Shown here: one piece after another, positions 1 to 64,000 of the stretch
Layout: each line of letters opens with the position of its first letter
How positions within the stretch are numbered: the first letter of the stretch is position 1
NCBI GenBank assembly: GCA_012965045.1
Contig: DTSZ01000001.1
Location: forward strand, 591,629-655,628
Length of the DNA stretch: 64,000 nt
Source of the DNA: Candidatus Saccharimonadota bacterium
GTDB lineage: Bacteria > Patescibacteriota > Saccharimonadia > Saccharimonadales > DTSZ01
Direction: 5' to 3'
The notes under the pieces: model-generated
What the model was told of the DNA's origin: nothing
What the model saw: only the letters and a program-made list of their open reading frames with translations
Databases searched by the model: none
Made by a program: the position numbers and the translations under genes

Positions 1-195
1 TGGTTGAGCTGCTTCCGGTGTAGTTGAACTCGGCTGCACTGGCTGGCCTGGCGCCGGCTGAGTAGTTTGCTGTTCAGGCTGTGCTGGCTGAACTGGTTGT
101 GCCGCTTGTACTGGCTGTGTCTCTGGTGGCGTAGCTGGTTCTGGGCTTGGCGATGCGTCCGTCGGCGGATTAGTTTGTGGTTGATTGTCGTCCAT
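1..195 (-). CDS. 5' part of a CDS that runs off the left edge. The N-terminus is Pro/Gln/Thr-rich and low-complexity (MDDNQPQTNPPTDASPSPEPATPPETQP...).
   Basis: ATG at 195-193 on the minus strand, with the frame open to position 1 by hand translation. No motif recognised. Confidence 0.4.
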   Translation of the reverse strand, partial: MDDNQPQTNPPTDASPSPEPATPPETQPVQAAQPVQPAQPEQQTTQPAPGQPVQPSSTTPEAAQP

Positions 196-260
196 AAGGG
201 TACTTTCTGTTTATGTAATTTAGTCTAACTATACCGCACAAGCTAAAAATCAATAAAAAA

Positions 261-2165
261 TTAGTCTAACATCGCCCACAGAGCACTCTTATGACCAGCA
301 AAATTTGCCGATGAGTAGCTTGTTAATTCAACGATCATGCTTGGTATGCCTTTGTTGTCGACCGTCCACTCCTCGAAACTTCCGGTAACGTTGTAGTTAA
401 AAGTAGACTGCGAGCTTTGACCAGTGGTGTTTCTGTAACCAGCTAGTTTAGCGTAGGTAGCGGCATAGGTTTCAGAAATATTCCCGACGTCGCCAATTAC
501 GACCCCGCCAACCGCGTGGAATGACAACAATAACCGTGGATTCATCTTTTCTACATAACTAGCTAATGCTTGTGCAGCTGGCTCGCTTAGCGGCTCTGTG
601 CCGCCAGCGCCTTTCAGTATGCCGTTTTTACTTTCGGTGTCCGCCTGCCAATCTGCAGTCGGGAAATTACGGTTGAGGTCAACATTTGCCGAGTTATTGC
701 GCGTGCCCGCAGCAAGGCCGTCTGCGTTTACATTAGGCACAATAACTACTCTTTTACCGCTATATCGACTTGGGTTAGCCTCTAGTTCATTCACCCACAA
801 ATCAAGTATTTTTCTAGAGCTACTTTCGTTACCATGCAGTCCGCCCACAAACATAGTTACGGGACCAGAGTTGCCAAAGCTATACGACAAAATAGAGCGG
901 CCTTGTCGAGTGCTGCCGATCGTACTGACACTGTGGCAGGTCGTGCGGCCTGTAAAACTCCAGTCTTCAGTAGCTGCTATACCGTATTTGCTCACTATTC
1001 CCGGCTTTACTGTAATGGTAAATTGCTGACATTTTGGTAGGCTACGCAACTTCACGGTGGCTTGAGTGGCGTTCTTTTTATTAATAGTAGCAGTGCCACC
1101 ACTAAACGAAATAAGGTCGCTTAACGCTACGTCATCACTAAGCTCTTGGTCAAATGTAAGGATAATAGTTTCATTAGAACCGACCTTAATGGTGCTGGCG
1201 CTAACACTCGCTACCGCAGGACCGCCAGACAACGTAAACCGTACTTGATATGGTTCTGCTAACGAACTGCCGTCCAAAGATTCTGCTTCAACAAGCCTAA
1301 TAATGTAGTCGCTGTTACGTGTTAATTCTTCGCTGGGGGTAATAATAGCTTTGGTGTCTTTGTAGGTTAGGCTGCCTTTTACGGCCGTCTCTTCGTCGCC
1401 ATCGACTTGCATTAAATAGGCCTCAGCTGCATGCAGCTCTTTATCAGTTTCAACTGTAAAGTTAGCTGGTTTATCATAAATTATTTGACCTTCGGAAACT
1501 GACGAACCGATAACTGCTATGGCTGGTAGGGTTTCGAGCTCGCCTTCGCTGACTCTTACTTTTTGCCCCGAAAAACCACGCAGTAATTTGTAGTCATATT
1601 CCGCGCCTTGATCGAGGCTAAGCGTTGAGACATCACACACCACAGCTGACGACGTTGGCGTACATTCAGTTGCTTTGTCATCGACCACGATTTCATATTC
1701 ATGCAAGTTGTCGGTTTGGCTAAGCGGTATTTTTATAGTCTTTTTGGTTGGAATTGGTTTTTTAAAAACAGACAAATTTGCCTGTGGTAGCCCAGGCACT
1801 TCAACTGCGAAGTTTTTTTGCGCAAAAAAGCCGCCCCACGGAGCACTCGCCACTGTGCTCGTACCAGGTTTTGGTGCTTGTTTAGGGCTTACGCATGTTT
1901 CGCTTGAAAAAATCGGGATACTTCCCAGCTGCTTATATTCACCATGGGTTACTTCAAAATAATCATCGTCAACTGTTTCATGGATAGTCGGAAAAAGCGT
2001 AAACTTTTCAATACAGTTACCGCCTGCATAGCTAAAATCAATTGTTTTTGCAGGTAAAAATATAACTAAATAGATACTCACAGCACATACTGCTGCAAAC
2101 ACTACGTACACCAACATAGGCAAGTCGGCAGCCCAAAAATAGGCGTCCTTTATTTTTTGTCTCAC
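261..2165 (-). CDS. Membrane-anchored M14-family zinc carboxypeptidase with Ig-like repeat region.
   Basis: 634-aa ORF with an N-terminal TM helix. C-terminal M14 motifs are LHGNES (HxxE), NVNADG, DLNRNFP and SFHAVGG. Confidence 0.75.
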   Translation of the reverse strand: MRQKIKDAYFWAADLPMLVYVVFAAVCAVSIYLVIFLPAKTIDFSYAGGNCIEKFTLFPTIHETVDDDYFEVTHGEYKQLGSIPIFSSETCVSPKQAPKPGTSTVASAPWGGFFAQKNFAVEVPGLPQANLSVFKKPIPTKKTIKIPLSQTDNLHEYEIVVDDKATECTPTSSAVVCDVSTLSLDQGAEYDYKLLRGFSGQKVRVSEGELETLPAIAVIGSSVSEGQIIYDKPANFTVETDKELHAAEAYLMQVDGDEETAVKGSLTYKDTKAIITPSEELTRNSDYIIRLVEAESLDGSSLAEPYQVRFTLSGGPAVASVSASTIKVGSNETIILTFDQELSDDVALSDLISFSGGTATINKKNATQATVKLRSLPKCQQFTITVKPGIVSKYGIAATEDWSFTGRTTCHSVSTIGSTRQGRSILSYSFGNSGPVTMFVGGLHGNESSSRKILDLWVNELEANPSRYSGKRVVIVPNVNADGLAAGTRNNSANVDLNRNFPTADWQADTESKNGILKGAGGTEPLSEPAAQALASYVEKMNPRLLLSFHAVGGVVIGDVGNISETYAATYAKLAGYRNTTGQSSQSTFNYNVTGSFEEWTVDNKGIPSMIVELTSYSSANFAGHKSALWAMLD

Positions 2166-2249
2166 AACGTTTTCGTTTTTAAGTGTTAAACATTAGTATT
2201 TTAGCATTATCAATGTTTTGTAGCAAAATGATAAAAATTCATAATTGAG

Positions 2250-2307
2250 CCGGGGGTGAGAGCCTGCCTGCCGCAGGTAGGGACTTGGTCGGGGTGAGAG
2301 GACTTGG
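2250..2307 (-). repeat. Two extra copies of the tRNA-Pro 3' end. Copy 2286-2306 is an exact 21-nt match. Copy 2250-2286 is degenerate and split by a 19-nt GC-rich palindrome at 2263-2281.
   Basis: Direct comparison with tRNA-Pro 2475-2495 (tggtcggggtgagaggacttg). Confidence 0.85.
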
Positions 2308-2442
2308 TCACGTTCCGCGACCCCGAAACTTCACGTTTAAAAACTAGTTTTTAACGGAAGGTTTCCTTGCGAAATGACATTTAGTCATTTCTCACCTCCG
2401 ACTCACTCCGTGAGTTAGGAGTCACAAGTCTTCTCAAGCATT
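2308..2442 (-). ncRNA. Copy A of a tRNA-linked structured repeat family of unknown function.
   Basis: Shares CCCGAAACT, GTTTCCTTGC and TTYTCACCYCCGAC blocks at identical spacing with copy C (28277-28412). Three hairpins covary between the copies. Helix 2306-2322 has an A-C mismatch on the plus strand that becomes G-U on the minus strand. Confidence 0.55.
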
Positions 2443-2472
2443 AAAAAAACTGCCCAAATGGACAGTTTTTTT
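2443..2472. terminator. Bidirectional rho-independent terminator between tRNA-Pro and repeat copy A.
   Basis: aaaaaaactgcccaaatggacagttttttt: a GC stem flanked by an A7 run and a T7 run. Confidence 0.7.
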
Positions 2473-2474
2473 AA

Positions 2475-2551
2475 TGGTCGGGGTGAGAGGACTTGAACCT
2501 CCGACCTCACGGTCCCAAACCGCGCGCGCTAGCCAACTGCGCCACACCCCG
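2475..2551 (-). tRNA. tRNA-Pro (anticodon TGG), CCA encoded.
   Basis: Hand-folded cloverleaf: acceptor CGGGGTG/CACCCCG, anticodon loop TTTGGGA, T-loop TTCAAGT, 77 nt. Confidence 0.95.
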
Positions 2552-2608
2552 ATAAACAGAGGTTATTTTACATTTTAAACGATCATATTACAAGAAAAGC
2601 GTTAAAGA

Positions 2609-3430
2609 CTAGTTTTTTGATCTTTCAATGAGACTTGTTAAACCGCCCATTACAGCTTGCTGCTCTAAGTCTTCGTCTGGTTTTTCGTAGTAGCTTTCTG
2701 CTACTGCCAAACATTGATCAAGTAGGTTTATGAGTTTGTTAAACATATTCTCATCAATGGACTCAATTGGGTAGCGCCTATCAGAACTCAATGCTTCCTG
2801 TGTTTGATCTCCTACAAATTGAAGGCCAATTCCCTCTTCCCAGATTGGAAATAAGCTATATTTACCCGATTTAAGATCCCCTTTGAATATATCTTTAGCC
2901 GTCGGTATTTCAACGAAATCTACATCAAATTCTTCCTCAAGATCCACCGTGCCCTCATTAATAGTGTATCGCTCTAAGCATGCTGTCCAGCCGTCAAATC
3001 TAGAGATTTTTTGTGAACCCTTTTCTTTAGTTTGCTGAAAAAGAGTTATGAAAATCTCCTCATCTGAGTCCGACCAAATAACAACGTCTAGATGAAATTC
3101 TTCATGTCGTAAGGTGTCTGGGTTTGGCACAGGGCTATTAAACTTTTCTATAATGTGCACTACACGAGCGCTTTCAAAATCGAGAGAATCAGAGGCCCAT
3201 AGGGCGGCCTCGCTCGCCACACCAACATCATCGCTTAAAAGGTGAGCAAAATCGTCAAAAAGTGCGCCAATTCGGGCCTTTCTCGCCATCGGCTGAGTGT
3301 CCTCTTCAAATTGCTCCTTGGCATAGCCCTCAGCTAATAGTGCGTTTACCCAGTCGTCTGCAGTACTTTCACTCATTAGGTAGAGTAAATCATCATTTTG
3401 TTCAAATTCTGACCAAGACCGAGGCTGCAT
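2609..3430 (-). CDS. Hypothetical acidic protein (273 aa).
   Basis: Long ORF with a GGGAG RBS just upstream of the ATG. No recognisable motif. Confidence 0.6.
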   Translation of the reverse strand: MQPRSWSEFEQNDDLLYLMSESTADDWVNALLAEGYAKEQFEEDTQPMARKARIGALFDDFAHLLSDDVGVASEAALWASDSLDFESARVVHIIEKFNSPVPNPDTLRHEEFHLDVVIWSDSDEEIFITLFQQTKEKGSQKISRFDGWTACLERYTINEGTVDLEEEFDVDFVEIPTAKDIFKGDLKSGKYSLFPIWEEGIGLQFVGDQTQEALSSDRRYPIESIDENMFNKLINLLDQCLAVAESYYEKPDEDLEQQAVMGGLTSLIERSKN

Positions 3431-3464
3431 TCATCTCCCATGCCCACCGCTTTTACTTTAACTT

Positions 3465-4976
3465 TTACTTCGCGTATTCGATTGCTCGGGTTTCGCGGAT
3501 TACGTTCACCTTGATTGTACCAGGGTAGCTTAAGGTAGATTCGATTTTGTTTGCCACGTCGCGGGCTAGGCGGATTGCGCTTAGGTCGTCGATGCTTTCT
3601 GGGCGGACAAATACTCGAATTTCGCGTCCTGCGCTAATGGCGTAGCTTTTTTGTATACCGTCAAAACTGTTAGCAACGTTTTCAAGCTCTTTCATTCGCT
3701 TCACAAAGTCTTCTGCAGAAATATTGCGCGCGCCTGGTCGAGCGGCTGAGATAGCGTCAACTACCCGAATAATCATTGCTTCTGGTGTCGCGGCCTCAAC
3801 GTCATCGTGGTGAGCGTGAATAGCGTGAACAATTTCTTCTTTCATGCCAGCTTTTTGAGCGAGGTCTGCTCCAATGTGGTGGTGCTTACCTTCAATTTTA
3901 TGAGTAACAGCTTTACCAATGTCATGTAGCAAGGCGGCTGTTTTGGTAATTTGAATATCGGCTCCAATTTCACCAGCTATCATTCCAGCTAAGTGAGACA
4001 TTTCGGTGCTGTGCTTAAGTACATTTTGACCGTAACTAGTGCGGAACTTCAATTCACCAAGTAGACGCTTAATGTCTTTTGGCAAGCTCGGTACACCAAC
4101 TTCACGCATGGCGTCTGTGGCTGCTTGTTCAATTTCTTTATCAAGTTGTTTGCCGGCTTTTTCGACAACTTCTTCGATGCGTCCGGGATGTACTCGCCCA
4201 TCTTTAATCAATGTTTCCATAACAATCCGTCCAACTTGTCGACGGATAGGATCGAAACAACTCAATACGACAACACCAGGGGTTTCGTCAACCATAACGT
4301 CAACACCAGTTAAACGCTGAATGGCTTGAATATTACGGCCTTCTTTGCCAATTATTCGGCCTTTCATGTCGTCAGGAAGTGGTACAGCAACAATTGTTCG
4401 CTCTGCTGTCACATCACTGGCTAGCCGTTCCATGGCGGTTAAAATAGCTTTTTGAGCTGTTTCTTCGGCGTCCTCGACAGCTGTTTCTTTAAGCTTTTCA
4501 GTAAGACTGACTAAGTCGTCTTTAATGGTTTTTTCGGTCATCTTCATTAGCTTTTCAGCAGCGTCAGCTTTTTTAAGCTTCGCTATTTTTTCAAGCTGCT
4601 CTAGTTGTCGGTCTTTAATTTCGTGGATCTTGCCTTTTAAGTCTTCTAGCTCTTCTTCGGTTTTGCGTAACGACTCTTGCCGTTTATCGACTTCTTCTAG
4701 CTTTTTTTCTAGTGATTCTTCGCGTTTTACTACGCGCTTTTCTGTTTCGGCCAACTCGTGGCGTAACTCTTTTTGCTCTTTGCGAGTTTCGTCAGCAATT
4801 TTATTAGCTTCTTCTTTTGCTTTTAACACAATGTCTGCAGCTTCGTTTTTTGCTTTCGAGAGCTTTTCGTCAGCTCTTTTTTCTACGTCACCAATTTTTC
4901 GTTTTGTTAATACACCTGAACCACCAAAGCCAATACCAATACCAGCCAAAGCGGCAATAATTGCAGCTACTTCCAT
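3465..4976 (-). CDS. rny: Ribonuclease Y.
   Basis: N-terminal TM helix plus K/E coiled coil, KH domain (GKEGRNIQAIQRLTGVDV) and HD domain (LLHDIGK). Start moved to ATG 4976, which is preceded by a GGGAGAAG RBS. Confidence 0.95.
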   Translation of the reverse strand: MEVAAIIAALAGIGIGFGGSGVLTKRKIGDVEKRADEKLSKAKNEAADIVLKAKEEANKIADETRKEQKELRHELAETEKRVVKREESLEKKLEEVDKRQESLRKTEEELEDLKGKIHEIKDRQLEQLEKIAKLKKADAAEKLMKMTEKTIKDDLVSLTEKLKETAVEDAEETAQKAILTAMERLASDVTAERTIVAVPLPDDMKGRIIGKEGRNIQAIQRLTGVDVMVDETPGVVVLSCFDPIRRQVGRIVMETLIKDGRVHPGRIEEVVEKAGKQLDKEIEQAATDAMREVGVPSLPKDIKRLLGELKFRTSYGQNVLKHSTEMSHLAGMIAGEIGADIQITKTAALLHDIGKAVTHKIEGKHHHIGADLAQKAGMKEEIVHAIHAHHDDVEAATPEAMIIRVVDAISAARPGARNISAEDFVKRMKELENVANSFDGIQKSYAISAGREIRVFVRPESIDDLSAIRLARDVANKIESTLSYPGTIKVNVIRETRAIEYAK

Positions 4977-5421
4977 AGAAGTACTTCTCCCTTTTTTGTT
5001 GCAGGACCACAATCTAAACTGTTGTAACGTGCTTTACCGCGTGAGGGTTTAAGCAAATACTATCCGGGCCGATTGCTCCCACAACACCTAAATGTTGTTT
5101 TCTCTCAAGGAATAAATCCTTGCAATAATTGTACGCTGATTGTGTTTGAAGGGCAAAGACGATGTTTTTACCTGAATTCAGCAAGCTGCCGTTTGCATTC
5201 ATTTCCACCATTTTGAGTGATCAAAACGGTGGAGCCAAAAGATCACCCTGTTCACATCTCTTGATATACTCACTGCTTGTTTAACAACAGCCTGTGGAAT
5301 GGCTAAAGCCAGTCTGAAAGTTATCTATAAGAGTCTCAGACACGTCCTCGGCTTAATTGTTGTTAAGCCAAGCATTCCTATTCAGGATCTGCTCAAAAGG
5401 GATTGGCGAGCGAAGCTCGCT

Positions 5422-5523
5422 GGGTCTGGGCATAAAAGACAGCTTTTCCTGATTAGATGTTGTAATTCAAATTGTGTGAACCTTAACCTGCCTACCGGCA
5501 GGCAGGCGAGTGAAGTGTGCTTC
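5422..5523 (-). repeat. Truncated copy (X1) of the structured element found complete at 49748-49923.
   Basis: Shares GGGTCTGGGCATAAA..CTTTTCCTGA, TGTTGT..TTCAAA and CGAGTGAAG(T/C)GTGCTTC with X2. Carries a 20-nt GC palindrome insert at 5487-5506. Confidence 0.6.
5487..5506. repeat. GC-rich palindromic mini-element cctgcctaccggcaggcagg, related to 2263-2281 in inverted orientation.
   Basis: About 16 of 19 positions match the reverse complement of 2263-2281. Stem CCTGCC/GGCAGG. Confidence 0.5.
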
Positions 5524-5533
5524 CCAAGAAAAC

Positions 5534-5923
5534 TTATTTTCTAGGTTTGGTAATATTCGCTTCCCCGCCATACACTGGCAAAACTACTTTTTGATTTTCG
5601 CCACTTTTAAGTTTTTCTATTCCCTGAGCAAACCAAATGTCACCTGCGGCTGCGACCACTGGAACGTCGAGCGAATAGCTTAGGGTGTTTGCAAGTGTCA
5701 CGCCAATTCTCAACCCAGTAAAACTACCCGGCCCTTCAAACGCGACTATGCCTTCAATTTGGTCAAACTTACTGTTGGCTGCGTCGAACAATTCATCAAG
5801 CTTATAAAAAATAGTGCTCGATAATTGCTTGTGGCCTTCCCATTCTACTTTTTGTATGTCATCGCCGATTTGTAGCCACAGCTCTGCTTGGGGTTTGTCT
5901 GTGCGAATTCCTAAGATATTCAT
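5534..5923 (-). CDS. tsaB: tRNA t6A biosynthesis protein TsaB, short form.
   Basis: GPGSFTGLRIGV motif. Overlaps the tsaE stop by 4 nt. Confidence 0.8.
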   Translation of the reverse strand: MNILGIRTDKPQAELWLQIGDDIQKVEWEGHKQLSSTIFYKLDELFDAANSKFDQIEGIVAFEGPGSFTGLRIGVTLANTLSYSLDVPVVAAAGDIWFAQGIEKLKSGENQKVVLPVYGGEANITKPRK

Positions 5924-6363
5924 GGTTGTTTATCGAAATTTATAAAATGCAATATTCGATCATTTTCTGATGTGGCGGTAATTTCTATCTTCTTTGTGTT
6001 AGCCGGCAATACCTCTCGTACCGAATCAGCCCATTCTATAAGCACTACATCGCCATCTTGTATGGCTTCGGTAAGTTCGTCTTGCATAATTCCCGCATTG
6101 TCTAGCCGATGAAAATCGTAATGACGAATTAAATAATCAGAGCACTGGTACTGCCTCTCGACAGTAAAGCTTGGGCTTTGTACGTCATCGGTACTGCCAG
6201 CACCAGCCGCAATTCCTCGAACTAGCTGGGTCTTCCCCGCCCCTAGATCGCCAACCAACTCAATAACATCACCAGGAACTAAAACCTTAGCTATCTTTTC
6301 GCCGACCTGAAACGTAATTTCGGGCCCGATGGAACGTACTTGAAATGTCACGCCTGAACTCAT
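5920..6363 (-). CDS. tsaE: tRNA t6A ATPase TsaE.
   Basis: P-loop GDLGAGKT and HYDFHRL. ATG 6363 gives canonical P-loop spacing; ATG 6372 and 6402 are also possible starts. Confidence 0.85.
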   Translation of the reverse strand: MSSGVTFQVRSIGPEITFQVGEKIAKVLVPGDVIELVGDLGAGKTQLVRGIAAGAGSTDDVQSPSFTVERQYQCSDYLIRHYDFHRLDNAGIMQDELTEAIQDGDVVLIEWADSVREVLPANTKKIEITATSENDRILHFINFDKQP

Positions 6364-8065
6364 ATAAACCATAGAATAACGTGCCAACACCTGCGGCTGC
6401 AACTACTGATAGATTCGCACTCTCAATTGGTATAGCAGCTGGTTGCGCTAGCGGGTTGCTGGAACTAACAGTCAGCCCAGATTCAGAAGACTGATTATTG
6501 GCAGCCTGCTCTTGGGCAATTTTGTCTTGCTTAGTCTGCAATACATTTTTGGCCGCTGGCGTAGGCTTTGCCGTCCACTGCCATTTACTACCTATAAAAG
6601 CCCACGCTAAGCCATCCTCGGCTTTTGAATATTCACCAGCCGTGCTCTTGCTGTCGCCATTTGGATCGAGCAACTGTGCCTGACCGCCGCTATTGCCAAG
6701 GCTCATTTTGCTGTCAGCAGAAAAAATAGCTACGTACTGGCCAGGTTGCAAAATAATGTCATCAAGCGTTTGTGTTGTGGCCAAAGATTTACCGGTTTTT
6801 AACTTGTAGTCTTTAACGTTTACAGCAAATGTATTTGGGTTATACAGTTCTACAAATTCATCGTTTTTGTCTAGCAGCGGACTGGCAGGGTTTGGCAGCA
6901 GCTCGGTAATTACCACTTTGGCATAGCTGCGTTTTTTCGGTGTTTGCGAAGAAGATGATGCACTGGCGACGCTGGCTGTGTCTTCATGTGGCGATAAGTT
7001 CTGCTGGCCAGGTGTTACCCGGTTCGTAAAAACATAGGTAGTGCCAATTTTCGACCAACTTTCACCAATGGGAGCTTTTTCGTACGCAACCAACTCTGAA
7101 ACTATTGAACCGTCGGGTGCCAGCACTTGAGCTTTGCCACCAGAGTTAGCGAGCACCAAACCACTGTCGCGTGATTCAAACGCAATATAGCTTTTAGCCG
7201 GCAAAACTATGTCGGTAATTTCAAATCTGTACTGTAATTTCGACCCTGTTTGAATTACATAGCCATCTAAATCAATTTCAAGAGCGCTAGGATTATACAA
7301 TTCCACAAATTCATCGTCGGCATCTGTTTGCGGGCTTTTGGGATCGATAAATAATTCTGAAATTTCTACACTCAAATAGTCTTGATCGTTGCCTGTTCCC
7401 TCGTCGGGCAATGGCTGTTCTTCTGGGTCTGGTTCTTCGACTGGCTCAGCCTCTTCTACACTGGGAGTACGAGTAGGCGTCGGGTCGTCCGACACTTCAA
7501 AATCAAGGGAGTTGTCATTAGTGTCTATAAACAGCCCGTCTTCATCAACGATTCGCTTTAAACTTTGGCCAGCTGCTGGCTCGGTTGCTGGCACAGTCTC
7601 TGGGCTGTCAGCTGCAACACCGTAGCCAAGTACATCATGAACCTTTTCTTCTTCGCTCAGTTCCCCGGTGTCGGTGTCTTCAACTTCAACAAGCTGAATA
7701 AGTCGTATGTGTCCGGCGCTCGCTGCCAGGCCACTATTAAATTCAAAATCAAATTCTTCTGGCTCAAGATTTAGTTCTTCGGTCGCCAATAACACAAATC
7801 CTCGGGGCTGTGCTTCAAATTCATCAAATGTCAATTTGGTCTGCCATTGTTCGCCAGTAGCAGACTTATACTGGACCTTCCAGTCGGTTAGGTCTATTGG
7901 ATAGTCGTTAGGATTATAAAGTTCTATAAATTCTGCTTTAGAGTCATCGGTGCTGGCGGAGAAAATTTCAGTTATGAGTAGATTTTTTTGTTCATCTACG
8001 GCACTCAAAGGCACACCCACCAGCAAAACGCACAATATGGTTACTACCCTCCACGTAATACGCAC
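6287..8065 (-). CDS. Surface protein with three lamin-tail-domain (LTD) repeats, an N-terminal signal/TM segment and a C-terminal TM anchor.
   Basis: Three repeats carry EF(I/V)ELYNP...(I/V)DL.(D/G)(W/Y). Acidic P/E linkers separate them. The C-terminus is LSVVAAAGVGTLFYGLYEFRR. Confidence 0.8.
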   Translation of the reverse strand: MRITWRVVTILCVLLVGVPLSAVDEQKNLLITEIFSASTDDSKAEFIELYNPNDYPIDLTDWKVQYKSATGEQWQTKLTFDEFEAQPRGFVLLATEELNLEPEEFDFEFNSGLAASAGHIRLIQLVEVEDTDTGELSEEEKVHDVLGYGVAADSPETVPATEPAAGQSLKRIVDEDGLFIDTNDNSLDFEVSDDPTPTRTPSVEEAEPVEEPDPEEQPLPDEGTGNDQDYLSVEISELFIDPKSPQTDADDEFVELYNPSALEIDLDGYVIQTGSKLQYRFEITDIVLPAKSYIAFESRDSGLVLANSGGKAQVLAPDGSIVSELVAYEKAPIGESWSKIGTTYVFTNRVTPGQQNLSPHEDTASVASASSSSQTPKKRSYAKVVITELLPNPASPLLDKNDEFVELYNPNTFAVNVKDYKLKTGKSLATTQTLDDIILQPGQYVAIFSADSKMSLGNSGGQAQLLDPNGDSKSTAGEYSKAEDGLAWAFIGSKWQWTAKPTPAAKNVLQTKQDKIAQEQAANNQSSESGLTVSSSNPLAQPAAIPIESANLSVVAAAGVGTLFYGLYEFRRDISSTFHRARNYVSGRRKDS

Positions 8066-8140
8066 TAAATCTATATAATCACGACGCTGTTAACTTCCAA
8101 AGCATGAGCAAAATATTTTGTTGTTCGCTACACTGTTAGT

Positions 8141-8668
8141 ATGCTGATTTTAAATACACAACTTTTGCCACGGAGCATTATTAGTATTCATGCAAGTTCG
8201 CCCGTAGCATTTGCCAAACACGTCGTTATTAATCCCCATAACTTAACAATATCGGGCTTTTTTGTGGACTACGCCCGCCTTGCTGGGCAACACCCGGTTT
8301 TAATTAGCCAAGATATTCGACAAATTACTCCAAAGTCGTTTGTGATTAACCATGAAGAAGACATAACGCCCGTGGAAGAACTTATACGGTTTTCAAAGGT
8401 GGCAGAACTTAACTACGAACTACTGGGTAAAGAAGTCCGAACAGAGTCAAAAAAGAAAGTCGGCAGCGTAGACGAGTACGTTATTCAAGCTGATGGCATG
8501 GTCATTTACAACCTGCACGTTAACAAGCCTGTCTGGAAAAGCCTCACTGGTGGTGCTCGTATTATTAACCGTAGTCAAATAGTCGAAGTAACTGACAGCA
8601 CTATTATTGTTAAAGACGCTGTCATAACTGAAAAACAAGTTGCGCCACAAGCTATTCCTGCGAGCTAG
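8141..8668 (+). CDS. Hypothetical protein, possibly a tandem PRC-barrel protein.
   Basis: 175-aa ORF. Only weak pattern resemblance to PRC-barrel/YlmC-type proteins. Its 3' end overlaps the recX stop by 17 nt in convergent orientation. Confidence 0.5.
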   Translation: MLILNTQLLPRSIISIHASSPVAFAKHVVINPHNLTISGFFVDYARLAGQHPVLISQDIRQITPKSFVINHEEDITPVEELIRFSKVAELNYELLGKEVRTESKKKVGSVDEYVIQADGMVIYNLHVNKPVWKSLTGGARIINRSQIVEVTDSTIIVKDAVITEKQVAPQAIPAS

Positions 8669-9260
8669 CATCCTCCAGCGCCTTTTTAACATCGCCGTAA
8701 CTAAAACCATTCCGACACAAATATGCAATTAGCTTTGTGTCGTCTTGATAGCGTTTTTGTTTACGTTTGCTGATAATAATTCGTTTTAAACTAGTTGATT
8801 CTTGGTTAAGTTCGTCTAAAACTCGCTCAATAACAGAACCTTCAATGCCTTTTTGTTTCAGTTCAAAAAACAACTTACGTCGCGAAGTTGGCTTAAAGTC
8901 ATTGCGGTCAACCACCCACGATCGGGCAAAATCTTCGTCATTTAAATATTTCAAGTCCAGAAGTTTGCGGATAATCAGCTCACTATCTTCTGCTGCGGCG
9001 TCCTTGCGCATTAAATAGTCACGCATTTCTTTTATGCTGCGTTTTCGTCGCGCTAAGTAATCGAGAGCTTTGGCATACAGTTTGCCATAATCGGATTGTT
9101 TTTTAAGCTCGTCGATACGCTGAGGGCTGATCGTGTCGCCAATTTTTAAGTTGCTGTCCTGCCACTGCGATATCGTTAACGAAAAAGAATAGCTGCCGTC
9201 TATAAAAAATGAAGCCCGATTTTTGTCTTTTTGTTGTTGCTTGATATTTGTAATCTTCAC
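8652..9260 (-). CDS. recX: RecX regulatory protein.
   Basis: Repeated three-helix RecX pattern (ALDYLARRKRSIKEMRDYLMRK..., LKYLNDEDFARSWV). GTG start. Lies downstream of recA. Confidence 0.85.
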   Translation of the reverse strand: MKITNIKQQQKDKNRASFFIDGSYSFSLTISQWQDSNLKIGDTISPQRIDELKKQSDYGKLYAKALDYLARRKRSIKEMRDYLMRKDAAAEDSELIIRKLLDLKYLNDEDFARSWVVDRNDFKPTSRRKLFFELKQKGIEGSVIERVLDELNQESTSLKRIIISKRKQKRYQDDTKLIAYLCRNGFSYGDVKKALEDASSQE

Positions 9261-9276
9261 ATTTATATACTACAGT

Positions 9277-9516
9277 ATGAAATCTATGAATTTAGCAGAT
9301 GAAAAAGCAGACAAAGCCGGCTGTTTAAGGCACGAAGAAGAATTATGCTTATTAGACGCTGAAGCAGCTGAATGGTGTGGTGAGGCAGAACTAGTTTGGT
9401 GTGGCAAGGATAAGCAACAAAGCCCCGGAGCATTTTTGACTGAGATTATAGTCGATAAAGACGAAGAGCTGAGAGCAAAGGGCTGGCACCACACCGACAT
9501 CGCTGACCTACTTTAG
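9277..9516 (+). CDS. Candidate 79-aa acidic four-Cys protein, antisense between recA and recX. Possibly leaderless.
   Basis: TTGATA (9241-9246), 17-nt spacer, TATATA (9264-9269), 7 nt, then ATG 9277. The sequence is protein-like, with pattern C-x7-C-x9-C-x7-C. No SD. Confidence 0.4.
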
Positions 9517-10523
9517 GCAGTGCTAGCTTCGCGAATTTTCTTTTCGATTGTAGCCATATCTTTAGGGTGATCAGCCAGCCACTGTTTCGCAGCTTCCTTG
9601 CCCTGGCCAATCTTTTGATCGTTGTAGTCAAACCATGCACCAGCTTTCCCAATAATGTCGCATTTGACACCTAAATCCACTATATCGCCAGTTTTTGAAA
9701 TGCCTTGGTTATACATTATGTCGAATTCAGCAATTTTAAACGGTGGGGCAATTTTATTTTTTACCACTTTAACTTTTGTTCGATTTCCTATTACTTCATC
9801 GCCAGATTTAATTTGGCCAATACGCCTGATATCTAGCCGGACAGAGCTATAAAATTTTAGTGCGTTGCCGCCGGTTGTGGTTTCTGGATTACCGAACATG
9901 ACGCCGATTTTCATTCGTATTTGGTTAATGAATATAACCGTACAATTTGTGCGATTAATTACACCTGTTAATTTACGCAGCGCTTGGCTCATAAGACGAG
10001 CTTGCAAGCCCATGTGACTGTCACCCATTTCGCCTTCAATTTCTGCTCGTGGCACTAATGCGGCAACAGAGTCGATCACCACAAGGTCAACGGCATTAGA
10101 CCGCACTAATGTCTCGGCGATTTCCAAAGCTTGTTCGCCAGTATCAGGTTGCGAAATAAGTAAATTGTCGAGGTCAACGCCAATTTTTTTAGCGTATTCA
10201 GGGTCAAGGGCGTGTTCGGCGTCAACAAATGCAGCTGTGCCACCTTGTTTTTGAATTTCGGCAACAGCGTGCAAGGTTAGTGTGGTTTTACCAGAACTTT
10301 CTGGGCCGTAAATTTCGATAATCCTCCCCCGTGGCAAGCCACTGCCAAGTGCAAGGTCAATGCTTAAACTGCCACTTGAAAACGTTTCAACATTTTTAGC
10401 AGTATTTTCACCTAAATTCATAATAGAACCACTGCCAAATTGCTTTTCGATCTGCTCCATCGCCAGCTTTAGTGCTTGTTTTTTACCGTCGTTTGATCCA
10501 CCCTTGTCAGCCTTTGCCGCCAT
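9513..10523 (-). CDS. recA: Recombinase RecA.
   Basis: GPESSGKTT Walker [10 protein letters not shown], and full-length collinearity with the RecA pattern. Confidence 0.98.
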
Positions 10524-10598
10524 GTACCCCTCGCTTTCTTGATTACTCTAGTATACAAACAAATATTGACTAAATAAAATACAGATTATCTAAAGTGA

Positions 10599-10610
10599 TT
10601 ATGCTTATAG
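10599..10610 (+). promoter_or_regulatory. pil-box copy 1 (TTATGCTTATAG), about 60-70 nt upstream of the pilB start.
   Basis: The exact 10-mer TTATGCTTAT is shared with 13890-13899 and 14461-14470. Confidence 0.45.
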
Positions 10611-10667
10611 GTAGAAAAACTAAAGATGGAAAGCTATAATACAGCTAATGATTAAAAATAGACATGG

Positions 10668-12635
10668 GTGGCGCAGCGAATGAGAATCCCTGATGCAATG
10701 GTGCAGCAGCTACTGCTGGAGGCCAAAAAAACCACAACCGACCAGATTGACGAGCTGGCTAAGCTTGGCAAACAACAAAATAAACCACTGCAAGATATGG
10801 TTATCGAAAAGCAGGTCATTAATGAAGCTGAGCTGGCTCAGCTCTACTCCAAAGAAATCGACGTATCCTTTATTGACCTGAGCGAACTAAAAATCGACAA
10901 AGAAATTTTAAAGCAAATTCCAGAACGAATTGCTAAAGAGTACCGAGCTGTTTTATTTGAAGTAAAAGGCGACACAAAAAAACTAGCCCTCGCCGATCCA
11001 GACGACTTACAAGCAATCGATTTTTTAACCAAACAACTTGGTGGCAATATCGAAATTTATCTTGCGACCAACAAAGACGTGTCGGTCGCGCTCGATGACT
11101 ACAAAGGCAGTCTTTCCAGCGAATTAAGCTCTGTTGTTACTGGTGAAGGTGACGAAGAAGAGGCAGTAAAAGAAGCTGTTAAAGAAGAAGATTTAGCCGA
11201 AGACTCGCCAATAGCCCAAACCGTAAACTTAATTATTGAATACGCTATTAAAGCCAAGGCCTCCGACATTCATATTGAACCACGCGAGCAATTTGTGCAG
11301 GTGCGCTATCGGGTCGACGGCGTTTTGCGTGAGGCCAATAAGCTGCCGCGTAAAGTAATGGCCGCATTAGTGTCACGTATAAAAATCCTGGCTAACTTAA
11401 AGATCGACGAACACCGTGCTCCCCAAGACGGCCGATTTAAAATTTCACTTGGTGAAGCCATTTATGCAATGCGGGTGTCTACCCTGCCAGTAGTTGACGG
11501 CGAAAAAGTTGTTATGCGTATTTTAGACGAAACCACACAGGCTCTTAGCCTTGAAGAGCTCGGCTTTTGGGGTGTGAGCCTAAAAAACATTCACGATGCA
11601 ATAAGCCAACCACATGGCATTATGCTAGTGACCGGCCCGACTGGATCTGGTAAGTCGACTACTTTGTTCTCGGTACTAAACCTGCTTAATAACCCTGGTG
11701 TTAATATTTCTACCATCGAAGACCCAGTTGAATACCGCATTCCGGGTGTTAACCAAACTCAAGTAAACGTAAAAGCTGGCATGACTTTCGCAGGTGGTTT
11801 GCGGGCGCTACTGCGACAAGACCCAAACGTTATCATGATCGGTGAGATCCGTGATGGCGAAACAGCTGATCTAGCTATACAAGCTGCTCTAACTGGCCAC
11901 TTAGTGTTTGCCACTCTGCACACCAACAACGCTGCAACGGCTATCCCGCGGCTTCTGGACATGGGTGCAGAGCCATTTTTGATAGCTTCTACCGTACGAG
12001 CGGTGATTGGTCAGCGACTTGTACGTCGCCTTAGTCCCGAAGCACGCGAAAGCTATCACCCAACTCAAGCCGAATTAAAAGACATAAAAGATAATTTTGA
12101 AATTAAAGAGGCGATCGCTCAAGTTAAACAAGCCGAAAAGATTAAAATCGACAAAGAGGAGCTTGAAAAAGAGTCCAAAAAAGTCATAAAACCCGTTAAT
12201 GCTGACGTTAAAGACAAAAGTATCATGGATAAAATTAAAGAAGATCCGAATATACTAGATCGGTCTGCGGCTGAAGCCGTGGCTGAAAAAGCTGTTAAAG
12301 AGGCGGTTAAAAAGCAAGAAGAAAAAGAGTCCAAGCCGAACGACACAAAAGATGACGATGAGGCTGAAAAAATTCAAACTTCTGAAAGCAAGCTAACGCT
12401 GTGGCGAGTTAAAGAAGGTGCTGAAGGCACTGGCTATAAAGGTCGAGTAGGAATTTATGAAGTTCTATCAATTTCCCAAAAAGTTCAACAGTTGATTTCT
12501 GCTCGAGCAACCGCCGACGAAATTCAAGACCAGGCTATTAAAGAAGGCATGATGACCATGCAGCAAGACGGATTTGTTAAAGCTATGCAAGGTCGAACCA
12601 CTGTCGAAGAAATCCTAAGAGTGACACGAGAATAA
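10668..12635 (+). CDS. pilB: Type IV pilus assembly ATPase PilB/GspE family, with a K/E-rich insert replacing the tetracysteine region.
   Basis: T2SSE N-domain, Walker A GPTGSGKST, IGEIRD, TGHLVFATLHTN. GTG 10668 or ATG 10680 as start. Confidence 0.9.
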   Translation: MAQRMRIPDAMVQQLLLEAKKTTTDQIDELAKLGKQQNKPLQDMVIEKQVINEAELAQLYSKEIDVSFIDLSELKIDKEILKQIPERIAKEYRAVLFEVKGDTKKLALADPDDLQAIDFLTKQLGGNIEIYLATNKDVSVALDDYKGSLSSELSSVVTGEGDEEEAVKEAVKEEDLAEDSPIAQTVNLIIEYAIKAKASDIHIEPREQFVQVRYRVDGVLREANKLPRKVMAALVSRIKILANLKIDEHRAPQDGRFKISLGEAIYAMRVSTLPVVDGEKVVMRILDETTQALSLEELGFWGVSLKNIHDAISQPHGIMLVTGPTGSGKSTTLFSVLNLLNNPGVNISTIEDPVEYRIPGVNQTQVNVKAGMTFAGGLRALLRQDPNVIMIGEIRDGETADLAIQAALTGHLVFATLHTNNAATAIPRLLDMGAEPFLIASTVRAVIGQRLVRRLSPEARESYHPTQAELKDIKDNFEIKEAIAQVKQAEKIKIDKEELEKESKKVIKPVNADVKDKSIMDKIKEDPNILDRSAAEAVAEKAVKEAVKKQEEKESKPNDTKDDDEAEKIQTSESKLTLWRVKEGAEGTGYKGRVGIYEVLSISQKVQQLISARATADEIQDQAIKEGMMTMQQDGFVKAMQGRTTVEEILRVTRE

Positions 12636-12636
12636 T

Positions 12637-13869
12637 ATGGCTAAGTTTGAATACACCGCAAAATCAGCCGAAGGCCAAGTTAGTAAGGGTGTTATTGAGG
12701 CCAGCGACCGAGCGGCCGCCCAAAAGGTATTAGTAGACCGTAAGCTTGAAATGCTGCTTTTAAAAGAAGCTGAGAAACAATCTGCGCTTAACAAGTTTTT
12801 AAACTTCAATCTGTCTGACCCAAAAGTAAAACTTCAAGATAAAGTCGTCTTTACCCGGCAACTTGCTACCATGATAAACGCTGGAGTGCCACTTGCACGT
12901 TCTCTGTCTACGCTGTCGGCTCAAACTGACTCCAAAGCCCTAAAAATCTACCTGCCAAATATCGTCAAAGACGTCGAAGGCGGGTCAACCTTTGCCGACG
13001 CGTTGGCTAAATATCCTAAAGTGTTTAATGACATCTACGTAAACATGGTCCGTGCTGGTGAAGCTGGTGGTATTTTAGATTCTATTTTGGAGCGATTGGC
13101 AGAACAGCAAGAAAAAGACGCTGAGATCAAAGGTAAGCTCAAGAGTGCTATGACCTACCCAGGGGTGATATTAAGCATTACTATAATTGCATTTTTATTC
13201 CTAATGACTACTGTTGTACCTAAAATCGGCAATATTATTCAAGACTTAGCTGGTGAGGACTACACCCCGCCTGTCTATACAAAAGTTATGTTAGGCATTA
13301 GTGACTTTTTAGTTAATTACGGCATAAAATCTTTACCGTTTATAGCCATTGGAACAGTCTTACTTATACGCTTTATCCGTAGCCCCAAAGGCAAGCCACT
13401 GTTTCATAAATTTTTACTAAAAATCCCACTGATAAATAAGATTCTTATTAAAGTTGCCTTGGCCCGGTTTGCGCGTATATTTAGTTCGCTAAATGCGGCT
13501 GGCGTGAATATTCTTGAATCGCTCCATACTACTGGTGCGGCGGTTGGAAACTTAGCCATTAAAGAGAAGATCGACGCTGCTGCCGAGGCAGTAAAAAGCG
13601 GTAAACCACTCAGCGAACCGCTTAGTAAAGACCCAATGTTTCCACCAATTCTGGCGCAAATGATAGCTGTTGGCGAAGAATCTGGAGATATCGATACTAT
13701 TTTGCAGAAATTAGCCAGCTTTTACGAACAAGAGGTGGACCAAGTTGCTGACGCCCTTACGTCCATATTGGAGCCGCTAATGATCGTTGTTTTAGGTGGA
13801 ATCATTGGCATGATCGCCTTATCGGTCTTTGGCCCAATTAGCTCAATTACTCAATCAATTGGTGGTTAG
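12637..13869 (+). CDS. pilC: Type IV pilus platform protein PilC.
   Basis: Two GspF repeats (FTRQLATMINAGVPL, FARIFSSLNAAGVNI) and three TM segments. Confidence 0.9.
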   Translation: MAKFEYTAKSAEGQVSKGVIEASDRAAAQKVLVDRKLEMLLLKEAEKQSALNKFLNFNLSDPKVKLQDKVVFTRQLATMINAGVPLARSLSTLSAQTDSKALKIYLPNIVKDVEGGSTFADALAKYPKVFNDIYVNMVRAGEAGGILDSILERLAEQQEKDAEIKGKLKSAMTYPGVILSITIIAFLFLMTTVVPKIGNIIQDLAGEDYTPPVYTKVMLGISDFLVNYGIKSLPFIAIGTVLLIRFIRSPKGKPLFHKFLLKIPLINKILIKVALARFARIFSSLNAAGVNILESLHTTGAAVGNLAIKEKIDAAAEAVKSGKPLSEPLSKDPMFPPILAQMIAVGEESGDIDTILQKLASFYEQEVDQVADALTSILEPLMIVVLGGIIGMIALSVFGPISSITQSIGG

Positions 13870-13873
13870 GTAG

Positions 13874-13902
13874 TTGACCCCTTAACCGCTTATGCTTATA
13901 AT
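13874..13902 (+). promoter_or_regulatory. Near-consensus sigma70-type promoter for the pilin gene. It overlaps pil-box copy 2.
   Basis: TTGACC (13874-13879), 17-nt spacer, TATAAT (13897-13902). GAGGAGGG RBS before ATG 13971. Confidence 0.65.
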
Positions 13903-13970
13903 TCCGTATAGATACGGCAAATAACGTATTCTTTATCAACAAATAAATAAATGAGGAGGGTGGACTCTCA

Positions 13971-14399
13971 ATGAAAGTCTCATCACTACGAAAACAACAA
14001 GGTTTCACAATTATCGAACTTTTGATCGTAATTGTTGTAATCGGTATCCTAGCTGGTCTAGTGCTTAACGCTTTTGGAAATATCCAAGAACGAGCACGTG
14101 ACACAGAACGACAAAATGACATTAACGCGTTGCACACAGCTCTTGAGTTGTACTACGCAGACAACGGGTACTACCCAGCTGCATTGTCTGACTTAAATGT
14201 TAACGCTGAAAGCTTAGAAGGTCCAAACGCAGAAACCTACAACTTTGCAACAACTGCTAGCTGTACAACACTTGCAGGTAACTGTGCAGAGTACACGCTT
14301 AACGCGACTATGGAAACCGACCAAGACGACGACGGTGACGTTGACGCAAGCGACGTGTTTGCTCGCGACAGTCTAAACGGAAACCCAGGCTCTCTATAA
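13971..14399 (+). CDS. Type IV major pilin (prepilin).
   Basis: Leader plus GFTIIELLIVIVVIGILAG class III signal. C-terminal Cys pair (SCTTLAGNC). Confidence 0.9.
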   Translation: MKVSSLRKQQGFTIIELLIVIVVIGILAGLVLNAFGNIQERARDTERQNDINALHTALELYYADNGYYPAALSDLNVNAESLEGPNAETYNFATTASCTTLAGNCAEYTLNATMETDQDDDGDVDASDVFARDSLNGNPGSL

Positions 14400-14420
14400 C
14401 ATAGAGTTGTCTGAGTCAGT

Positions 14421-14452
14421 AAAAAACCTCCTCTAAACCAGGAGGTTTTTTT
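14421..14452 (+). terminator. Rho-independent terminator after the pilin gene.
   Basis: aacctcc-tctaaacca-ggaggtt followed by a T-run. Confidence 0.75.
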
Positions 14453-14460
14453 AATTTAAC

Positions 14461-14473
14461 TTATGCTTATGAT
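14461..14473 (+). promoter_or_regulatory. pil-box copy 3 (TTATGCTTATGAT) upstream of pilM.
   Basis: Exact 10-mer shared with the pilB and pilin upstream regions. A TATGAT -10-like hexamer is present. Confidence 0.45.
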
Positions 14474-14517
14474 ACTGATATAATTCATGTATAACTTGCG
14501 TGGGCAAAAAATAAAAA

Positions 14518-15639
14518 ATGAATACACCGTTATTTTATAAAAATAAACCAATCTTTGGCATGGATATTGGGCATAGTACGCTCAAAGTCGTTCAATTAAC
14601 TAAAAATTCAGATTCATCTTTGCTGGTTCAAGGTTATGGATTTAATAATTTTTCTGGTTCGGCGATCGAGAATGGCATTATTACCGACCCAAGCGAAGTT
14701 GCTCAGGCAGCGTACAGCTTACTTACAGAGAAAGTCGTGGGTGGCATTACCACGAACCGTGTGGTCTCAGCTATACCGGTGTCAAAAACCTTTACGCGAG
14801 TACTTACTTTGCCGGCTGCTAGCGAAGACCAACTTGATGAAGCTGTAAAACTTGAAGTTGAACAATACGTCCCAGTACCAATTGACGACTTATATATCGA
14901 CTACAAAATTACCTACCGAGACACGTCCAAAAAAGACGAAGAGCTTGAAATACTTATGGTAGCCGCACCAAAATTAATTGTAGACAGCTATATGGACTTA
15001 TATGAAATGTTGGGATTGGAAGTCGCAGCCATCGAAACCAGCCTTATATCTTCGGTCCGTGGAGTAAAAAATTCGTTCAATAAAAAACCCGATCCAAAAA
15101 AAGGTAAATCAAAGTCTAAAAAAACCAAAACTCAAGCAACTTTACTAATCGACTTTGGAGCAAAATCCAGTGACTTGAGCATATTCGACAATACCATCCG
15201 AGTTACAGGCACTATACAAAAAGGCGGTGACGATATAACAAAAGCTATTGCCGACACCCTGAAACTTACCGAACGACAGGCTCATACTCTAAAAAGTCGA
15301 CATGGCTTAAGTGATAGCAAGCATCAAAAGAAAATAAATGACGCCGCTAAGCCAGTATTGGCAGAGCTTGGCCGTGAAATTCGTAAGATGAAGCGTTATT
15401 ACGAAGGACGCGCAACTGACGAAGGAGAGATTTCCCAATTAATTATTCTTGGTGGTGGCGCCAATCTACCAGGTTTGCCAGAATTTCTAAATAAAGAAAC
15501 AGGGATAGAAACTAGCGTTTGTAACACCTGGAACAATGCTGATTTTGGCCGACTCCAAGAGCCGCATCGGCTCGAAACAACTATGTACACCACAGCCTTT
15601 GGGTTGGCGTTGGCCCAAATTAAGGGAGAATTGCGATGA
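14518..15639 (+). CDS. pilM: Type IV pilus assembly protein PilM (actin-like ATPase).
   Basis: MDIGHSTLKVVQL start motif, ILGGGANLPGL, and position ahead of pilN. Confidence 0.85.
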   Translation: MNTPLFYKNKPIFGMDIGHSTLKVVQLTKNSDSSLLVQGYGFNNFSGSAIENGIITDPSEVAQAAYSLLTEKVVGGITTNRVVSAIPVSKTFTRVLTLPAASEDQLDEAVKLEVEQYVPVPIDDLYIDYKITYRDTSKKDEELEILMVAAPKLIVDSYMDLYEMLGLEVAAIETSLISSVRGVKNSFNKKPDPKKGKSKSKKTKTQATLLIDFGAKSSDLSIFDNTIRVTGTIQKGGDDITKAIADTLKLTERQAHTLKSRHGLSDSKHQKKINDAAKPVLAELGREIRKMKRYYEGRATDEGEISQLIILGGGANLPGLPEFLNKETGIETSVCNTWNNADFGRLQEPHRLETTMYTTAFGLALAQIKGELR

Positions 15640-16229
15640 TAAATTTGCTCCCTCCAGATTACAAAGAACAAATAAAATATAGTCGCTATAACATTACTAT
15701 GGTCGGATATGTAGTATTGGTGTTCTTAGTAGGTTTGGCTATGTCGGCAATATTATTTGGCTCTAGCCTTATCGCACAAAAACAACTAAATGACCTCGAT
15801 GCCCAAATTACTGATCAACAGCAGCTTATAAACAACTTCGACGCTGTCCTGCAAGAAGCCAAAGAACTCGATGCTAAAATCGAAAAAGCCGGTGAAGTCA
15901 TTGCTAACGAGAGTAATTTTATTGGCTTCTTAGAAGAACTGGAGGGTGTTATCCCTGACTTTGCTCGTATTGCTTCGATTAGCTTAAGCCATGCGTCTCA
16001 AACAACCGGACCGGATGCACCTGAAGAAGATTTATTGCAGTTGACTATGGCTGTGTCTAGCCGAGACCAAGTAGCTACCTTGCAAAAGACACTCGAAACT
16101 ATGCAGCGCGTTGAGTCGATTGACGTTCAAGCCGTGCGACAAGACGAAAATGACACATCACAGTTCACAGTTGATATGTTATTAAAGCTAACGTCTCGTC
16201 CAGGTGAAAGACTGGAGGTAGCTGAATGA
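15636..16229 (+). CDS. pilN: PilN-like pilus assembly protein.
   Basis: INLLP motif, single TM, coiled coil. Overlaps the pilM stop by 4 nt. Confidence 0.7.
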   Translation: MINLLPPDYKEQIKYSRYNITMVGYVVLVFLVGLAMSAILFGSSLIAQKQLNDLDAQITDQQQLINNFDAVLQEAKELDAKIEKAGEVIANESNFIGFLEELEGVIPDFARIASISLSHASQTTGPDAPEEDLLQLTMAVSSRDQVATLQKTLETMQRVESIDVQAVRQDENDTSQFTVDMLLKLTSRPGERLEVAE

Positions 16230-16867
16230 GACCTAAGGCACTTTTCGTAATCCTTTGTTTCGCACTGGTCGCTAGCACGCTTGCTGCCGGTAGCATTTAT
16301 TACTTTGTTCAAAATGATCTCGAGTCTAACCTTGAGCTAATCCGAGAAAAAACCGCCGAGCTCGACACAATTGATGAAAAAGCTCGACTTCTAAATGACA
16401 CAAAAATTGAACTGCAAACCCTTAAAGATCAGAATATAGATCAAAAAATTTCAACCATACTTCCTGATGTAAAGAATCAACCTCAGGCAATTCAAAATTT
16501 ATATTCTATATTCGATCAAAACAAAATTGAGCTTACAGGAATTACGTTTGAAAGCACCGAAGATGAGCCAAACAATACCTCCCAGTCGACTGCGACCGAT
16601 GTTACCGGTGTTCTCTCGCTGCCAGTTGAACTAACCTTCAATCCAGAAATGTCATATTCAAAAGCTAAAAATCTTATAAAAGATCTCCAGCAGTCGAGCC
16701 GACATTTGAGCATTTCGGAAATGCAGCTTACGCCAAATTTGGATTCTGGTAATGTACTGGTATCGATTAGTGTCGACATCCACTTCGAAGCCGAAGTAGC
16801 AGGAGCAACATCAGAATTGTCGCGCGAAGAAGTCCTTAAGCAGATTGAAGAAGGCAACCAACAATAA
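16226..16867 (+). CDS. pilO: PilO-like pilus assembly protein.
   Basis: N-terminal TM plus coiled coil. Operon position and 4-nt overlap with pilN. Confidence 0.6.
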   Translation: MRPKALFVILCFALVASTLAAGSIYYFVQNDLESNLELIREKTAELDTIDEKARLLNDTKIELQTLKDQNIDQKISTILPDVKNQPQAIQNLYSIFDQNKIELTGITFESTEDEPNNTSQSTATDVTGVLSLPVELTFNPEMSYSKAKNLIKDLQQSSRHLSISEMQLTPNLDSGNVLVSISVDIHFEAEVAGATSELSREEVLKQIEEGNQQ

Positions 16868-17163
16868 TGAAAAAATATCTCGAAAAACTTTTACCACTCC
16901 TCCAAGCTTTATTGAAACTGAAGGTCATTATCCTTAGCTTAATTGTGTTTATTATACTTAGCTTAACGATTACGCAGGCCCAAAAAGTTGGTGATAGCAT
17001 GCTTGACCGTGAATTAATCGACAAGAAGAGACTTGAAATTCAAGCCAATAAAGTAGAGTTCGATCAGGAAACGATTGATATCATCTACCAGCGCGTTAAA
17101 GAAGCTAATTTAGAAGCTCAGCCTGTAGACGATTCAACAAGCAACCCATTCTTTTACAACTAA
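16867..17163 (+). CDS. Small membrane protein at the end of the pilMNO operon.
   Basis: 98-aa ORF that starts on the pilO stop. One TM segment. Confidence 0.5.
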   Translation: MKKYLEKLLPLLQALLKLKVIILSLIVFIILSLTITQAQKVGDSMLDRELIDKKRLEIQANKVEFDQETIDIIYQRVKEANLEAQPVDDSTSNPFFYN

Positions 17164-17705
17164 ATAACGTCGATGCCGTATTTTTTAATGAATTTTTCGT
17201 GCGCCTCGTTAATTTGTTTGGCTGCTACAACTGGGTCTTTAGCCAGGCGAAAAGCAAAATTTGCGGTTTCTCCAGCTGTTTCAACTTGAATCGTTCCAAA
17301 GTTAAATACTGACGCAAAAAAGCCCCGCTTAATTGCGGTTACATCTTGAACTTTTTCTAAACTTAATTGCGATACTGCTGAGCTAAACAAGCTGGTTTGC
17401 AATATTTGCACCAAGTTTTCTGACGTGACTATTAATTCGTTTGTCCGATATATTCTTGCGGCAATGTAGGTGCCAATTGCTACTAACACTGACACAGCAA
17501 AGACAACCATTAAAAACATAGCCCCTTTAAAAAAATCCGGGAAATCAGCACCAAGACCACTGCTGCGTGCAAGCAATGCAATTCCAATTAAAAGAGCTAT
17601 GATAAATACCCCTGATCCATAAATTGGTATAAGACCAACTGGGTGACGCCGAACTTCAAAGTCAACTGTTTCGCTTGGGTCAATATTTAATATTGTGGAT
17701 CTCAT
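17160..17705 (-). CDS. Membrane protein with a bacterial PH-like (YdbS/YdbT-type) domain.
   Basis: Two TM helices followed by a roughly 80-aa soluble domain. The pattern resembles the bPH_2 family. Confidence 0.55.
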   Translation of the reverse strand: MRSTILNIDPSETVDFEVRRHPVGLIPIYGSGVFIIALLIGIALLARSSGLGADFPDFFKGAMFLMVVFAVSVLVAIGTYIAARIYRTNELIVTSENLVQILQTSLFSSAVSQLSLEKVQDVTAIKRGFFASVFNFGTIQVETAGETANFAFRLAKDPVVAAKQINEAHEKFIKKYGIDVI

Positions 17706-17760
17706 AATGGTAGTGCTTACTAGTAGTTTTAGTTATACTCTAATTAGTATACACATTATT

Positions 17761-18159
17761 ATGCTTAAAGATGACAACGGCTTCACCCTAACTGAACTTA
17801 TAGTTGCAATCGTGGTTGCGGTTATTTTGCTGACTGTTGCTAGTAATGCAATTATCAATCTAAATCGACTTAGCGCCCGATCAAGAGCCTTAGCGATTGC
17901 AAATGCTGCTGCCGAAAACAAGACCGAGGAAATTCGGAGTATTGGCTATTTGAATCTGGATAGCGCTGGGGACGGCACTTTCAGTATAGACACCAGTGAC
18001 CTCCCTGATGAGTTAATAAATCCAGTGGCAAGCTACACGGTGTCCACACCTGAGACCGGCCTGAAACAAGTCGAGATTAACCTTGCATATGATGTAAATG
18101 GCGACACAGAAAACCTCAACTACACCACGTACATATCGGAGCTTGGCGTTGGACAATAA
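17761..18159 (+). CDS. Minor (pseudo)pilin.
   Basis: MLKDDNGFTLTELIVAIVVAVILL prepilin signal. Start set at ATG 17761. Confidence 0.8.
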   Translation: MLKDDNGFTLTELIVAIVVAVILLTVASNAIINLNRLSARSRALAIANAAAENKTEEIRSIGYLNLDSAGDGTFSIDTSDLPDELINPVASYTVSTPETGLKQVEINLAYDVNGDTENLNYTTYISELGVGQ

Positions 18160-18835
18160 CGACAGCACTCACCAAGCTGGCTTTACTATTTCAGAGCTAC
18201 TGGTAGCTCTGGTGGTGACGAGTGTAGTGATCGTAGCGATATTTCAGCTTTTTACGAGTTATTTTGGCGCAACCTTAAACAATGGTGCTCAGGTTAATCT
18301 AACTAATGAATCGCAAACTATTCTTAGAAAAATCGTTGAAGAAATACGGACAGGTTCAGCCATCCGTCAACAAAATTTAGTCCCTGACAGTAATGCACCA
18401 GGAGGCAATTGGCAAACATCTGAATCAGATGTAGTAATCATAATTGCTACCCCGACAATGAATGCCGATGGTGATTTTATAATCGACCCAAACACCGGCT
18501 CACCATACCAAACAGAGTATGTGTATTTTGTAGAAGACACCACGCTTTTCAGAAGAACGTTAGTGCCAGGCGGTGCATCCAGCAGCTCTCCTGCCGAAGA
18601 AACAAGCTGCCCTGAAGCTGTTAGTTCACCAAGTTGTCCGCCCGATCAAGTCATTACGTCCCATTATGCAGCAATGAATTTCGACTTCTTTGACCAGAAC
18701 AACGACGAGACGCCATCTCCGAGCTTAGCTCGTTCGTTAGTAATCAATATTACTCTACAAAGAAGCGGATTTGGTGAACCACGAACGGCCGAAAACCAAA
18801 TACGAATGACATTAAGAAACAACGAGGATTTTTGA
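18098..18835 (+). CDS. Minor (pseudo)pilin.
   Basis: AGFTISELLVALVVTSVVIVAIF prepilin signal. The true start is probably in-frame TTG 18143 or 18149, which would give a short leader. Confidence 0.75.
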   Translation: MATQKTSTTPRTYRSLALDNNDSTHQAGFTISELLVALVVTSVVIVAIFQLFTSYFGATLNNGAQVNLTNESQTILRKIVEEIRTGSAIRQQNLVPDSNAPGGNWQTSESDVVIIIATPTMNADGDFIIDPNTGSPYQTEYVYFVEDTTLFRRTLVPGGASSSSPAEETSCPEAVSSPSCPPDQVITSHYAAMNFDFFDQNNDETPSPSLARSLVINITLQRSGFGEPRTAENQIRMTLRNNEDF

Positions 18836-20223
18836 TGCCACACACCCTACATAACACGACCGAAAAAGGCTTTATTCTTCCGAGTATTGTCGTTCTTATT
18901 ACGTTCTTAATTGTGGTGGCTGCATCGTTTTTGCAGCTTGCTTCAAGTAGTTATTCTACTGCTATTGCTGATAAAACCATCGTCCTCGCCCAATTAGCAG
19001 CAGACGGAGGCATTGACTATTCAATGAACAAAATCAGCCAAGACCCAACCTGGCTTGGAACCGATGGTTTGGATGCAGATACCGATCCTGACGAAATAGA
19101 GCTCCACAATGACGGAACGTTTAGAACCACCTTCACTTCGCAAGTGTACAACCCTGCAGTTGATGAAAAATACTTTGAAATTACCGGCCGTTCCTACCGG
19201 CTAAGCGACAATAGCTTGCAAGCTACTCGCAGTTTTAGGGTTGACCTAAGCCCCGTTGTCTTCGGTGATGCCTCTATCATTACTGGCAATGGTGGCTTGG
19301 TTATGGACAACAGCTCAAAAGTAGTTGCTGGAAGTGTATTTATTAACGGCACCTTAACCATGAACAATAGTTCGCAAATTGGGCTTAGCGTTAATCCTGT
19401 CAGTGTAGAAGTAGCTCATTTCTCATGCCCAAACCCACCCGATGCAACATACCCACAACAATGTGCAGATGGTGAAAACGGTGAACCCATTACTATGAAT
19501 AACTCAGCCCATATATACGGTGATGTCCGGGCCACAAACCAAACAGACGGATCTGGCATGAGTGATGGCGGCCTGGTTCCAAACCAGACAGTCGCAGACA
19601 GAGAGTTACCGCCCCACGAGCGAGATACCCAAATAGCGGCTATTACTACCGAGCGCTCTGGCAACGATGCCTCGTGCACCAGTAACAACGGAGTGGAAAT
19701 CTGGGAAGCTAATACAAAAATCAATGGCAATGTTACTGTTTCAAAAAAATGCACAGTAATTATCGAGGGCGATATTTGGATAACAGGCGATTTCACGATG
19801 CGTAATCAAGGGAAAATTATTGTTGACGATCTAGTATCAACTACTCCCTACATCATGATCGATGGTGACGACATAGATTTTATGAATAGCACAGAAATTA
19901 TAGCCAACAACTTCGATGTAGGAGCTAATATCATTGGCTACTACAGTACTGCTCCTTGTTCACCAGACTGTAGTAACGTCACTGGCCCAGATTTTGAATC
20001 CTCTAAAGACCTCGAAACTATTACGATCAATAATTCTCTGAGCGCGCCAAATACCTTGTTTTATGCTCGATGGACAAAACTTACTGTTTTTAACAGTGGG
20101 TCAATTGGCGCACTAGTTGGACAGACAATTCATCTTAGAAACTCAGCTGCTGTCACTTTTGGTACAGACATAAGTGGTACTGGTACTCAAATATGGGTAA
20201 TCCGGACCTATAAGCGTATTTAA
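18832..20223 (+). CDS. Large pilus-associated protein with a PilX_N-like hydrophobic N-terminus and beta-helix-like repeats.
   Basis: [22 protein letters not shown]-terminus. Operon position after the minor pilins. Repetitive N/G/S-rich segments. Confidence 0.55.
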
Positions 20224-21290
20224 AGTAAAGAATTTTGCCCGTCATCAGATTGATCTGATTGCTGTTGTCCGCTTAAGCTATCTATAATTGGTCGGTTTAG
20301 GTGCTTATATGCCTTGTGAGTGACTTGTCTTCCTCGGGGTGTTCGCTGCAGCATACCGATTTGCATTAAAAATGGCTCATAAAAGTCTTCAATTGTTGAA
20401 CGCTCGTCGGCGGTCAGCGCAGCAATCGTGTCGAGTCCAACAGGCTTCATGCCGTAGTTATCAATAATTGCTTCCAACACACGCCGATCGGCTGGGTCTA
20501 AGCCAAGCTCATCAACTTCAAGCAGGTTTAAACCATCGACGGCAACCTGATGGGTTATAATTCCCTGCCCTTCAACCTGAGCATAGTCGCGCGTTCGTTT
20601 AAGCAGCCTATTCGCGATTCTCGGCGTTAGGCGAGCTCGTTGAGCTAAAATTACTGCTGCTTCTCTAGCCAGCTCCACCTCTAAAATTCCGGCCGCTCGT
20701 TGAATGATTTGTACCATTTCCGCAATTTCGTAAAATTCTAAGCGGTGCACTATGCCAAACCTATCACGGAGCGGTGCGCTAAGCGCTCCGGCACGGGTCG
20801 TTGCTCCAATTACCGTAAACTTAGGCAGATCTAATCGCAAACTTCGAGCTGACGGCCCCTTACCGAGCATAATGTCCAATTTAAAATCTTCCATTGCCGA
20901 ATATAAAACTTCTTCCACGGTACGATTTAGCCGATGTATTTCATCTATAAACAGGATGTCGTTTTCCTGTAGATTCGTCAGCATACTAGCCAAATCACCA
21001 GCTCGTTCAATGGCCGGACCGCTGGTTGCTTTTAGCTGAACACCCATTTCGTTAGCTATCACCCAAGCCATGGTCGTCTTGCCTAGACCCGGTGGGCCAA
21101 ACAACAAAACATGGTCAACGGCATCACCACGTTGCTTAGCAGCTTTTATAGCCAGTTGAAGGTTTTTCTTTAGTCGTTCTTGGCCAATATAGCTCGCAAA
21201 ATCTTGCGGCCGCAGACTGTTTTCTACAGCGACTTCTTCGTTGTCTTCTGGTTCGTCGCTGGTGGCATTAACTATTCTGTCGATACTCAT
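20220..21290 (-). CDS. ruvB: Holliday junction helicase RuvB.
   Basis: [15 protein letters not shown] and the full RuvB pattern. Confidence 0.97.
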
Positions 21291-21856
21291 GCTAGCTCCT
21301 TCAAAGCCGCTCGTATTCGGGCCTCGGTACCTTCAGCGTCAACATTAGCTAGGGCTTGCAAGGCCTGCTGAGAACTATAGCCAAGTGCGATCAACGCTTG
21401 CAGCGCTTCGTCGTTTCCTTGCGAGTTCCCCATTGTAGCTTTTTCGTACAAGACATCTTGGCCTAATTTATCGCGCAACTCTACAACAACACGCTCGGCG
21501 GTTTTTTTGCCAACTCCGCTGGCGCCAGAAATGTAGGCATTATTACCGCTCGCAATAGCTTGCTTGATTGAGGCAACAGGACCTAAGTCAAGGATAGCTA
21601 ACCCTGCTTTTGGGCCAATTCCGTTAATACTAATTAAATCTTCGAACAAATTAAGGGCATCGGTGCTGCTAAACCCATATAAATCATGCGCTTTTTCTTG
21701 TATATGCTCGTAAATAAACACCTCAAGTGATTGGGCAAGTTTAATGTGATCAAGGTCTTCTCGGCTGACATGCACGCCGTAACCAACCCCATTAACATTA
21801 ATGGTAACTTTTGATTTTCCAACAAAAACAACAGAGCCTGAAAGATACGAAATCAT
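21287..21856 (-). CDS. ruvA: Holliday junction DNA-binding protein RuvA.
   Basis: MISYLSG start, HhH motifs ([24 protein letters not shown]). Start set at ATG 21856. Confidence 0.9.
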
Positions 21857-21883
21857 GCCCAAAGTATAACAAATATACACTTT

Positions 21884-21909
21884 TTAACGATCGTAAAAAT
21901 TTGTATACT
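21884..21909. repeat. 26-bp direct repeat R1 (TTAACGATCGTAAAAATTTGTATACT) in the ruvA/PaaX-like divergent region.
   Basis: 24 of 26 positions identical to R2 at 22476-22501. Contains the ACGATCGT palindrome. Confidence 0.7.
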
Positions 21910-21915
21910 CTAATC

Positions 21916-22464
21916 ATGTCAACGCGAGCAGCAGACCAAGCCAGTGCTCAAATCCTAAAAACATGCCTTCAGCTATTAAAAGATGCTGGTGGCTTAAGCC
22001 GAGACACGTTAAAAAACACCCTCACAAAACTCGATTTTGACCTATCTAACCGTCTCGTTAATTTACGCGTAAATTCTGTAATTTTGCGGGCTCGATCATC
22101 GCAGTTTATCGAAGAAGAAAATGGTCAATTAACGGTAACCTCTGCCGGTGTACTGCAGCTACAAAAACTAATACGGATCACTGACTTTAAGTTTCTTAAA
22201 AGCCAGCCATGGGACAATAAATGGAGGCTACTAAGTTACGATGTTCCAGAAACCGAACGTCAACTTCGCAATGAACTACGTGCCCTTATTAAGCAAGCGG
22301 ACTTTACTTTATTGCAGCGAAGTCTATGGATTACGCCGTACGCCTGCGAAAAACTCTTAGAAGATTTACTAGACAACTACCCAGATTACGTACAGCTATT
22401 TATCGTCAGCTCCATTAAGGGCGACATGAATTTTAGCGCAAATTTCAAAAACTACATCGACTAA
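21916..22464 (+). CDS. PaaX-like transcriptional regulator.
   Basis: The C-terminal pattern WDNKWRLLSYDVPETERQLRNELRALIKQADFTLLQRSLWITPY matches the PaaX C-domain signature. Confidence 0.6.
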   Translation: MSTRAADQASAQILKTCLQLLKDAGGLSRDTLKNTLTKLDFDLSNRLVNLRVNSVILRARSSQFIEEENGQLTVTSAGVLQLQKLIRITDFKFLKSQPWDNKWRLLSYDVPETERQLRNELRALIKQADFTLLQRSLWITPYACEKLLEDLLDNYPDYVQLFIVSSIKGDMNFSANFKNYID

Positions 22465-22475
22465 CTATACAAAAA

Positions 22476-22501
22476 TTAACGATCGTAAAATTTTGTATAG
22501 T
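22476..22501. repeat. 26-bp direct repeat R2, embedded in a roughly 36-bp palindrome after the PaaX-like gene.
   Basis: ctatacaaaaattaacgatcgtaaaattttgtatag. Confidence 0.7.
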
Positions 22502-22543
22502 CCGAGCGCTGCACCGGTATTGATAATTCAGCGACTGGTTAAT

Positions 22544-23011
22544 TTAGATTGTAAATCCGTGAGTTAGGGCTACGGCTAGGCCATCGGCTGCGTCGTCGGG
22601 TCGAGGAATGTCTTTTAGTTTCAACAGAGTTTTTACCATTTCTTGAACTTGAATTTTTTCCGCCTTACCATAACCGGTCATAGCCTGTTTAATCTGCAGC
22701 GGTGTGTACTCTGCTATCTGTAAATTCGCTTTGGCAGCGGCAAGTAAAACAACTCCACGGGCTTCGCTTACTGTCATTGCTGTCGTTATATTTGTGTTAA
22801 AAAATAGCTTTTCGATCGCCAGGGTGCTTGGTGTATGCTCTTGAATTAATTCCGTTACACAATCAAAAATAATTTGCAGTCGCTCGCCTTGGGGCTGATG
22901 GGCTTTGGTTCGAATCACTCCTGCATCAAGCATTTTTGGCTTAGCTTTAATAACTTCGATCACGCCAAAACCAGTTATACCGGTGCCTGGATCTATGCCG
23001 AGGATTTTCAT
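22544..23011 (-). CDS. ruvC: Holliday junction resolvase RuvC.
   Basis: MKILGIDPGTGITGFGVIE, and a C-terminal DAADGLAVA. Confidence 0.93.
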   Translation of the reverse strand: MKILGIDPGTGITGFGVIEVIKAKPKMLDAGVIRTKAHQPQGERLQIIFDCVTELIQEHTPSTLAIEKLFFNTNITTAMTVSEARGVVLLAAAKANLQIAEYTPLQIKQAMTGYGKAEKIQVQEMVKTLLKLKDIPRPDDAADGLAVALTHGFTI

Positions 23012-23472
23012 TAAATTACGTATTTTCGCCAGTCAACACTACTAGCAATTCTTATGTTGTTCAAATCTTTTAGATTCACCCATTCCGGAAATTTAGCATA
23101 TTCCTTTTCGTCCTCATCAAAACCATCAACTGAAAGTTCACCACCGACGTAATTGCATTTGCAATAAATCATTAACGAATGAAATGGAGGGCTGCCTGGT
23201 TTATGAGGTTTATAGAAACTAGTTTCAAAACCAACAAAACTCTGAAACGTGGCCTCTATACCGGTTTCTTCTTTTACTTCTCGCTCTACAGCTTGAATGT
23301 GGGTTTCGCCAAGCTCAATCCCGCCGCCTGGCAAGTCGTAACCTTCAAATTGAGGCGAAAGCAAAATCTTTCCCTCATGAATTACAATGCCATAAATTGA
23401 CGGCCTAAACTCTAGGTCTGTTGAATCTACTTTATGCTGTTTGCCGTTGACGTCCTTAGCGATTACTTTCAT
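23011..23472 (-). CDS. Nudix hydrolase.
   Basis: Nudix box GGGIELGETHIQAVEREVKEETGI. Confidence 0.85.
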   Translation of the reverse strand: MKVIAKDVNGKQHKVDSTDLEFRPSIYGIVIHEGKILLSPQFEGYDLPGGGIELGETHIQAVEREVKEETGIEATFQSFVGFETSFYKPHKPGSPPFHSLMIYCKCNYVGGELSVDGFDEDEKEYAKFPEWVNLKDLNNIRIASSVDWRKYVI

Positions 23473-24194
23473 TAGGCTATGTCAAAATTAGTATAAGTCT
23501 CGACAACATCATCAAGCTCATCAAGTGCGTCCATAAGCTTCATCACTTTTTGTTGTTTTTCTTCGTCGTCAATTAGCATTGTTGCTTTTGGTTCGTAGCT
23601 GGCAGTGGCATCGGTCACGGTAAAGCCTTCGGATTTTAGAGTGTCTCGCACTTTGCCAAGATCTTGGAGCTCGGTGTACACAATCCATGAGTCGTCAGAG
23701 TCAGCAATGTCGCTTGCGCCTGCTTCAATTGCCGTTAATTGGTCGCTGTCGTCATCGCCAGTCTTTTTGATTGTTATTACACCTTTTCTGTCGAATAAAT
23801 AGCTAACGGCGCCACTTTCGGCCAAATTACCGCCGTTTTTGGTAAAGGCAGTTTTTACAAATGTAAGTGTACGGTTAGTGTTATCGGTTGCGCATTCGAT
23901 CAACACAGCCACACCTGCGGGGCCGTAGCCTTCATACATTACTTCTTCTACTTGGGCTCCGCCAAGTTCGCCGGCACCACGTTTAATAGCCCGCTCAATA
24001 TTAGCGTTTGGCATATTTGATTGTTTGGCTTTTTCAATTGCAAGCGCCAGTGTCGGGTTCATGTCGGGGTCTTTGCCGCCAGACTTAACAGCAATTGCTA
24101 TGCCGTTACCGAGCTTAGTAAATATAGCGCCGCGCTTAGCGTCGTTAGCGCCTTTGTCTCGTTTGATTTTTGCCCATTTAGAATGTCCAGCCAT
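23472..24194 (-). CDS. YebC/PmpR-family transcriptional regulator.
   Basis: MAGHSKWAKIKRDKG start and full family collinearity. Confidence 0.93.
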   Translation of the reverse strand: MAGHSKWAKIKRDKGANDAKRGAIFTKLGNGIAIAVKSGGKDPDMNPTLALAIEKAKQSNMPNANIERAIKRGAGELGGAQVEEVMYEGYGPAGVAVLIECATDNTNRTLTFVKTAFTKNGGNLAESGAVSYLFDRKGVITIKKTGDDDSDQLTAIEAGASDIADSDDSWIVYTELQDLGKVRDTLKSEGFTVTDATASYEPKATMLIDDEEKQQKVMKLMDALDELDDVVETYTNFDIA

Positions 24195-24206
24195 GCAAAT
24201 TAGTAT

Positions 24207-24233
24207 AAAGGTGAAAGGTCAAAGGTGAAAGGC
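24207..24233. repeat. Tandem heptamer (AAAGGTN) x about 3.9 in the comEC-yebC spacer.
   Basis: aaaggtg aaaggtc aaaggtg aaaggc. On the mRNA strand it reads CCUUUCA/CCUUUGA. Confidence 0.8.
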
Positions 24234-24237
24234 TTAC

Positions 24238-25683
24238 CTACTCAATCACTTCGCTGGCGTTTAGTTGGCTACCAGATTTTTTATAAAGAATTAAAATGAC
24301 ACCCAGGATTGATGCATAAACACCAATCATGCCAACTGTCGATAAATTAATGGTTACCAGCGCATAAGGAATTTGCGCTAACAATGTCACCAGCGAAGTT
24401 ATGAGTTCTAAAATAAATCGAGCTGGCCAAGCAAACCAACCAGCGAGTGGGGTTATGAGCCAACCGCTAAGACCGGCAATAAATGTCAAAAGCATGGCCA
24501 ACGGAATTAACGGCAAAATAATCGCATTGGCCAAAATTGCAATTAACGAAAATTCTCCAAAAATAGCGCCAATTAGCGGCATAGTTAATAACTGGGCGCA
24601 TGATGTTTCAAGCACTATTTGCATAATTGTGTTTGGTTTTTTGTCGCCGTACAGGCGTTTTGTAACCAGTGGCGCCAATATAAGCACGCCAATAAATGCC
24701 AGAAACGACAGCCACCAACCAAGATCACTCCATAAAAATTGCGGATTTAACCCAGCTGTGATTGCGCCGGACAATAACAGCAGCATAGTCGGGCTGACTT
24801 TTCGCCCCCAATACCACGCCAGCAAGGCCAGACTGGTCACCACCCCAGCACGAGCAATTGACGGACTTATACCTGTTATGGCGATAAAACTAATAATTAA
24901 CGCAAAAGAGCCACTGACAGCCCAGTACTTAGAAAATTTTGCCAAGCTACGCCGCATCAAACGCACTAAAATAGTAAGGTTGTAACCACTAACCGCAACA
25001 ATATGAGTTAGCCCCGTAACACTAAGTGCACTCAATAAATCATCTGGCAGCAAGGTTCTGCCACCAACTAAAAAACCGAGGCCTAAACTGCTCTCGGGTT
25101 CTGGTAATGAGCTGTACGTGCCGGCAAAAAAGTTCTTACGAACTGAGTTTATTGGGCTGTCTGTTCTGGCTAGAACATCTACTTGTGCAAACGAAATATC
25201 AGCATTATCGCTTCCATAGCCCGATTTAATCGTGCCGCGCACCTGCACCCTGTCGCCGCGCTGTAGACTCGTTATACCAAAACCAGAAACTTCTACCCTA
25301 CCCGGCAACTTATTTTCTTCGAACACAACCTGCCCTATGTGAAATTCTCTTTGAAAAAATCTATTGTAGACAGGATCATCTTCGACCACTCCCTCTATAA
25401 TCACCGATTGTCCCACTAGTTTTTCGTATACGTTAGTGGCACTAATTTCCTGTTGTCCGCGAATAAAACCAAGGCTCAATCCCAGTAACAGCGCTGCTAC
25501 TATTGCTGGCAATTTCTTTGTAAAAACTAAAGGCCCGCTCACTATTCCAAGTAATAGGATCGTTGCCGAAATAGTCGGCCAGTGCGCCGCCCACCACAGT
25601 CCAAGCAAAAATGTTAATAAAAATATCTGAATTTTTGTAGTTCGCCGAAAGCGAACTTGACCCAGGCGTAACAGATAAGGCAT
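24238..25683 (-). CDS. comEC: ComEC/Rec2 DNA-uptake channel, with the OB-like N-domain and competence domain but no metallo-beta-lactamase domain.
   Basis: 481 aa and multi-TM. LTGLTHIVAVSGYNLTIL competence-domain motif. Confidence 0.85.
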   Translation of the reverse strand: MPYLLRLGQVRFRRTTKIQIFLLTFLLGLWWAAHWPTISATILLLGIVSGPLVFTKKLPAIVAALLLGLSLGFIRGQQEISATNVYEKLVGQSVIIEGVVEDDPVYNRFFQREFHIGQVVFEENKLPGRVEVSGFGITSLQRGDRVQVRGTIKSGYGSDNADISFAQVDVLARTDSPINSVRKNFFAGTYSSLPEPESSLGLGFLVGGRTLLPDDLLSALSVTGLTHIVAVSGYNLTILVRLMRRSLAKFSKYWAVSGSFALIISFIAITGISPSIARAGVVTSLALLAWYWGRKVSPTMLLLLSGAITAGLNPQFLWSDLGWWLSFLAFIGVLILAPLVTKRLYGDKKPNTIMQIVLETSCAQLLTMPLIGAIFGEFSLIAILANAIILPLIPLAMLLTFIAGLSGWLITPLAGWFAWPARFILELITSLVTLLAQIPYALVTINLSTVGMIGVYASILGVILILYKKSGSQLNASEVIE

Positions 25684-25726
25684 AGTAATGGCAGGTTAGC
25701 AAAATAAAAAACACAAGCCCAAACAA

Positions 25727-27406
25727 ATGCATCACGATCTATTTACAGAACTTAGTTTAATTCTCGTTGTAGCGGGAACTGTTTCTGCTGTCATGAAGTT
25801 ACTGAAGCAACCATTAATTATCGGTCATATTTTTACCGGACTACTGCTAGGACCTTATTTACTTAACGCTATAAACTCACCAGACCAAATTAATGAATTA
25901 TCGTCGTTTGGCATTACCTTGCTGCTGTTTATTATTGGCCTGGGCCTAAACCCAAGAGTTATACGCGAAATCGGTAAAGCCGCAATAATTATTGGTCTTG
26001 GGCAGGTAATTTTTACGGCCCTTTTTGGATATGCGATTAGCAATCTACTTGGCTTTACCCCCAAAGAAAGCTTTTATATTGCTATCGCCTTGACCATGAG
26101 CAGCACCATTATTGCGCTTAAAATAATTTCTGACAAACGCGACACCCCCCAGTTATACGCCAAAATAACCACTGGTATTTTGTTAGTTCAAGACCTTGTG
26201 GCAACCATGTTATTAATCGCAGTTGCTGGTATGGGTTCCGGCTCGCTGCCGCTACCTGAGCTTTCAAGAACACTAGGCTGGGCAATTCTGCTTGGTGTTG
26301 GTGTGTACTGTGCTGGGACCTATTTGCTGCCGCGAATTGAAAAATTTATTAGCGATAGTCAAGAATATTTATTTATTTTCTCTGTGGCTTGGGGTTTTGG
26401 TATCGCCAGCTTGTTTTCAATGGCTGGGCTATCAATTGAAGTCGGTGCCTTGTTTGCCGGCGTAGCCCTTGCCGCTCAGCCATATGCCCAGCAAATGAGC
26501 TCTCGCCTCAAGCCACTCCGTGACTTCTTTATTATTATTTTCTTTATTGTTCTTGGCGCTCGACTAGAATTTACAAACCCTGGTGCATTACTTCTTCCGG
26601 GGGTATCGCTTGCGCTATTCGTTCTGTTTGGCAACCCGCTAATTATCATGATAATCATGGGCTTTTTGGGCTACACCAAGAAAACCAGTTTTCGAGCTGG
26701 CCTGAACTTAGCTCAAATCAGCGAGTTTTCATTAGTCCTAATACTTTTGGCACTCGAATATAACCAAATCAGTCAAGAAATTGTTTCAGTTGTAACCATT
26801 GTAGGCCTTATTACAATTGCTGGCAGCACATACATGATGCTCTACGACAACAAACTCTATAGCGTGCTAGAAAAACGTCTTAGCATGTTTGAGCGCAAAA
26901 AAGTACCACTCAAGCAAAAAGAACTTGGCAAATCTCCAGAAATTATATTATTTGGCTATGCGCGTGGCGGGCATGAATTCGTCCGTGGATTTAAAAAGCT
27001 CAAGAAAGACTTTTTAGTTGTTGACTACGACCCAGAAGCGGCCGATGCGCTAAAGAATGCTGGCCTACCACACGCCTACGGCGATGCGTCTGACGCAGAA
27101 TTTTTAGAAGAAATCGATATAGCCCACGCAAAATTAGTTATTTCAACGGTTTTGGACTTTCAAACAAACTTGTTTTTGACCGAATATACTCATAGCCAGA
27201 ACAAACAGGCTATTATTATTGCCCGCAGCGAAAACCCCGAAGAAGCCGCAGAGCTATACGAAATGGGAGCAACGTATGTGATGATGCCGCACTACATCGG
27301 CAGCGAACGAGTCAGCAAAATGATTAGCCGCAATGGTCTGCGAAAAGGAGACTTTACCCCAGCCCGTGAAAAGCACTTACGATATGTGCAACGGCATTTA
27401 GTCTAG
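25727..27406 (+). CDS. CPA2 (Kef-type) cation:proton antiporter with a C-terminal RCK/TrkA-N domain.
   Basis: Roughly 12 TM segments with an Na_H exchanger pattern. IILFGYARGGHEF Rossmann start. Confidence 0.85.
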   Translation: MHHDLFTELSLILVVAGTVSAVMKLLKQPLIIGHIFTGLLLGPYLLNAINSPDQINELSSFGITLLLFIIGLGLNPRVIREIGKAAIIIGLGQVIFTALFGYAISNLLGFTPKESFYIAIALTMSSTIIALKIISDKRDTPQLYAKITTGILLVQDLVATMLLIAVAGMGSGSLPLPELSRTLGWAILLGVGVYCAGTYLLPRIEKFISDSQEYLFIFSVAWGFGIASLFSMAGLSIEVGALFAGVALAAQPYAQQMSSRLKPLRDFFIIIFFIVLGARLEFTNPGALLLPGVSLALFVLFGNPLIIMIIMGFLGYTKKTSFRAGLNLAQISEFSLVLILLALEYNQISQEIVSVVTIVGLITIAGSTYMMLYDNKLYSVLEKRLSMFERKKVPLKQKELGKSPEIILFGYARGGHEFVRGFKKLKKDFLVVDYDPEAADALKNAGLPHAYGDASDAEFLEEIDIAHAKLVISTVLDFQTNLFLTEYTHSQNKQAIIIARSENPEEAAELYEMGATYVMMPHYIGSERVSKMISRNGLRKGDFTPAREKHLRYVQRHLV

Positions 27407-27426
27407 GAAGTTAAAACTATAGGATA

Positions 27427-27608
27427 AGGGGTGTGGTGGGACTCGCCAAAAGTATTTTTCTGGTGAAAAATCTTTTCGATCGTACTCTAGCGCCGGCGCA
27501 CTCCGGTCTTGCGAGAAGCAGACATGCATTTCTCACCCAACTGGGTTCGAGTCATTAAAACTGTCCAATTTAAAACCCGCCAAAAGGCGGGCGTTAAATT
27601 GGAGGGAC
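27427..27608 (-). repeat. Copy B (degenerate, orphan) of the tRNA-linked structured repeat, including its terminator hairpin and a tggaggga tRNA-Lys end fragment.
   Basis: Shares gtgggactcgcc, TCTTGCGA..hairpin..TTTCTCACCC, TAAAACTGTCCAATTTAAAACCCGCC...GGCGGG and AAATTGGAGGG with copy C. No tRNA is adjacent. Confidence 0.6.
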
Positions 27609-27644
27609 GTATGTATCGTTATTGCAACTAAAATAAATCTGCAA

Positions 27645-28151
27645 CTACTCAACGTTAAAAGTTAGAATGTTCGATTCGAAACCTTGCCATTGGAGTTTTG
27701 CTTGATGTTCGCCCGGTGGCAATTTTAATTCGTCACTAAATCCGATGTAATCACTGCTTATATCGTGAGAAAAGTCATCTACCAGCGTAAAAGGGTATTC
27801 ATACGTGATGGTTTTGTTTGAGCCGATATTTATATCTGTAAGCGCATCACCACAGGCATAGTACAGACCAATTGGTTGTTCATTTATATAAAACGTACCC
27901 TCGGTACATGTGGAAGAAAACGTATATGTTTTTGCACTTGTTGTTGGGTTGTTAATGAATGACTTGAAGGTAATTGATTCACCTATTGAATAGATGCTTT
28001 TGTGTAATCCTAGTTGTATATTCAACTCCCCATTCGTAGGTTCAGATACATTCTCATGTTTGACAAGCTTAGTCATTACTAAAAATAAACCAACTCCAGC
28101 TACTATTGCAATCAATAAAGCAATGATAGTAATTTTAACTTTTTTACTCAT
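27645..28151 (-). CDS. Small N-terminally anchored secreted protein (168 aa) lying between repeat copies B and C.
   Basis: N-terminal TM (ITIIALLIAIVAGVGLFLVM). The beta-rich body has weak resemblance to BsuPI-type inhibitor folds, at low certainty. Confidence 0.6.
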   Translation of the reverse strand: MSKKVKITIIALLIAIVAGVGLFLVMTKLVKHENVSEPTNGELNIQLGLHKSIYSIGESITFKSFINNPTTSAKTYTFSSTCTEGTFYINEQPIGLYYACGDALTDINIGSNKTITYEYPFTLVDDFSHDISSDYIGFSDELKLPPGEHQAKLQWQGFESNILTFNVE

Positions 28152-28222
28152 GACTTAACTATAACAAAAATGCTACAACATTAGTTGCGGCATTCTCATT
28201 TGAGTTATGATTTTGACCATAT

Positions 28223-28252
28223 AAAAACACCTACGGCGAGATAGGTGTTTTT
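28223..28252. terminator. Bidirectional terminator hairpin.
   Basis: aaaaacaccta-cggcgaga-taggtgttttt. Confidence 0.65.
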
Positions 28253-28255
28253 ATA

Positions 28256-28441
28256 TGGAGGGTCCAGTGGGACTCGCCCACATTCTGCGGGCCCGAAACT
28301 ACGTCTTTCAAAACAAGTTTTGAAGAGTAAGTTTCCTTGCAAACTGCTCCCAGCAGTTTTCACCCCCGACACTACGTGTCGTGGCTTCGACCCAGTAAAA
28401 CTCTCCAATTTAAAAACCCGCCATTCGGCGGATTCATAAAT
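28256..28441 (-). ncRNA. Copy C of the tRNA-linked structured repeat. It starts behind the tRNA-Lys terminator and ends in an exact 21-nt copy of the tRNA-Lys 3' end (28256-28276).
   Basis: See copy A. Helix 28276-28292 again has an A-C mismatch on plus that becomes G-U on minus. Terminator hairpin ccgcc-attc-ggcgg at 28418-28431. Confidence 0.55.
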
Positions 28442-28518
28442 TGGAGGGTCCAGTGGGACTCGAACCCACGACACCCTGCTTAAAAGGCAGGTGCTCTAAC
28501 CAGCTGAGCTATGGACCC
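28442..28518 (-). tRNA. tRNA-Lys (anticodon TTT), CCA encoded.
   Basis: Hand fold: acceptor GGGTCCA/TGGACCC, anticodon loop CTTTTAA, T-arm GTGGG-TTCGAGT-CCCAC, 77 nt. Confidence 0.95.
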
Positions 28519-28602
28519 TCGTATGTAAAAAGCTACGAGAATAAGAGAATGTAACTTTTACTCACAAAATGCTAGCATGCCACCTCTGTTTTTTCAACTC
28601 TA

Positions 28603-29118
28603 TTATTTTTTTGCTCTTGATCGACGACGACTCTTTCGTGCTCGTAGTAGTCCTGGGTTTGTTTGACTCATCACCTCAAAGAAGGCAACACCAAACGACA
28701 TAAGAGTCACTAAACCACTGAATCTATTAAGTTGGTTCGCAAAATAAGAGTTTCTAAACGGATCTTCAAAGCCGGCAAGTATAAACGTATTAGTGGTCGC
28801 CACAATCAACATAAACGCAAAGAAGGCCGATACAATTATGCGCTCCACTGGATTAAATCGACCCCCGCCACGAAAATGCCAGTATGCATAAAAGGTCGGC
28901 CCAAAAACTAACAGGCTATACACCAGCAACTTAGCATTGTCTGTCTCAAAGATAGATGCTTGAGAAGATAAAAAATTCAATAAATCTGGTCCAAAACTGA
29001 TACCGAGTAACATGCTGCTCAGCAACACCAGTAGAACTGTTTGGACCGATACGCGTTTTATTATTGAAACGCCTGTAAAAAATAAAACTACAAATAGTGA
29101 TAAAAAATCAGATGACAT
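28603..29118 (-). CDS. Integral membrane protein (171 aa) with a basic C-terminal tail.
   Basis: 4-5 predicted TM segments. No motif recognised. Confidence 0.55.
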   Translation of the reverse strand: MSSDFLSLFVVLFFTGVSIIKRVSVQTVLLVLLSSMLLGISFGPDLLNFLSSQASIFETDNAKLLVYSLLVFGPTFYAYWHFRGGGRFNPVERIIVSAFFAFMLIVATTNTFILAGFEDPFRNSYFANQLNRFSGLVTLMSFGVAFFEVMSQTNPGLLRARKSRRRSRAKK

Positions 29119-29140
29119 ATCTAAGCATCAGTATAAACGA

Positions 29141-30451
29141 TTATGCTTTTTTAGTTTTCACTGGAGTGACTTCGATTTTTACGGCCTGTTCAAGCCGGCG
29201 AATATCTGCCAGTAGATCCGATCGTGATTTATTGTGCAACGTAATGTTAAAGACGCTCTTGCCGCCGTTTTTAGCAAATTTACACATGTCACCCTTGGTT
29301 TTATTTATTTTTAAATTATAAAACGAGGTTAAAGCACGTGCTTTGTTCATTCCATTAATCTTTTCAAGTCGGCCCTCTTTGTTTGAGAAAAACTTCATGC
29401 TAGCTGTATAGCCTTGTCGTTTCTTTTTAATTATTGGCTTTCGACCAGTCCGAACCAAAAGGTCGTTATAGGCATGGTCAAATCCGTATGATAATTGATA
29501 CAGGTTCTGACGAAATCCACCCATCCGGCACGCTATTTCGACTATTTTAAAGCCCGTTAGTTCAGTCTTTATTACCTCAACATGAACTATTGTGTTGCGT
29601 AGTCCTAAAGCGTGAACGCCTTTTGCAGCCACCTGTTCCATGTCTTTAATTTTACGCGCCAGCAACTTAACTGGGGTCATTTGCTTGTAGCCAAAGAAAT
29701 CATCAAAACCAATCGCCCGGCCTGTCTTTATGTGTACCGGCGGCACAAAATCTACACGACCAGTATTATCAACGTAGCCATCTATTGAATACATAGTGCC
29801 TTCTAGAAACTGTTCGATTAGTACTTTTGGTTCACCACGCCCAGCATATGACTTATGTGCTGCCTTAACCTGTCGTAGGGTACGTTTTAAATTAGATACT
29901 AACTCTTCTTCGTGGTAGCAAATACTCACCAATACACTGGCGGCTAACCCGCTTGGCTTAATTACCAGCGGAAAACCAACTTTTCGTTTGATTTTTGAAA
30001 TAGTCTTGTCGCTAATGTCGGTAGCAATGGTATAAGCCGGTGTAATTTTTTTATCGTATTCGGTAAAACGTCGACGCATCAGTAATTTGTCGGTCGACCA
30101 GTTAATCGACGTTTCAGTCGGCGTTAATGTATATGGGACATGGGGTATAACCCGCTTAAAATTCTCCAACAAGTCCTCTGACCGACAAGTGATAGCAATT
30201 ACGCGGTGTAAGTATGGTAGAAGTGCTTCATGAATTTGTTTTGGTGATTTAAGATTTATTTCAATTTTTGTAAAATCTTTTTGAAAAACACTCTTATTAG
30301 CTTTTTGTGACTTATCAATAAGCCAAACACGTTGCAAAGGACGGCGGAGTTTTTTTTCAAGCTTATCAATGGCAATACTTAATGAATCACCCACATCTTT
30401 GCTGTCGGTGGCTAGTACAATGACGGTGTCTCTCGAAAATTGCTTCTCCAT
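29141..30451 (-). CDS. ATP-grasp domain ligase with an N-terminal extension.
   Basis: GFPLVIKPSGLAAS, LIEQFLEG..YSIDGYV and EIACRMGG are typical ATP-grasp blocks. Confidence 0.7.
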   Translation of the reverse strand: MEKQFSRDTVIVLATDSKDVGDSLSIAIDKLEKKLRRPLQRVWLIDKSQKANKSVFQKDFTKIEINLKSPKQIHEALLPYLHRVIAITCRSEDLLENFKRVIPHVPYTLTPTETSINWSTDKLLMRRRFTEYDKKITPAYTIATDISDKTISKIKRKVGFPLVIKPSGLAASVLVSICYHEEELVSNLKRTLRQVKAAHKSYAGRGEPKVLIEQFLEGTMYSIDGYVDNTGRVDFVPPVHIKTGRAIGFDDFFGYKQMTPVKLLARKIKDMEQVAAKGVHALGLRNTIVHVEVIKTELTGFKIVEIACRMGGFRQNLYQLSYGFDHAYNDLLVRTGRKPIIKKKRQGYTASMKFFSNKEGRLEKINGMNKARALTSFYNLKINKTKGDMCKFAKNGGKSVFNITLHNKSRSDLLADIRRLEQAVKIEVTPVKTKKA

Positions 30452-30633
30452 ATCTTGCTCAACATAGGCGTCTTTATCTGTTATGTCAAGTATTGTTTAT
30501 CCTAAAAACTGCAAAAAATCATCATATTTAATGCAATCATTTTTATATTCTGTAAAAGGTTATTTATTTTACAACGATTAACAGTTTAAAAAGCAGCTGA
30601 TTTTGTTACGCTTAAGGTAACTAAAGGTCAAAC

Positions 30634-32508
30634 ATGCGCTTACCAAAAAATGTAATATCACCACTTGGGTTGTCTCGTTACCAAGAACATGCCGCTCTGG
30701 TATATTCGTCAAAGCGCCGAGGCCACGGAAAATTAGGTCTAGCTCTCAGTGAAGACGGTCTTCATTTTAACGAGTCCGTTGATGCTCCGGTAATATTCAC
30801 CGGTCAAAACAAAACGGAATCAATTGCTGACACCAGCGACTACCGTTTTGCAAAAGTGGCTCACGACCACCTGCTTACCTACACCAAAAATGGCCGCTTA
30901 GTCATTGCACGAGAAGAAGAATCCGGCGACCTCTGGGACTTAGCAATCTGGAAAACACTACGAACAGGTAACCCACGTGCTACTAACGGCATGTTTGTGC
31001 CAGAGTATAAATACAACAATCAATACGTCTTGTTCTACAACACCAGCAGCATTAACTTTGCAGTCACAAAAGACTTTAAAGACTGGCACTCGCCATACCG
31101 CCCAGTTTTAGAGCCACGCCGACATAACTTTGATAACAAGTCTCTAAAAATAGTTTCAGTTGCAAACATTAGTAGTGGAATTGCTGTGTTGTACGAGTCG
31201 CAGTCAATGCGTAAGCGACAGCAAACTATTCATGTTGGGTTTGCTGTATTTTCGCGCCAAAACCCTGGTAAGTTAATCTGGCGCAGCGAAGGGCCGTTAT
31301 GGGCTGCCACAAACGCCGGTAGGTCAAAAATTGAACTCCTTGGTGCAGACATACAAAACGATTCTATTCGTTTATACGGTAGCTCTGTCTCCAACGGTCT
31401 ATTTACCGTCGACCTCCAACAACCGCTTAAGCTAGACGAAGTTAGCCGACCAAAATTCGAACTAGAGCGTCATCATAAAAACCCGTTGCTTAGCCCAGAA
31501 GGTGGCGAACACTGGGAGTCGTCAGGGGTATTTAACCCAAGCGTCGTCCACCACGAAGGCAAGGTGCATATTTTGTACCGTGCTGTTGACCCGTACGGCG
31601 TTAGTCATGTCGGTTATGCCAGCACAACCGACGGGTCAGAAATAGACTATCGGCACAACGAACCTTGCTACTGGCCACGCGCATGGTTTGAAGCTGGTAG
31701 AGGCAAACGGCCATATAAAGAATGGAATAAAGCCTTTGGTTCCGGCGGCGGCTGGGGCGGTTGCGAAGACCCTAAGGCAACACTTATGGATGACAAAGTC
31801 TACATGACCTATGTTGCCCACGACGGCAGCCCCTATTTGCGTTTATGTATAACATCAATTGATATAGATGATTTTGTAAATCATCGGTGGGATAAATGGG
31901 CATGGCCAAAAGTAATTAGTAACCCTCAATTTGGCCCACACGTTAATCCACCATTTGGAGTTCGTGTTATAAAAAGTGGAATAATCTTGCCAGAGAAAAT
32001 TAACGATAAATATGTGATTTTCTTCAAAGAACCGCCACATGTTGGCATTCATTATATTGACGATATCGAACGACTTGGTATTGATGAAGAGCTCGAAGCT
32101 CATGACTTCATATACACTCGCCCCGGTCATTGGGACAGTCAAAAACTCTCGATGGGATCGACTCCGATTTTAGTAAATGAAGGTTGGCTGGTTATATACC
32201 ACGCCGTCGATAAACGCGAAGGTCACAAATATAAAATTGGCGCTATGTTACTTGATAAGAACGATCCAAGTAAGGTATTGCGGCGCACCAATACCCCAAT
32301 TCTTGAACCTGATGCTGACTATGAAAACAACTGGAAACCTGGCGTTGCCTACCCATCTGGTGCGGCTATCATCGGTGATCAACTTCATGTGTATTACGGC
32401 GGTGGAGACCGACACGTCTGCGTTGCAACAACTCCCCTGCAAGAGTTCATGGACCATCTAATGAACGAAGAAGAAATTCACCTAACTGCAGAAGTCACGG
32501 TTAGTTAG
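30634..32508 (+). CDS. Two-module GH130-like glycoside phosphorylase/hydrolase. The N-terminal module is degenerate.
   Basis: GVFNPSVVHHEGKVHILYRAVD and GGCEDPKATLMDDKVYMTYVAHDG, the GH130/DUF377 signature. Confidence 0.75.
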   Translation: MRLPKNVISPLGLSRYQEHAALVYSSKRRGHGKLGLALSEDGLHFNESVDAPVIFTGQNKTESIADTSDYRFAKVAHDHLLTYTKNGRLVIAREEESGDLWDLAIWKTLRTGNPRATNGMFVPEYKYNNQYVLFYNTSSINFAVTKDFKDWHSPYRPVLEPRRHNFDNKSLKIVSVANISSGIAVLYESQSMRKRQQTIHVGFAVFSRQNPGKLIWRSEGPLWAATNAGRSKIELLGADIQNDSIRLYGSSVSNGLFTVDLQQPLKLDEVSRPKFELERHHKNPLLSPEGGEHWESSGVFNPSVVHHEGKVHILYRAVDPYGVSHVGYASTTDGSEIDYRHNEPCYWPRAWFEAGRGKRPYKEWNKAFGSGGGWGGCEDPKATLMDDKVYMTYVAHDGSPYLRLCITSIDIDDFVNHRWDKWAWPKVISNPQFGPHVNPPFGVRVIKSGIILPEKINDKYVIFFKEPPHVGIHYIDDIERLGIDEELEAHDFIYTRPGHWDSQKLSMGSTPILVNEGWLVIYHAVDKREGHKYKIGAMLLDKNDPSKVLRRTNTPILEPDADYENNWKPGVAYPSGAAIIGDQLHVYYGGGDRHVCVATTPLQEFMDHLMNEEEIHLTAEVTVS

Positions 32509-33721
32509 CCGGTTGTATTGTCTTCCATAGTTTTACTTGCAACCAATACGTTGCTAGTCCTCCAAAAGTTACAATCGCCCACACAGTACGCAAAAATAGC
32601 TCACTGTTGTCTAAGATATGAATAAGCCCAATAAAGAAGCCTAAGCCAACTAGTCGTGTAGAAAACTTAATCACCTCAAGAAGATAATTAAGTTGAAGTG
32701 TATTTCTTTGAACATCACTACCAAGCACAGCCTCGCGTAAGCTAATGTCTAAATCGTCATCTATGGGCTTCTCTATTGTCTGTGCGCCTTTTTCAATAAC
32801 AGCTCTGCCAATCAGGGCAGGCGCTTGCCAGGACGCCACTAAACCAAGTGTTGCTGCCACCCTAATTGAATGTAAGTAATACCCAAGCCGCAAGTTACCT
32901 TTTAGCTCCACATGGCGCCGTACATAGACAACTATCGCTGCAATTAAGGCAACTCCACTTACAAAAACACCGTAGCCAAAAATGCTACCTAGTATTAAAA
33001 ACGGAGCAATCTTCCAAAAATGACTTTGTAATTCATCCTGTAATGTATCAATGAAATAAATTCGCAAAAAGCGTTTCCATTCTGGGTGATTTTTTAGGCT
33101 ATTGAGGAAGGATTTTGATAAAAGCGGCGCTTTTGGTGGAATAGTATTGTTTTGATACGTCTTAAATAGACTCAGGAAGCTTAACAGGGCGGCAACAATC
33201 AAGAACGCTCGGTAGCCCACGACAAAATCCAGCAAAAACCCAATTATCAGTGGCAAAAATACACTCATGATTGTTTCGTAGCTTCCAGAAACTTGAAATA
33301 TATAGCTGCGCTGTTTGCTTTTCATTTCTTTTACAGCAACATAGTGTGAGCTTGTGTGATAAAAACCTGAGTCTATTCCTCGCATCACAGACAGCACCCA
33401 AAACCATGTAAACGGGTCTTGCTCAAGTAGTGGCCAGATTAAAATAGAAATAAATATAAGTACTGTTCGAAGATACCGCCCGTATACCCAAACGACACCA
33501 TAGCCTTTTTTGCGAAGTAGAACATTGGCAACAGTAATGCCTACCATGGTTGCACACGCTATAACTAATTTGTCTAAAAATACTAAAGTTAAAGAACCGC
33601 TCAAGACAAATAGAACAACACTGTAGAGTTCTCCCAAAATACCCCATATAAACAAGGCTGTCATTCTGTTATAAAAAAATTGCCGAACGACGTCGGCTTG
33701 AGACTTTAGCTCTAAAAACAT
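32501..33721 (-). CDS. Polytopic membrane protein, transporter-like (406 aa).
   Basis: Roughly 10-12 TM segments. Sits between the two GH130 genes. No specific motif. Confidence 0.6.
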   Translation of the reverse strand: MFLELKSQADVVRQFFYNRMTALFIWGILGELYSVVLFVLSGSLTLVFLDKLVIACATMVGITVANVLLRKKGYGVVWVYGRYLRTVLIFISILIWPLLEQDPFTWFWVLSVMRGIDSGFYHTSSHYVAVKEMKSKQRSYIFQVSGSYETIMSVFLPLIIGFLLDFVVGYRAFLIVAALLSFLSLFKTYQNNTIPPKAPLLSKSFLNSLKNHPEWKRFLRIYFIDTLQDELQSHFWKIAPFLILGSIFGYGVFVSGVALIAAIVVYVRRHVELKGNLRLGYYLHSIRVAATLGLVASWQAPALIGRAVIEKGAQTIEKPIDDDLDISLREAVLGSDVQRNTLQLNYLLEVIKFSTRLVGLGFFIGLIHILDNSELFLRTVWAIVTFGGLATYWLQVKLWKTIQPAN

Positions 33722-33764
33722 GACATTAGCATAGCAGCATCACATCATAGAAGCTGCTACAATA

Positions 33765-35687
33765 GTGTTTATGTTTACAGTAACCAGAAATAAAAAGAAT
33801 CCAATCATAAAAAGTAATAACGACGAGCCGTGGCGTGCGTTGGCAGCGTTTAACTGTTCGCCGGCTAAAGTAGGCGACTCGCTTCATTTAGTATTTCGGG
33901 CAATGACCGACGAAGCCCTGTACAAGGGTCACAACGTCGAGCTATCGACCATAGGACATGTAATGGTTGACCCTCAGACACACCATTCCATCGGAGAATA
34001 CAAAGTCCTTATACAGCCCGAAGAAGACTGGGAGATGTATGGCTGCGAAGACCCGCGGGTAACTAAAATTGATGACACATACTATATTTTCTACACCGCT
34101 CTGAGTGGTTTTCCATATTCGGCTGAAAATATTAAATGTGCCGTGGCGACCACCAAAGACTTTAAGACAATCGACAGCCGGCAACTGGTAACACCGTTTA
34201 ATGCTAAGGCCATGGCGCTTTTTCCAGAAAAAGTCGACGGTAAATGGACTGTTATTTTGACTGCAGATAGCGACAAGCCACCTTCTAAAATGGCTATAGC
34301 TCAAAGTGACAATTTTGATGATTTTTTAAATCATGACTGGTGGGCAAATTGGTATGAAGAAGTTGAACACCATAATATTGACCTGCGCCGCGTGGATACT
34401 GACCACTGCGAAGTTGGCGCACCTCCAATAAAAACTGATGCGGGCTGGCTCCTTATCTACAGCCACATCCAAGATTACTTTACCGACGACAAGGTTTTTG
34501 GAATCGAAGCTGTTTTATTAGACAAAGACAACCCACGAAAAATTATCGGCCGTACTCGCTACCCATTTATGGTGCCAGAAGAAAGCTACGAACAATATGG
34601 ACAACTGCCAGACATCGTTTTTCCAAGCGGAGCTATGTTGGATGGCGACATCCTAACAGTTTTTTATGGAGCTGCCGACACAACTTGCGCCTCTGCTAAA
34701 TTGCGGCTGTCACACCTGCTTGAATCTATGCAGATGGAAGGAAAAAGTTACGCGAAACGCTACAGTGGCAATCCGATTCTACTCGCTAAAGAAGAAAATT
34801 ACTGGGAAAGCAGCTATGTCCTAAATCCTTCAGCAATAGAAATTGACGGCGAAATAAATATTCTTTACCGAGCGCTTGGGCCTGACAACACATCTGTTTG
34901 CGGCCTAGCAATTACAAAAGATGGCTACACAATTGACGAGCGTCTTGATGAGCCAATCTACATACCGCGGGCTAAATTTGAGTCAAAGCTTAAACCACCA
35001 GACGGCATATCTGGCTGCGAAGACTTGCGGGCCCAAATTATCGGTGATCGAATTTTTGTAACCTACACAGGCTACAATGGCGTTGACCCTCCGGCTGTCG
35101 CAGCAAGTTCGATTTCTATTGAAGAATTTAAAAACCGCAAGTTTCAATCTTGGACCGAGCCTCACCTAATTAGTCCGGTTGGCATCGACGACAAAGATGC
35201 TGCAATTTTTAGTGAAAAAATAAACGATCAGTACCTTGTATTTCATAGAATTGACCACCATATATGCGCCGACACCCTACCAGAACTAGATTTTGAAAAG
35301 CATCAGCTTGACCGCTGTATCCAGGTTATGGGACCGCGTAAAGGCATGTGGGACAGTCTAAAAATTGGAATCAATGGTCCGCCGATAAAAACCGAAAAGG
35401 GTTGGTTGCAGTTCTACCACGGCATTAACGAGCATCACCACTACCTTATGGGGGCCGCGTTGCTAGATCTTAAAGATCCAACAAAAATCATTGGGCGATC
35501 TGCTATGCCAATAATGGAACCTGAAACCCAGTGGGAACTTGAAGGTTGGATAGACAATGTTATTTTTAGTTGCGGTCAAGTTGTTCGCGACGACACAATT
35601 TTTATTTATTATGGTGGCGCTGACACAGTTGTGGCTGTGGCAACATTAAGCTTGTCGGAGCTTTTGAGCCAACTCAACGAGGCTTAG
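33765..35687 (+). CDS. Tandem-GH130 protein with two complete modules.
   Basis: YGCEDPRVTKIDDTYYIFYTA and SGCEDLRAQIIGDRIFVTYTGYNG. Two FPSG/YYGGAD C-terminal blocks. Confidence 0.8.
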   Translation: MFMFTVTRNKKNPIIKSNNDEPWRALAAFNCSPAKVGDSLHLVFRAMTDEALYKGHNVELSTIGHVMVDPQTHHSIGEYKVLIQPEEDWEMYGCEDPRVTKIDDTYYIFYTALSGFPYSAENIKCAVATTKDFKTIDSRQLVTPFNAKAMALFPEKVDGKWTVILTADSDKPPSKMAIAQSDNFDDFLNHDWWANWYEEVEHHNIDLRRVDTDHCEVGAPPIKTDAGWLLIYSHIQDYFTDDKVFGIEAVLLDKDNPRKIIGRTRYPFMVPEESYEQYGQLPDIVFPSGAMLDGDILTVFYGAADTTCASAKLRLSHLLESMQMEGKSYAKRYSGNPILLAKEENYWESSYVLNPSAIEIDGEINILYRALGPDNTSVCGLAITKDGYTIDERLDEPIYIPRAKFESKLKPPDGISGCEDLRAQIIGDRIFVTYTGYNGVDPPAVAASSISIEEFKNRKFQSWTEPHLISPVGIDDKDAAIFSEKINDQYLVFHRIDHHICADTLPELDFEKHQLDRCIQVMGPRKGMWDSLKIGINGPPIKTEKGWLQFYHGINEHHHYLMGAALLDLKDPTKIIGRSAMPIMEPETQWELEGWIDNVIFSCGQVVRDDTIFIYYGGADTVVAVATLSLSELLSQLNEA

Positions 35688-35690
35688 ACC

Positions 35691-37046
35691 GTGCCACGGG
35701 CAAAGAAAAAACAACCAACATCGACGACCACTACGAAAACAATTGAACAAGCTAAAAAAGTCTTAGACATAAATTTTAAAGATGGCTACACTATGCCATC
35801 AAAAGTACTCTACCCGCACCAATGGTTATGGGATTCGTGTTTTCATGCAATTGGCCTACGGCACCACCGTCCAGATCGTGCACTGGAAGAAATCAAACTG
35901 TTACTACGGGGCCAATGGCCAAATGGTATGGTGCCGCATATGATTTTTAGTGGCGCCAAGCACGGACATCAACGCTACAATATTTGGAAGTCACATGTCT
36001 GTGACGACTGTGTTGTCGGCCTGAGGACCAGTGCAATCACGCAACCGCCTGTCATTGCTTGGGCGTTCGAAAAGGTAGTAAATAGCCTGCCCAAAAAAGA
36101 TCAAAAAGCAGCTATCGAAAAATACCTGCCGCAGATAATTCGCTATCATCAGTGGCTGTATGCAGACCGTGACCCTGACCAAACAGGTCGCATTGTAATT
36201 ATTCACCCGTGGGAAAGTGGCCTCGACAACAACCCAGCACTAATGGCAGCACTGCGTGAATGTTTCCCTGTGAATACCAGTGAAAAAATATTTTTGACCA
36301 ACCCTTTTGTACGCGGTGTATACCACAAGCTTCGTAAAGACATTCAAGTCACGAGCGCTGCCGAGCGAAGTCGAACTGTTGAAAACTGGATGTTTGCACG
36401 ACTTATTGCCCGGTATCGTCGCAAGCTCTATAAAACCGAAGCCATCTTATATGATAAAAATAGCTTCGTTGTTGAGGATGTTAGCTTTAACGCAATATTT
36501 ATTCGGTCTAATGCCGCTATAAAAACTCTGGCGAAAAAAATAAAACTCACACTGCCAGACGACTTAACTCAAGCAATGGACCGTAGCGACGCAGCGTTTG
36601 CTGATTTCTGGAACGACGACAAACAAGCATATTTATCGCGCAACTGGCACACCAAACAATCAATTCCAATTGAAACGATCGAAGAATTACTGCCACTCAT
36701 AACTTCTATTATCCCCAAATCAAATGCTAAAAAAATTGTCACAAAACTTGAATCAAATAACTTTTTCACACCTAAGCCGGTATCCACAAACAACACAGCG
36801 CGCGACGACTACGACCCTATTCGTTATTGGCAAGGCCCAGTATGGGTAAATATGAACTGGATGATTATCGAAGGACTAAAGAACTACGGCTATACCAAAA
36901 AAGCTAAAGACCTCGCCAATTCAACAATTAAATTAGTCGAAGAAAATGGCATATGGGAGTACTACAATTCGCAGACTGGCATGGGCCACGGAATCAGCAG
37001 TTTTTCCTGGACCGCAGCTTTGTATTTAGACTTAATTAATTCCTAA
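35691..37046 (+). CDS. GH63-like (alpha/alpha)6 glycoside hydrolase of the mannosylglycerate/glucosylglycerate hydrolase type.
   Basis: LYPHQWLWDSCFHAIGL, IIHPWESGLDNNP and YWQGPVWVNMNWMIIEGL. GTG start. Confidence 0.7.
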   Translation: MPRAKKKQPTSTTTTKTIEQAKKVLDINFKDGYTMPSKVLYPHQWLWDSCFHAIGLRHHRPDRALEEIKLLLRGQWPNGMVPHMIFSGAKHGHQRYNIWKSHVCDDCVVGLRTSAITQPPVIAWAFEKVVNSLPKKDQKAAIEKYLPQIIRYHQWLYADRDPDQTGRIVIIHPWESGLDNNPALMAALRECFPVNTSEKIFLTNPFVRGVYHKLRKDIQVTSAAERSRTVENWMFARLIARYRRKLYKTEAILYDKNSFVVEDVSFNAIFIRSNAAIKTLAKKIKLTLPDDLTQAMDRSDAAFADFWNDDKQAYLSRNWHTKQSIPIETIEELLPLITSIIPKSNAKKIVTKLESNNFFTPKPVSTNNTARDDYDPIRYWQGPVWVNMNWMIIEGLKNYGYTKKAKDLANSTIKLVEENGIWEYYNSQTGMGHGISSFSWTAALYLDLINS

Positions 37047-37379
37047 CTCAACTTCTTCCGCTCTAAATTCTACAAGTTCTCGGATGCGATCATCAACATA
37101 CTGACTTCTTTCAAGAAAGTTCATTCCGCCTAAAATTTGGTCACGTTCACTGACATCGCCAGTCAACCCAGCAGCAATGTCGTCCCTAATTGCAGATTCT
37201 CTACAAGCCTTGCGCACTAATACTGGGCAAGTGTCGCATATAGCCTTTGCTATTTCTTCCCTGCTTCGACGTGCATTTATGCCTTCAGGTCTCAAATCGT
37301 CAGGAGGAAAAAATAAGTCACCCTCTCCGACACATGGTTTTGCTGTTAATGACATCTTTTTATCTAAATCTACAAACAC
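37032..37379 (-). CDS. WhiB-like (Wbl) Fe-S transcription factor candidate with a C-terminal extension.
   Basis: KPCVGEGDLFFP ... AKAICDTCPVLVRKAC gives four Cys, the FFP motif and a CxxC-PV pattern. AAGGAG RBS 7 nt before GTG 37379. Confidence 0.55.
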   Translation of the reverse strand: MFVDLDKKMSLTAKPCVGEGDLFFPPDDLRPEGINARRSREEIAKAICDTCPVLVRKACRESAIRDDIAAGLTGDVSERDQILGGMNFLERSQYVDDRIRELVEFRAEEVELGIN

Positions 37380-37475
37380 TGCCTTGCTCCTTTTATATAA
37401 AAACTACTCTTTGCTTTTGTAATCTGTCAAGTTCGTTGTTTATTTAAGTGGCACGAAAATGGACATAGTAGTGTT

Positions 37476-38102
37476 CTATGTATCGTTTATCAACAAGTTA
37501 ATCTGACTACTGTCTGCTGGCATATCCCATCTACTCCACTCATCACGGTATCTCTGAAACTCTTCGTCGGGAACCTTATGTAAATGTTTTGGATTAAAGA
37601 CTCGTTGGAACCAACGGATTCCATTCAAGTGATCGACTTCATGCTGTACGATCCGTGCAACAAATCCACTGAATTTATTTATGACAACTTCACCGTATTC
37701 ATTGTGCCAACGAACCTCTACCGCCTCAGAACGTTTAACAACACCGCCATAGCCTGGTAACGAAAAACACCCTTCTCGATCTTCTGCTTGATTGCTACTA
37801 GCCCAAGTTATTACAGGATTTATCATAAAAATATTATTTGGCGTCGGATTAACAGCTTTTGGGTCTGCATCAATATCAACTAAAATCACCCGAGCGTTCC
37901 AACCAATTTGCGGGGCAGCCAGTCCGACCATAGTTTTTGTGCCGGGTGTTGGGTCTTGTATAACTCCAGCAATTTTTTGCATTTGCAGGAGCGCATTTTT
38001 AAATGCAATCGACTTATAATCAATGATCTCTGCAGTTACTTTTTTCAATAGGGGATTGCTTGGTTCTAAGATACTAAATTTATCTTTTTCCCCATCTTCC
38101 AT
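37476..38102 (-). CDS. def: Peptide deformylase.
   Basis: GLAAPQIG, EGCFSLPG and HEVDHLNG. Confidence 0.92.
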   Translation of the reverse strand: MEDGEKDKFSILEPSNPLLKKVTAEIIDYKSIAFKNALLQMQKIAGVIQDPTPGTKTMVGLAAPQIGWNARVILVDIDADPKAVNPTPNNIFMINPVITWASSNQAEDREGCFSLPGYGGVVKRSEAVEVRWHNEYGEVVINKFSGFVARIVQHEVDHLNGIRWFQRVFNPKHLHKVPDEEFQRYRDEWSRWDMPADSSQINLLINDT

Positions 38103-38125
38103 CTTCTAACTACCAGCTTCTAAAT

Positions 38126-39253
38126 CTACAGCCATTTCTTGCCTTTTTTGGTTCTAAATTCTTCGAGTATTTTCTTTTGTTTTTTGCTCAGTTTGGTTGG
38201 CGTGTCTACAAGTACGCGTACAATGTGGTCGCCACGTGATTTACCGCGTAAACTCGGCACACCTTTGTTGGCAATTTTAAAATCTGTACCACTTTGGGTC
38301 CCAGCAGGAATTTTTAGCTTTTCTTTCCCATCAACGGTTTCTAGTTCAATTTCTGTTCCTAGCGCTGCGTCTACCATTGGCACGTGTTCGTCGCTTAAGA
38401 TTAAATTACCTTCTCTCGTGAAGTGCTTATGTGCTTTAACGCGCACATTTACATATAAGTCGCCAGCGTTTCCGTTTGAGGCAACTTCACCGCGGCCAGT
38501 AAGCCGAATCGTAGCTCCATCATAAATACCAGCAGGGACTTTAAGCGTAGTTTTTTTACTCTGTCGAGTAACACCACTGCCACCACATACGCTACATTTT
38601 TTCTCTGGAATTTTCCCTTCACCCTTACATGTCCGACAGGTTCTGGCTTGCTGAAAATTACCAAGCGGCGTTTGCATTACTTGTACTTCTTGACCGCTCC
38701 CTTTGCAGGTGTCACATGTTTTTACATCGTGACCAGGCTCTGCTTTTGTCCCTTTACAATGCTCACATACATCTAGAAGGCTTAGTTCAACTTCTTTTTC
38801 GGTACCAAAAATTGATTCTTCAAATGTTAACTGGACGTTTGTCTCAACATCGCGGCCACGTTCGGTTTGTGTCCTAGTTCGCCGGCCACCACCGCCGCCA
38901 CCAAAAAATCCTTCAAAAATATCACCAAGTCCAAGGTCGCCTAAGTCAACATGTACTCGCTGGCCAGACCCGCCACCAAACCCACCAAAAATGTCTTCAA
39001 AACCACTAAAACCAGCTCCGCCGCCACCGCTCGCTCCGCCAACACCAGCATGTCCGAACTGGTCGTAGCGTTGGCGCTTGCTTTCATCTTTTAATACTTC
39101 ATAGGCTTCAGAGGCTTCTTTAAATTTAGCCTCGTCACCGCCTTCTTTATCTGGGTGATGCTTAATAGCCAATTTTCTAAAAGCCTTTTTTATCTCGTCT
39201 GCGCTGGCGGATTTACTAACTCCTAAAATTTCGTAGTAATCTCGTTTAGCCAT
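38126..39253 (-). CDS. dnaJ: Chaperone DnaJ.
   Basis: J-domain HPD, G/F region and four CxxCxGxG zinc motifs. Confidence 0.97.
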
Positions 39254-40081
39254 TTAATTTGCCTTTTTGAATGCCTTTATAATCAAATCACTCGGTATTA
39301 ACCGCGTTTCGCTGGCGCTACCTGTCATTACATCGTTAACGCGCTCTTCGTGCGTAAGGTAAATTACCTTTGCGCCATTTTTTTCCGCTGCAAGCATGGC
39401 TGGTTTTAGGTCTTGGTCACTACTCCACAGTACAACAGTATCTACGTTATTGGTTGCTGCCGCTTCCGTCATATCTACCGCTAAGCTAACATCTACACCT
39501 TTTTCGTTAAACGACAGCTCATCCTTTTTAGTAATTGGATTAATACTTGGTCGAATAACTAATTTACCAGCTGCAACAAACTCAACTCCACTATTTGATA
39601 AATAGCCTATCCAGCGTCGTTTATGATCTATCATCTTTAGCGTGCGTTTTTTAAGCTCTGGGTCATCATGTTCTTCGTGTAATTTTGCGCCGTAATACCT
39701 GTCTTCGCGCGGGCCTAGGTCGCCCAACATGTGATTCAGTAACATTTCCATGTCAAACTTCACTAAATCGTCGCGGAATTTTATCAGCTTGGCTTTTCGA
39801 AGCTCGTCAAACAGTTGAAAAAACGTATTTTCACCGTCAATATACACAACTGTTCGGCCACTTTCTGCCTTGGCCGGTGGTGTTGATTGCGCCTTAGTTT
39901 GGGGTTTACGCCTACTCGTAGAATCGTTCTTTTTTGATGCTGGATTTTTTGCGTTATTGCCGCCTGAATTTGATCGGCTAGACGGTTTTTTGCCCGCCTT
40001 GTCTTCTGCCTCATACACATCGTCCAATGCACTCAGCAAGTCTTGTTCTTTTCGTTCTTTAAAACTTAATTTTTTCTTCAT
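39254..40081 (-). CDS. NYN/LabA-like (PIN-like) domain protein with a basic disordered N-terminus.
   Basis: VVYIDGENTF and VDTVVLWSSDQDLKPAMLAAEKNGAKVIYL. Its stop abuts the dnaJ start. Confidence 0.7.
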   Translation of the reverse strand: MKKKLSFKERKEQDLLSALDDVYEAEDKAGKKPSSRSNSGGNNAKNPASKKNDSTSRRKPQTKAQSTPPAKAESGRTVVYIDGENTFFQLFDELRKAKLIKFRDDLVKFDMEMLLNHMLGDLGPREDRYYGAKLHEEHDDPELKKRTLKMIDHKRRWIGYLSNSGVEFVAAGKLVIRPSINPITKKDELSFNEKGVDVSLAVDMTEAAATNNVDTVVLWSSDQDLKPAMLAAEKNGAKVIYLTHEERVNDVMTGSASETRLIPSDLIIKAFKKAN

Positions 40082-40096
40082 TAGCTACAGTCTATC

Positions 40097-40213
40097 TTAC
40101 TTATCGGTAATTTTTTGCTTAATTTCTTCAACATCACTAGCAATTTTCTCTAAATTTGCGTTCATTTTACTTAGTGCTGCTTGTAAATCTTCAACTAATT
40201 CACGTGGGTTCAT
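40097..40213 (-). CDS. Candidate 38-aa coiled-coil peptide (MNPRELVEDLQAALSKMNANLEKIASDVEEIKQKITDK).
   Basis: Hand-found ORF that starts 5 nt after the upstream stop, with AAGGG 10 nt upstream. Below the ORF-track length cutoff. Confidence 0.4.
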   Translation of the reverse strand: MNPRELVEDLQAALSKMNANLEKIASDVEEIKQKITDK

Positions 40214-40218
40214 TGTCT

Positions 40219-40563
40219 CTAACCCTTATCAAAATCTGCTTTGCAGAGTTGGCAATATGATTTCAGTGATCCATACTTAATGAGAGGTGATCTAACTTGG
40301 TCTTTGTCATAACAGGCGATACAAAACCTCAGATTTCCAAAATTTAAATTACCAGTCGCTACTAGCCAAGCCCTGCCGCTGGAGTCAACCTGTAGTTTAC
40401 CTTTTGATGTAATCTTATCAATTTCGTCTTTTAGTTTCTTATTTTCGAGCTGCAAATCAAAGATTTTTTGCTGCGCTTCAAGAATCATATTAAATTCGTC
40501 AATTTTATCTGCAGCGCGTAACGTAGCGCCTGCTTGTTTTAGCCCTTCTAAAACACTAACCAT
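40219..40563 (-). CDS. Coiled-coil protein with a C-terminal CxxC...CxxC zinc ribbon (114 aa).
   Basis: FCIACYDKD...YCQLCKADF. The ATG lies 2 nt after the dnaK stop. Confidence 0.6.
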   Translation of the reverse strand: MVSVLEGLKQAGATLRAADKIDEFNMILEAQQKIFDLQLENKKLKDEIDKITSKGKLQVDSSGRAWLVATGNLNFGNLRFCIACYDKDQVRSPLIKYGSLKSYCQLCKADFDKG

Positions 40564-40565
40564 TG

Positions 40566-42485
40566 CTACTTGTCTTCTCTCTTCTCATTCACAACTTCAC
40601 CCTCTACAGGTTCATCAGACTCTTTGTCGTCTTTCTTGTCGTCGTCACTAGACTCACTACTCTCTTCTCCGTCCTCTGAAGCTGTTTTAGCTGCTTCTTT
40701 ATACATCTTCGCACCAATCGGAGATACCTTATCAAGTAGTGTCTTAGCAGCTTCTTCGAGCTTCTCTTTATCCGTTTCTTCTTGAGATTTCTTAGCTTCC
40801 TCAATTGCTTCTTCAACTGTCTTCTTATCTTCGTCGGACAATTTGTCGCCGTTTTCGTCGATCAGTTTCTGGCCAGTATATATAGCGTTTTCTAATGCGT
40901 TTTTAGCTTCTACTGCTTCGCGTTTTTTCTTGTCTTCTTCAGCGTGAGCTTCGGCATCTTTTTGAGCTTTTTCAATCTCGTCTTTATCTAAGTTGCCGCT
41001 GTCTTTAATAGTAATCGACTGTTCTTTGCCAGTACCTTTGTCTTTGGCCGTAACATTCAAAATTCCGTTAGCGTCAAGATTAAAAGTTACTTCAACTTGC
41101 GGAACACCGCGTGGCGCTGGGGCGATGCCGTCTAAAACAAATCTACCGAGTGATTTGTTATCGGCTACCATTTCTCGTTCACCTTGAACAACATGAACTT
41201 CAACACTTGGCTGGTTGTCTGCTGCTGTTGAAAAAATTTCGCTCTTACTAGTCGGGATAGTAGTGTTTCGTTCAATCAACTTGGTTGTAACGCCACCTAA
41301 GGTTTCTATACCAAGGCTTAGTGGAGTGACGTCTAGAAGCAGCACGTCTTTAACGTCACCTGCTAGTACGCCACCTTGAATCGCAGCACCTACAGCTACA
41401 ACTTCGTCAGGGTTTACACCTTTAAGCGGTTCTTTGCCAAAGATCTCCTTAACTTTAGCTTGCACTGCTGGCATTCGGGTCATACCACCAACCAAAATGA
41501 CTTCGTCGATTTCGCTGGCTTTAAGCTTGGCGTCTTTTAACGCGTCGAGACACGGCTTAGCAGTTTTTTCGATGAGCTTACTTACTAGCTGCTCAAGCTT
41601 GCTACGAGTAAGTTCGTATTCGAAGTTAAGTGGTCCTTCTGCTAAGAACGGTAAGTTAATTTCACTGCTTTGTGCACTCGAAAGCTCAATTTTAGCTTTT
41701 TCAGCAGCCTCTTTAAGCCGCTGCATTGCTTGTGCGTCACCTTTAAGGTCTTTGTCGTGGTCTTTTTTAATTACGTCAAGTAAGTGATTAACAATGACAA
41801 GGTCGAAGTCTTCACCACCAAGGTGAGTATCGCCGTTGGTAGACTTAACTTCAAACACGCCGTCACCTAGCTCCAAGATTGATACGTCAAATGTTCCACC
41901 GCCAAGGTCAAACACGGCAATTTTTTCATCTTTTTGCTTATCAAGACCGTAGGCTAAGGCTGCTGCGGTTGGTTCGTTAATGATTCGCTTAACTTCCAAG
42001 CCAGCAATTTTACCAGCGTCTTTTGTTGCCTGACGCTGGCTGTCGTCAAAGTACGCTGGAACCGTAATTACAGCTTGAGTAACTTTGTCACCTAAATATG
42101 CCTCTGCGTCAGCCTTGAGCTTGCTCAAAATCATTGCTGAAATTTCTTCTGGACTTTGTTCTTTGCCGTCGAGCATTACTCTAGGTTGGTCGTTTTTACC
42201 CTTAACAATCTTATACGGCATAATGTCGATGTCGCGTTGCACTTCTTCGTCTTTAAACTTACGACCAATAAGTCGCTTAACACCAAAAACAGTGTTTTCT
42301 GGGTTGGTGACCCGTTGTCGGTAAGCAACCTTACCAACTAAGCGATTTTTATCTTTACCAATAGCTACAACGCTTGGTGTAGTTCTATCACCTTCGCTGT
42401 TAGCGATAATTTGCGGGCTACCGCCTTCCATAACAGCCATAGCGCTGTTGGTTGTTCCTAAATCTATTCCAATTATCTTTGACAC
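40566..42485 (-). CDS. dnaK: Chaperone DnaK (Hsp70).
   Basis: [18 protein letters not shown] and full-length Hsp70 collinearity. Confidence 0.98.
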
Positions 42486-42791
42486 TTTTTCCTCCTAAGT
42501 TTTGCAACGTAGCTCTCTGCCCGCGAACAAATTTCGCTGCTCCAGAGCTACTTAAAGCGCATTACTTCGTCAAAACCTACATCACTCGTTCGAAGTACTA
42601 TTTGTACATCTCACTCGTTTTTTGGCTTTTCCTTGTACTGCATCTTTATGCAAAGCTTAGGAGCTAAAAAGCTAGTTACCTGAAAATCTTCTTGCTTGAA
42701 TTTATTAAATTACTTTTTACGAATCACTAGTTACCAAATACGAACTACTGATTCCTAGCAGTTACCTGCCACCAGTGCTAGTTTAGCAGAA

Positions 42792-42818
42792 TTAGCACTC
42801 ACGGTGCAAGAGTGCTAG
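42792..42818. promoter_or_regulatory. CIRCE operator (TTAGCACTC-N9-GAGTGCTAG) upstream of dnaK.
   Basis: Matches the HrcA operator consensus TTAGCACTC-N9-GAGTGCTAA at 17 of 18 positions. Confidence 0.85.
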
Positions 42819-42828
42819 TGCCTAAAAA

Positions 42829-43599
42829 TCACCGCTCTAAGTAACCTTCCATGACATGTGACCTGCCTATACTTAGTTCAATTCCATCCAGACATTTATT
42901 CAGCTCTTCCGCTTGGTCAGCTACGGACGGATTGCCAAGCACATGCAGTTTATACGCCTCCTCAAGCACTTTTAATGATTCTGTGTACTTTTTACGCAAA
43001 TATGCTCGTTTTGTTTTTGATTTCACGGAGTGTAGCCGCTTAGTGTTTTTATATGTATCGATTATTTTAAGGGCTACGGCTTTACCAAACAGCTCTGGGT
43101 CATACTCTTGCTCTGACACATCACCTATAAATTTTTGCCGCAAATTATCAGCATAAAACCGTATTTTATTTTCTTCTGTTGGTTCAATGTCATCTGGAAA
43201 CGGTCTATTGCTTACCATTTGCACAAACAATGCAACTTTTTCAGATTTAGTTATTTTTTCTAGGGCTTCAGTTACGCTCACATCGCCGCTGCCGTTACCC
43301 GACCCTACAAATTGCAATAGTTGTTCAGGGACATCTTCAAACGAATCATGATATAAGCCAGCGATTATAAGGTCAGCATGCTGGTCTGACGCAAATCCCA
43401 CGTGCACCAGTCCTTCTGCTACTTCAAGCAAGTGCAGGTCATAGCTAACGCTGGCATACAGCTTGTCTCTGTGCAGGTCAGAAGCGATATTATGAGCGGA
43501 TCTTATGCGCTCCGCTTCATCAGCACTAAAACTATTCTCAATAATTCCAAAAAACTGGTCTTTTAAATCTTCTACTTCAGGATAGTGCATGTTTTCCAT
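42829..43599 (-). CDS. HD-domain protein with a SpoT/Mesh1-like (p)ppGpp-hydrolase-type motif.
   Basis: HLLEVAEGL...AGLYHDSFEDVPE fits the H...HD..ED pattern of the RelA/SpoT hydrolase domain. Confidence 0.5.
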   Translation of the reverse strand: MENMHYPEVEDLKDQFFGIIENSFSADEAERIRSAHNIASDLHRDKLYASVSYDLHLLEVAEGLVHVGFASDQHADLIIAGLYHDSFEDVPEQLLQFVGSGNGSGDVSVTEALEKITKSEKVALFVQMVSNRPFPDDIEPTEENKIRFYADNLRQKFIGDVSEQEYDPELFGKAVALKIIDTYKNTKRLHSVKSKTKRAYLRKKYTESLKVLEEAYKLHVLGNPSVADQAEELNKCLDGIELSIGRSHVMEGYLER

Positions 43600-43642
43600 G
43601 TCTTATTATGGCATGAAAAAGCAATAACTACGAAGACGGCTG

Positions 43643-44137
43643 TTATTTGTTAATTACTTTAACCATGGCATGGCGAACCACTTCACCATTTAACGAATAG
43701 CCAGTTTGCAGCACCTCTTTAACAAACTCCGTCTCACCATCACCTTCAACGGCCACGGCTTCGTGGTATTCAGGATTGAACAGCTCGTCTTCTACCCCAA
43801 TTTTTTCGACTCCTAAGTTTTGGAGTTCTTTTTCTAGTTGTTGTGCAACCTTCGAAACACCTTGGGCCCAGTCATTATTTTGTAAATCCTCGGGTAAATG
43901 AGCCAGCGCACGGTGAACATTATCCAGTGTTGGCAATAAACTCAGTAAAATCTGTTTTGCTCCAAATGCAATTGAACTAGCGCGGTCTTCTTCGGCGCGT
44001 CGCTTAAAGTTTACAAAGTCAGCTTGGGTGCGCTTTAAGTCACCGGTCAGTGTCTCTACTTCTTGCTCCAAATCGGCAATTTTCTGATCTTTTTTGTTTG
44101 GTTTTTTAGCATTTGAATCTTCTGATTTATTCTTCAT
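43643..44137 (-). CDS. grpE: Nucleotide exchange factor GrpE.
   Basis: The coiled-coil N-terminus and C-terminal pattern (FNPEYHEAV...G..VRHAMV) match GrpE. Confidence 0.9.
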   Translation of the reverse strand: MKNKSEDSNAKKPNKKDQKIADLEQEVETLTGDLKRTQADFVNFKRRAEEDRASSIAFGAKQILLSLLPTLDNVHRALAHLPEDLQNNDWAQGVSKVAQQLEKELQNLGVEKIGVEDELFNPEYHEAVAVEGDGETEFVKEVLQTGYSLNGEVVRHAMVKVINK

Positions 44138-44164
44138 GTTTACCCTTTCAACATTTAGCTGTAT

Positions 44165-44875
44165 TTACAGCACACCTTCCAGTGCTCTGCCTGCGTGGCT
44201 AACGAGCGCCATAGTTTCTTTGTAACTTTGTCTGGTTGGACCCAACACCCCTATGTAGCTATTGTCTGAATACGGCGACCTGAACCTGCTAATGACCAGC
44301 GTACATTCGCTGTTTTTGCCAATTGGGTTCTCTTGGCCAATAAACACACTGAGTGGTTTATTTGGGGCGGCTTCACGTAGCCATGGCTCTAAATTGTCGA
44401 GTAGCTGCGCTACTTGTCGAACACCGCCATGAGCAAACTCAGGCTGTCCAAATAGTTGGCTTAAGCCGCTCATGTACAACGTGCCACCGATTGTTGCTAG
44501 GCCCAGATTATCTGTCATTTCAACCAAGCTGTCTACAGCAGATTTTATAGCTTGCTTTGGTTCGCCAGCATGTTCAACACGCCGATCTAAAACTTGGGTA
44601 CTGCGTGTACTAGCAGCTTGCTCCAGCTTGCCGTGACTGCGAAGATCTTGTAGCTCATTAACATACAGTCTGTAGCCCTTGTCGGTTGGAATTCTGCCGG
44701 CACTGGTGTGGGGGTGTGTAATAAAACCGAGTTTTTCTAGCACTGCCATATCAGCGCGAATTGTCGCAGAACTAACACCAAACACTTTCGCTAAGGTAAC
44801 CGACCCAACAGGTGAAGCTACTTCAGCATACTGCTCTACAATTGCTTCCAATATCTTTTTTTGTCGGGGTGTCAT
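44165..44875 (-). CDS. hrcA: Heat-inducible repressor HrcA, short form.
   Basis: [50 protein letters not shown]. Start set at ATG 44875 so that the CIRCE lies upstream. Confidence 0.85.
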
Positions 44876-44895
44876 AGTAGCTAAATTATAGATTT

Positions 44896-44922
44896 TTAGC
44901 ACTCAAATGTCCAGAGTGCTAA
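44896..44922. promoter_or_regulatory. Perfect CIRCE operator (TTAGCACTC-N9-GAGTGCTAA) upstream of hrcA.
   Basis: 18 of 18 match to the consensus. Confidence 0.9.
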
Positions 44923-44950
44923 ATTACTACGTAACCAGCGCTTTTAGCGG

Positions 44951-45679
44951 CTATGCAGTGCGATTATTCAGGTGTGCTTTTAAGTCGTTCAGTAACCGTT
45001 CGGCCTTTTTCTGGCTCCGTTCTTTTCGTTCATCTGGGTCAAGTTTGCCAGTTATTATGTCATCTACGTATCGGGCTGTGTCGGCTAGGTCATCGTTAAC
45101 CACAAAAATATACCCGCCACTGGTTAAAACATGTTCTATTTCCTCGACAGCAGTCTGTAGGCGATCCATTGTTTCGTCTTCACTTAAGTCTCCGCGCCGT
45201 TGCATGCGTTGCTGCCAGGTGTCAAAGTCGGGCGGTAAGACAAAAAAGCACAATAGCTCGGGGTAGAAAGCTCTGATCGCTTCCACACCTTGAACATCAA
45301 TTTCATTAATCGGTTTTTTATTAGATCGAATAGCTCGCTCTAATTCGTCGACGCTAACGCCAGACACTTGCCGGTTATGTATGACTTTTGCTTCCAGCAT
45401 TTCACCGCGGTCGAGCTTGTTAACCATTTCTGCTTCCTTCACAAACCAATATTCGCGCCCGTCCTGCTCCATAACACCATTATTGGCGCGTGGCTGTCGT
45501 GTTGTGTGTGACACCACAGACATATAGTTGCCGGTATTAATCAGTTCAGTTATTAAGGTGTTTTTACCGGCGGCAGTTATACCTACCATAACTACAAAAC
45601 CAGACGATCGCACGGTGTCTTGTGCGCTTTTTGGCATTGTGTAGTTAGTTACAGCTGTCTTTAGCTCGGTAGAAATCAT
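44951..45679 (-). CDS. Guanylate-kinase-like P-loop kinase.
   Basis: GITAAGKNTL P-loop and SHTTRQPR...GREYWFV...EMLEAKV, which fit the GMP kinase pattern. Confidence 0.6.
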   Translation of the reverse strand: MISTELKTAVTNYTMPKSAQDTVRSSGFVVMVGITAAGKNTLITELINTGNYMSVVSHTTRQPRANNGVMEQDGREYWFVKEAEMVNKLDRGEMLEAKVIHNRQVSGVSVDELERAIRSNKKPINEIDVQGVEAIRAFYPELLCFFVLPPDFDTWQQRMQRRGDLSEDETMDRLQTAVEEIEHVLTSGGYIFVVNDDLADTARYVDDIITGKLDPDERKERSQKKAERLLNDLKAHLNNRTA

Positions 45680-45970
45680 TTAATTTAATCTATCATATAA
45701 CGAGCCAGTTAGTATTAAGGCGCCGAGTCCGACTCCAAGTAGTATTAGCGGGTTGTCTCTAAAAAGGTCCACCTTATCAATCAGACCTTCAAAACCGTAC
45801 AGCGTTGCAACAAGACCAAACACCCCAAGTAACGTAAAGACTATCGGGAATCGATCAAAGGCTGATTCTTTTGTGCCTTTTATTTTTTCGGAAACAGCTT
45901 TTTCGGTGTCTAATAGCGCTTTTAAAAATCTACTTACTCTTTTAATCATAGTTTTAGTAGTATATACCAC
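45680..45970 (-). CDS. Small two-TM membrane protein, paralog of 46572-46838.
   Basis: Aligns with the 88-aa paralog (F(D/E)R(F/Y)P(I/L)(V/L)FT, ATLYG/ATFYG, TGSLYDRL/TGKLYEKL). Confidence 0.55.
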   Translation of the reverse strand: MVYTTKTMIKRVSRFLKALLDTEKAVSEKIKGTKESAFDRFPIVFTLLGVFGLVATLYGFEGLIDKVDLFRDNPLILLGVGLGALILTGSLYDRLN

Positions 45971-45977
45971 TAAAACA

Positions 45978-46451
45978 CTAGGCGACTCTGTCTTCTGGGC
46001 TGTTTTCTACTAATCGTTTTAATTGAATAAGGTTTTTCTTAACGAATCGTCTAATCGTTAAAGACAGTACCGGCATCAAGAAGAACCCCACTAGATTAGC
46101 TGGTTCAATATTTTGGGTAAAAGTCAGTCGCGTAGTGTTCGGGGTTTTCCCTTCCTGGAGTTCGTAATGGCCCTTGCCAGTTATTGGGCCTTTTGAAGGT
46201 GCAGTAATCCACGATACTTTAGTAGGGGCAGTGTAGGTTATTTCGCTTACGATTTCGTCTTTGAAAAATAAAAAACGCATTAATGTTCGGTACGTGGCTT
46301 TTGCGTTATTGTTTTCGTTGTCTTCAAGTTTAACTATTTCACGAATCCATTTGTTTCTCTTTTGCTGCAAATTATCGTCACTAGTAACAACTCGCCAGAC
46401 TTCTTCGAGTGGCCGGGTTACTGTAACAGATGTTTTTACAGTGCGTGGCAT
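45978..46451 (-). CDS. SRPBCC/START-like protein.
   Basis: The N-terminal pattern (V..S..V.RPLEEVWRVV) is typical of the polyketide_cyc2/SRPBCC fold. Weak call. Confidence 0.5.
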   Translation of the reverse strand: MPRTVKTSVTVTRPLEEVWRVVTSDDNLQQKRNKWIREIVKLEDNENNNAKATYRTLMRFLFFKDEIVSEITYTAPTKVSWITAPSKGPITGKGHYELQEGKTPNTTRLTFTQNIEPANLVGFFLMPVLSLTIRRFVKKNLIQLKRLVENSPEDRVA

Positions 46452-46571
46452 GTTTATATTCTGATTTAAACCTGGCTCATAAGCAATATGTTATTTACTC
46501 GTTTGCTTCATAAAACTGTGTGATGCAGTAACAGTCGACTACGTGCCGAGCGGGCGGTCGCAAACGCTATA

Positions 46572-46838
46572 CTATTTTAATTTTTCGTACAGCTTACCTG
46601 TAAACCACAGCGTAGAAATACCTAAGAACAAAATTAGTGTTGGATGGTCGGCCAAAATGTCTACACTGCTAATAATTTCTTGCAATCCGTAAAATGTTGC
46701 CACTGCCCCAAAGCTAACTAAAAATGTGAACAGCAACGGATAGCGCTCAAACACCGTGCGTCGGTGCTTTTCGATCCGTTCGTTCATGGCTCGCTCAGCC
46801 TCTTTTGCAGTTTGAGAAACTTTTTTAAGTATTTTCAT
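46572..46838 (-). CDS. Small two-TM membrane protein, paralog of 45680-45970.
   Basis: See the paralog entry. Confidence 0.55.
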   Translation of the reverse strand: MKILKKVSQTAKEAERAMNERIEKHRRTVFERYPLLFTFLVSFGAVATFYGLQEIISSVDILADHPTLILFLGISTLWFTGKLYEKLK

Positions 46839-46860
46839 TATTCTTTAGTAGTATATCAGC

Positions 46861-47292
46861 CTATTCTTCTTCATCTCTTTGATATTTATGCAAAACTCTT
46901 TGTGCACCCTTAAGCCTTAGCATAAGTAAGCTAACCATTCGATCACCGCTCGGGCTGGCGTCAGGGCTGATAGCTATGTGTTCGTGCTGCTCAATACTCA
47001 TTTGAACTTTCTGTGCTTCCTCTTCAATGTAGGCTTGCATTACAGCCGACCGTGGTTCGTGTGGATTATCGTGCACAGCCATATTTGCCCGAATCATATA
47101 ATCTATTGATGTCAGATCAACATATCGTTTTTCTAAAAATTGTTTTAAACCAATGGCTTTATGAAGCAATCCACCATCAGATATTCTAGCCAGCGCATGC
47201 TCGATATCTGCCATATTTTCGGTAATCGAAAGCAGCACGCCACGTTCGACTCTTTCTACTTGGTCGAGTGGGTCGGCGCTAGATTCGGTCAT
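46861..47292 (-). CDS. Hypothetical protein (143 aa).
   Basis: ORF directly downstream of lepA on the same strand. No motif. Confidence 0.5.
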   Translation of the reverse strand: MTESSADPLDQVERVERGVLLSITENMADIEHALARISDGGLLHKAIGLKQFLEKRYVDLTSIDYMIRANMAVHDNPHEPRSAVMQAYIEEEAQKVQMSIEQHEHIAISPDASPSGDRMVSLLMLRLKGAQRVLHKYQRDEEE

Positions 47293-47295
47293 CGC

Positions 47296-49116
47296 TTAGT
47301 CCTTTTTAAGTAACACTGTGAAAGCTTCGGGCGGTATTTCTACTTTACCGAATTTTTTCATTCGTTGTTTACCAGCTTTTTGCTTGGCCCATAATTTCTT
47401 TTTACGAGACACGTCGCCGCCGTATAAATGACCGGTAACATTTTTGCCCAAGGCTTTAATATCTTCACGAGCGAGTATTTTACTGCCAACCGCTGCTTGC
47501 AAAGCAACTTCAAATAGCTGACGCGGAATAACGTCTTTGAGTTTTTCCAACATTTTACGGCCGGTACTTTCTGCTTCTGATTTATGAGTCATAATACTTA
47601 AACTGTCCATGCGCTCACCACCTACTAAAATATCTAAACGTACTAAATCCTGGGCTCTATAATCAGCAATTTCATAGCTTAGTGTGCCGTAGCCGCTGGT
47701 AGTGCTTTTTAGTTGGTCATAAAAATCTGTTAGCACATTTGCCAGTGGTGCCTCAAAGCTTACTGTGGCTAAATGCTCGTCGACATAGCTAATATTTTTC
47801 TGGTGGCCCCGAGTTGAAACAATTAACTGCACAACATTCCCAACATAATCTACGGGTACAATAATTTCACCGCGAATCCACGGCTCACGAATTTCTGCGA
47901 TATGCGTCGGATCAGGCAGGTTGCTGGCCGAACGAATGGTTTGCTCTTCGCCACTGGCCATTACAACGTGGTAGTCGGTCGACGGATTAGTCACAATCAC
48001 CTCAACCCCTTGGTGGCGCTCAATTCGTTCTTGCACAATTTCAAGATGCAACAGACCTAAAAACCCAACCCTAAACCCAAAGCCAAGAATTTGTGAATTT
48101 TCTGGTTCATACACTAAAGCTGCATCATTTAAACTAACTTTTTCTAGTGCGTCTTTGAGGTTTGGGTAGTCGTCGGCGCTAGCTGGAAACACTCCAGCAT
48201 ACACAAATGGTATAGCTTGTTTATAGCCAGGCAAAGCCTCTGCAGTGGTTCCGTGTAATACAACTGTGTCGCCAACGCGAGCGTCGGCAACTGTTTTAAA
48301 GTTGGTAACAATATAGCCAATTTCGCCCGCCTTGAGGCTTGGTGTTGGCACTTGTTTCGGACTAAAAAAGCCAGTAATTAACGCCCGTCCGTCAGCTTTT
48401 GTGCCCAGCATGGTTATGTCGGCGTTCTTTTTAATCTCGCCAGCCACGACTTTTACATACAGCACTACACCTTGATATTCATCCAAAAACGAATCAAAAA
48501 CCAATGCTTTGGCGGTTTCGTCTTTTAGTGGTTGTGGCGGCGGAACGCGCTCAACAACAGCCTTTAAAACGGCCTCAACATTTTGGCCAGTCTTTGCGCT
48601 AATTTCTATAATTTCTTCCCGCTTGCATCCCAGTAAACTAATAACTTCTTTACTAACGCGGTCAACATCGGCCGCAGGCAAGTCTACTTTGTTTAGTACC
48701 GGAATAATCTCTAGATCTTGTTCAAGCGCTAAATACACATTCGCCAGTGTCTGAGCCTGTATACCTTGACTCGCGTCTACGACAAGGATTGCACCTTCCA
48801 CAGCTGCCAAGCTACGACTAACTTCGTAACTAAAGTCGACATGGCCGGGAGTGTCAATCAAGTTGAGTTGATACTCAATTTGATTGACGCCATCTTCCAT
48901 CTTCTTTCTTCCATCTTCCGAATGACGGTACGTCATTCTAACCGGCTGCAATTTTATGGTAATACCTTTTTCCCGCTCCAGATCCATCTGGTCAAGTAGC
49001 TGTTCTTTCATTTCACGCTTGGTAACCGTCCCAGTAATTTCCATAAGCCGATCCGCCAAGGTCGACTTACCGTGGTCAATGTGGGCAATAATGCAGAAAT
49101 TTCTAATATTTTCCAT
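47296..49116 (-). CDS. lepA: Elongation factor 4 (LepA).
   Basis: IRNFCIIAHIDHGKSTLADRL, DTPGHVDF, NKVDL and the LepA C-terminal domain. Start set at ATG 49116. Confidence 0.97.
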   Translation of the reverse strand: MENIRNFCIIAHIDHGKSTLADRLMEITGTVTKREMKEQLLDQMDLEREKGITIKLQPVRMTYRHSEDGRKKMEDGVNQIEYQLNLIDTPGHVDFSYEVSRSLAAVEGAILVVDASQGIQAQTLANVYLALEQDLEIIPVLNKVDLPAADVDRVSKEVISLLGCKREEIIEISAKTGQNVEAVLKAVVERVPPPQPLKDETAKALVFDSFLDEYQGVVLYVKVVAGEIKKNADITMLGTKADGRALITGFFSPKQVPTPSLKAGEIGYIVTNFKTVADARVGDTVVLHGTTAEALPGYKQAIPFVYAGVFPASADDYPNLKDALEKVSLNDAALVYEPENSQILGFGFRVGFLGLLHLEIVQERIERHQGVEVIVTNPSTDYHVVMASGEEQTIRSASNLPDPTHIAEIREPWIRGEIIVPVDYVGNVVQLIVSTRGHQKNISYVDEHLATVSFEAPLANVLTDFYDQLKSTTSGYGTLSYEIADYRAQDLVRLDILVGGERMDSLSIMTHKSEAESTGRKMLEKLKDVIPRQLFEVALQAAVGSKILAREDIKALGKNVTGHLYGGDVSRKKKLWAKQKAGKQRMKKFGKVEIPPEAFTVLLKKD

Positions 49117-49169
49117 GACTAGTAGTGTAACAGAGGTCATTAAATATTACTTTATAGTAGAATAAGTTC

Positions 49170-49739
49170 ATGAACAAAGATGTCGCCTTAGATTCACTAG
49201 AAGTTGTAATTGATAATTCAATAGTGAATCGAATAACTGAAAGTGAAGCCATAAAAGAACTCCCACAAATTCAGTTAGTTTTGGCTAGCTACAGAGTTTT
49301 GTCATCTTATCGCGACAAAAGATTATTAGAAAAGATTTTGGTATTACTCAATAAAACTAGCTCGCACCAAAAGGAACTTTTTGAAATTTTTGCAAAAACT
49401 CATAACCAAAACCTGTTGCTGGATTATCTCGATCAAGCTGAGGATGAATACAAAGTAAAAGTCACTGGTTCTATATTTAATAATTGGGTAACAGAAAAGC
49501 ATGATCAAAATATACTTATGAGATGCCTTGAGATTTTGCAGAATTTATCCCCAGTGGAAATACGTCAAATAATTAGTAATGATACTTTCGGAAGGTACTT
49601 AGGCGAGAAATTATGTTTGCTTGGTATTTGTACCAGAAATTCAAGAGTTGGACAGTGGGACGGCGGAGATCAAGTAGACTTTCCATTAACAAATTTTGGG
49701 AAAACATTTATCAATTTATCTAAAAATTATACTGAATAA
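49170..49739 (+). CDS. Hypothetical protein (189 aa), an AT-rich orphan.
   Basis: ORF with no motif. A hand count of the first 100 nt gives about 33% G+C, which looks lower than its neighbours by eye. Confidence 0.5.
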   Translation: MNKDVALDSLEVVIDNSIVNRITESEAIKELPQIQLVLASYRVLSSYRDKRLLEKILVLLNKTSSHQKELFEIFAKTHNQNLLLDYLDQAEDEYKVKVTGSIFNNWVTEKHDQNILMRCLEILQNLSPVEIRQIISNDTFGRYLGEKLCLLGICTRNSRVGQWDGGDQVDFPLTNFGKTFINLSKNYTE

Positions 49740-49747
49740 ATAAACTT

Positions 49748-49923
49748 GGGTCTGGGCATAAAGTGCACTTTTCCTGAGAAGGCTGTTGTTCAAAAAGATG
49801 TGGGTACCACACCGAGTGAAGCGTGCTTCATAAAGCTGCTGGGTGCAGCTTTATAGAATGCACTCTGAGCGAGAACATCTTTTTAACAACTGATTCTAAA
49901 GAAAAGTACACCCCGCCCAGTGG
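49748..49923 (-). ncRNA. Candidate roughly 175-nt rod-shaped structured RNA (X2) of unknown identity.
   Basis: Nested long-range helices are ctgggc/gcccag, gtgcacttttc/gaaaagtacac and gttgttcaaaaagatgt/acatctttttaacaac, with apical hairpin ataaagctgc-tgggt-gcagctttat. One mismatch is C-A on plus but G-U on minus. Confidence 0.45.
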
Positions 49924-49955
49924 TTTTGGCTACTTTTGGCAGCAAAAGTAGCGAC

Positions 49956-51557
49956 TTATGGTTGGTGAATCTTCAACGGCTTATAAAGCAGCTTCAAGAA
50001 TCCCTTAACAACTGGCTGGGATTCTTTAATTTTTAATAGATGACTAAAGAATACGTAACTGGCAAGAGTAACAACCACAATCACTCCAAATTTAGGTGCA
50101 AGGGCGAAAAAGCCAACATCGCCAGCTTTAAGCGGGAAAATGTAGCGAACAAAAACATAATTAACGACTGACATTCCAAACACTGCAACAAGCATTTTAG
50201 AGGTAGAAATAAAGCTTTCTTTTGTAAAAACGGTGCCGATTCGTTTGGTTAACACGATAACTAAAAACAATACCTCAAAAATGGCGACTGCAGTTTGCGC
50301 CATCGCTAGTCCAACAACGTCATACAGATTTACAAAAACGACTGCTAAACCAATGTTAAGAAGAATTGAGTACACCGAAATTTTTAAGGGGGTAGAAGTG
50401 TCTTGCTGAGCGTAAAAAGCCCGGGTAGCGGCCTGAAACAACGCACGGAAAATTATTGACAGTGTAAACCAGCCTAAAATAGAAACTATTAAGGTGTTTC
50501 CTTGGCCGACCAAAAACCGCACCAAATAACCACGCATAAAGAACGCAATGGCAGCCGCGGGGATCGACAGCCATAGCAAGACATTAAAAACTGACTCAAT
50601 GTCTTTTCTAAACAAATCGGTTCGTTTACTGGCAGCGCGGGCGCTAATTTTAGGAAAAGCCGCGGTTGAAATTGCCACGCCGATAAGCGTAATGGGCACG
50701 CTGCGCAAAACGTAGGCTGTGTTGTAAGCAGCTATCGACCCAACGACCAAAAACGACGCCAAAAAACGCTCAACAATTGAATTTAAATAGTCGATACTTT
50801 GGTCTAACGACCGTGCCGGCAATAGCTTGAGCACTTTTCTAAAGCCACGATTTCGCCAAAATATTTTGCGATCATATTTAAATCCAAGGCCGGCCAAACC
50901 AATAGTTTGAATAATAAGTTGCAATATTGCACCCAATCCCACACCAAGAGCAACACCAACAATCGCCGGATTGTCTTGCGTGCCAATTGCAGGGGCGAAC
51001 CAAACAATTCCAGTAATTATGCCGATGTTGTAAACAACGGGGGCCAGCGAGTTAAAAAAGAACCGACCAAAAGCCTGCTGCATGCTGGCAAGCACACTAC
51101 TAATAGAAAACAGGAACGGATTAACGGCAATTATTCGCATTAAGTTTGCAGCTGTGTCTTGAACCTCTTTAGGCGAGCCAGCAGCAATGAGTTTTACCAG
51201 TGGTGGTGCAAAAATAAAAATAACTATACTGGTAATTGCCGTACCAATAGCAAACAGATTCATCAAACTTGCAGAAATTTGCCAAGCAGACTCTTTGTTA
51301 CCAGTCTGCAAGCGTTGAGACAATACCGGTATCAGGGTAACGCTGAGCGCCCCAGACACCAATAAATAAAACATAAAGTCTGGTATAGAAAAGGCAATAA
51401 TGTAGGCATCGAGTGTCGGGCCCAGACCAAATTTGGCAATTAAAAGCTTTTCGCGCAACAGACCAAGTACCGCACTAACTGCAAAGCTTCCTGACAAAAT
51501 CCAGGCAGCTTTACCAACTGTTAGGGAACTATTCGCTCTGCTGATTATGTTTTTCAT
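49956..51557 (-). CDS. murJ: Lipid II flippase MurJ.
   Basis: LGLLREKLLIAKFGLGPTLDAYIIAFSIPDF and about 14 TM segments. Start set at ATG 51557. Confidence 0.85.
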   Translation of the reverse strand: MKNIISRANSSLTVGKAAWILSGSFAVSAVLGLLREKLLIAKFGLGPTLDAYIIAFSIPDFMFYLLVSGALSVTLIPVLSQRLQTGNKESAWQISASLMNLFAIGTAITSIVIFIFAPPLVKLIAAGSPKEVQDTAANLMRIIAVNPFLFSISSVLASMQQAFGRFFFNSLAPVVYNIGIITGIVWFAPAIGTQDNPAIVGVALGVGLGAILQLIIQTIGLAGLGFKYDRKIFWRNRGFRKVLKLLPARSLDQSIDYLNSIVERFLASFLVVGSIAAYNTAYVLRSVPITLIGVAISTAAFPKISARAASKRTDLFRKDIESVFNVLLWLSIPAAAIAFFMRGYLVRFLVGQGNTLIVSILGWFTLSIIFRALFQAATRAFYAQQDTSTPLKISVYSILLNIGLAVVFVNLYDVVGLAMAQTAVAIFEVLFLVIVLTKRIGTVFTKESFISTSKMLVAVFGMSVVNYVFVRYIFPLKAGDVGFFALAPKFGVIVVVTLASYVFFSHLLKIKESQPVVKGFLKLLYKPLKIHQP

Positions 51558-51698
51558 CGTTACTACTAGTATCGCACCCCAAATCAAATCAAACCAGTCA
51601 AAAACCGCCAAACGCATATGCACACGAACAAACAGCAAACATGCTCTATAGCCCGCCACACAGCCAAAATTATTTTAAAACTATTTTTTATCTATTTT

Positions 51699-51720
51699 AA
51701 AATTATTTTAAAATAATTTT
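51699..51720. promoter_or_regulatory. Perfect 22-bp AT palindrome in the murJ upstream region, with a half-site repeat at 51666-51680.
   Basis: aaaattattttaaaataatttt equals its own reverse complement. Confidence 0.4.
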
Positions 51721-51774
51721 TTCATAATAGGGCAGTAGAGCACTTTACTGCCGTATTAGTCCTAAGCTCTAAGC

Positions 51775-53139
51775 CTACTCGTTGCTATTGGTGGGTTCTG
51801 TTTTGCTGCCGTGTTTTAGAATCGAATCTTTGTGGTGCCACCAATACCACGCTATGTACCCCATCCCTGCCAATCCAATAACACTACTACCAATGATAAG
51901 AGCTTTGTTTAATCCATCGTCAGAACTGTTCTGGGTGTCTACTTGTTGAGCCCCATCCTCTTCTACTACTGTATTTTCATCAACACTAAACTGCGCTACA
52001 ACAGCTGGTTCACTTTCTTGACCGGTTTCAGTATCTACTACTGCAACTTCAACATGATGATCGCCTGGCTCTAGATTTGTTATGGTGTACTCCCAGTAGC
52101 CTTCTTCATCTGTTTGTACGGTTGCCTCTTGCGGTTCCGAGAAAATATATAGTTTTATTGTTGTATTTGGGTCTGCTTGGCCAGAAATTTTTACAGGTTG
52201 ATCTTTTGCAAATTTCGGCTTTGCATCGGCGACGGTAGTATCGTGTTCTTCGTCGTTAAGCTTCACTGACTCAAATACAGTTTCTTTCTCGTCTCCACTG
52301 CTGTCTTCGTCTTCTTGGGTATTGGTTTCTTGCGCTGTGTCAGCTGATGTATCAGTAGCAGACGTTGTGGATGAGGATGCAGAAGAAGTCTTATTGTCGG
52401 GGGTTGTACTGGTTGTAGGTTTTGTATCAAAATATGCTACTGCTACAACGCTACCAACTGCAGAATTTACGTAGGCATTTGAGCAAGTTGAACTTGTAAG
52501 CCTTCCAGAAGACGCACCTTTGCCGCCTCCAGACAAACATGTTCCCCCGCCTTCTGACTGCGTACCCCAGCCTGCGAATACCGAATTAGAACTTGGCGTG
52601 GCTGTTAGTTTATAATTTGTTGATGTCGGGATAACTTCCGAACAATCACTCGGGCAATTAATGCCCGCAGGAGTGCTTTTAACTGTTCCCGATCCAGAAC
52701 CTTTTATTACTGTGCTCAACGGGCCATGAGTGTAGCCAAAATACATTGAAATATCTGCTCCTGCAGCTAATCGGGAGTCGGCCAAATCAACAGTACAGGA
52801 ACTACTATAGTTGCCTTCTATACACGAAATAATAGATGTGTCATCTGCTGGGCTAACAGTCCATTTGCCTACATCCCTATGTGTAGATGGTGCTGCAGTT
52901 AATACAACTTGAGTATTCTCTGGAAACTGAGCGGTACATGCACCAGGGCAATTAATACCAGCTGGTGAACTGGAAATAGCCCCACCCTCTCCGCCTTTGT
53001 CAATCACAATCTCTATTGTTTGTGTGCCAGTAGCCGTCACGTCAAGCGCGCTTGTAAAAAGATAGCCTAATGATAAAAATACTGCAGCGAAAGATATGAA
53101 AAATCCTGCATGCTTTATATGGTGTTTTTGTAACCTCAT
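51775..53139 (-). CDS. Surface protein with two divergent InlB-B-repeat-like modules, an S/T-rich linker, an Ig-like domain and a C-terminal TM anchor.
   Basis: SSPAGINCPGACTAQF and STPAGINCPSDCSEVIP repeats. ALIIGSSVIGLAGMGYIAWYWW anchor. The start is uncertain: 53139, 53169 or 53181. Confidence 0.65.
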   Translation of the reverse strand: MRLQKHHIKHAGFFISFAAVFLSLGYLFTSALDVTATGTQTIEIVIDKGGEGGAISSSPAGINCPGACTAQFPENTQVVLTAAPSTHRDVGKWTVSPADDTSIISCIEGNYSSSCTVDLADSRLAAGADISMYFGYTHGPLSTVIKGSGSGTVKSTPAGINCPSDCSEVIPTSTNYKLTATPSSNSVFAGWGTQSEGGGTCLSGGGKGASSGRLTSSTCSNAYVNSAVGSVVAVAYFDTKPTTSTTPDNKTSSASSSTTSATDTSADTAQETNTQEDEDSSGDEKETVFESVKLNDEEHDTTVADAKPKFAKDQPVKISGQADPNTTIKLYIFSEPQEATVQTDEEGYWEYTITNLEPGDHHVEVAVVDTETGQESEPAVVAQFSVDENTVVEEDGAQQVDTQNSSDDGLNKALIIGSSVIGLAGMGYIAWYWWHHKDSILKHGSKTEPTNSNE

Positions 53140-53266
53140 GTTTGTGTCCTGTTTATGCTTACTTTGCATTATATAACACAACTAACACAAACCATCACCA
53201 ACACCCCAATGAGGTAAATTCCAACTTGATATTAAACACCCTTATGCAAAATCACCGTTCTAGTTT

Positions 53267-53596
53267 TCAACCCCCCTTACGAGGAAAGCGGTCAATGTCG
53301 CGGTGCATCATTTTAGCTATGCCCTGCTCAATTCCTTTACTTAAGTCAATATTTTGTGAGTTTGCTAAACAAATAAGGGCAATTAAAATATCTCCTAATT
53401 CCTCTTGTAGATGAGAAATATCCTCACCGGGTTTTGGTGGCTTTGGGCCAAATTCTCTATTTAATATCCGGCCGACCTCTCCAAGCTCTTCAATTAAACG
53501 AGCAAGGTTTTCGTGTGGTGACCAGTATTTTGGTTCGTATTGTTGTTCTTCTAAAAAAGTATCAATTATCGACTGGTAGTCGCTTAAAGTTTTCAT
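53267..53596 (-). CDS. MazG-like nucleotide pyrophosphohydrolase.
   Basis: LIEELGEVGR...LQEELGDILIALICLAN, the paired EExxE/D motifs. Confidence 0.8.
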   Translation of the reverse strand: MKTLSDYQSIIDTFLEEQQYEPKYWSPHENLARLIEELGEVGRILNREFGPKPPKPGEDISHLQEELGDILIALICLANSQNIDLSKGIEQGIAKMMHRDIDRFPRKGG

Positions 53597-53613
53597 GGTG
53601 TCTCCTTATTTTA

Positions 53614-54087
53614 TTATGTATGGGTAAATAGTTGACGCTTTTCATCTTCGCTTAGGTAGGTTTTACCGCCGTTAAAATAGCAGTGCAGCCCAACTTTACT
53701 CGGTTCAAAATGTGGTTCTGGTACTTCGTGCCATGGCAACCACCAGTAACCTTCGTTTTTATCTGGTTCACGGTTTTGCAGGGTGCCGTTAAAGTGTATT
53801 GTGTGAAGAATTATCGAGATCGTATGTATTCCGGCCGCTTCAACTAGACTCAAGTTATTCACCACGCCCATAACGCGCCAAGCTTTTTCGTCTACCCTTA
53901 GACCGGCTTCTTCATACAATTCTCTGCTGGCAGCTTTTTCAAACTCTTCGCCATAATCAAGCTTGCCGCCCGGTATTGAATACTGGCCGGCAGCATGGCT
54001 GCCTATTCTACGACCTATTAAAACGGCGTCGTCGTCAATACTTTCAACAATCAAGCCCACCCCAACAATTGGAGGGGTTTCGCTCAT
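53614..54087 (-). CDS. Nudix hydrolase.
   Basis: Nudix box GGKLDYGEEFEKAASRELYEEAGL. Confidence 0.85.
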   Translation of the reverse strand: MSETPPIVGVGLIVESIDDDAVLIGRRIGSHAAGQYSIPGGKLDYGEEFEKAASRELYEEAGLRVDEKAWRVMGVVNNLSLVEAAGIHTISIILHTIHFNGTLQNREPDKNEGYWWLPWHEVPEPHFEPSKVGLHCYFNGGKTYLSEDEKRQLFTHT

Positions 54088-54090
54088 ACG

Positions 54091-55968
54091 CTAAATCGCA
54101 GCAGTTTTCGGCATCTTTGTGCCTTCAAAGACTTCTTCTACCTGTTTTTCGTCAACAGTTTCGATATCGAGCAGTTTGTCGGCTAAGGCTTTAAGGTACT
54201 TTTTATTGGCTTTAATTACTTCCTCGGCACGGTGAGCAGCTTCGGCAATAAGACCTTCTACCTGGAAGTCGATTTCTCTAGCAGTTTCTTCACTATACGG
54301 ACGGTCATGCACCATGCGGTCAAACATCATGCCGCTCTGTTGGTCGGCGGTAAAGACCATGTTACGCAGTTTCTTAGTTCCCATTCCCTGCTCGATCACC
54401 ATTTCACGAGCTAGTTCTGCAGCCTTTTTAAGGTCGCTGCCAGCACCAGTCGTAACGTTGTCGACGCCGTAAATGATCTTTTCTGCAATACGTCCGCCCA
54501 GTATTCGAGCCAGTACATCTTTGTATTCATTGATTGAATGGTAAGACTTGTCTTCTGGTGGGATAGCCCATGTAACACCACCTGTACCACCACGAGGAAT
54601 AATAGTCACCTTGTGAATAGGGTCGCTCAGCGGCAGTACGTGGCCGACCAAAGCGTGCCCCGCTTCGTGATAGGCAGTTAGTTCTTTGTCTTTTTCGTTC
54701 ATAATTTTGTTTTTGCGCTCTGGACCAATTGCTACACGCTCAAAAGCATTAGTTACGTCATCATTACTAATTGTTTTGCTGTTACGACGGGCAGCTAAAA
54801 TAGCTGACTCGTTAGCAATGTTCATCAGATCAGCTCCAGATGAACCAGCTGTTTTAGCAGCAAGAGCATCAAGATTTACTGATTTGTCGGTTGGCTTCTT
54901 TTTAAAGTGAACGTTTAGAATTGCTTCGCGGTCTTTTCTATCTGGTAGTGGTATGGTTACTCGTCGGTCAAAACGGCCCGGTCGCAATAGAGCTGGGTCA
55001 AGAACGTCAGGACGGTTAGTAGCAGCGATAACAATTACATTCGTGCCTTGTTCAAAGCCATCCATTTCTACAAGAATCTGGTTGAGGGTTTGCTCTCGTT
55101 CGTCATGTCCACCACCCATTCCAGAGCCTCGTCGACGACCGACTGCATCAATTTCGTCAATAAAGATAATGCAGGGGCTATTCTTCTTAGCCTTAGCAAA
55201 CAAGTCACGTACTCGGCTGGCGCCTACACCAACAAACATTTCTACAAATTCTGAGCCACTGATACTAAAGAACGGCACGCCTGCCTCACCAGCTACGGCT
55301 CGAGCCATTAAGGTTTTACCAGTACCCGGGCTACCAACCAGCAATACTCCTTTAGGAATTTTTGCGCCAACTTCGCGGAACTTTTTAGGGAATTTTAAAA
55401 ACTCTACGACTTCTTGCAGCTCTTCTTTAGACTCTTCGTTACCTGCAACTTCACTAAAAGTAACTTTTTCTTTGGTGTCACCAAAAACTTTTGCACGTGA
55501 CTTACCAAAGTTCATAGCTTGGTTGCCTTGGCCCTGAGCTTGTTTCATGAAATAGAACAAAATAAACACAAATAGTACCAGCGGACCGAAGGCAAACAGT
55601 ACTTGCGTCCACACCTGGCCAGAATCATTTACGTCTTCGCTTTTTACCGAAACAGTTCCTTCTTCGATACCACGTTCACGTAGTTCGGTAGAAACTGACA
55701 AGCCATCCTCTTTTTGAGAAACAAAATCCGGCTCTACACTTCCATCTACATCGGCGACTTCTTCGTCGTATAGCTCTAGGTCGTTACCTTTAACGATAAT
55801 GGTATTTACTTCGTTGTTGCGGACTTTATTAACAACCTCGGTAAATGATATTTCAGGAATATTAGACGGTTGATTAAATACGGCCACCACCAGTAAACCG
55901 ATTACTATCAGTAGTGCTGCGAAGCCGAAATTCTTCTGCTGTTTTTTGTTATTCTTCATTTTATCCAT
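54091..55968 (-). CDS. ftsH: ATP-dependent zinc metalloprotease FtsH.
   Basis: [20 protein letters not shown], the SRH, and HEAGHAL zinc site. Confidence 0.98.
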
Positions 55969-55999
55969 AATATGGTTTGTTCCTCTCTGTAGTGTCTCA

Positions 56000-57031
56000 C
56001 TATTTTAGCACTTCCATACGTGGAGTGCTAATCCGCACAATTGATGAAATTTGCTTCTGGTGCTTGAGCTCTATTCTACTGCCAAGTTCGGTAATTTTAC
56101 TAGGTAAAGACGCATTAATCGAGTCTGCTCCCCTCGTAATTTGCTCTGTATTGAGCTCGGCATCGCTATTTAATCGCAACACCAAAAACCTCAGTAGCTC
56201 ATGTTGTATTTTTTGATCGAGACTTGAAAAAGCCTGCCTGTCGACGTTAATGCGTGCACCCTGTTTATCAGAAACCGCTTTTTCGATACCACCTAACAAC
56301 TCGTCGATTTCTGCATTAATTGTAAGCATGCGGCTGTATATTTTTTGTAGTTTTTTAGACGTATTTTGAGCCCGCCCCAGCTTTGCTCGAATTGCATTAC
56401 GGGTATAGGTGTTGTCTTTGTTGGTTGAATCCTCGACAAACTCTATATTATGCGCAACACAGTACTCATAAATTTGATTTTTAGTTACGTTTAATAACGG
56501 CCGTTTTATATGCAGCGTTTCTTTTAGTGACGTCAACCCACTCCGCCCCGTTCCCCGTTGAAGGTTAATAAGAATTGTTTCCGCAATATCGTCGGCATGG
56601 TGGGCGGTAATAATTGCAGTGGCATCATGCTTTACGCGAAGGTCGTGCAAAAACTCCCACCGACCGGCACGGGCAGCTGCTTCACTTTTTTTAGGCAGTG
56701 TGAGTTTAGTTGATACGTAGTTGAGCTTATATTTTTGCGCAAGTTCGCGCACAAAGCGCTCATCGTCGCTGCTGTCGGTACGCCAACCATGGTCAACATG
56801 CGCTACGATAAGTTCGTATCTATTTTTTATTTTTCTTTTTTCACCTTTCATTGATTTTTCATTATTCGGTTGATCATTGGTAGATTCTAAATTATTCCGA
56901 ACCAGCCTGTCTGTGGGCAAGACTGCGAACTGCGAACTGCGAACTGCTAGCCTGTGCAGCAGCACAACCGAATCTACCCCACCAGACACTGCCACAATGT
57001 ACTTCCCTGGTTTCGGCCATAAAATTTCCAT
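56000..57031 (-). CDS. tilS: tRNA(Ile)-lysidine synthase TilS, with a roughly 40-aa insert after the PP-loop.
   Basis: VAVSGGVDSVVLLH PP-loop, AHVDHGWR, TAHHADD. Start set at ATG 57031. Confidence 0.85.
   Translation of the reverse strand: MEILWPKPGKYIVAVSGGVDSVVLLHRLAVRSSQFAVLPTDRLVRNNLESTNDQPNNEKSMKGEKRKIKNRYELIVAHVDHGWRTDSSDDERFVRELAQKYKLNYVSTKLTLPKKSEAAARAGRWEFLHDLRVKHDATAIITAHHADDIAETILINLQRGTGRSGLTSLKETLHIKRPLLNVTKNQIYEYCVAHNIEFVEDSTNKDNTYTRNAIRAKLGRAQNTSKKLQKIYSRMLTINAEIDELLGGIEKAVSDKQGARINVDRQAFSSLDQKIQHELLRFLVLRLNSDAELNTEQITRGADSINASLPSKITELGSRIELKHQKQISSIVRISTPRMEVLK
56005..56031. promoter_or_regulatory. CIRCE-like operator (TTAGCACTT-N9-GAGTGCTAA) 37-63 nt upstream of ftsH, overlapping the last codons of tilS.
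   Basis: 17 of 18 match to the CIRCE consensus. Confidence 0.75.
56923..56947. repeat. Tandem heptamer (CTGCGAA) x 3.6 inside tilS.
   Basis: ctgcgaactgcgaactgcgaactgc, which encodes AVRSSQFAV on the minus strand. Confidence 0.9.
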
Positions 57032-57037
57032 GCCATA

Positions 57038-57688
57038 ATGATAACAATGAATGAACATGACCTGTTAGATAAACTAGACCACGTATTCAAAGAGCTGATT
57101 TACCCTTTTCATGTGTTGGAACGTGATATACCTTTTCAGTTAAACGGCCAAAGTAACTACAGAAACGAAACCGATACCGAACATTCGTTTACTCTGGCAC
57201 TTGTGTCGATTTTACTCGCACCACACATTGATCCCGCATTAGATATTGGCAAGTGCTGCCAGCTAAGCATAGTGCATGACTTAATCGAGGTTTACGCAGG
57301 CGATACGTCGTTTTGGGCCAACAAAGATTTGCAAGATTCTAAAAAAGAACGTGAAGCGGAAGCTGTTGGTATCATCAAGTCTAAGTTTGGGTCTAGTTTC
57401 CCTAATTTACCTGAACTCATAGATGAATATGAACTAAAAAGCACTAAAGAGGCTCAGTTTATAAGCGCGTTAGATAAGTTTTTAGCTTTAGCTGTACTGC
57501 AAACAAGCAAAAGTAACTATTTTAAAAAGAATAAACTCACTAAAACACAGGTAGAAAAGGAGGTTCTGCTTCGTCACCGTGGTAGAGGCTTAGCCTATGA
57601 GCCTTTTAATTCAGTCTACTTGGCGCAGTTAGAGCGATTTATGAAACAAACTGACTATTTTCATGATGACGAAGCCTCGTCCTCATGA
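57038..57688 (+). CDS. HD-domain phosphohydrolase of the YfbR-like 5'-nucleotidase type.
   Basis: ETDTEHSF...SIVHDLIEVYAGDT, fitting the H..HD..E..D pattern. Confidence 0.7.
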   Translation: MITMNEHDLLDKLDHVFKELIYPFHVLERDIPFQLNGQSNYRNETDTEHSFTLALVSILLAPHIDPALDIGKCCQLSIVHDLIEVYAGDTSFWANKDLQDSKKEREAEAVGIIKSKFGSSFPNLPELIDEYELKSTKEAQFISALDKFLALAVLQTSKSNYFKKNKLTKTQVEKEVLLRHRGRGLAYEPFNSVYLAQLERFMKQTDYFHDDEASSS

Positions 57689-57701
57689 AATACTAGTTAC
57701 T

Positions 57702-58283
57702 ATGGCTTTACCGAATATAAAGAAACTCATTGAACTCCAAGCATTTATTCAGCAACTTAGAGCCGTAAAACGAACGGCGTATATTCCGGGAACTGACGAG
57801 AAAGAAAACGATGTTGATCATAGCTTTAGCCTAGCTGTTACCGCATGGTATATAGCGTCCGGATCTGACAATAACTATGATACCGAGAAAATTCTTCAGT
57901 ATGCGCTGGTGCATGACATGGTAGAAGTTCATGCTGGTGATACCTACTTTTTGGCAGACATATCGACTTTAAACGCCAAAAAAGAAAAAGAAGCAGCTGC
58001 TCTGCGTCAACTAGAGGCGGATTGGCGAGACCAGTTCCCTGAAATGATTCAACGAATTAAGGAATATGAAAATAAACAAACTAAAGAAGCTCGATTTGTA
58101 TATGCGGTTGATAAAATAATGCCCTTAACCATACACGCTAATGACAACTGGCGAACGTGGCGAGAAATGGATGTTGACCCGCACGCAGCGTTTAAAATTA
58201 AGAAAGAAAAACTACCAGTTTCAGAAGAAATTGCTAAATATTTAACTGAAATCGAAGAGCTAATGATGAGCTACGAGAAATAA
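57702..58283 (+). CDS. HD-domain phosphohydrolase, paralog of the preceding gene.
   Basis: ENDVDHSF...ALVHDMVEVHAGDT. Start set at ATG 57702. Confidence 0.7.
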   Translation: MALPNIKKLIELQAFIQQLRAVKRTAYIPGTDEKENDVDHSFSLAVTAWYIASGSDNNYDTEKILQYALVHDMVEVHAGDTYFLADISTLNAKKEKEAAALRQLEADWRDQFPEMIQRIKEYENKQTKEARFVYAVDKIMPLTIHANDNWRTWREMDVDPHAAFKIKKEKLPVSEEIAKYLTEIEELMMSYEK

Positions 58284-58298
58284 CATCCTAAGCCTTGT

Positions 58299-58772
58299 TT
58301 AAAATGGCTTAGGTAAAACCCCGACACTAAACTGATCTGGCTCTGCTTTTAAGCAGGTGACAGCTACCTGATCGTGCAATGTCACTAAGTCGACTACGCC
58401 TTCGGCCCCAGGTAAATACAGATCGTCGTGAGTTTTTGGATGTTGAATCTCAATTACTGATTTTTCTGGATCAACAACCGTTATTTTTGAGCTACAAACG
58501 TACAAACCTTCATCGATTGGATTAATACCAAAGTGTTGCGTGAAATAGTTTATGATTTTTTCAGTTCTAAATCGTTCATTAAAAGTAACAATTACAGGTC
58601 GTGTCTCGCCAGCTTCAAGCTGGCCGTCAAGTAGTCGCAGAGCCTTCACCGTTCTTTGTCCTCTATTTTCACGCCACTGTTGTTCTCGGGCAGAGCGATT
58701 AGTGCCTAAAAAAATACCGCCTTCGCGGCGGTTTTGGGGTTCGATAACTGGTGGGTCTAGTATATCACTCAT
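58299..58772 (-). CDS. Hypothetical protein (157 aa).
   Basis: ORF only; no motif. Confidence 0.5.
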   Translation of the reverse strand: MSDILDPPVIEPQNRREGGIFLGTNRSAREQQWRENRGQRTVKALRLLDGQLEAGETRPVIVTFNERFRTEKIINYFTQHFGINPIDEGLYVCSSKITVVDPEKSVIEIQHPKTHDDLYLPGAEGVVDLVTLHDQVAVTCLKAEPDQFSVGVLPKPF

Positions 58773-58807
58773 ACTAGGCTTTAATTATATATTAAACGGT
58801 TCGAAAT

Positions 58808-58884
58808 TGGTAGCGGCAGGTGGAATTGAACCACCGACCTCAGGCTTATGAGTCCTGCGCTCTAACCATCTGAGCTATGCCGCC
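58808..58884 (-). tRNA. tRNA with a CAT anticodon, either elongator Met or lysidine-modified Ile2. CCA encoded.
   Basis: Hand fold: acceptor GGCGGCA/TGCCGCT, anticodon loop CTCATAA, T-arm GGTGG-TTCAATT-CCACC. It lacks the initiator features (no C1-A72 mismatch, no GGG/CCC anticodon stem). Confidence 0.9.
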
Positions 58885-58942
58885 GCAAAAAATTTTATAC
58901 AGAATAATCTGCTGAGATACAACTATACCAGATGTCTATCTT

Positions 58943-58958
58943 ATTGATAAGAATCAAT
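58943..58958. promoter_or_regulatory. 6-4-6 inverted repeat ATTGAT-AAGA-ATCAAT upstream of the His-rich protein operon. Candidate metalloregulator operator.
   Basis: The palindrome is seen directly. The TGATAA core loosely resembles Fur-family boxes. Confidence 0.3.
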
Positions 58959-59005
58959 TTAACGACTAACCTAATAGCATAAGGTATATAAAAAAGGACG
59001 AGGTT

Positions 59006-59581
59006 ATGAGCAACAATACACAAGAGACGCAAAATATTAATGTGGTTTTGGGGGTAGTGATTGCCTTGTTGCTAGCTTTTCCGCTTGGCTATGTAGCTGG
59101 TAATGCTCAATCAAATAATGCTGATACTACTACCGTAATGGACGAAGCTCATAGCGAAACAGAATCAGATGAACATACTCACGACCACGTACTGTTTGAT
59201 GTAGACGCAGCCGACGCCCCAATGGTTATGAACGTACGCGTCACACCAGATGCAATGGCTGGCTGGAACATTAGCTTTGATACCGAAAACTTTACGTTCG
59301 CCCCAGAGAACGCCAGTAGCAGCCATGTTGCTGGCCAAGGCCACGCCCACTTATATATTGACGGCGAAAAAATTACGCGACTATACGCCAACAACTACTA
59401 CATTAGTGAACTCGGCGATGTTGGTGAACATGAAATAGAAGTAACACTAAATACCAACGACCATCAAACATACAGTGTTAACGGCGAAGAAATTGCGGCA
59501 CTCACTACTGTTACCGTTACAGAAGAATCAAGTCATTCACACGATGAAACCGACCACGGTTCTGATATGGAAATGAACTAA
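59006..59581 (+). CDS. Membrane-anchored His-rich protein, probably metal-binding.
   Basis: HSETESDEHTHDH, GQGHAHLYIDG and SSHSHDETDHGSDMEMN. N-terminal TM segment. Confidence 0.6.
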   Translation: MSNNTQETQNINVVLGVVIALLLAFPLGYVAGNAQSNNADTTTVMDEAHSETESDEHTHDHVLFDVDAADAPMVMNVRVTPDAMAGWNISFDTENFTFAPENASSSHVAGQGHAHLYIDGEKITRLYANNYYISELGDVGEHEIEVTLNTNDHQTYSVNGEEIAALTTVTVTEESSHSHDETDHGSDMEMN

Positions 59582-59582
59582 C

Positions 59583-59888
59583 GTGTTCCAGCTTTTCGCA
59601 CACGGCGGTGAAGACCATAGCGACTCAGCTGAAGCCGCTCAACATGTACTAGCGCTTAATCCGTTTATTGCCACAATGTTCGTAGTTGGTTTTGTCATAC
59701 TTTCGACCACACTTATTTACAAAGTTACTAAATCTTCAACCGCAGCTTCATACTCTTTGCTTGCTCAACTACTGGGGCTTGGCGTGTTTAGTTACTCTGT
59801 TCTGCCTCTTTTAAGTGGTTTGTGCATTGTTGTCGGTTTTGCTTTGTCGATGCTACTGGCTTTTGGGGGCCTTCATGACACGAAATAA
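59583..59888 (+). CDS. Small membrane protein with a His-containing N-terminus.
   Basis: GTG start 1 nt after the upstream stop. FAHGGEDHSD followed by 2-3 TM segments. Confidence 0.5.
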   Translation: MFQLFAHGGEDHSDSAEAAQHVLALNPFIATMFVVGFVILSTTLIYKVTKSSTAASYSLLAQLLGLGVFSYSVLPLLSGLCIVVGFALSMLLAFGGLHDTK

Positions 59889-60468
59889 TCTCAAAAAAGT
59901 ATTCCCTTTTATCCTCGTTATTGGCGGGCTGATTGGGTTAGTAGCCTCCGGTGTATTGGTGATCGAAAAACTTAATATAGCTGCCAATCCTGACTATGTA
60001 CCAAGCTGCAGCCTAAACCCAATTCTAGCCTGTGGCTCTGTGATGGAAACTGATCAAGCAGAAGCCTTTGGTTTTCCTAATATGTTGATTGGTGTTGCCA
60101 GTTTTAGCGTACTTATTACCGTTGGTATGGCCTTGTTTGCTGGCGCACGATTTAAAAAATGGTTTTGGCAGGGACTACTAGCTGGTTCAATTTTTGGCGC
60201 TGGATTCATAACATGGCTGTTCTACCACAGCGTGTATGTTATTGGGGCATTATGTTTGTATTGCATTATCGTTTGGGCGGCAGTTATCCCTATTTTTATC
60301 TTTACATTGCAACAATACGCAGAACGATATGCTGCAAAGTCCAAACTAACTAAGTTCTTCACCTACGTTAAACCTTATCAATTGGTCGTTGTCTGGTACC
60401 TGCTAATCGCTGTAGCGATATTGATTGAATTTTGGTTCTACTGGAAAACAACGAGTTTATTCAGCTAA
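59875..60468 (+). CDS. Vitamin K epoxide reductase (VKOR) family protein.
   Basis: CSLNPILACGSV loop cysteines and a LCLYC CxxC in a TM helix. Start set at ATG 59875. Confidence 0.8.
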   Translation: MTRNNLKKVFPFILVIGGLIGLVASGVLVIEKLNIAANPDYVPSCSLNPILACGSVMETDQAEAFGFPNMLIGVASFSVLITVGMALFAGARFKKWFWQGLLAGSIFGAGFITWLFYHSVYVIGALCLYCIIVWAAVIPIFIFTLQQYAERYAAKSKLTKFFTYVKPYQLVVVWYLLIAVAILIEFWFYWKTTSLFS

Positions 60469-60470
60469 AT

Positions 60471-60499
60471 TTGACTAAAGTTTTATACTATTCTATAGT
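60471..60499 (+). promoter_or_regulatory. Near-consensus promoter for a small transcription unit.
   Basis: TTGACT (60471-60476), 17-nt spacer, TATAGT (60494-60499). Confidence 0.6.
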
Positions 60500-60508
60500 A
60501 GTGTAATT

Positions 60509-60610
60509 ATGTGTAACGATAAGCATAACAACCGATCACAGATTCTACCAACAACTGCAATGTTTGCAGGTGTCTATCCTGCTGTGGCTTATCGCGGAAC
60601 AAACTTTTAG
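60509..60610 (+). CDS. Candidate 33-aa peptide (MCNDKHNNRSQILPTTAMFAGVYPAVAYRGTNF), or the body of an sRNA.
   Basis: The ATG lies 9 nt after the -10 hexamer. A terminator follows at 60642-60668. No SD. Confidence 0.35.
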   Translation: MCNDKHNNRSQILPTTAMFAGVYPAVAYRGTNF

Positions 60611-60641
60611 AAAATTAATACATTTCACTAGGATCCAGATA

Positions 60642-60668
60642 AGCCCTCAAGCAAAAGAGGGCTTTTTA
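60642..60668 (+). terminator. Rho-independent terminator.
   Basis: agccctc-aagcaaaa-gagggct followed by ttttaattt. Confidence 0.75.
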
Positions 60669-60764
60669 ATTTGCAACAACAACTCTTTTAAAAACAATGC
60701 TTGAGAGCTGATTTGGTCTTAGGGGGATCTAAGATTAGCACCTAATTAGATAAGGAGATACATT

Positions 60765-61952
60765 ATGAACAGTAAACTAGAACAAAAAATGAAGCGAAAC
60801 CTGAAACTGCTGTATATTTTGCGAGCCATACGGTCATTTGGTGTGTTTGCTCCTGTAATTGTTCTGTTCTTTCAAGAAAACGGGCTTAGCCAGACCGAAG
60901 TGTTTGCGCTGCAGTCTATCTTTGCAGCAGCGATCGTACTGCTAGAGGTGCCGAGCGGCTACTTCGCAGATGTCTTTGGGCGCCGAATAAGCGTGGTGCT
61001 TGGAGGACTGTTTACTGCACTTGGTTTTGGAGGTTACGCGCTAGCGAGTGGCTTTGCGCAATTTTTGCCGATGGAAATACTTATCGGAATTGGCCTCAGT
61101 TTCCTAAGTGGAGCAGACCAAGCACTAGCCAGAGATAGTTTGATCGCTTTGAGCCGCGAGAGCTACTACCGCAAGTTTGAATCCAGAGCGCACGAGCTGA
61201 GTAGCTGGTCATCTGCTCTAGCAGCACTTACCGGCGGCTTTATTGCTCTTATTAGCCTGCAATCGGTTATTGTTGCTCAAGCAATTGTTACAGCTTTGTT
61301 AGTTCCGTTTAGTCTACTCATTATCGAGCCTCCTCGGACAAAGCCAACCGGCAAGAATCCGTGGAAGCAAGTCAAAAAGATAGTTCGATATAGTCTGCGC
61401 GAGCACCAACAGCTGAAGTGGCTCATCGCCTATGGAGCGGTGGTTACTACACTCACACACACTATGTTTTGGCTTACTCAGCCACTGTTTGAGCAAGTCG
61501 GAGTACCCCTTGGCTGGTTTGGAGCGCTGACAGCCTTGTTGTTTGTTAGCCAAGGCCTCTCTGCCAAAGTAAGCATTTGGTATGAACAAAAGCTTGGCAA
61601 ACGACGGGCCCTGAAGAGCTTTGTACTTATAGGCACAGTTAGCTACGTGCTGATTGGAGCGTTCACTCTAGTGTGGATGCTGCCTGTACTACTGGGCTTT
61701 CAGTTCATACGTGGCGCTGCCATGCCAGTCATGAGCGACTATGTTCATGAACATGTTGAGTCTGATATTCGAGCTACGGTGATGAGTGTTAATAGCTTAG
61801 CTAGTAAGCTTTTCTATACCTTCGCCGGCCCTGTTGTTGGTTTGGTTGTAGACAACTACTCGCTCAGTGCCGGTTTATGGTTTTCCGCTTTACTTTACGG
61901 TACCCTTGGTTGGTTCGTGTTGTCACGAATGAACCGCAATGGTGACCTTTGA
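60765..61952 (+). CDS. MFS transporter.
   Basis: 12 TM segments and a G.FADVFGRR motif in loop 2-3. AAGGAG RBS. Confidence 0.85.
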   Translation: MNSKLEQKMKRNLKLLYILRAIRSFGVFAPVIVLFFQENGLSQTEVFALQSIFAAAIVLLEVPSGYFADVFGRRISVVLGGLFTALGFGGYALASGFAQFLPMEILIGIGLSFLSGADQALARDSLIALSRESYYRKFESRAHELSSWSSALAALTGGFIALISLQSVIVAQAIVTALLVPFSLLIIEPPRTKPTGKNPWKQVKKIVRYSLREHQQLKWLIAYGAVVTTLTHTMFWLTQPLFEQVGVPLGWFGALTALLFVSQGLSAKVSIWYEQKLGKRRALKSFVLIGTVSYVLIGAFTLVWMLPVLLGFQFIRGAAMPVMSDYVHEHVESDIRATVMSVNSLASKLFYTFAGPVVGLVVDNYSLSAGLWFSALLYGTLGWFVLSRMNRNGDL

Positions 61953-61975
61953 AGTTCTTCTTATCAAAATAAGCA

Positions 61976-62014
61976 AGACCAGCTCTAGGGAACGTCCCTA
62001 CGATGAGCTGGTCT
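61976..62014. terminator. Long bidirectional hairpin between the MFS gene and the Nudix gene.
   Basis: agaccagctc-tagggaacgtcccta...gagctggtct followed by a T-run. Confidence 0.7.
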
Positions 62015-62028
62015 TTAAATTTTTACGT

Positions 62029-62553
62029 TTAAGATAACCTAATGCGATCCCAAGACTGATACGCGTCATTCAATACAAATGAAACAAGCTCTTTCGTTGC
62101 TGGTGACAGATCAACACTATTACTGCTAATTTCATCAATACTAAACAAGCCAACTGTTCCGGACTCCCCTTGTTGCGGGGATAATTGTGGTTTTTGATCA
62201 GTAACGAAGCCGTATGCTAGGTCAGTGTGAAAATGTTTGGTATCGCCTATTTGGTGAGTATTTACCGCAAGCGGCTGGGGATGCCACGCAACACCCTTAC
62301 TTTGTGGAACAAAGCGCTGTGGCGGCTGCAGCAACTGAAGCTGACTCATCTTGTAACCGGATTCTTCTAGAACTTCATGTGTTAATGCCTGCCACGGATT
62401 TTCATTTAATTCCACGTGTCCACCAAATTGTAGCCACATTTTTAGTTTTTTGTGCATGTGCAGCATTACTTTAGGTGCGTTCGTTTCAATTTTGACGATG
62501 TAGGCACTAACCGTCAGGTCATGCTCGTCATCATTAGTGTGTATGTGTGCCAT
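62029..62553 (-). CDS. Nudix hydrolase.
   Basis: Nudix box GGHVELNENPWQALTHEVLEESGY. Confidence 0.85.
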   Translation of the reverse strand: MAHIHTNDDEHDLTVSAYIVKIETNAPKVMLHMHKKLKMWLQFGGHVELNENPWQALTHEVLEESGYKMSQLQLLQPPQRFVPQSKGVAWHPQPLAVNTHQIGDTKHFHTDLAYGFVTDQKPQLSPQQGESGTVGLFSIDEISSNSVDLSPATKELVSFVLNDAYQSWDRIRLS

Positions 62554-62572
62554 TTATAAGTCCAATCATAAC

Positions 62573-62599
62573 AAAAGCCCCTGCTTTAGAGGGGCTTTT
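62573..62599 (-). terminator. Terminator after the 47-aa ORF unit.
   Basis: agcccct-gctttag-aggggct flanked by A and T runs. Confidence 0.7.
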
Positions 62600-62620
62600 A
62601 TCTACGCGTTCCGTTTATTT

Positions 62621-62764
62621 TTAGCAGAAGGCGCAATCTTCAGAGTCGCTTTTTTCTTTAGCGTTTATTTCGTCCAAAACTGCTTGAGCGCTAGCCGCCG
62701 CGTCATCTTGGTCGTCTGCCTTTGAAGACTTTGACTGTTTATCATCGTTTAAACCAAAAACCAT
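62621..62764 (-). CDS. Candidate 47-aa acidic peptide ending in a CxxC (…SEDCAFC).
   Basis: Hand-translated ORF with its own promoter at 62840-62868 and terminator at 62573-62599. The SD is weak. Confidence 0.4.
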   Translation of the reverse strand: MVFGLNDDKQSKSSKADDQDDAAASAQAVLDEINAKEKSDSEDCAFC

Positions 62765-62839
62765 GTTTGTTTTTCTTTCTTGGCCTTTGACGTTATGTTT
62801 TAGCCAAAGGCCTTTTTTGTTTTAGTTGATGATGACTAT

Positions 62840-62868
62840 AATATATACCGCTTTTGCTTATTTGTCAA
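62840..62868 (-). promoter_or_regulatory. Near-consensus promoter on the minus strand.
   Basis: TTGACA (62868-62863), 17-nt spacer, TATATT (62845-62840). Confidence 0.6.
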
Positions 62869-62890
62869 TAACTTTTTGTAGAATATGTTG

Positions 62891-63505
62891 TTATACCTTC
62901 CGACTCCACGAAGTCATCCATGGGTGCTGATGTAAGCCGCACCGTCCGTCGTTTTTTTGTGATTCCTGTTCACGCCCAGAACACGAACCATCAGCAAACG
63001 CTTGATCACGTGTACCTGTTTTGCGTATATAAAAAGCATTTAAAAACTCGTCGCGTTCTTCTTGCGTTTTTGTTGCAAATTGTTCTAAGGCATTGATTCT
63101 TCGTAATGGATCGCCCATAAAATATTCTATTGACCCTTGTTCTCGTTGGCTTACTTCTAAAAACCGCGAATTCTCAGGAGCTATTAGGCCTCTGTCGTGT
63201 CTATCGCTGCGTTGTTGGTGTACGGTTCTGCTCAGTCCGATCCAGCACAACAGTTCAGAATTAATTTCTGGAAGCTGCTCAAGTTCGGTGACCAAAGAAG
63301 TGTTTTCTGGAGCATCGGCAAAATCAATTACTAAGCGTATACCTCTTTTTCGGTTGCCTACCAGATATCTTTCGAGGTGAAATGCACGTGCGACGCGTGA
63401 ATCGTCCGCTCGACCATGTAAGCAATTAAGTGGCACGCCATCGGCGCGTCGTAATGCTGTATCGGCATCTGCGTAAAAATCCACTCCACTATATAATTCG
63501 TTCAT
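62891..63505 (-). CDS. Hypothetical protein (204 aa).
   Basis: ORF only; no motif. Confidence 0.5.
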   Translation of the reverse strand: MNELYSGVDFYADADTALRRADGVPLNCLHGRADDSRVARAFHLERYLVGNRKRGIRLVIDFADAPENTSLVTELEQLPEINSELLCWIGLSRTVHQQRSDRHDRGLIAPENSRFLEVSQREQGSIEYFMGDPLRRINALEQFATKTQEERDEFLNAFYIRKTGTRDQAFADGSCSGREQESQKNDGRCGLHQHPWMTSWSRKV

Positions 63506-63550
63506 TACAAATATTTTATAATGAAACGAGTAAAACTCAAATTACGATGG

Positions 63551-64000
63551 TTACGAGCTGGGCACGTCGGGCATAATCCGGTCTAAAATCGGGTTGGCGA
63601 TTTTCATGGCTGCAAATAATACTACCGAAACAATTCCGATAGCTATCCAGTGCACAGCACCGACTGGTACTAGTCCAAATAAGTCGGCCAGTGGTTGGAC
63701 GTACACAACCGCTGCAAGTAACGCAAAGCTACCCGCAATAGCTACGCTAAGCCACGGGTTAGAAAACCAGCGTATGTTGTAGTCAGTGCGTATATCTATA
63801 AGTCGAACCATTTCATAGACAACCATTCCAATAAAGGCCACCGATTTAGCTAGTGCGTCTGACTGAGGACCATCGAAGACAAATCCGAAATGAATCAACA
63901 AAGCAATCGACATCATGCTGCCAAACAAGAACATCTCTGTCCAGACGCGCTTATTTAAGATTGACCCCTGGAAACGCCATGGCTTAAAGCGCATTATGCC
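63551..64000 (-). CDS. C-terminal part of a P-type cation-transporting ATPase. The CDS continues beyond the right edge.
   Basis: The frame stays open to position 64000. The TM-rich C-terminal domain pattern is typical of P-type ATPase TM7-10. Confidence 0.7.
   Translation of the reverse strand, partial: GIMRFKPWRFQGSILNKRVWTEMFLFGSMMSIALLIHFGFVFDGPQSDALAKSVAFIGMVVYEMVRLIDIRTDYNIRWFSNPWLSVAIAGSFALLAAVVYVQPLADLFGLVPVGAVHWIAIGIVSVVLFAAMKIANPILDRIMPDVPSS

Follow-up and report, generated by a model that had tools for sequence, protein, structure and literature searches.

Very few carbohydrate-active enzymes are found in the CPR, and the carbon economy of these bacteria is largely unknown. A stretch of 64 kb from a Candidatus Saccharimonadota genome (hereafter the window) carries two large GH130 proteins together with a membrane protein, a GH63-like enzyme and an ATP-grasp ligase. 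This locus raises two questions: do the five genes act as one island that harvests glycans from a host, as a preliminary description had proposed, and what do the double GH130 modules of the two large proteins do? All five open reading frames (ORFs) lie exactly where that description had placed them (Table 1), and its family calls, i.e., GH130 (twice), GH63 of the mannosylglycerate/glucosylglycerate hydrolase (MgH/GgH) type, a transporter-like membrane protein (by its homologues, a divergent MFS member) and ATP-grasp, are upheld by Pfam profiles and homologues. Proteins of the locus are 100% identical to EYO12_03195, EYO12_03200 and EYO12_03205 of Candidatus Saccharibacteria. A promoter and terminator scan of positions 29000-37600 was uninformative, with 19 promoter-like sites against 17.8 expected.

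Table 1. Genes, modules and motifs of the locus; positions are counted along the window.
Feature	Position	Strand	Description	Basis
ATP-grasp ORF	29141-30451	-	436 aa, L-amino-acid-ligase-like; outside the putative system	PF13535
GH130A	30634-32508	+	624 aa; first gene of the A-B pair, two predicted propellers	PF04041
A-N module	30634-31437	+	aa 1-268; degenerate GH130-derived propeller, catalytic Glu-Asp lost	
A-C module	31447-32505	+	aa 272-624; predicted beta-1,2-type GH130 with variant phosphate site F464, K465, K504, H523	
GCEDPK motif of A-C	31759-31776	+	Glu378, mark of beta-1,2/1,3 specificity; Asp379, predicted proton donor	translation, residue census
MFS-type membrane protein, divergent	32501-33721	-	406 aa; antisense between A and B	
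GH130B	33765-35687	+	640 aa; second gene of the pair, two predicted rigid propellers	PF04041
B-N module	33765-34742	+	aa 1-326; retains acid Asp and sugar subsites, phosphate site apparently rewired	census (n = 82), hhalign against B-C
GCEDPR motif of B-N	34041-34058	+		
B-C module	34743-35684	+	aa 327-640; predicted canonical GH130_6-like beta-1,2-mannoside phosphorylase module	
GCEDLR motif of B-C	35013-35030	+		
GH63 / MGH1-like alpha-glycoside hydrolase	35691-37046	+	451 aa; putative third operon gene, this sub-clade only	PF22422

Relatives of GH130B were collected by an alignment-based rescan of genomes, as a scan with the single 640-aa protein alone confirmed nothing. The 82 related loci comprise two obtained by look-up and 80 from the genome scan; together with the two closest relatives of this genome (L083 and L084), they make up a set of 84. 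At least 596 species genomes encode a GH130B relative, and the best 80 of these are nearly all CPR lineages. The CPR lineages with the pair come from many, unrelated habitats. Carriers of the pair are Patescibacteria, and also metagenome-assembled genomes labelled Omnitrophota. A relative of GH130A ends less than 200 nt upstream of GH130B on the same strand in 79 of the 82 related loci (median intergenic gap: 38 nt), and fused proteins of 971-1110 aa that join A-C, B-N and B-C occur as well. The other three genes do not share this conservation: relatives of the MFS and GH63 genes are present at none of the 82 loci and the ATP-grasp gene at two, so that the description of the five genes as a single island does not hold. 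The island is a composite in which only the two GH130 genes form a deeply conserved pair, to which genes for GH63, the transporter and the ligase have been added locally; in annotation, these neighbours should not be taken as a single pathway. A recent tandem duplication as the origin of the pair was rejected, since A-C, B-N and B-C are each conserved as a class of their own throughout the CPR. In the searchable literature, GH130 occurs together with a CPR term in only two papers: one mentions in passing "two GH130" enzymes of a Microgenomates genome, and the other draws no connection.

The two GH130 genes do flank a membrane protein, as first described. It scores 21.5 bits against MFS_1 (PF07690), below the cutoff of 33.4, and a word-indexed search returned the protein itself alone; an exhaustive HMMER search was needed for relatives and gave 81 distant full-length ones with 20-27% identity. 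MFS_1 matches 29 out of 30 aligned relatives (best E = 1e-17). Judged by these homologues, the protein is a real, very divergent MFS member; a crude hydropathy scan gives fewer segments than the 10-12 transmembrane helices initially claimed. Only this genome has the gene at this site, all 84 related loci lacking it, and its distant relatives sit in unrelated gene contexts. Signs of a mobile element at the insertion, i.e., flanking direct repeats or a clear compositional break, were not found, and the flanks show only short inverted repeats at chance level. A divergent MFS gene thus located appears to have split A from B in this genome. At the other end, the ATP-grasp gene is indeed divergent, being transcribed away from GH130A at a distance of 182 nt. 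Its product matches ATP-grasp_4 (PF13535) with 73 bits, reaches 27.8 against a cutoff of 29.4 for LAL_C2, and has BacD as best PDB match, at only E = 1e-6. The gene lies near the pair at two of the 82 loci and in L083 only. Its membership was rejected, because it co-occurs only via local gene order in close relatives and is followed on its own strand by a membrane ORF of about 170 aa that is conserved in size and position. The ligase gene would be unrelated to the system.

The GH63 gene follows GH130B, and its MgH/GgH-type assignment is borne out: MGH1-like_GH (PF22422) scores 289 bits and GH63 itself 49 bits, and the protein aligns to Tt8MgH (2z07) with E = 2e-65 and to MhGgH with about 1e-45. 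The equivalents of the catalytic Asp182 and Glu419 are conserved, the catalytic motifs are matched by HPWESGLDNNP and WEYY, and nine out of 11 listed substrate-contact residues of MgH/GgH are kept. A GgH assignment was taken to call for an NF047898 score of at least 550 together with the glycerate set Tyr36, Trp40, Tyr88, Arg216 and Tyr375, of which all but Tyr88 have conserved equivalents. The substrate is uncertain because two glycerate-side contacts are changed (His at the Tyr88 equivalent, Asn at the Tyr222 equivalent) and because the GgH equivalog NF047898 scores 246 against this cutoff of 550. Apart from this genome, only its two closest relatives have a GH63 gene directly behind GH130B; in both, A, B and GH63 are contiguous. 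At 80 other loci, GH63 relatives show no linkage to GH130; their neighbours, assessed by eye, are housekeeping-like ORFs (rmuC, pheS/T, yajQ, ZIP, Fur) that give no clue to the substrate. The gene would have been appended behind B, is probably co-transcribed with it and may release another hexose.

These neighbours bear directly on the idea that the five-gene island imports host mannosides or compatible solutes via the membrane protein and degrades them by GH130 and GH63. The MFS character of the membrane protein at family level, the catalytic Asp and Glu and most substrate residues in the GH63 protein, and an A-B-GH63 operon in three related genomes are all consistent with it. However, the MFS gene is antisense and unique to this genome at this site, with homologues in unrelated contexts; GH63 relatives elsewhere stand beside rmuC- and pheST-like ORFs (by eye) rather than GH130; the ATP-grasp gene is not co-conserved with the pair; and beta-1,2-mannosides are not known as components of the actinobacterial host envelope. 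We regard such an import island as quite unlikely. Harvest from a host, as first suggested, is unsupported because no transporter is conserved with the pair across the 84 loci, which span CPR lineages of many habitats. Mannosylglycerate and the mannans of Actinobacteria have alpha linkages and are therefore not GH130 substrates; among the island enzymes, only GH63 could act on mannosyl- or glucosylglycerate.

The GH130 proteins themselves were assessed against published marks of the family (PMC7660257 Table 2, Li et al. 2020; PMC12814180; PMC4599007). Phosphorylases have a proton-donor Asp without a second carboxylate base, an Arg/His phosphate pair (R168/H231 in UhgbMP) and no signal peptide (PMC7660257), and beta-1,2-specific members have a Glu before the catalytic Asp and Lys instead of Arg at the +1 subsite (PMC7660257, PMC12814180, PMC4599007). 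GH130B, annotated as 638 aa and presumably starting at the ATG at 33771, scores 298 bits against PF04041 as a whole, and its halves score 150 (B-N) and 153 bits (B-C) on their own, far above the curated cutoff of 26. Both signatures claimed for the 640-aa protein are present, GCEDPR in B-N and GCEDLR in B-C. GH130A scores 164 bits as a whole and 141 for A-C alone, while its N-terminal half (residues 1-271) has no Pfam match in this genome. The proton-donor Asp is invariant in B-N, B-C and A-C, as are the Glu-Asp and Lys of beta-1,2 specificity; A-N has lost the donor. In a hydropathy scan, A, B and GH63 all lack a hydrophobic segment at the N-terminus. The four propellers are not equivalent, and only in B-C is a canonical phosphate site recognised from the residues. 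"Simple duplicated phosphorylases" is the wrong label for the two proteins.

B-C carries, on the sequence evidence, the full residue set of a beta-1,2-mannoside phosphorylase. R369, E419, D420, K477, H494, R495, K533, H552 and D620 show little or no variation among 82 sequences (the phosphate pair R495 and H552 in 82/82), a second carboxylate is absent, and phmmer aligns the module to 9fj8 with E = 2.6e-55. B-C would cleave beta-1,2-manno-oligosaccharides with phosphate: Asp420 would act as acid, Glu419 and Lys477 would serve the beta-1,2 linkage, and phosphate would be bound by Arg495, Lys533 and His552. In B-N, N30, R45, E95, D96, K148, Y232 and D305 are the same in all 82 sequences, but T166 (Thr/Ser), E216 and S233 stand in place of the three basic phosphate ligands, with T166 and S233 at the Arg/His pair and never Arg. 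The former phosphate pocket holds two extra carboxylates, E216 (82/82) and D170 (81/82). E216 aligns with the phosphate Lys/Arg position in the profile alignment, with phmmer shifting that loop by two residues, and D170 sits in the loop next to this position. The site resembles that of GH130 hydrolases, as far as the alignment tells. B-N may still bind the same sugars with its phosphate pocket rebuilt from Thr166, Glu216, Ser233 and Asp170, and would be unable to use phosphate canonically. Most likely, it is a beta-1,2-mannosidase-like or otherwise phosphate-independent module packed rigidly against B-C. The AlphaFold2 model of GH130B is a rigid two-propeller body (pLDDT 94.2, pTM 0.91), with 9fj8 as top Foldseek match (TM-score 0.90 on target).

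That both large proteins contain two GH130 modules is confirmed, for GH130A by hhalign, orthologues and AlphaFold2 (pLDDT 87, pTM 0.57). For this 624-aa protein, the C half conforms to the initial claim and matches Pfam, while the N half is degenerate. Indeed, A-N aligns with GH130 modules including B-C (hhalign probability 99.3%, E = 3e-20, 248 columns), the Glu-Asp columns not being conserved; orthologous halves in other genomes score 32-74 bits against PF04041, and the predicted fold is an all-beta domain (pLDDT about 90). By these alignments, A-N is GH130-derived though degenerate. In 35 loci, a short form of A (365-425 aa) has no A-N, which would be a catalytically dead propeller and dispensable in many lineages. 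In A-C, R316, E378, D379, K447 and D592 are invariant among relatives and there is no second carboxylate. The phosphate-site Arg is Lys here (K465) and Arg in 31 out of 42 close relatives, while H523 is kept. A-C may form a second phosphorylase-type site (Lys465, Lys504, His523); by analogy with Teth514_1788/1789, whose genes also lie side by side, it probably has a different chain length or acceptor. Alternatively, B-N, A-N and the Arg-less A-C of other lineages could be non-catalytic pseudo-subunits that replace a homo-oligomer partner and shape or regulate a sole true site in B-C. Both Teth514_1788 and Uhgb_MS form dimers in which loop L2 lies where the two active sites meet (PMC12814180), which fits this proposal, as do the rigid body of the B model and the clear lack of catalytic residues in A-N. 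Nonetheless, seven invariant B-N residues along with the conserved D170 and E216 are what is expected of a working site, and we see the scaffold role as possible but rather doubtful. Whichever role they have, the natural fusions show one fold in what appear to be three active-site states (one phosphorylase, one with Glu in a rewired phosphate site, and one dead), and they lend themselves to the study of how GH130 moves between phosphorolysis, hydrolysis and transfer.

The genomic partners of the pair suggest where its product goes. Mannose-6-phosphate isomerase (PMI; PF01050, 63 bits) adjoins the pair in 44 of the 84 loci and phosphomannomutase (PMM; PF03332, 64 bits) likewise in 44, with one or both in 53; the window itself encodes neither a PMM nor a PMI of this linked type. 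The suggested link with beta-mannoside phosphorolysis is borne out by these flanking genes in other genomes and by Teth514_1788/1789 as nearest structures. Mannose-1-phosphate would be converted to fructose-6-phosphate via PMM and PMI, in the same operon in most other CPR genomes. We consider it likely, with real room for doubt, that the core is a CPR-wide, cytoplasmic two-gene GH130A-GH130B system that interconverts beta-1,2-linked mannosides and alpha-mannose-1-phosphate, to which GH63 and MFS genes were added locally. Gene order (79/82), fusions, PMI/PMM neighbours, residue censuses and the model of B speak for this two-gene reading. As a counterpoint, B reaches 402 and A 221 with the NCBIfam beta-1,2-mannobiose phosphorylase equivalog (NF052550), both below its cutoff of 450. 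In GT108, whether an enzyme is a phosphorylase or a transferase cannot be predicted from its active-site residues alone (PMC10913872).

The direction of flux allows two further interpretations. The pair might build and consume an intracellular beta-1,2-mannan reserve like the mannogen of Leishmania (Fru6P <-> Man6P <-> Man1P <-> mannan), with the Arg-less modules synthesising or priming and B-C mobilising. The lack of a conserved transporter across the 84 loci, reversible PMI and PMM in the operon without a GDP-mannose pyrophosphorylase cluster at any of the 84 loci, and the unrelated habitats of the carriers would all suit such a storage cycle. Moreover, GH130_6 enzymes make beta-1,2-oligomannan from mannose-1-phosphate and can use GDP-mannose too (PMC4264767, PMC12814180), and in GT108 some paralogues have become dedicated synthases and others phosphorylases (PMC10913872). 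Against it, no such polymer is known from any CPR bacterium, cellular phosphate normally favours phosphorolysis, the Arg-less modules appear to have no recognisable features for binding nucleotides, and in this genome the pair has no linked PMM or PMI; we hold a storage cycle to be a tentative, minority possibility. The fuller picture, in which PMI, PMM and a three- or four-propeller GH130 complex make and mobilise a mannogen-like reserve independently of nucleotide sugars, with phosphorylase, hydrolase-like and dead propellers in one heteromeric machine within ultra-small bacteria, is speculative and unlikely. Phosphorolysis could also serve envelope-glycan salvage, supplying mannose-1-phosphate for GDP-mannose and surface mannosylation rather than energy, as proposed for Thermoanaerobacter, whose adjacent GH130_6 genes lie in a GDP-mannose cluster (PMC4264767). 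A cytidylyl-/adenylyltransferase-like gene near the pair in 10 of the 84 loci agrees with salvage, but these loci show no conserved cluster for mannose-1-phosphate guanylyltransferase or mannosyltransferases beside the pair, and the linked PMI points toward or away from fructose-6-phosphate, which makes this role improbable. The A-B pair probably represents a system found across Patescibacteria/CPR that turns over beta-1,2-mannosides via mannose-1-phosphate. Kept in hundreds of species genomes, often with PMI and PMM, it would mark this turnover as an undescribed core trait of the CPR.

Among known systems, Teth514_1788/1789 of Thermoanaerobacter sp. X-514 (PDB 9FJ8, 7FIP) give the best matches in sequence (E = 2.6e-55) and fold (TM-score 0.90). 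B-C has the same catalytic, phosphate-binding and beta-1,2 residues, and the two Thermoanaerobacter proteins, like the A-B pair, are encoded by adjacent, co-oriented GH130 genes without signal peptides. In contrast, they are single-module homodimers of about 300 aa encoded in an ABC-transporter/GDP-mannose cluster, whereas A and B have two propellers per protein with differentiated sites, PMI and PMM as partners, and scores below the NCBIfam equivalog cutoff. GH130_3 hydrolases lack the basic phosphate ligands and use carboxylates as base (Cuskin et al. 2015, PMC4599007). The GH130_3 beta-1,2-mannosidases BT3780 and BACOVA_03624 resemble B-N in having lost the three basic ligands in favour of a carboxylate while keeping the -1/+1 acid Asp, Glu, Lys and Asp. 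Yet B-N is nearer to GH130_6 phosphorylases (E = 1.6e-35 versus about 1e-13) and is cytoplasmic and fused to a phosphorylase; many GH130_3 members carry a signal peptide, while B has no N-terminal hydrophobic segment. The catalytic glutamates of BT3780 are E227/E268; of the B-N carboxylates, the alignment places only one.

More distantly, Leishmania MTP1-7 (GT108) have five-bladed folds like those here (Foldseek E about 1e-9). Their substrate is beta-1,2-mannan, handled via mannose-1-phosphate or GDP-mannose, and the paralogues diverged at the phosphate site. They differ in belonging to another CAZy family (about 15% identity), in being separate single-domain eukaryotic proteins and in having a demonstrated reserve polymer. 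The GH63 protein is like Tt8MgH (TTHA0978) and MhGgH in its PF22422 score of 289 bits, catalytic Asp and Glu and nine of 11 contacts, and differs on the glycerate side (Tyr88 to His, Tyr222 to Asn equivalents) and in its GgH equivalog score (246 versus 550). Finally, the tandem architecture of A and B has a precedent in bimodular GH130-GH130 entries of CAZy, of which only four sequences were noted, uncharacterised and with both modules reported to share one similarity-network node (PMC7660257). Here, by comparison, this architecture is widespread in the CPR, paired with a second gene, and composed of modules that differ in function-defining residues.

All five open reading frames that the preliminary description had read as a glycan-processing island are present as it placed them, and Pfam and NCBIfam profiles support their assignment. 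These proteins are identical to the hypothetical proteins EYO12_03195, EYO12_03200 and EYO12_03205 of Candidatus Saccharibacteria bacterium, encoded on a contig of 929 kb. A distance of 182 nt separates the first GH130 gene (A) from the divergent ATP-grasp gene. The 3' end of the antisense MFS gene runs 8 nt into the end of A, the start of this gene lies 43 nt from that of the second GH130 gene (B), and 3 nt lie between the stop codon of B and the GH63 start. The genes are confirmed and their interpretation is supported in part: the five-gene island is not upheld as a unit, and interest shifts to an A-B system found throughout the Patescibacteria (CPR). Of 82 related loci, none has a relative of the MFS gene or of the GH63 gene near the pair (0/82 each), and two have one of the ATP-grasp gene (2/82).

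Coordinates and assignment of features (window coordinates unless another locus is named)
Feature	Coordinates (strand)	Size	Position or similarity	Profile match
ATP-grasp ligase			divergent from A	PF13535, 73 bits
GH130 protein A	30634-32508 (+)	624 aa		Pfam, 164 bits
Codons 464-465 of A	32023-32028		Phe-Lys
Membrane protein (MFS)			antisense, between A and B	MFS_1, 21.5 bits (below the 33.4 cutoff)
GH130 protein B	33765-35687 (+)	640 aa		Pfam, 298 bits
MGH1-like/GH63 hydrolase			3' of B	Pfam, 289 bits
WhiB-like ORF	37032-37379 (-)		overlaps GH63 3' end by 15 nt	PF02467, 38 bits
Membrane ORF	28603-29118 (-); L001 2613-3125; L083 6114-6608	about 165-171 aa	after ATP-grasp gene
tRNA-Lys(ttt)	28442-28518 (-)
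Copy of tRNA-Lys 3' end	28256-28276	21 nt	exact, 186 nt downstream
Segment after tRNA-Lys	28382-28431	~50 nt	hairpin inside
Copy of this segment	27542-27590		840 nt away, 82-84% identical
Membrane-anchored ORF	27645-28151	168 aa	bracketed by the tRNA-Lys repeats
Whole repeat-bearing stretch	27425-28518
Nucleotidyltransferase-like gene	L078 6980-7477	165 aa	near the pair	PF01467

The pair itself is widespread. An alignment-based scan with one genome per species retrieved relatives of B in at least 596 species genomes. Nearly all of the best 80 of these loci are from Patescibacteria, with labels comprising Saccharibacteria, Paceibacterota/Parcubacteria and Moranii-, Zambryski-, Nomura-, Magasanik- and Levyibacteria; a few are MAGs labelled Omnitrophota or Planctomycetia. 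B is preceded on the same strand by a relative of A that ends less than 200 nt before it in 79 of the 82 loci; the median gap is 38 nt. Relatives of A have either a long form (about 600-650 aa) or a short form (365-425 aa) that lacks the N-terminal module (A-N). The C-terminal module of A (A-C) is also found joined to both modules of B (B-N and B-C) in single proteins of 971-1110 aa, and A-C-like and B-C-like modules are joined in 697-aa proteins. Both kinds of fusion argue that the products of A and B work together. The natural fusion proteins fall into two sets, P0033, P0047, P0099 and P0106, and P0152, P0161 and P0169. Several independent Omnitrophota-labelled MAGs and one Planctomycetia-labelled MAG carry the pair (loci L012, L027, L029 and L036; proteins P0139, P0141, P0144, P0150 and P0151); either the pair has truly spread to further ultra-small bacteria or these MAGs are mis-binned.

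Scanned singly, both halves of B and the C half of A match PF04041 with ~150 bits each; the N half of A of this genome has no Pfam match on its own. Profile-profile comparison nonetheless identifies A-N as GH130-derived (probability 99.3%, E=3e-20, 248 columns), its orthologues from other genomes score 32-74 bits against PF04041, and AlphaFold2 models it as a confident all-beta domain. The nearest solved proteins to the GH130 modules are Teth514_1788 and Teth514_1789 (Foldseek TM-score 0.90 on the target), and Foldseek found no solved chain covering both propellers. The AlphaFold2 model of B has a pLDDT of 94 and a pTM of 0.91, and therefore describes a rigid two-propeller body. For A, the pTM is 0.57 and the linker is of low confidence.

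Active-site residues were scored in the sequences from the 82 related loci and 42 close homologues. GH130 phosphorylases are recognized by a proton-donor Asp and phosphate-binding Arg and His; beside the Asp, Glu indicates beta-1,2/1,3 and Tyr beta-1,4 linkages, and Lys versus Arg is distinguished at the +1 subsite (Li et al. 2020, PMC7660257, Table 2). Further criteria came from the structures of Teth514_1788 and Uhgb_MS in a 2025 ACS Catalysis paper (PMC12814180) and, for hydrolases, from Cuskin et al. (2015).

Active-site residues of the four GH130 modules and the reading they suggest
Module	Sugar subsites and acid Asp	Phosphate positions	Reading from residues
B-C	R369, E419, D420, K477, D620; invariant or nearly so, 82/82	H494, R495, H552 in 82/82; position 533 Lys in 75, Arg in 7	canonical beta-1,2-mannoside phosphorylase site
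B-N	N30, R45, E95, D96, K148, Y232, D305; 82/82	T/S166 (never Arg), E216 82/82, S233 75/82; D170 81/82 in adjacent loop	apparently rewired, hydrolase-like phosphate site
A-C	R316, E378, D379, K447, D592; invariant	K465, K504, H523 in this genome; Phe464 replaces preceding His	probably phosphorylase-like, variant
A-N	Glu-Asp lost	not applicable	degenerate propeller

The tandem architecture in the preliminary description holds, but the four modules are not equivalent: A-N has lost the Glu-Asp and the phosphate site of B-N is altered. Across relatives, the phosphate site of A-C occurs as two co-varying subtypes: a basic pair (R/K, K), to which this genome belongs, and a small residue (S/G/A/N) with a hydrophobic one (V/L/M/I/T), which takes in every short-form A. 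Only the nearest relative, P0122, shares this genome's combination of K465, K504 and H523 with Phe464; His-Arg is found at 464-465 in the other phosphorylase-type A-C modules. Both proteins also carry EDPK at a site that reads EDPR in roughly one-third of the close relatives of A.

Independently of the residues, gene context also links the pair to mannose-1-phosphate. When all ORFs around the pair were clustered and then identified with Pfam, two conserved partners emerged, a cupin of ~116 aa that is a mannose-6-phosphate isomerase (PMI; PF01050, 63 bits) and a HAD-IIB protein of ~250 aa that is a eukaryotic-type phosphomannomutase (PMM; PF03332, 64 bits). Each occurs in 44 loci, directly 5' of A or 3' of B; they co-occur in 35, and 53 of the 84 loci have at least one of them. 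The 64-kb window itself contains neither a PMI nor a PMM of this kind. A cytidylyl-/adenylyltransferase-like gene resembling rfaE domain II lies near the pair in 10 of 84 loci and may encode a sugar-1-phosphate nucleotidyltransferase. No transporter was found among the clustered neighbours; with no conserved transporter, the harvest of mannosides or compatible solutes from a host proposed in the preliminary description is not supported and fits poorly with conservation across the CPR. An endogenous beta-1,2-mannan reserve is a conceivable source of the substrate, at low probability.

Judged by its residues, B-C carries the complete signature of a cytoplasmic beta-1,2-mannoside phosphorylase, and its gene sits in a deeply conserved pair, often with PMI and PMM. 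A and B together would degrade, or in reverse build, beta-1,2-manno-oligosaccharides via mannose-1-phosphate. A-C may provide a second phosphorylase-type site with another chain-length or acceptor preference, by analogy with Teth514_1788 and Teth514_1789, adjacent genes that differ in this respect (PMC4264767). B-N would bind the same sugars, with phosphate not bound canonically. For this module we tentatively prefer a beta-1,2-mannosidase-like activity, at somewhat below even chances, because its exchange of a basic residue for Glu, with Glu216 placed at the phosphate position by profile alignment, matches the swap that sets GH130 hydrolases apart from phosphorylases (Cuskin et al. 2015, PMC4599007). 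The position of Glu216 is sensitive to the alignment, as phmmer moves this loop by two residues. In GT108, active-site residues by themselves do not settle phosphorylase versus transferase behaviour (PMC10913872).

The remaining genes have narrower distributions. In L083 and L084, the loci of the two closest relatives (B 74-75% identical), A, B and GH63 follow one another directly on one strand and nothing is inserted between A and B, which makes GH63 a sub-clade-specific third operon gene. Metagenomes contain many relatives of it at ~40% identity (at least 511), and none of the best 80 of these has a GH130, PMM or PMI gene nearby. Their recurrent neighbours resemble, by eye, rmuC, pheS, pheT, yajQ, a ZIP transporter and Fur, and the contigs that carry some of them measure 0.4-0.8 Mb. 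Compared with Tt8MgH and MhGgH, the GH63 protein has retained the catalytic residues Asp and Glu together with most of the residues that contact the substrate; two tyrosines on the glycerate side are substituted, and it scores below the NCBIfam GgH equivalog cutoff. The WhiB-like ORF is missing at this position in L083 and L084 and occurs in none of the 82 related loci. WhiB proteins are characteristic of Actinobacteria, which usually serve as hosts to Saccharibacteria, and of actinobacterial phages. Among the loci compared, only this genome has the MFS gene between A and B. The protein has only distant relatives (20-27% identity), which Pfam places in the MFS and which sit in unrelated genomic contexts, and no mobile-element signature was found flanking the gene. 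The ATP-grasp protein weakly resembles L-amino-acid ligases. Its gene is followed on the same strand by a membrane ORF of ~170 aa, conserved in size and position in the window, L001 and L083, and the two probably form a unit of their own. The repeats around the nearby tRNA-Lys have the appearance of an att-type scar or of a small insertion next to the tRNA.

A literature search of incomplete coverage, and hence absence of evidence only, found no account of the conserved A-B pair, its PMI/PMM linkage or its differentiated modules. GH130-GH130 proteins are on record in CAZy as only four uncharacterised sequences (Li et al. 2020, PMC7660257), and one paper mentions a Microgenomates genome with "two GH130" enzymes without signal peptides.

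Follow-up and report, generated by a model that had tools for sequence, protein, structure and literature searches.

In Actinobacteria, WhiB-like (Wbl) proteins exert control over cell division, virulence, and intrinsic resistance to antibiotics. To our knowledge, the regulators of CPR bacteria are almost wholly uncharacterised. The Wbl family is described as exclusive to Actinobacteria and actinophages (PMC6282962 and the 2026 paper PMC13013590), which matches the restriction assumed in the preliminary description of the gene presented here. The aromatic patch of these proteins comprises the positions AP1-AP4 (W3, F17, F18, and W60 in WhiB1), and 98.7% of Wbls have aromatic residues in at least two of these, with AP2 or AP3 (or both) among them; region 4 of the primary sigma factor is bound in a cluster-dependent manner at the His516-Pro517 pair, and the H516A change abolishes the binding of the Mycobacterium tuberculosis Wbls tested, WhiB6 and WhiB4 (PMC13013590). 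In WhiB1, R73 and R74 serve DNA binding (PMC6282962). Phage Wbls are small accessory proteins of very variable sequence, some of them devoid of one aromatic-patch residue (PMC13013590). Membership of classes I-V (WhiB1/WblE, WhiB2/WhiB, WhiB3/WhiD, WhiB4/WblA, and WhiB7/WblC) was judged in this work by clear orthology, with either the triplet that precedes the turn and is specific to the class (e.g., EPW or EPY) or an AT-hook as part of it. Cultured Saccharibacteria are described as epibionts of Actinobacteria (PMC12369343).

Genomic Context of the wbl Gene

The 64-kb stretch of DNA analyzed (the window) contained a wbl-like gene coding for a protein of 115 aa (Table 1), and this gene is a real component of a Saccharibacteria chromosome. 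It was called identically on at least nine contigs, one of them a scaffold of 929,678 bp, and the def-wbl-GH63 arrangement was the same in assemblies made independently (JGI, ENA, and Logan), that scaffold among them. The bacterium belongs to the Saccharimonadales (Saccharibacteria/CPR); its DnaK was 71-79% identical to those of Saccharimonadales (Saccharibacteria) MAGs and the gmk-hrcA-grpE-dnaK-dnaJ synteny was common to both, so that a host initially proposed as putatively CPR is now supported by DnaK identity, heat-shock synteny, and the 930-kb scaffold. Housekeeping genes of the window included recA, ruvB, rny, lepA, ftsH, murJ, the type IV pilus genes, and comEC. Composition and codon usage, for which the preliminary description had recommended a check, were host-like (GC 41.7% and GC3 29% for wbl vs. 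43 and 39%, respectively, for the window, with codon usage typical of the host); therefore, a recent transfer from a high-GC actinobacterium was not supported.

Table 1. Position of the wbl-like gene, its sequence elements and its neighbors in the window.
Feature	Position	Strand	Details
wbl-like gene	37032..37379	-	115 aa; GTG start, TAA stop 37034-37032; ORF list, Pfam PF02467
Shine-Dalgarno AAGGAG	37387..37392	-	7 nt (caaggca) 5' of GTG 37379; direct sequence reading
Candidate own promoter of wbl	37401..37430	-	TTGACA 37430-37425, 18 nt, TAGTTT 37406-37401
Tail-to-tail overlap of wbl with the GH63/MGH1-like hydrolase gene (35691..37046, +)	37032..37046		15 nt, convergent
Upstream co-directional string	37476..42818	-	CIRCE (42792-42818), dnaK, hyp114, 38-aa ORF, NYN, dnaJ, def
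Wbl domain, Pfam match	37140..37325	-	Residues 19-80
Cys16, first predicted [4Fe-4S] ligand	37332..37334	-	Column invariant, 95/95 Wbls
Phe23-Phe24, aromatic-patch AP2-AP3 (WhiB1 F17, F18)	37308..37313	-	F in 94/95, both columns
C48-X2-C51-X7-C59 motif (CDTCPVLVRKAC)	37203..37238	-	Two-residue V53-L54 insertion
Degenerate beta-turn GLTGD (residues 71-75), replacing G[V/I]WGG	37155..37169	-	Within model loop 66-77
Additional acidic helix at the C-terminus (residues 88-112, FLERSQYVDDRIRELVEFRAEEVEL)	37044..37118	-	Block mean pLDDT ~86-92

The ribosome-binding site and the 3' overlap with the convergent GH63-like gene, both reported in the preliminary description, were confirmed. An in-frame ATG at codon 9 was also considered as the start, because the N-terminus of the relative P0047 (see below) is short; it was rejected as the main model, as it lacks a Shine-Dalgarno sequence and is used by no gene caller on record.

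The string on the def side ended 96 nt before the wbl start, and the sequence separating def from wbl showed no convincing terminator. Three CIRCE sites were found where 0.01 were expected. The place of wbl at the end of a string controlled by CIRCE/HrcA (dnaK-dnaJ-def) suggests expression with the stress response, and read-through transcription from the dnaK-def string is possible on positional grounds. The TTGACA box in the gap between def and wbl could be the gene's own promoter. This candidate, deduced by sequence reading, has a weak -10 box and was not called in the consensus promoter scan, in which promoter-like sites were no commoner than in shuffles. The def-wbl-GH block was not conserved in relatives, wbl being located in a variable region absent from them, and no Wbl appeared in 46 other Saccharibacteria dnaK neighborhoods. 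No phage genes flanked wbl. An island integrated at tRNA-Lys (28442-28518) was rejected by coordinates, since the tRNA has the GH/wbl block on its 5' side.

Domain Assignment and Conserved Residues

Comparison with the Pfam profile PF02467 (Whib, IPR034768), suggested in the preliminary description as a test of the assignment, gave a significant match (E = 1.9e-9; 38.3 bits, above the gathering score of 23.6) covering profile positions 11-61 of 65, and the precomputed Pfam label of P0001 agreed with it. Seven PHROG WhiB-like families matched the protein at E < 1e-3, with E from 2.6e-8 to 1e-6 for the matches to actinobacteriophage Wbls (14304, 472, 12112 and others), and no family was matched in the NCBIfam search. 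The Wbl domain recognized beforehand was borne out by Pfam, the PHROGs, and the predicted fold, and the four Cys by the translation.

The translation contained exactly four Cys (C16-X31-C48-X2-C51-X7-C59), all of them in invariant columns (94-95 of 95 aligned Wbls), and verified the motifs CVGEGDLFF and CDTCPVLVRKAC. The spacing of seven residues instead of five between the third and fourth Cys and the degenerate turn, both noted earlier as deviations, were real. The V53-L54 insertion was present in 1 of the 95 aligned Wbls, and CX2CX7C in six other proteins among the 59 matches obtained. In the turn, the AP4 Trp (93/95 Wbls) was replaced by Thr73 and the last Gly (94/95) by Asp75, only G71 and G74 being kept; further losses affected the AP1 Trp (89/95, Ser10 in this protein) and the conserved Arg of helix h4 (93/95, Gln81 in this protein). 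Two of the four aromatic-patch residues, AP2-3 included, were retained, which corresponds to the lower limit of the minimal pattern of PMC13013590. The triplet before the turn was IAA. The tail (residues 76-115) had a net charge of -5.2 and a pI of 4.4 (4.66 for the whole protein), and displayed neither basic residues suited to DNA contact nor an AT-hook.

The predicted structure (AF2) presented the Wbl fold, with h1-h3 round the cluster position, the turn, and then h4. The segment ILGGM (82-86) was considered as the true turn on account of its alignment with the IMGG of P0047; both Pfam and the AF2 model put the turn at GLTGD and treat GGM as a helix break, a placement that is not fully decisive. 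With respect to the C-terminal extension of about 45 aa proposed in the preliminary description, the extension itself held, whereas its length did not: the part after the turn measures 40 aa, of which the first ~10 form the normal helix h4, and the true addition is one helix of ~25 aa (88-112). This acidic helix was common only to P0047. Searches with the predicted structure (Foldseek) against PDB and BFVD (viral) gave no significant match.

Relatives and Distribution

The protein is nearly an orphan, almost without relatives. Only 59 matches in all were obtained among 1.84 billion representatives, the second-best with E = 3.4e-7, and the broad non-actinobacterial family of four-Cys proteins contemplated in the preliminary description was not found. 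The word-index homologue search, carried out with the single protein and with a two-sequence profile, recovered P0047 and the protein itself and nothing else, and a contig scan of 185,579 species representatives by exact 8-mers, sensitive to shared 8-mers only, revealed no relative. No actinobacterial, plasmid, or phage Wbl was closer than ~40-50% identity over ~60 aa; in viral and phage contigs nothing was closer than 37-43% identity over ~60 aa, and a viral contig scan with the two-sequence alignment gave matches of 37-40% identity only. The longest BLASTP alignments corresponded to the P0101 family (36-40% identity over 83% of the protein), from a phage-like 144-kb contig. Named relatives were actinobacterial or actinophage in every database searched. 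In the distance analysis the protein formed an isolated long branch without supported placement, its nearest-neighbor distance (1.10 vs. a median of 0.49) being the second longest among 171 Wbls.

P0047 (99 aa) came from a 1.8-kb contig of Logan SRR13378641 with 45% GC, where it adjoins a DDE transposase. Considering the core-domain columns alone, it was not the nearest neighbor of the 115-aa protein.

The host-to-symbiont transfer envisaged in the preliminary description found no positive evidence, given the host-like GC and codons, the isolated branch, and the lack of any close actinobacterial, plasmid, or phage Wbl in our searches. Full-text literature searches turned up no Wbl reported from Saccharibacteria or any other CPR group, and the occurrence in a member of the Saccharimonadales falls outside the limits of Actinobacteria and actinobacteriophages.

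Primary Sigma Factors

The window was devoid of rpoD, and no sigma factor gene was found in the 10 kb beyond either edge. A pattern scan of metagenome contigs yielded, among the matches listed, four Saccharibacteria-type RpoDs (L004, L014, L114, and L169), all ending in KLRK[HN]K[DE]xKKL and all without the His-Pro pair of the usual end KLRHPSRS; the actinobacteria-type tails among the matches listed in the same scan kept KLRHPSRS. Judging by these other Saccharibacteria-type RpoDs, the canonical His-Pro site is probably absent from the sigma of this bacterium, which makes canonical docking of the Wbl on the organism's own sigma doubtful.

Proposed Function and Alternative Explanations

In the explanation that we consider probable, the Saccharimonadales chromosome encodes a genuine Wbl superfamily member that is specific to its lineage, has diverged strongly, and acts in the following manner. 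Cys16, Cys48, Cys51, and Cys59 would hold a [4Fe-4S] cluster at the center of a small helical bundle, and Phe23-Phe24, beside the cluster, would provide the hydrophobic docking face of the holo-protein, for which region 4 of the primary sigma would be the classic partner. The cluster would be labile to O2, NO, and redox changes, so that partner binding, and hence transcription, would respond to oxidative and nitrosative stress. Since basic C-terminal residues and an AT-hook are missing and an acidic amphipathic helix stands instead, the protein most likely makes no contact with DNA; it would work purely through protein binding, as a modulator or adaptor, with the extra helix contacting a second protein or mediating self-association. 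The gene may be expressed with the CIRCE/HrcA heat-shock string dnaK-dnaJ-def, possibly by co-transcription. The most likely predicted function is that of a [4Fe-4S] redox/stress sensor that modulates RNA polymerase by protein contact and without DNA. With the loss of the cluster-shielding Trp, the cluster could be very labile, or there could be none. A bolder form of this proposal, in which a remodelled Wbl-type [4Fe-4S] sensor is functional outside Actinobacteria in a CPR episymbiont and has as partner either a sigma without the His-Pro pair or, more radically, the sigmaA of an actinobacterial host, is advanced only tentatively.

Some mycobacterial Wbls have been credited with disulfide-reductase or chaperone-like activities. 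An Fe-S or thiol-disulfide protein of Wbl descent that is removed from transcription and serves, for example, as redox buffer, protein-disulfide reductase, or chaperone-like factor with DnaK, DnaJ, and Def, would be in keeping with the loss of the basic tail and of all non-Cys hallmarks except FF, as well as with the position of wbl next after dnaJ and def in a string under CIRCE control. We regard this as unlikely, however, because adjacency is weak evidence in a block that relatives do not conserve, and structural work now takes sigma binding to be the mode of action that Wbls have in common (PMC13013590). In addition, the FF pair has been kept although thiol chemistry offers no obvious use for it, which argues for a docking surface.

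The gene might also be a decaying relic of an old phage or actinobacterial acquisition, an open frame no longer under functional constraint, as could be read from its orphan status with so distant a second-best match, the second-longest distance among the Wbls compared, its place in a variable region that relatives lack, and the transposase beside its sole relative. Such decay seems decidedly unlikely in view of an intact frame with a strong ribosome-binding site, the retention of the FF pair and of all four Cys ligands, and a predicted model that is confident even in the novel helix. Moreover, the helix motif (RELVEFR, and RELIEVR in P0047) is conserved between two proteins with 33% overall identity, which implies selection, and dead genes would rarely be kept in reduced genomes of 0.9 Mb.

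A role as host-directed (trans-kingdom-style) effector or mimic, retaining only the cluster and the FF face, having lost the DNA tail, and titrating or re-programming the primary sigma (sigmaA) of an actinobacterial host, is highly improbable. It would account for the acidic tail without DNA-contact residues and for the distribution of the His-Pro pair, missing from the Saccharibacteria-type and kept in the actinobacteria-type RpoDs among the matches listed; phage Wbls bind region 4 of host sigmaA through the same aromatic patch (PMC13013590), cultured Saccharibacteria are epibionts of Actinobacteria (PMC12369343), and the window also contains genes for type IV pili and competence. Nevertheless, that epibiotic habit is known for cultured members, whereas the present lineage is environmental; the N-terminus MFVDLDKKMSLTAKP presents by eye no signal peptide or secretion tag, no secretion-system gene adjoins wbl, and the gene lies among housekeeping heat-shock genes. 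An Fe-S protein would furthermore have to traverse two envelopes, and the AP1 and AP4 Trp that aid binding to sigmaA region 4 in actinobacterial Wbls are missing.

Finally, a chimeric contig or a prophage carrying co-assembled actinobacterial or actinophage DNA, to which the identity of the named relatives might point, is essentially refuted by the same def-wbl-GH63 arrangement in independent assemblies and in the 929,678-bp scaffold, the host-like GC and codon usage, the lack of flanking phage genes, and the continuity on both sides, with the 15-nt overlap at the 3' end and the conserved Saccharibacteria heat-shock cluster at the 5' side.

The finding comprises one gene, one environmental lineage, and one distant relative. 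A chromosomal Wbl in a Saccharibacterium is a counter-example to the phylum-specific rule and, in a phylum with members cultivated on Actinobacteria, bears on gene flow among CPR episymbionts, their hosts, and the phages of these hosts. It also represents a natural minimal variant, reduced to the Cys ligands and FF, that tests which hallmarks are needed for cluster binding and docking, and raises the question of whether a Wbl can function with a sigma lacking the His-Pro pair. If the bolder proposal above is true, either of its versions breaks the "Actinobacteria and actinophages only" rule and offers a minimal Wbl for dissecting cluster and FF; pairing with a sigma without His-Pro would constitute a new Wbl-partner interface.

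Comparison with Known Wbl Systems

In the PDB sequence search, the best match was WhiB3 (E = 2.5e-5), followed by WhiB (0.12) and WhiB4 (0.65), and WhiB1 and WhiB7 were not matched at E <= 10; clear orthology to any of the classes I-V was not found. With the WhiB3/WhiD class of M. tuberculosis (PDB 8cwr/8cyf) the protein shares the four Cys, the FF-type pair after the first Cys, the helical bundle, and an h4 that starts with SER(D/E). It differs from this class in having CX7C instead of CX5C, GLTGD instead of GVWGG, AP1 and AP4 without Trp, an extra acidic helix (pI 4.7) in place of basic C-terminal DNA-contact residues, and a host that is not an actinobacterium. Compared with M. tuberculosis WhiB1 (PDB 6ono/5oay), F23/F24 are the equivalents of F17/F18, whereas W3 and W60 correspond to non-aromatic residues (S10 and T73, respectively) and an Asp/Glu-rich sequence occupies the place of R73/R74.

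Actinobacteriophage Wbls (PHROG 14304, 472, 12112, and others; WhiB of Thermobifida phage P1312) gave profile matches to the protein; unlike them, its gene is chromosomal and without phage context. P0047 differs in its CX5C spacing, in CVCV instead of CDTCP, and in the absence of a GLTGD-like turn. It resembles the 115-aa protein (33% identity over 92 aa) in its low-GC context and AAGGAG ribosome-binding site, and it alone has the full architecture, with the long spacer from the fourth Cys to the helix, the I[LM]GG break, and the acidic C-terminal helix.

The wbl gene and its product

The product of the wbl gene, a WhiB-like (Wbl) protein of 115 residues (MFVDLDKKMSLTAKPCVGEGDLFFPPDDLRPEGINARRSREEIAKAICDTCPVLVRKACRESAIRDDIAAGLTGDVSERDQILGGMNFLERSQYVDDRIRELVEFRAEEVELGIN), contained exactly four cysteines on translation, arranged as C16-X31-C48-X2-C51-X7-C59. 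The preliminary description was right in recognizing a Wbl-type protein with four Cys, the last two separated by seven residues, and the ribosome-binding site and 3' overlap with the convergent GH63-like gene were also as it had stated. The 115-aa product was called on at least nine contigs. An in-frame ATG at codon 9 was rejected as alternative start, as it had no Shine-Dalgarno sequence and no such product was recorded in any assembly.

Coordinates of the features discussed in the text
Feature	Sequence	Positions	Strand	Remarks
wbl ORF	window	37032..37379	minus	GTG start, 115 aa
RBS of wbl	window	37392-37387	minus	AAGGAG, exactly 7 nt ahead of GTG
GH63/MGH1-like hydrolase gene	window	35691..37046	plus	convergent; overlaps wbl 3' end by 15 nt
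Sugar-utilisation block	window	29141-37046		
NYN-domain (RNase-like) gene	window	39254-40081	minus	between dnaK and dnaJ
114-aa Cys-containing hypothetical	window	40219-40563	minus	between dnaK and dnaJ
CIRCE at hrcA start	window	44896-44922		perfect inverted repeat
CIRCE upstream of dnaK	window	42792-42818		one mismatch
CIRCE upstream of ftsH	window	56005-56031		one mismatch
LTD protein	window	6287-8065	minus	592 aa, three lamin-tail-domain repeats
Type IV pilus genes and comEC	window	10668-15639 and 24238-25683		pilB-like T2SSE, pilC-like T2SSF, pilM
P0047 and DDE_Tnp_1 transposase	L083	582-1229 and 1451-1750	minus and plus	
Saccharibacteria-type sigma gene	L004	1462-2433	plus	
Saccharibacteria-type sigma gene	L014	4025-4999	minus	
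Window 1-64000 in ENA ERZ23486381	ANAN14-1_SAMN02727529_METAG-scaffold_1	~291-348 kb		scaffold of 929,678 bp

Residues 19-80 matched PF02467 (Pfam Whib) with 38.3 bits (E = 1.9e-9), a significant match because it exceeds the gathering score of 23.6. Seven PHROG "WhiB-like" families matched at E < 1e-3, and the NCBIfam search returned no matching family. The solved structure closest in sequence was that of Mycobacterium tuberculosis WhiB3 (E = 2.5e-5), the matches to Streptomyces WhiB and M. tuberculosis WhiB4 being weak (E = 0.12-0.65). The AlphaFold2 model, computed from a 95-sequence Wbl alignment, had a mean pLDDT of 79.4 and helices at residues 20-23, 27-48, 53-65, 78-84, and 88-112.

The protein was compared residue by residue with 94 other Wbls, using feature definitions from PMC6282962 and PMC13013590. 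The four cysteines were kept (columns conserved in 94-95 of the 95 Wbls), together with F23 and F24 of the Wbl aromatic patch (AP2-AP3; 94/95 each) and G71 and G74 of the turn. The AP1 Trp (89/95 Wbls; S10 here), the AP4 Trp of the turn (93/95; T73), the last Gly of the turn (94/95; D75), and the Arg of h4 (93/95; Q81) were lost, the two turn replacements bearing out the degenerate GVWGG motif noticed earlier. An insertion, V53-L54, generated the CX7C spacing, which was seen in 1/95 Wbls. The C-terminal extension first put at about 45 aa is better described as one additional helix of about 25 residues; it was acidic and confidently modelled by AlphaFold2, with a tail charge of -5.2 by composition (pI of the whole protein, 4.66).

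Relatives and origin

When 1.84 billion cluster representatives were scanned in full with HMMER, only 59 proteins came up at E < 1e-3, the top non-self match having E = 3.4e-7. Wbl motifs were present in all of them except one repeat-rich protein of 743 aa, and most were Arg/Ala-rich, as in high-GC Actinobacteria. All named relatives belonged to Actinomycetota or actinophages (Acidimicrobiia, Streptomyces; Rhodococcus, Streptomyces, and Dietzia plasmids; Thermobifida phage P1312); one family, at 36-40% identity, was located on a phage-like 144-kb contig, and IMG/VR held nothing nearer than 37-40% identity over ~60 aa. No broad non-actinobacterial family of 4-Cys proteins was found among these matches, so that there is no such family to which the protein could be assigned instead. 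Distances on core-domain columns of 171 Wbls gave no supported placement in a tree; the nearest-neighbour distance was 1.10, the second largest of the 171, as compared to a median of 0.49.

The sole protein with the full architecture was P0047, a 99-aa distant relative from Logan SRR13378641 (33% identity over 92 aa), which shared the long spacer after the fourth Cys, the I[LM]GG break, and the acidic helix (RELIEVR vs. RELVEFR here). Its gene, preceded by an AAGGAG RBS, lies on a 1.8-kb contig (45% GC) beside a DDE_Tnp_1 transposase, which hints that the subfamily may be mobile among low-GC organisms.

The wbl gene had 41.7% GC and a GC3 of 29%, which among samples of equal size falls at the 2.4th percentile, towards the AT-rich end (mean of 50 window genes, 38.8 ± 3.6%); its codon-usage likelihood was ordinary (29th percentile). 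Host-to-symbiont transfer had been suggested; given these values, recent import from a high-GC actinobacterium is unsupported, and the gene is possibly an old, fully ameliorated transfer or derived from a low-GC donor (phage or low-GC actinobacterium).

No Wbl ORF occurred in the ~20-kb dnaK neighbourhoods of 46 other Saccharibacteria, and one of the relatives, L028, had no def-wbl-GH63-GH130-MFS-GH130 block between dnaJ and the ATP-grasp homologue. In the sugar-utilisation block the GH63/MGH1-like hydrolase is accompanied by an ATP-grasp ligase, a weakly MFS-like transporter, and two genes resembling GH130 mannoside phosphorylases, which code for ~625-640 aa and bear long N-terminal extensions; the block was not found in the other dnaK neighbourhoods examined, except for the ATP-grasp homologue in two relatives.

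Heat-shock context

Three CIRCE sites (HrcA operators) were present in the window against 0.01 expected by chance, and the source Saccharibacterium therefore possesses a heat-shock regulon of the classical HrcA/CIRCE type, with ftsH among its members. In the co-directional string dnaK-hyp114-NYN-dnaJ-def-wbl, wbl comes last, 96 nt after def. Since a CIRCE lies upstream of dnaK and no convincing terminator was found between def and wbl at the end of the string, stress-linked expression is plausible; a TTGACA box in the same gap could provide wbl with its own promoter. The 114-aa hypothetical had no Pfam match, and tblastn of this gene and the NYN gene found no match in the Saccharibacteria loci compared. 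That the product is a non-transcriptional Fe-S or thiol protein tied to these proteostasis genes seems rather doubtful.

Proposed function and partner

Canonical Wbls bind His516-Pro517 of sigmaA region 4 through a docking face and contact DNA with an AT-hook or with basic residues in their C-terminal part (PMC6282962, PMC13013590); both are absent here. By homology, C16, C48, C51, and C59 would bind a [4Fe-4S] cluster, beside which the F23-F24 pair would form a hydrophobic docking face, the acidic helix offering a would-be second interaction surface. Judging from sequence, the protein would most likely bind a protein partner in a cluster-dependent manner, sensitive to redox state, NO, and O2, and would not touch DNA. 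A decaying relic is unlikely, as the frame is intact, the RBS is strong, the ligands are retained, and the novel C-terminal helix is conserved with P0047.

The partner in this proposed binding is uncertain, the RpoD tails compared coming from other Saccharibacteria-type loci. Typical bacterial primary sigmas in the scan carried KLRHPSRS, containing the His-Pro pair used by Wbls. Among the matches listed, this motif was in neither the four Saccharibacteria-type RpoDs (L004, L014, L114, L169), which end in KLRK[HN]K[DE]xKKLHEYL, nor other CPR-like sigmas (L179, L148, L170, L141), which end in ..I[RQE][EK]H...KKLKDY; its loss in CPR sigmas may be of interest in its own right. A host-directed, phage-like sigmaA mimic is attractive because of this mismatch and the episymbiotic lifestyle, but is improbable, with no secretion signal in the N-terminus as judged by eye and no secretion context.

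Host chromosome

The window DnaK was 71-79% identical to that of ~45 MAGs assigned to Candidatus Saccharibacteria, Saccharimonadales, Nanosyncoccus, or Microsaccharimonas, followed by non-CPR phyla at 62-67%, and many of these MAGs shared the gmk-hrcA-grpE-dnaK-...-dnaJ order; the CPR host, at first called putative, is thus supported. Ordinary chromosomal genes (rny, recA, recX, pilB/pilC/pilM, ruvB, yebC, comEC, lepA, murJ, ftsH, tilS) were also present. Identical wbl genes in identical neighbourhoods appeared in JGI ("Mariner" 3300001678, 3300001522), ENA, and Logan assemblies, one being a single 929,678-bp scaffold, as large as a near-complete Saccharibacteria genome. Taken together, these data make a chimera or prophage very unlikely, and an assembly artefact is essentially refuted.

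Several JGI and Logan contigs also represent the source organism. Saccharibacteria episymbionts use type IV pili and DNA uptake, and the pilus and comEC genes fit this; the LTD-repeat protein may act at the cell surface or in adhesion.

Comparison with known Wbls

Wbls were considered exclusive to Actinobacteria in a 2018 review (PMC6282962) and to Actinobacteria and actinophages in a 2026 structural paper (PMC13013590), and full-text literature searches turned up no account of one from Saccharibacteria, TM7, Patescibacteria, or candidate phyla radiation. The present gene was seen in a single lineage. Its product has the profile and predicted fold of the Wbl family, departs from it in the GVWGG turn, the basic tail, and taxonomic occurrence, and lies outside all five orthologous Wbl classes.

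What the first reader, a model, noticed from the sequence alone, without database searches (positions are those of the whole stretch)
39254..43599. Non-canonical passengers embedded in the hrcA-grpE-dnaK-dnaJ operon
Four extra genes sit in the classical heat-shock operon with near-zero spacers.
1. A 256-aa HD-domain protein with a SpoT/Mesh1-like H...HD..ED motif lies between grpE and dnaK.
2. After dnaK come a 114-aa coiled-coil protein with a CxxC...CxxC zinc ribbon (ATG 2 nt after the dnaK stop), a hand-found 38-aa coiled-coil ORF (5 nt later), and a 275-aa NYN/LabA-like putative RNase whose stop abuts the dnaJ start.
3. Tight coupling suggests co-expression with the chaperones. This could link the heat-shock response to RNA cleavage and alarmone turnover.
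Basis: partly seen in the sequence, partly recalled or inferred. Interest (0 to 1): 0.5.

Follow-up and report, generated by a model that had tools for sequence, protein, structure and literature searches.

The report
Heat-shock operon with conserved nuclease passenger
In a tiny symbiotic bacterium (Saccharibacteria), the heat-shock chaperone genes are interleaved with a predicted RNA-cutting enzyme and a predicted alarmone-type hydrolase; relatives keep both in the same slots, so they probably belong to the heat-shock programme, although their function is untested.

Summary
All four extra ORFs exist at the stated coordinates on the minus strand. The locus is two tandem HrcA/CIRCE-controlled units, not one tight operon:
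- Unit 1: hrcA-grpE-HD.
- Unit 2: dnaK-Zn114-cc38-NYN-dnaJ, possibly continuing into def. A conserved CIRCE promoter lies in the 343-nt HD-dnaK spacer.

**HD (supported through its family).** The protein itself falls below Pfam cut-offs. A profile of its family hits Rel/SpoT hydrolase domains, small alarmone hydrolases and MESH1 (E 2e-26 to 7e-19). Four of its five closest homologues also follow grpE. Sequence identity is only 21-29% where DnaK is 87-94%.

**Small ORFs.** cc38 is a real micro-gene, found in three genomes. Zn114 has one known homologue, also directly after dnaK.

**Function.** Probably a heat-induced RNase and a nucleotide 3'-(pyro)phosphohydrolase. This is inferred, not shown. 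I rate it a new variant of a known kind, of moderate interest.

The parts
44896..44922 (.). CIRCE operator 1 (TTAGCACTC-N9-GAGTGCTAA, perfect match), upstream of hrcA
   Evidence: 0 mismatches; 3 matches in the window against 0.01 expected by chance.
44885..44913 (-). sigma-70-type promoter TGGACA-17-TATAAT; its -35 hexamer lies in the CIRCE loop
   Evidence: 11 of 12 matches, the best site in the region. The same layout occurs in relatives.
44165..44875 (-). hrcA, short form of 236 aa. The true start is the ATG at 44875, not the GTG at 44902, which lies inside the CIRCE
   Evidence: Pfam HrcA 64.2 bits. TIGR00331 scores 179 bits, below its cut-off of 197. Relatives encode 235-248 aa.
43643..44137 (-). 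grpE
   Evidence: Pfam GrpE 131.5 bits.
42829..43599 (-). Stand-alone RelA/SpoT-type HD (HD_4-like) hydrolase, 256 aa. Positionally conserved after grpE and hyper-divergent
   Evidence: - The protein itself: Pfam HD 16.6 and HD_4 14.7 bits, both below cut-off.
- phmmer against PDB: small alarmone hydrolase 7qoc, E 1e-3.
- Family profile A2 against PDB: Rel 2.4e-26, SAH 7qoe 2e-22, MESH1 7e-20.
- 32 of 34 family members hit HD_4.
- Homologues follow grpE in L081, L171, L173 and L174.
- 21-29% identity where DnaK is 87-94%.
42792..42818 (.). CIRCE operator 2 (1 mismatch), starting 10 nt after the HD stop codon
   Evidence: The region is conserved at DNA level in L081, L083, L084, L092 and L093.
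42780..42809 (-). dnaK promoter: -35 TTGCAC in the CIRCE loop, an 18-nt spacer, and an extended -10 TGcTAAACT
   Evidence: Read from the sequence. The hexamers are conserved in an alignment of 7 loci. It falls below the threshold of the consensus scan.
42755..42781 (.). Second, degenerate CIRCE-like inverted repeat (5 mismatches), overlapping the -10 and the start region
   Evidence: Alignment A4. The equivalent site in L084, L092, L094, L095 and L130 has at most 3 mismatches.
42486..42773 (-). Long 5'UTR of dnaK (about 288 nt). A large hairpin pairs 42650-42671 with the SD region 42485-42505
   Evidence: -90.5 kcal/mol against shuffles at -66.9 +/- 4.5, z = -5.2; the SD stays paired from 20 to 60 C; the stretch is unique to this genome; in relatives CIRCE lies 21-132 nt before dnaK.
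40566..42485 (-). dnaK (GTG start, SD AGGAGG)
   Evidence: Pfam HSP70 866 bits. 76% identity to Saccharibacteria MAGs.
40219..40563 (-). Zn114: helical N-terminal half plus a C-terminal CxxC-x19-CxxC. Near-orphan
   Evidence: No Pfam, NCBIfam, PADLOC or PDB match. The single homologue, P0028 (50% identity), lies in dnaK-Zn105-dnaJ and also starts 2 nt after the dnaK stop.
40097..40213 (-). cc38: conserved 38-aa micro-protein gene
   Evidence: Present in L081 at 5612-5728 (61% identity) and in L173 at 3191-3307 (82%), with the same length. Synonymous changes fall in the conserved N-terminus.
39254..40081 (-). LabA-like NYN (PIN-like) nuclease. It has a conserved N-terminal helix motif (SFKERKEQDLLSALDDVY), a disordered linker, and the catalytic domain at 76-275
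   Evidence: - Pfam NYN 53.7 bits against a cut-off of 24.2.
- Invariant D82, N85, D197, D222, D224.
- AF2 model with domain pLDDT above 90.
- The dnaK/dnaJ-linked genes form a clade.
38126..39253 (-). dnaJ; its start codon abuts the NYN stop (TAAATG)
   Evidence: Pfam DnaJ, DnaJ_CXXCXGXG and DnaJ_C. Spacer of 0 nt.
37476..38102 (-). def (peptide deformylase), 23 nt after dnaJ. Possibly the last gene of unit 2 in this genome only
   Evidence: Pfam Pep_deformylase 117.5 bits. No terminator-like site between dnaJ and def. Not syntenic in relatives.

Best explanation
The locus is the HrcA/CIRCE heat-shock regulon core of a Saccharibacterium (TM7), organised as two tandem repressor-controlled units.
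- Unit 1: hrcA-grpE-HD.
- Unit 2: dnaK-Zn114-cc38-NYN-dnaJ(-def).

**Shown**
- The genes, their spacers and their motifs.
- CIRCE operators that overlap promoters in front of both units, conserved in relatives.
- A monophyletic NYN sub-family found beside dnaK/dnaJ, usually directly upstream of dnaJ and often abutting or overlapping its start.
- An HD_4-type hydrolase kept directly after grpE in five genomes.
- A conserved 38-aa gene.
- Unrelated lineage-specific ORFans in the remaining slots (Zn114 here).

**Inferred**
- When HrcA is inactivated by proteotoxic stress, the NYN protein is made together with DnaK and DnaJ. Its four-Asp metal site is intact and its fold matches the MARF1-type single-strand RNA endonuclease.
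- It then cuts RNA (mRNA, rRNA or tRNA). This lowers translational load or clears damaged RNA while the chaperones refold proteins.
- The HD protein is a Mn2+-dependent 3'-(pyro)phosphohydrolase of the small-alarmone-hydrolase/MESH1 kind. It would remove (p)ppGpp or (p)ppApp, or a related 3'-phosphorylated nucleotide, during the same response.
- cc38 and Zn114 are small accessory proteins of unknown role.
For: **Regulation**
- CIRCE 1 is a perfect match and CIRCE 2 has 1 mismatch; 0.01 matches are expected by chance.
- The hrcA promoter overlaps CIRCE 1.
- The dnaK promoter/operator block is conserved in 7 loci.
- Among NYN-bearing relatives, CIRCE lies upstream of dnaK in 9 of 12 loci. L099 has a perfect CIRCE directly in front of an NYN-dnaJ bicistron.
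- Across Saccharibacteria, 36 of 45 dnaK genes and 19 of 19 hrcA genes have a CIRCE upstream.

**NYN**
- Domain, fold and conserved residues.
- All six homologues looked up lie between dnaK and dnaJ.
- 19 linked loci were found; 18 sit in one clade with no unlinked member, and 50 more distant paralogues are unlinked.

**HD**
- Family and homology.
- The nearly invariant residues are kept in the window protein: H43, Y53, H56, H84, D85, E88, D89, N131, K178, D181, N185, K204, Y205.
- Positional conservation after grpE.

**Small gene and composition**
- cc38 is conserved.
- GC content of the passengers resembles that of their neighbours.

**Concept from the literature**
- In B. subtilis, heat survival uses (p)ppGpp (PMC7098656).
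- It also uses RNase-Y-driven rRNA degradation (PMC13230545).
- Most Saccharibacteria are reported able to make (p)ppGpp (PMC6031116).
Against: - There is no expression or biochemical data; every function is inferred.
- The NYN and HD genes are absent from all 46 other Saccharibacteria dnaK loci examined. They are therefore not needed for the heat-shock response in the class as a whole.
- The grpE-dnaK and dnaK-dnaJ gaps are generally variable and hold unrelated genes. Operon membership alone is therefore weak evidence of a functional link.
- No bacterial PF01936 protein has a demonstrated nuclease role (PMC5499597).
- The HD protein is below the Pfam cut-offs, has Tyr at the position of the Rel 'GQxR' arginine, and evolves very fast.
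- MESH1-type enzymes also act on NADPH and CoA (abstracts listed).
- The predicted dnaK 5'UTR hairpin hides the SD at all temperatures tested. This is unexplained.
Confidence: 0.5

Rival explanations
1. Neutral hitch-hiking. The gaps between the chaperone genes are permissive insertion slots in Saccharibacteria. NYN, HD, cc38 and Zn114 are simply genes that landed there. They are kept by operon inertia and have no functional link to heat shock.
For: - In 46 GTDB Saccharibacteria loci the grpE-dnaK gap ranges from 18 nt to 7.7 kb and the dnaK-dnaJ gap from 395 nt to 8.8 kb. They hold unrelated genes: a membrane protein, an acetate-kinase-like gene, a helicase-like gene and others.
- Within the NYN clade the other slot occupants are unique ORFans.
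- Zn114 has one homologue.
- In L173 the Zn114 slot holds an unrelated 112-aa ORF, although DnaK is 94% identical.
Against: - NYN has stayed next to dnaJ across lineages whose DnaK has diverged to about 61-67% identity. Start and stop codons often abut or overlap, while everything around it turns over.
- In L099, NYN-dnaJ alone carries its own CIRCE.
- HD keeps its catalytic residues and its slot although the rest of the protein has diverged to 21-29% identity.
Confidence: 0.25
2. Autoregulatory processing. The NYN RNase acts mainly on its own polycistronic transcript. It would cut, for example, in the structured dnaK leader or between dnaK and dnaJ, and so set the DnaK:DnaJ ratio and transcript stability. 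This resembles the known post-transcriptional processing of the B. subtilis dnaK operon.
For: - NYN sits between the highly expressed dnaK and the low-level dnaJ and is coupled to dnaJ.
- The 288-nt leader is predicted to hide the SD in a -20 kcal/mol helix that would need opening or cleavage.
- Post-transcriptional regulation of the B. subtilis dnaK operon is on record (Homuth et al. 1999, cited in PMC2952846).
Against: - The long leader is unique to this genome, whereas NYN is clade-wide.
- In L099, NYN-dnaJ is separate from dnaK.
- No cleavage site is known.
Confidence: 0.12
3. Toxin-antitoxin or anti-phage module. The PIN-like NYN nuclease is a toxin or effector, and the small upstream ORFs (cc38, Zn114) are its antitoxin or sensor. 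The module merely sits inside the operon.
For: - NYN gives weak PADLOC hits: HEC-09 at E 2.8e-9 and 'NYN LabA-like' at E 7.7e-7.
- A small ORF lies directly upstream.
- L083 carries a GIY-YIG gene plus two NYN genes.
- HD hits a phage phosphohydrolase family, phrog_990, at E 1e-8.
- The very fast evolution of HD would fit an arms race.
Against: - cc38 accompanies NYN in only 3 of about 20 linked loci, and Zn114 in only 1.
- NYN is inherited vertically at a fixed position.
- No mobile-element genes or compositional anomaly were found.
- The PADLOC hits are domain-level only.
Confidence: 0.07

Closest known systems
HrcA/CIRCE-controlled hrcA-grpE-dnaK-dnaJ operon of Firmicutes, in particular the heptacistronic B. 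subtilis dnaK operon (hrcA-grpE-dnaK-dnaJ-yqeT/prmA-yqeU/rsmE-yqeV/mtaB)
   Same: - It has an HrcA repressor gene, CIRCE inverted repeats overlapping sigma-70-type promoters, and the same chaperone gene order.
- Non-chaperone genes that act on the translation or RNA machinery are co-transcribed.
- A second promoter lies inside the cluster (PMC2952846).
   Different: - Here the extra genes lie between the chaperone genes, not after dnaJ.
- They are a NYN nuclease, an HD_4 hydrolase and micro-proteins, not methyltransferases.
- The internal promoter is itself CIRCE-controlled and sits before dnaK.
- HrcA is a short form of about 236 aa.
LabA-like NYN domain proteins (Pfam PF01936 / COG1432; structure 2qip; the eukaryotic MARF1 NYN endoribonuclease, 5yaa)
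   Different: - Bacterial members have no established function, and no heat-shock link is mentioned in the family survey (PMC5499597).
- This sub-family is defined by its position next to dnaJ.
- In part of the clade it also has an N-terminal helix motif plus a disordered linker.
- It has no OST-HTH/LOTUS domain.
Small alarmone hydrolases and MESH1 (single-domain RelA/SpoT-type HD hydrolases; PDB 7qoc, 7qoe, 3nr1, 5vxa)
   Same: It is a stand-alone HD_4-type domain. It has the H...HD...ED...K..D...N residues, and its family gives profile E-values of 2e-22 to 7e-19.
   Different: - It is about 60 residues longer, with a C-terminal helical extension.
- The protein itself falls below the Pfam cut-offs.
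- Tyr replaces the Arg of the Rel 'GQxR' motif.
- It is encoded after grpE under HrcA control, not next to a toxic alarmone synthetase.
- It is extremely divergent between close relatives.
Heat-stress control of translation capacity in B. subtilis by (p)ppGpp and by the RNase Y/Y-complex
   Same: Conceptually it is the same pairing: an alarmone pathway plus an endoribonuclease acting during heat stress (PMC7098656, PMC13230545).
   Different: - The proteins are unrelated (Rel and RNase Y there, a NYN and a SAH-like hydrolase here).
- In B. subtilis these factors are not encoded in the chaperone operon.
- The parallel is an analogy, not a tested mechanism.

Membership tests
NYN domain, LabA-like (PF01936 / COG1432) | Match to the Pfam NYN model above its gathering score | tested here: met
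   53.7 bits against a cut-off of 24.2, E 4.1e-14, residues 76-251.
NYN domain, LabA-like (PF01936 / COG1432) | PIN-like alpha/beta fold shared with solved NYN structures | tested here: met
NYN domain, LabA-like (PF01936 / COG1432) | Four conserved acidic residues for metal binding | tested here: met
   D82, D197, D222 and D224 are invariant in 25 homologues, as are N85, E84 and E193. The requirement is as stated in PMC5499597.
NYN domain, LabA-like (PF01936 / COG1432) | Metal-dependent ribonuclease activity | not testable with these tools
   This needs purified protein. No bacterial PF01936 member had been assayed at the time of the family survey (PMC5499597).
RelA/SpoT-type HD hydrolase (Pfam HD_4; small alarmone hydrolase / MESH1) | Match of the protein itself to Pfam HD_4 or HD above the gathering score | tested here: not met
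   HD_4 scores 14.7 bits against a cut-off of 27.2; HD scores 16.6 against 22.
RelA/SpoT-type HD hydrolase (Pfam HD_4; small alarmone hydrolase / MESH1) | Homology to solved Rel/SpoT hydrolase domains, SAH and MESH1 | tested here: met
   - Single sequence against PDB: 7qoc E 1e-3, Rel 6s2t E 3e-3.
- Profile of 34 family members: Rel 2.4e-26, SAH 7qoe 2e-22, MESH1 3nr1 7e-20.
- 32 of 34 members hit HD_4 at E<0.01.
- The link from the window protein to its family is significant against 1.8 billion proteins, E 5e-11.
RelA/SpoT-type HD hydrolase (Pfam HD_4; small alarmone hydrolase / MESH1) | Metal and catalytic residues: H, HD, ED, and K..D...N | tested here: met
   H56, H84-D85, E88-D89, K178, D181 and N185 are present, and they are invariant or nearly so in the family. 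In the profile alignment K..D...N aligns with the Rel 'KLADRLHN' motif.
RelA/SpoT-type HD hydrolase (Pfam HD_4; small alarmone hydrolase / MESH1) | Arginine of the Rel 'GQxR' motif before PY..H (its role in substrate binding is from my own knowledge) | tested here: not met
   The window protein has Y48 at this position, and L081 also has Tyr (alignments). The substrate may differ.
RelA/SpoT-type HD hydrolase (Pfam HD_4; small alarmone hydrolase / MESH1) | Hydrolysis of (p)ppGpp or (p)ppApp | not testable with these tools
   This needs an enzyme assay. The single-sequence AF2 model was too poor (pLDDT 48.8) for any structural argument.
HrcA/CIRCE regulon | CIRCE inverted repeat TTAGCACTC-N9-GAGTGCTAA in the promoter region | tested here: met
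   The site has 0 mismatches upstream of hrcA and 1 mismatch upstream of dnaK; 0.01 matches are expected by chance. The -35 hexamers lie in the CIRCE loops.
HrcA/CIRCE regulon | The cognate hrcA gene is present | tested here: met
   Pfam HrcA 64.2 bits and HrcA_DNA-bdg 30.7 bits. It is a short form; TIGR00331 scores 179 bits, below its cut-off of 197.
HrcA/CIRCE regulon | Heat-inducible, HrcA-dependent transcription of the passenger genes | not testable with these tools
   There is only indirect support: no terminator-like site inside unit 2, spacers of 0-15 nt, and a CIRCE directly before NYN-dnaJ in L099.
Type II toxin-antitoxin or defence module with a PIN-like nuclease | A small partner gene consistently adjacent to the nuclease gene | tested here: not met
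   Among the loci held, HMM searches found cc38 only in L081 and tblastn added L173. Zn114 was found only in L090, and that locus lacks NYN.
Type II toxin-antitoxin or defence module with a PIN-like nuclease | Match to a known defence-system model | tested here: inconclusive
   There are only domain-level PADLOC hits for NYN (HEC-09 E 2.8e-9; NYN E 7.7e-7) and none for the other three proteins.
DksA/TraR-type or DNL-type (Hep1/Zim17) zinc-finger proteins, considered for Zn114 | Match to the corresponding Pfam zinc-finger models | tested here: not met
   No such family appears up to E = 1, and there is no PDB relative. Any resemblance (coiled coil plus C4 motif; an Hsp70 partner) is a lead from memory only.

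The most novel reading that the evidence does not exclude
The dnaJ-coupled NYN protein could be a chaperone-guided ribonuclease. DnaJ/DnaK would recruit it, perhaps through its conserved N-terminal helix (SFKERKEQDLLSALDDVY), to ribosomes or mRNAs that are producing misfolded chains. It would then cut the RNA. This would be a bacterial counterpart of co-translational quality-control decay, and the first physiological role for bacterial LabA-like NYN proteins. The hyper-divergent SAH-like hydrolase in unit 1 would reset the alarmone signal in the same programme.
Probability: 0.08. Interest if true: 0.8.

Novelty: new variant of a known kind. Interest (0 to 1): 0.45.

Why it matters
- **A testable role for an uncharacterised family.** Bacterial LabA-like NYN proteins are a large family (thousands of sequences) with no established function. 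This sub-family is locked next to dnaJ under the heat-shock repressor, which gives a concrete hypothesis: a stress-induced RNase.
- **RNA decay in reduced genomes.** Saccharibacteria have tiny genomes and poorly understood RNA decay and stress signalling. An HrcA regulon that carries a nuclease, a SAH-like hydrolase and, in a third unit, NUDIX and MazG hydrolases suggests that nucleotide and RNA turnover is wired directly into their proteotoxic-stress response.
- **A parallel in B. subtilis.** This matches recent findings there that (p)ppGpp and RNase Y are needed to survive heat.
- **A reusable method.** The locus shows that positional conservation can reveal orthologues that sequence searches almost miss: HD is 21-29% identical where DnaK is about 90%.

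Tried and rejected
- **HD structure.** The single-sequence AlphaFold model was too poor (pLDDT 48.8), so no fold search was run on it.
- **NYN against PDB by sequence.** Neither the single sequence nor the profile found anything. Only structure comparison worked.
- **Rfam.** Nothing was found in 37000-46000 at E<=1, and only three tRNAs in the whole window.
- **GTDB genome scan with DnaK.** It returned 46 Saccharibacteria loci, none with any passenger. This was useful as a negative control but missed the relevant clade. The clade came from protein look-ups and the metagenome scan.
- **Zn114 as a DksA/TraR-like or Hep1/Zim17-like zinc finger.** There is no family or PDB support, so I dropped it.
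- **RNA thermometer in the dnaK leader.** The SD is predicted to stay paired from 20 to 60 C, so a simple melting thermometer is unlikely.
- **Leader as a repeat, mobile element or gene remnant.** There is no second copy in the window or in the loci held. None of the relatives' slot ORFs matches it.
- **Other slot ORFs of relatives** (109, 124, 136, 138, 83, 210, 88 and 112 aa). Seven of the eight were compared; they are unrelated to each other and to the window genes. The 138-aa ORF after NYN recurs in L171 and was read by eye only.
- **Taxonomy of the HD family.** Cluster look-up returned almost no names.
- **Literature.** No paper holds 'NYN domain' together with dnaK and dnaJ. Nothing relevant was found on hrcA in Saccharibacteria.

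Full report
**Observation.**
The window comes from a Saccharibacteria (TM7) genome. Its DnaK is at most 76% identical to GTDB Saccharibacteria MAGs. The exact proteins are on record from a 929,678-bp contig (WGS JYMV01) and from NCBI MAG records, where the NYN gene is already named 'NYN domain-containing protein' and the others 'hypothetical'.

The minus strand carries these genes:

| Gene | Coordinates | Note |
|---|---|---|
| hrcA | 44165-44875 | short form, 236 aa |
| grpE | 43643-44137 | |
| HD-like ORF | 42829-43599 | 256 aa |
| dnaK | 40566-42485 | |
| Zn114 | 40219-40563 | 114 aa |
| cc38 | 40097-40213 | 38 aa |
| NYN | 39254-40081 | 275 aa |
| dnaJ | 38126-39253 | |

The spacers, measured, are:

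| Junction | Spacer (nt) |
|---|---|
| grpE->HD | 43 |
| HD->dnaK | 343 |
| dnaK->Zn114 | 2 |
| Zn114->cc38 | 5 |
| cc38->NYN | 15 |
| NYN->dnaJ | 0 |
| dnaJ->def | 23 |

The claim of near-zero spacers fails around the HD gene.

**Regulatory architecture.**
The CIRCE consensus occurs three times in the window, against 0.01 expected by chance.
- A perfect copy at 44896-44922 overlaps the best promoter of the region, TGGACA-17-TATAAT, in front of hrcA.
- A one-mismatch copy at 42792-42818 starts 10 nt after the HD stop.
- A one-mismatch copy at 56005-56031 lies 36 nt before ftsH.

The block downstream of HD reads as follows: CIRCE with TTGCAC in its loop, an 18-nt spacer, an extended -10 (TGcTAAACT), then a second degenerate CIRCE. 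This block is conserved at DNA level in six related loci.

Among NYN-bearing relatives, a CIRCE precedes dnaK in 9 of 12 loci where the region is visible. Across 46 GTDB Saccharibacteria loci, 36 of 45 dnaK genes and 19 of 19 hrcA genes have one.

The locus is therefore two tandem HrcA-controlled units: hrcA-grpE-HD and dnaK-Zn114-cc38-NYN-dnaJ. The second may extend into def, because no terminator-like site follows dnaJ.

**NYN.**
- The Pfam NYN score is well above its cut-off: 53.7 against 24.2 bits.
- In an alignment of 25 homologues, D82, N85, E193-K194-G195, D197, S220, D222 and D224 are invariant.
- The AlphaFold model built on that alignment is confident in the domain.
- Residues 1-30 form a helix with a motif conserved in part of the clade. 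Residues 31-72 are disordered.

All six homologues I looked up lie between dnaK and dnaJ. A metagenome scan added more. In total, 19 distinct loci have this NYN next to dnaK/dnaJ, usually directly upstream of dnaJ.

In a neighbour-joining tree, 18 of the 19 form one clade that has no unlinked member. Fifty more distant paralogues are not linked.

L099 has a perfect CIRCE in front of an NYN-dnaJ bicistron whose stop and start overlap. None of the 80 loci from the DnaK-based genome scan has an NYN gene.

The NYN-dnaJ pair is thus the conserved core of the finding.

**HD protein.**
On its own the protein is below the Pfam cut-offs (HD 16.6 bits, HD_4 14.7 bits). It has one near-identical entry in the word-indexed database.

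An exhaustive HMMER search of 1.8 billion representatives found 33 relatives besides its own entry, with E down to 5e-11. Their alignment shows invariant or nearly invariant H43, Y53, H56, H84, D85, E88, D89, N131, K178, D181, N185, K204 and Y205. All are present in the window protein.

The family profile hits these solved structures:

| Target | E-value |
|---|---|
| Rel/SpoT hydrolase domains | 2.4e-26 |
| Small alarmone hydrolase 7qoe | 2e-22 |
| Small alarmone hydrolase 7qoc | 6.5e-19 |
| MESH1 | 7e-20 |

Thirty-two of 34 members hit HD_4. The SpoT/Mesh1-like reading is therefore supported at the family level.

Two caveats apply. Tyr replaces the Arg of the Rel 'GQxR' motif. MESH1-type enzymes also act on NADPH and CoA (abstracts).

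Four of the five closest homologues occupy the same slot directly after grpE: L081, L171, L173 and L174. The fifth, and a more distant member, lie elsewhere.

These positional orthologues are only 21-29% identical. In the same genome pairs the neighbouring proteins are far more conserved:

| Protein | Pairwise identity (%) |
|---|---|
| HD | 21-29 |
| DnaK | 87-94 |
| DnaJ | 74-86 |
| HrcA | 76-88 |
| NYN | 66-78 |
| GrpE | 54-61 |

**Small ORFs and the variable slots.**
cc38 is conserved in L081 (61% identity) and L173 (82%), with the same length and position. Synonymous substitutions occur across its invariant N-terminus. It is a genuine micro-protein gene.

Zn114 has no family, PDB or defence-model match. 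Its single homologue is 50% identical and lies in dnaK-Zn105-dnaJ, also 2 nt after the dnaK stop.

In other members of the clade the same slots hold unrelated ORFans. In other Saccharibacteria the gaps hold quite different genes. GC content gives no sign of recent foreign origin.

**Mechanism.**
*Shown:* the gene content, the operators and promoters, and the conservation of position.

*Inferred:* release of HrcA repression co-produces the NYN enzyme with DnaK and DnaJ, with NYN translationally coupled to dnaJ, and the HD enzyme with GrpE.
- The most likely role for NYN is metal-dependent RNA cleavage during proteotoxic stress. This would lower translational load or remove damaged RNA.
- The most likely role for HD is 3'-(pyro)phosphohydrolysis of an alarmone or a related nucleotide.

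B. subtilis offers a conceptual parallel. There (p)ppGpp (PMC7098656) and RNase-Y-driven rRNA degradation (PMC13230545) are both needed under heat. Most Saccharibacteria are reported able to make (p)ppGpp (PMC6031116).

The rivals are neutral hitch-hiking in permissive slots, autoregulatory processing of the operon transcript, and a toxin-antitoxin or defence module. I rank them in that order, for the reasons given in their entries.

**Comparison and novelty.**
Passenger genes in a dnaK operon are known. B. subtilis carries prmA, rsmE and mtaB after dnaJ and has an internal promoter (PMC2952846). The HrcA/CIRCE system itself is classical.

What appears new:
- A NYN nuclease sub-family defined by its place next to dnaJ.
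- A SAH-like hydrolase fixed after grpE but diverging very fast.
- A conserved micro-gene.

The PIN-superfamily survey records no function and no chaperone link for bacterial PF01936 proteins (PMC5499597). No paper in the library combines 'NYN domain' with dnaK and dnaJ.

I rate it a new variant of a known kind. It is moderately interesting and rests on comparative evidence only.

Noticed in passing
window 42485-42773 (minus strand): The dnaK leader is about 288 nt long, whereas in relatives CIRCE lies 21-132 nt before dnaK. It is predicted to fold far better than shuffles (-90.5 against -66.9 kcal/mol, z = -5.2). A 21-nt anti-SD stretch (42650-42671) pairs with the SD region (42485-42505) in a duplex of -20 kcal/mol, and the SD stays paired from 20 to 60 C. 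There is no Rfam match, and the stretch is unique to this genome.
   Followed up: partly
window 53267-56031 (minus strand): A third CIRCE (56005-56031, 1 mismatch) lies 36 nt upstream of ftsH (54091-55968). Tightly spaced NUDIX (53614-54087) and MazG-like (53267-53596) genes follow. A third HrcA-type unit therefore again carries nucleotide pyrophosphohydrolase passengers.
   Followed up: partly
window 42829-43599; L081 2799-3560; L171 6001-6846; L173 149-856; L174 1271-2002: The HD gene keeps its slot after grpE but is only 21-29% identical between genomes whose DnaK is 87-94% identical. The catalytic residues are retained. The cause could be relaxed constraint, diversifying selection or replacement by homologues; this is unresolved.
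   Followed up: partly
window 44875-44922: hrcA encodes a short, 236-aa HrcA, as in all relatives (235-248 aa). It looks nearly leaderless: the -10 TATAAT ends at 44885 and the ATG is at 44875. The mechanical ORF start (GTG at 44902) lies inside the CIRCE and is probably wrong.
   Followed up: partly
window 37032-38102 (minus strand): Peptide deformylase (def) starts 23 nt after the dnaJ stop with no terminator-like site between them. A WhiB-like gene follows 96 nt later. This adjacency is not seen in relatives, where GH130 genes on the opposite strand follow dnaJ.
   Followed up: no
window 39857-40081 (NYN residues 1-75): The NYN protein has an N-terminal extension. It consists of a helix with the motif SFKERKEQDLLSALDDVY, conserved in about half of the sub-family, and then a low-complexity linker of variable length. 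It could be an interaction handle.
   Followed up: no
L099 613-2573; L098 1144-1170: In L099 a perfect CIRCE, with TAGACA in its loop, precedes an NYN-dnaJ bicistron that is separate from dnaK. A leader of about 200 nt lies between them, and a small membrane-protein gene lies upstream. In L098 a CIRCE lies between NYN and dnaJ.
   Followed up: partly
L083 7690-9352; L125 7455-8594; L107 3204-4315: L083 has dnaK-GIY-YIG-NYN-NYN-dnaJ. GIY-YIG ORFs also lie just upstream of unlinked NYN paralogues in L125 and L107. This hints at a recurrent GIY-YIG/NYN pairing elsewhere.
   Followed up: no
L001, L013, L020, L031, L032 (dnaK-dnaJ gaps): In other Saccharibacteria that lack NYN, a multi-pass membrane protein of about 200 aa with conserved cysteines recurs between dnaK and dnaJ in five loci. 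NUDIX-like and other genes recur in a few more. I did not test the family of the membrane protein.
   Followed up: no
L081 6573-6989; L171 9903-10319: A 138-aa predicted membrane protein sits between NYN and dnaJ in two relatives but is absent from the window. It is another clade-restricted passenger.
   Followed up: no
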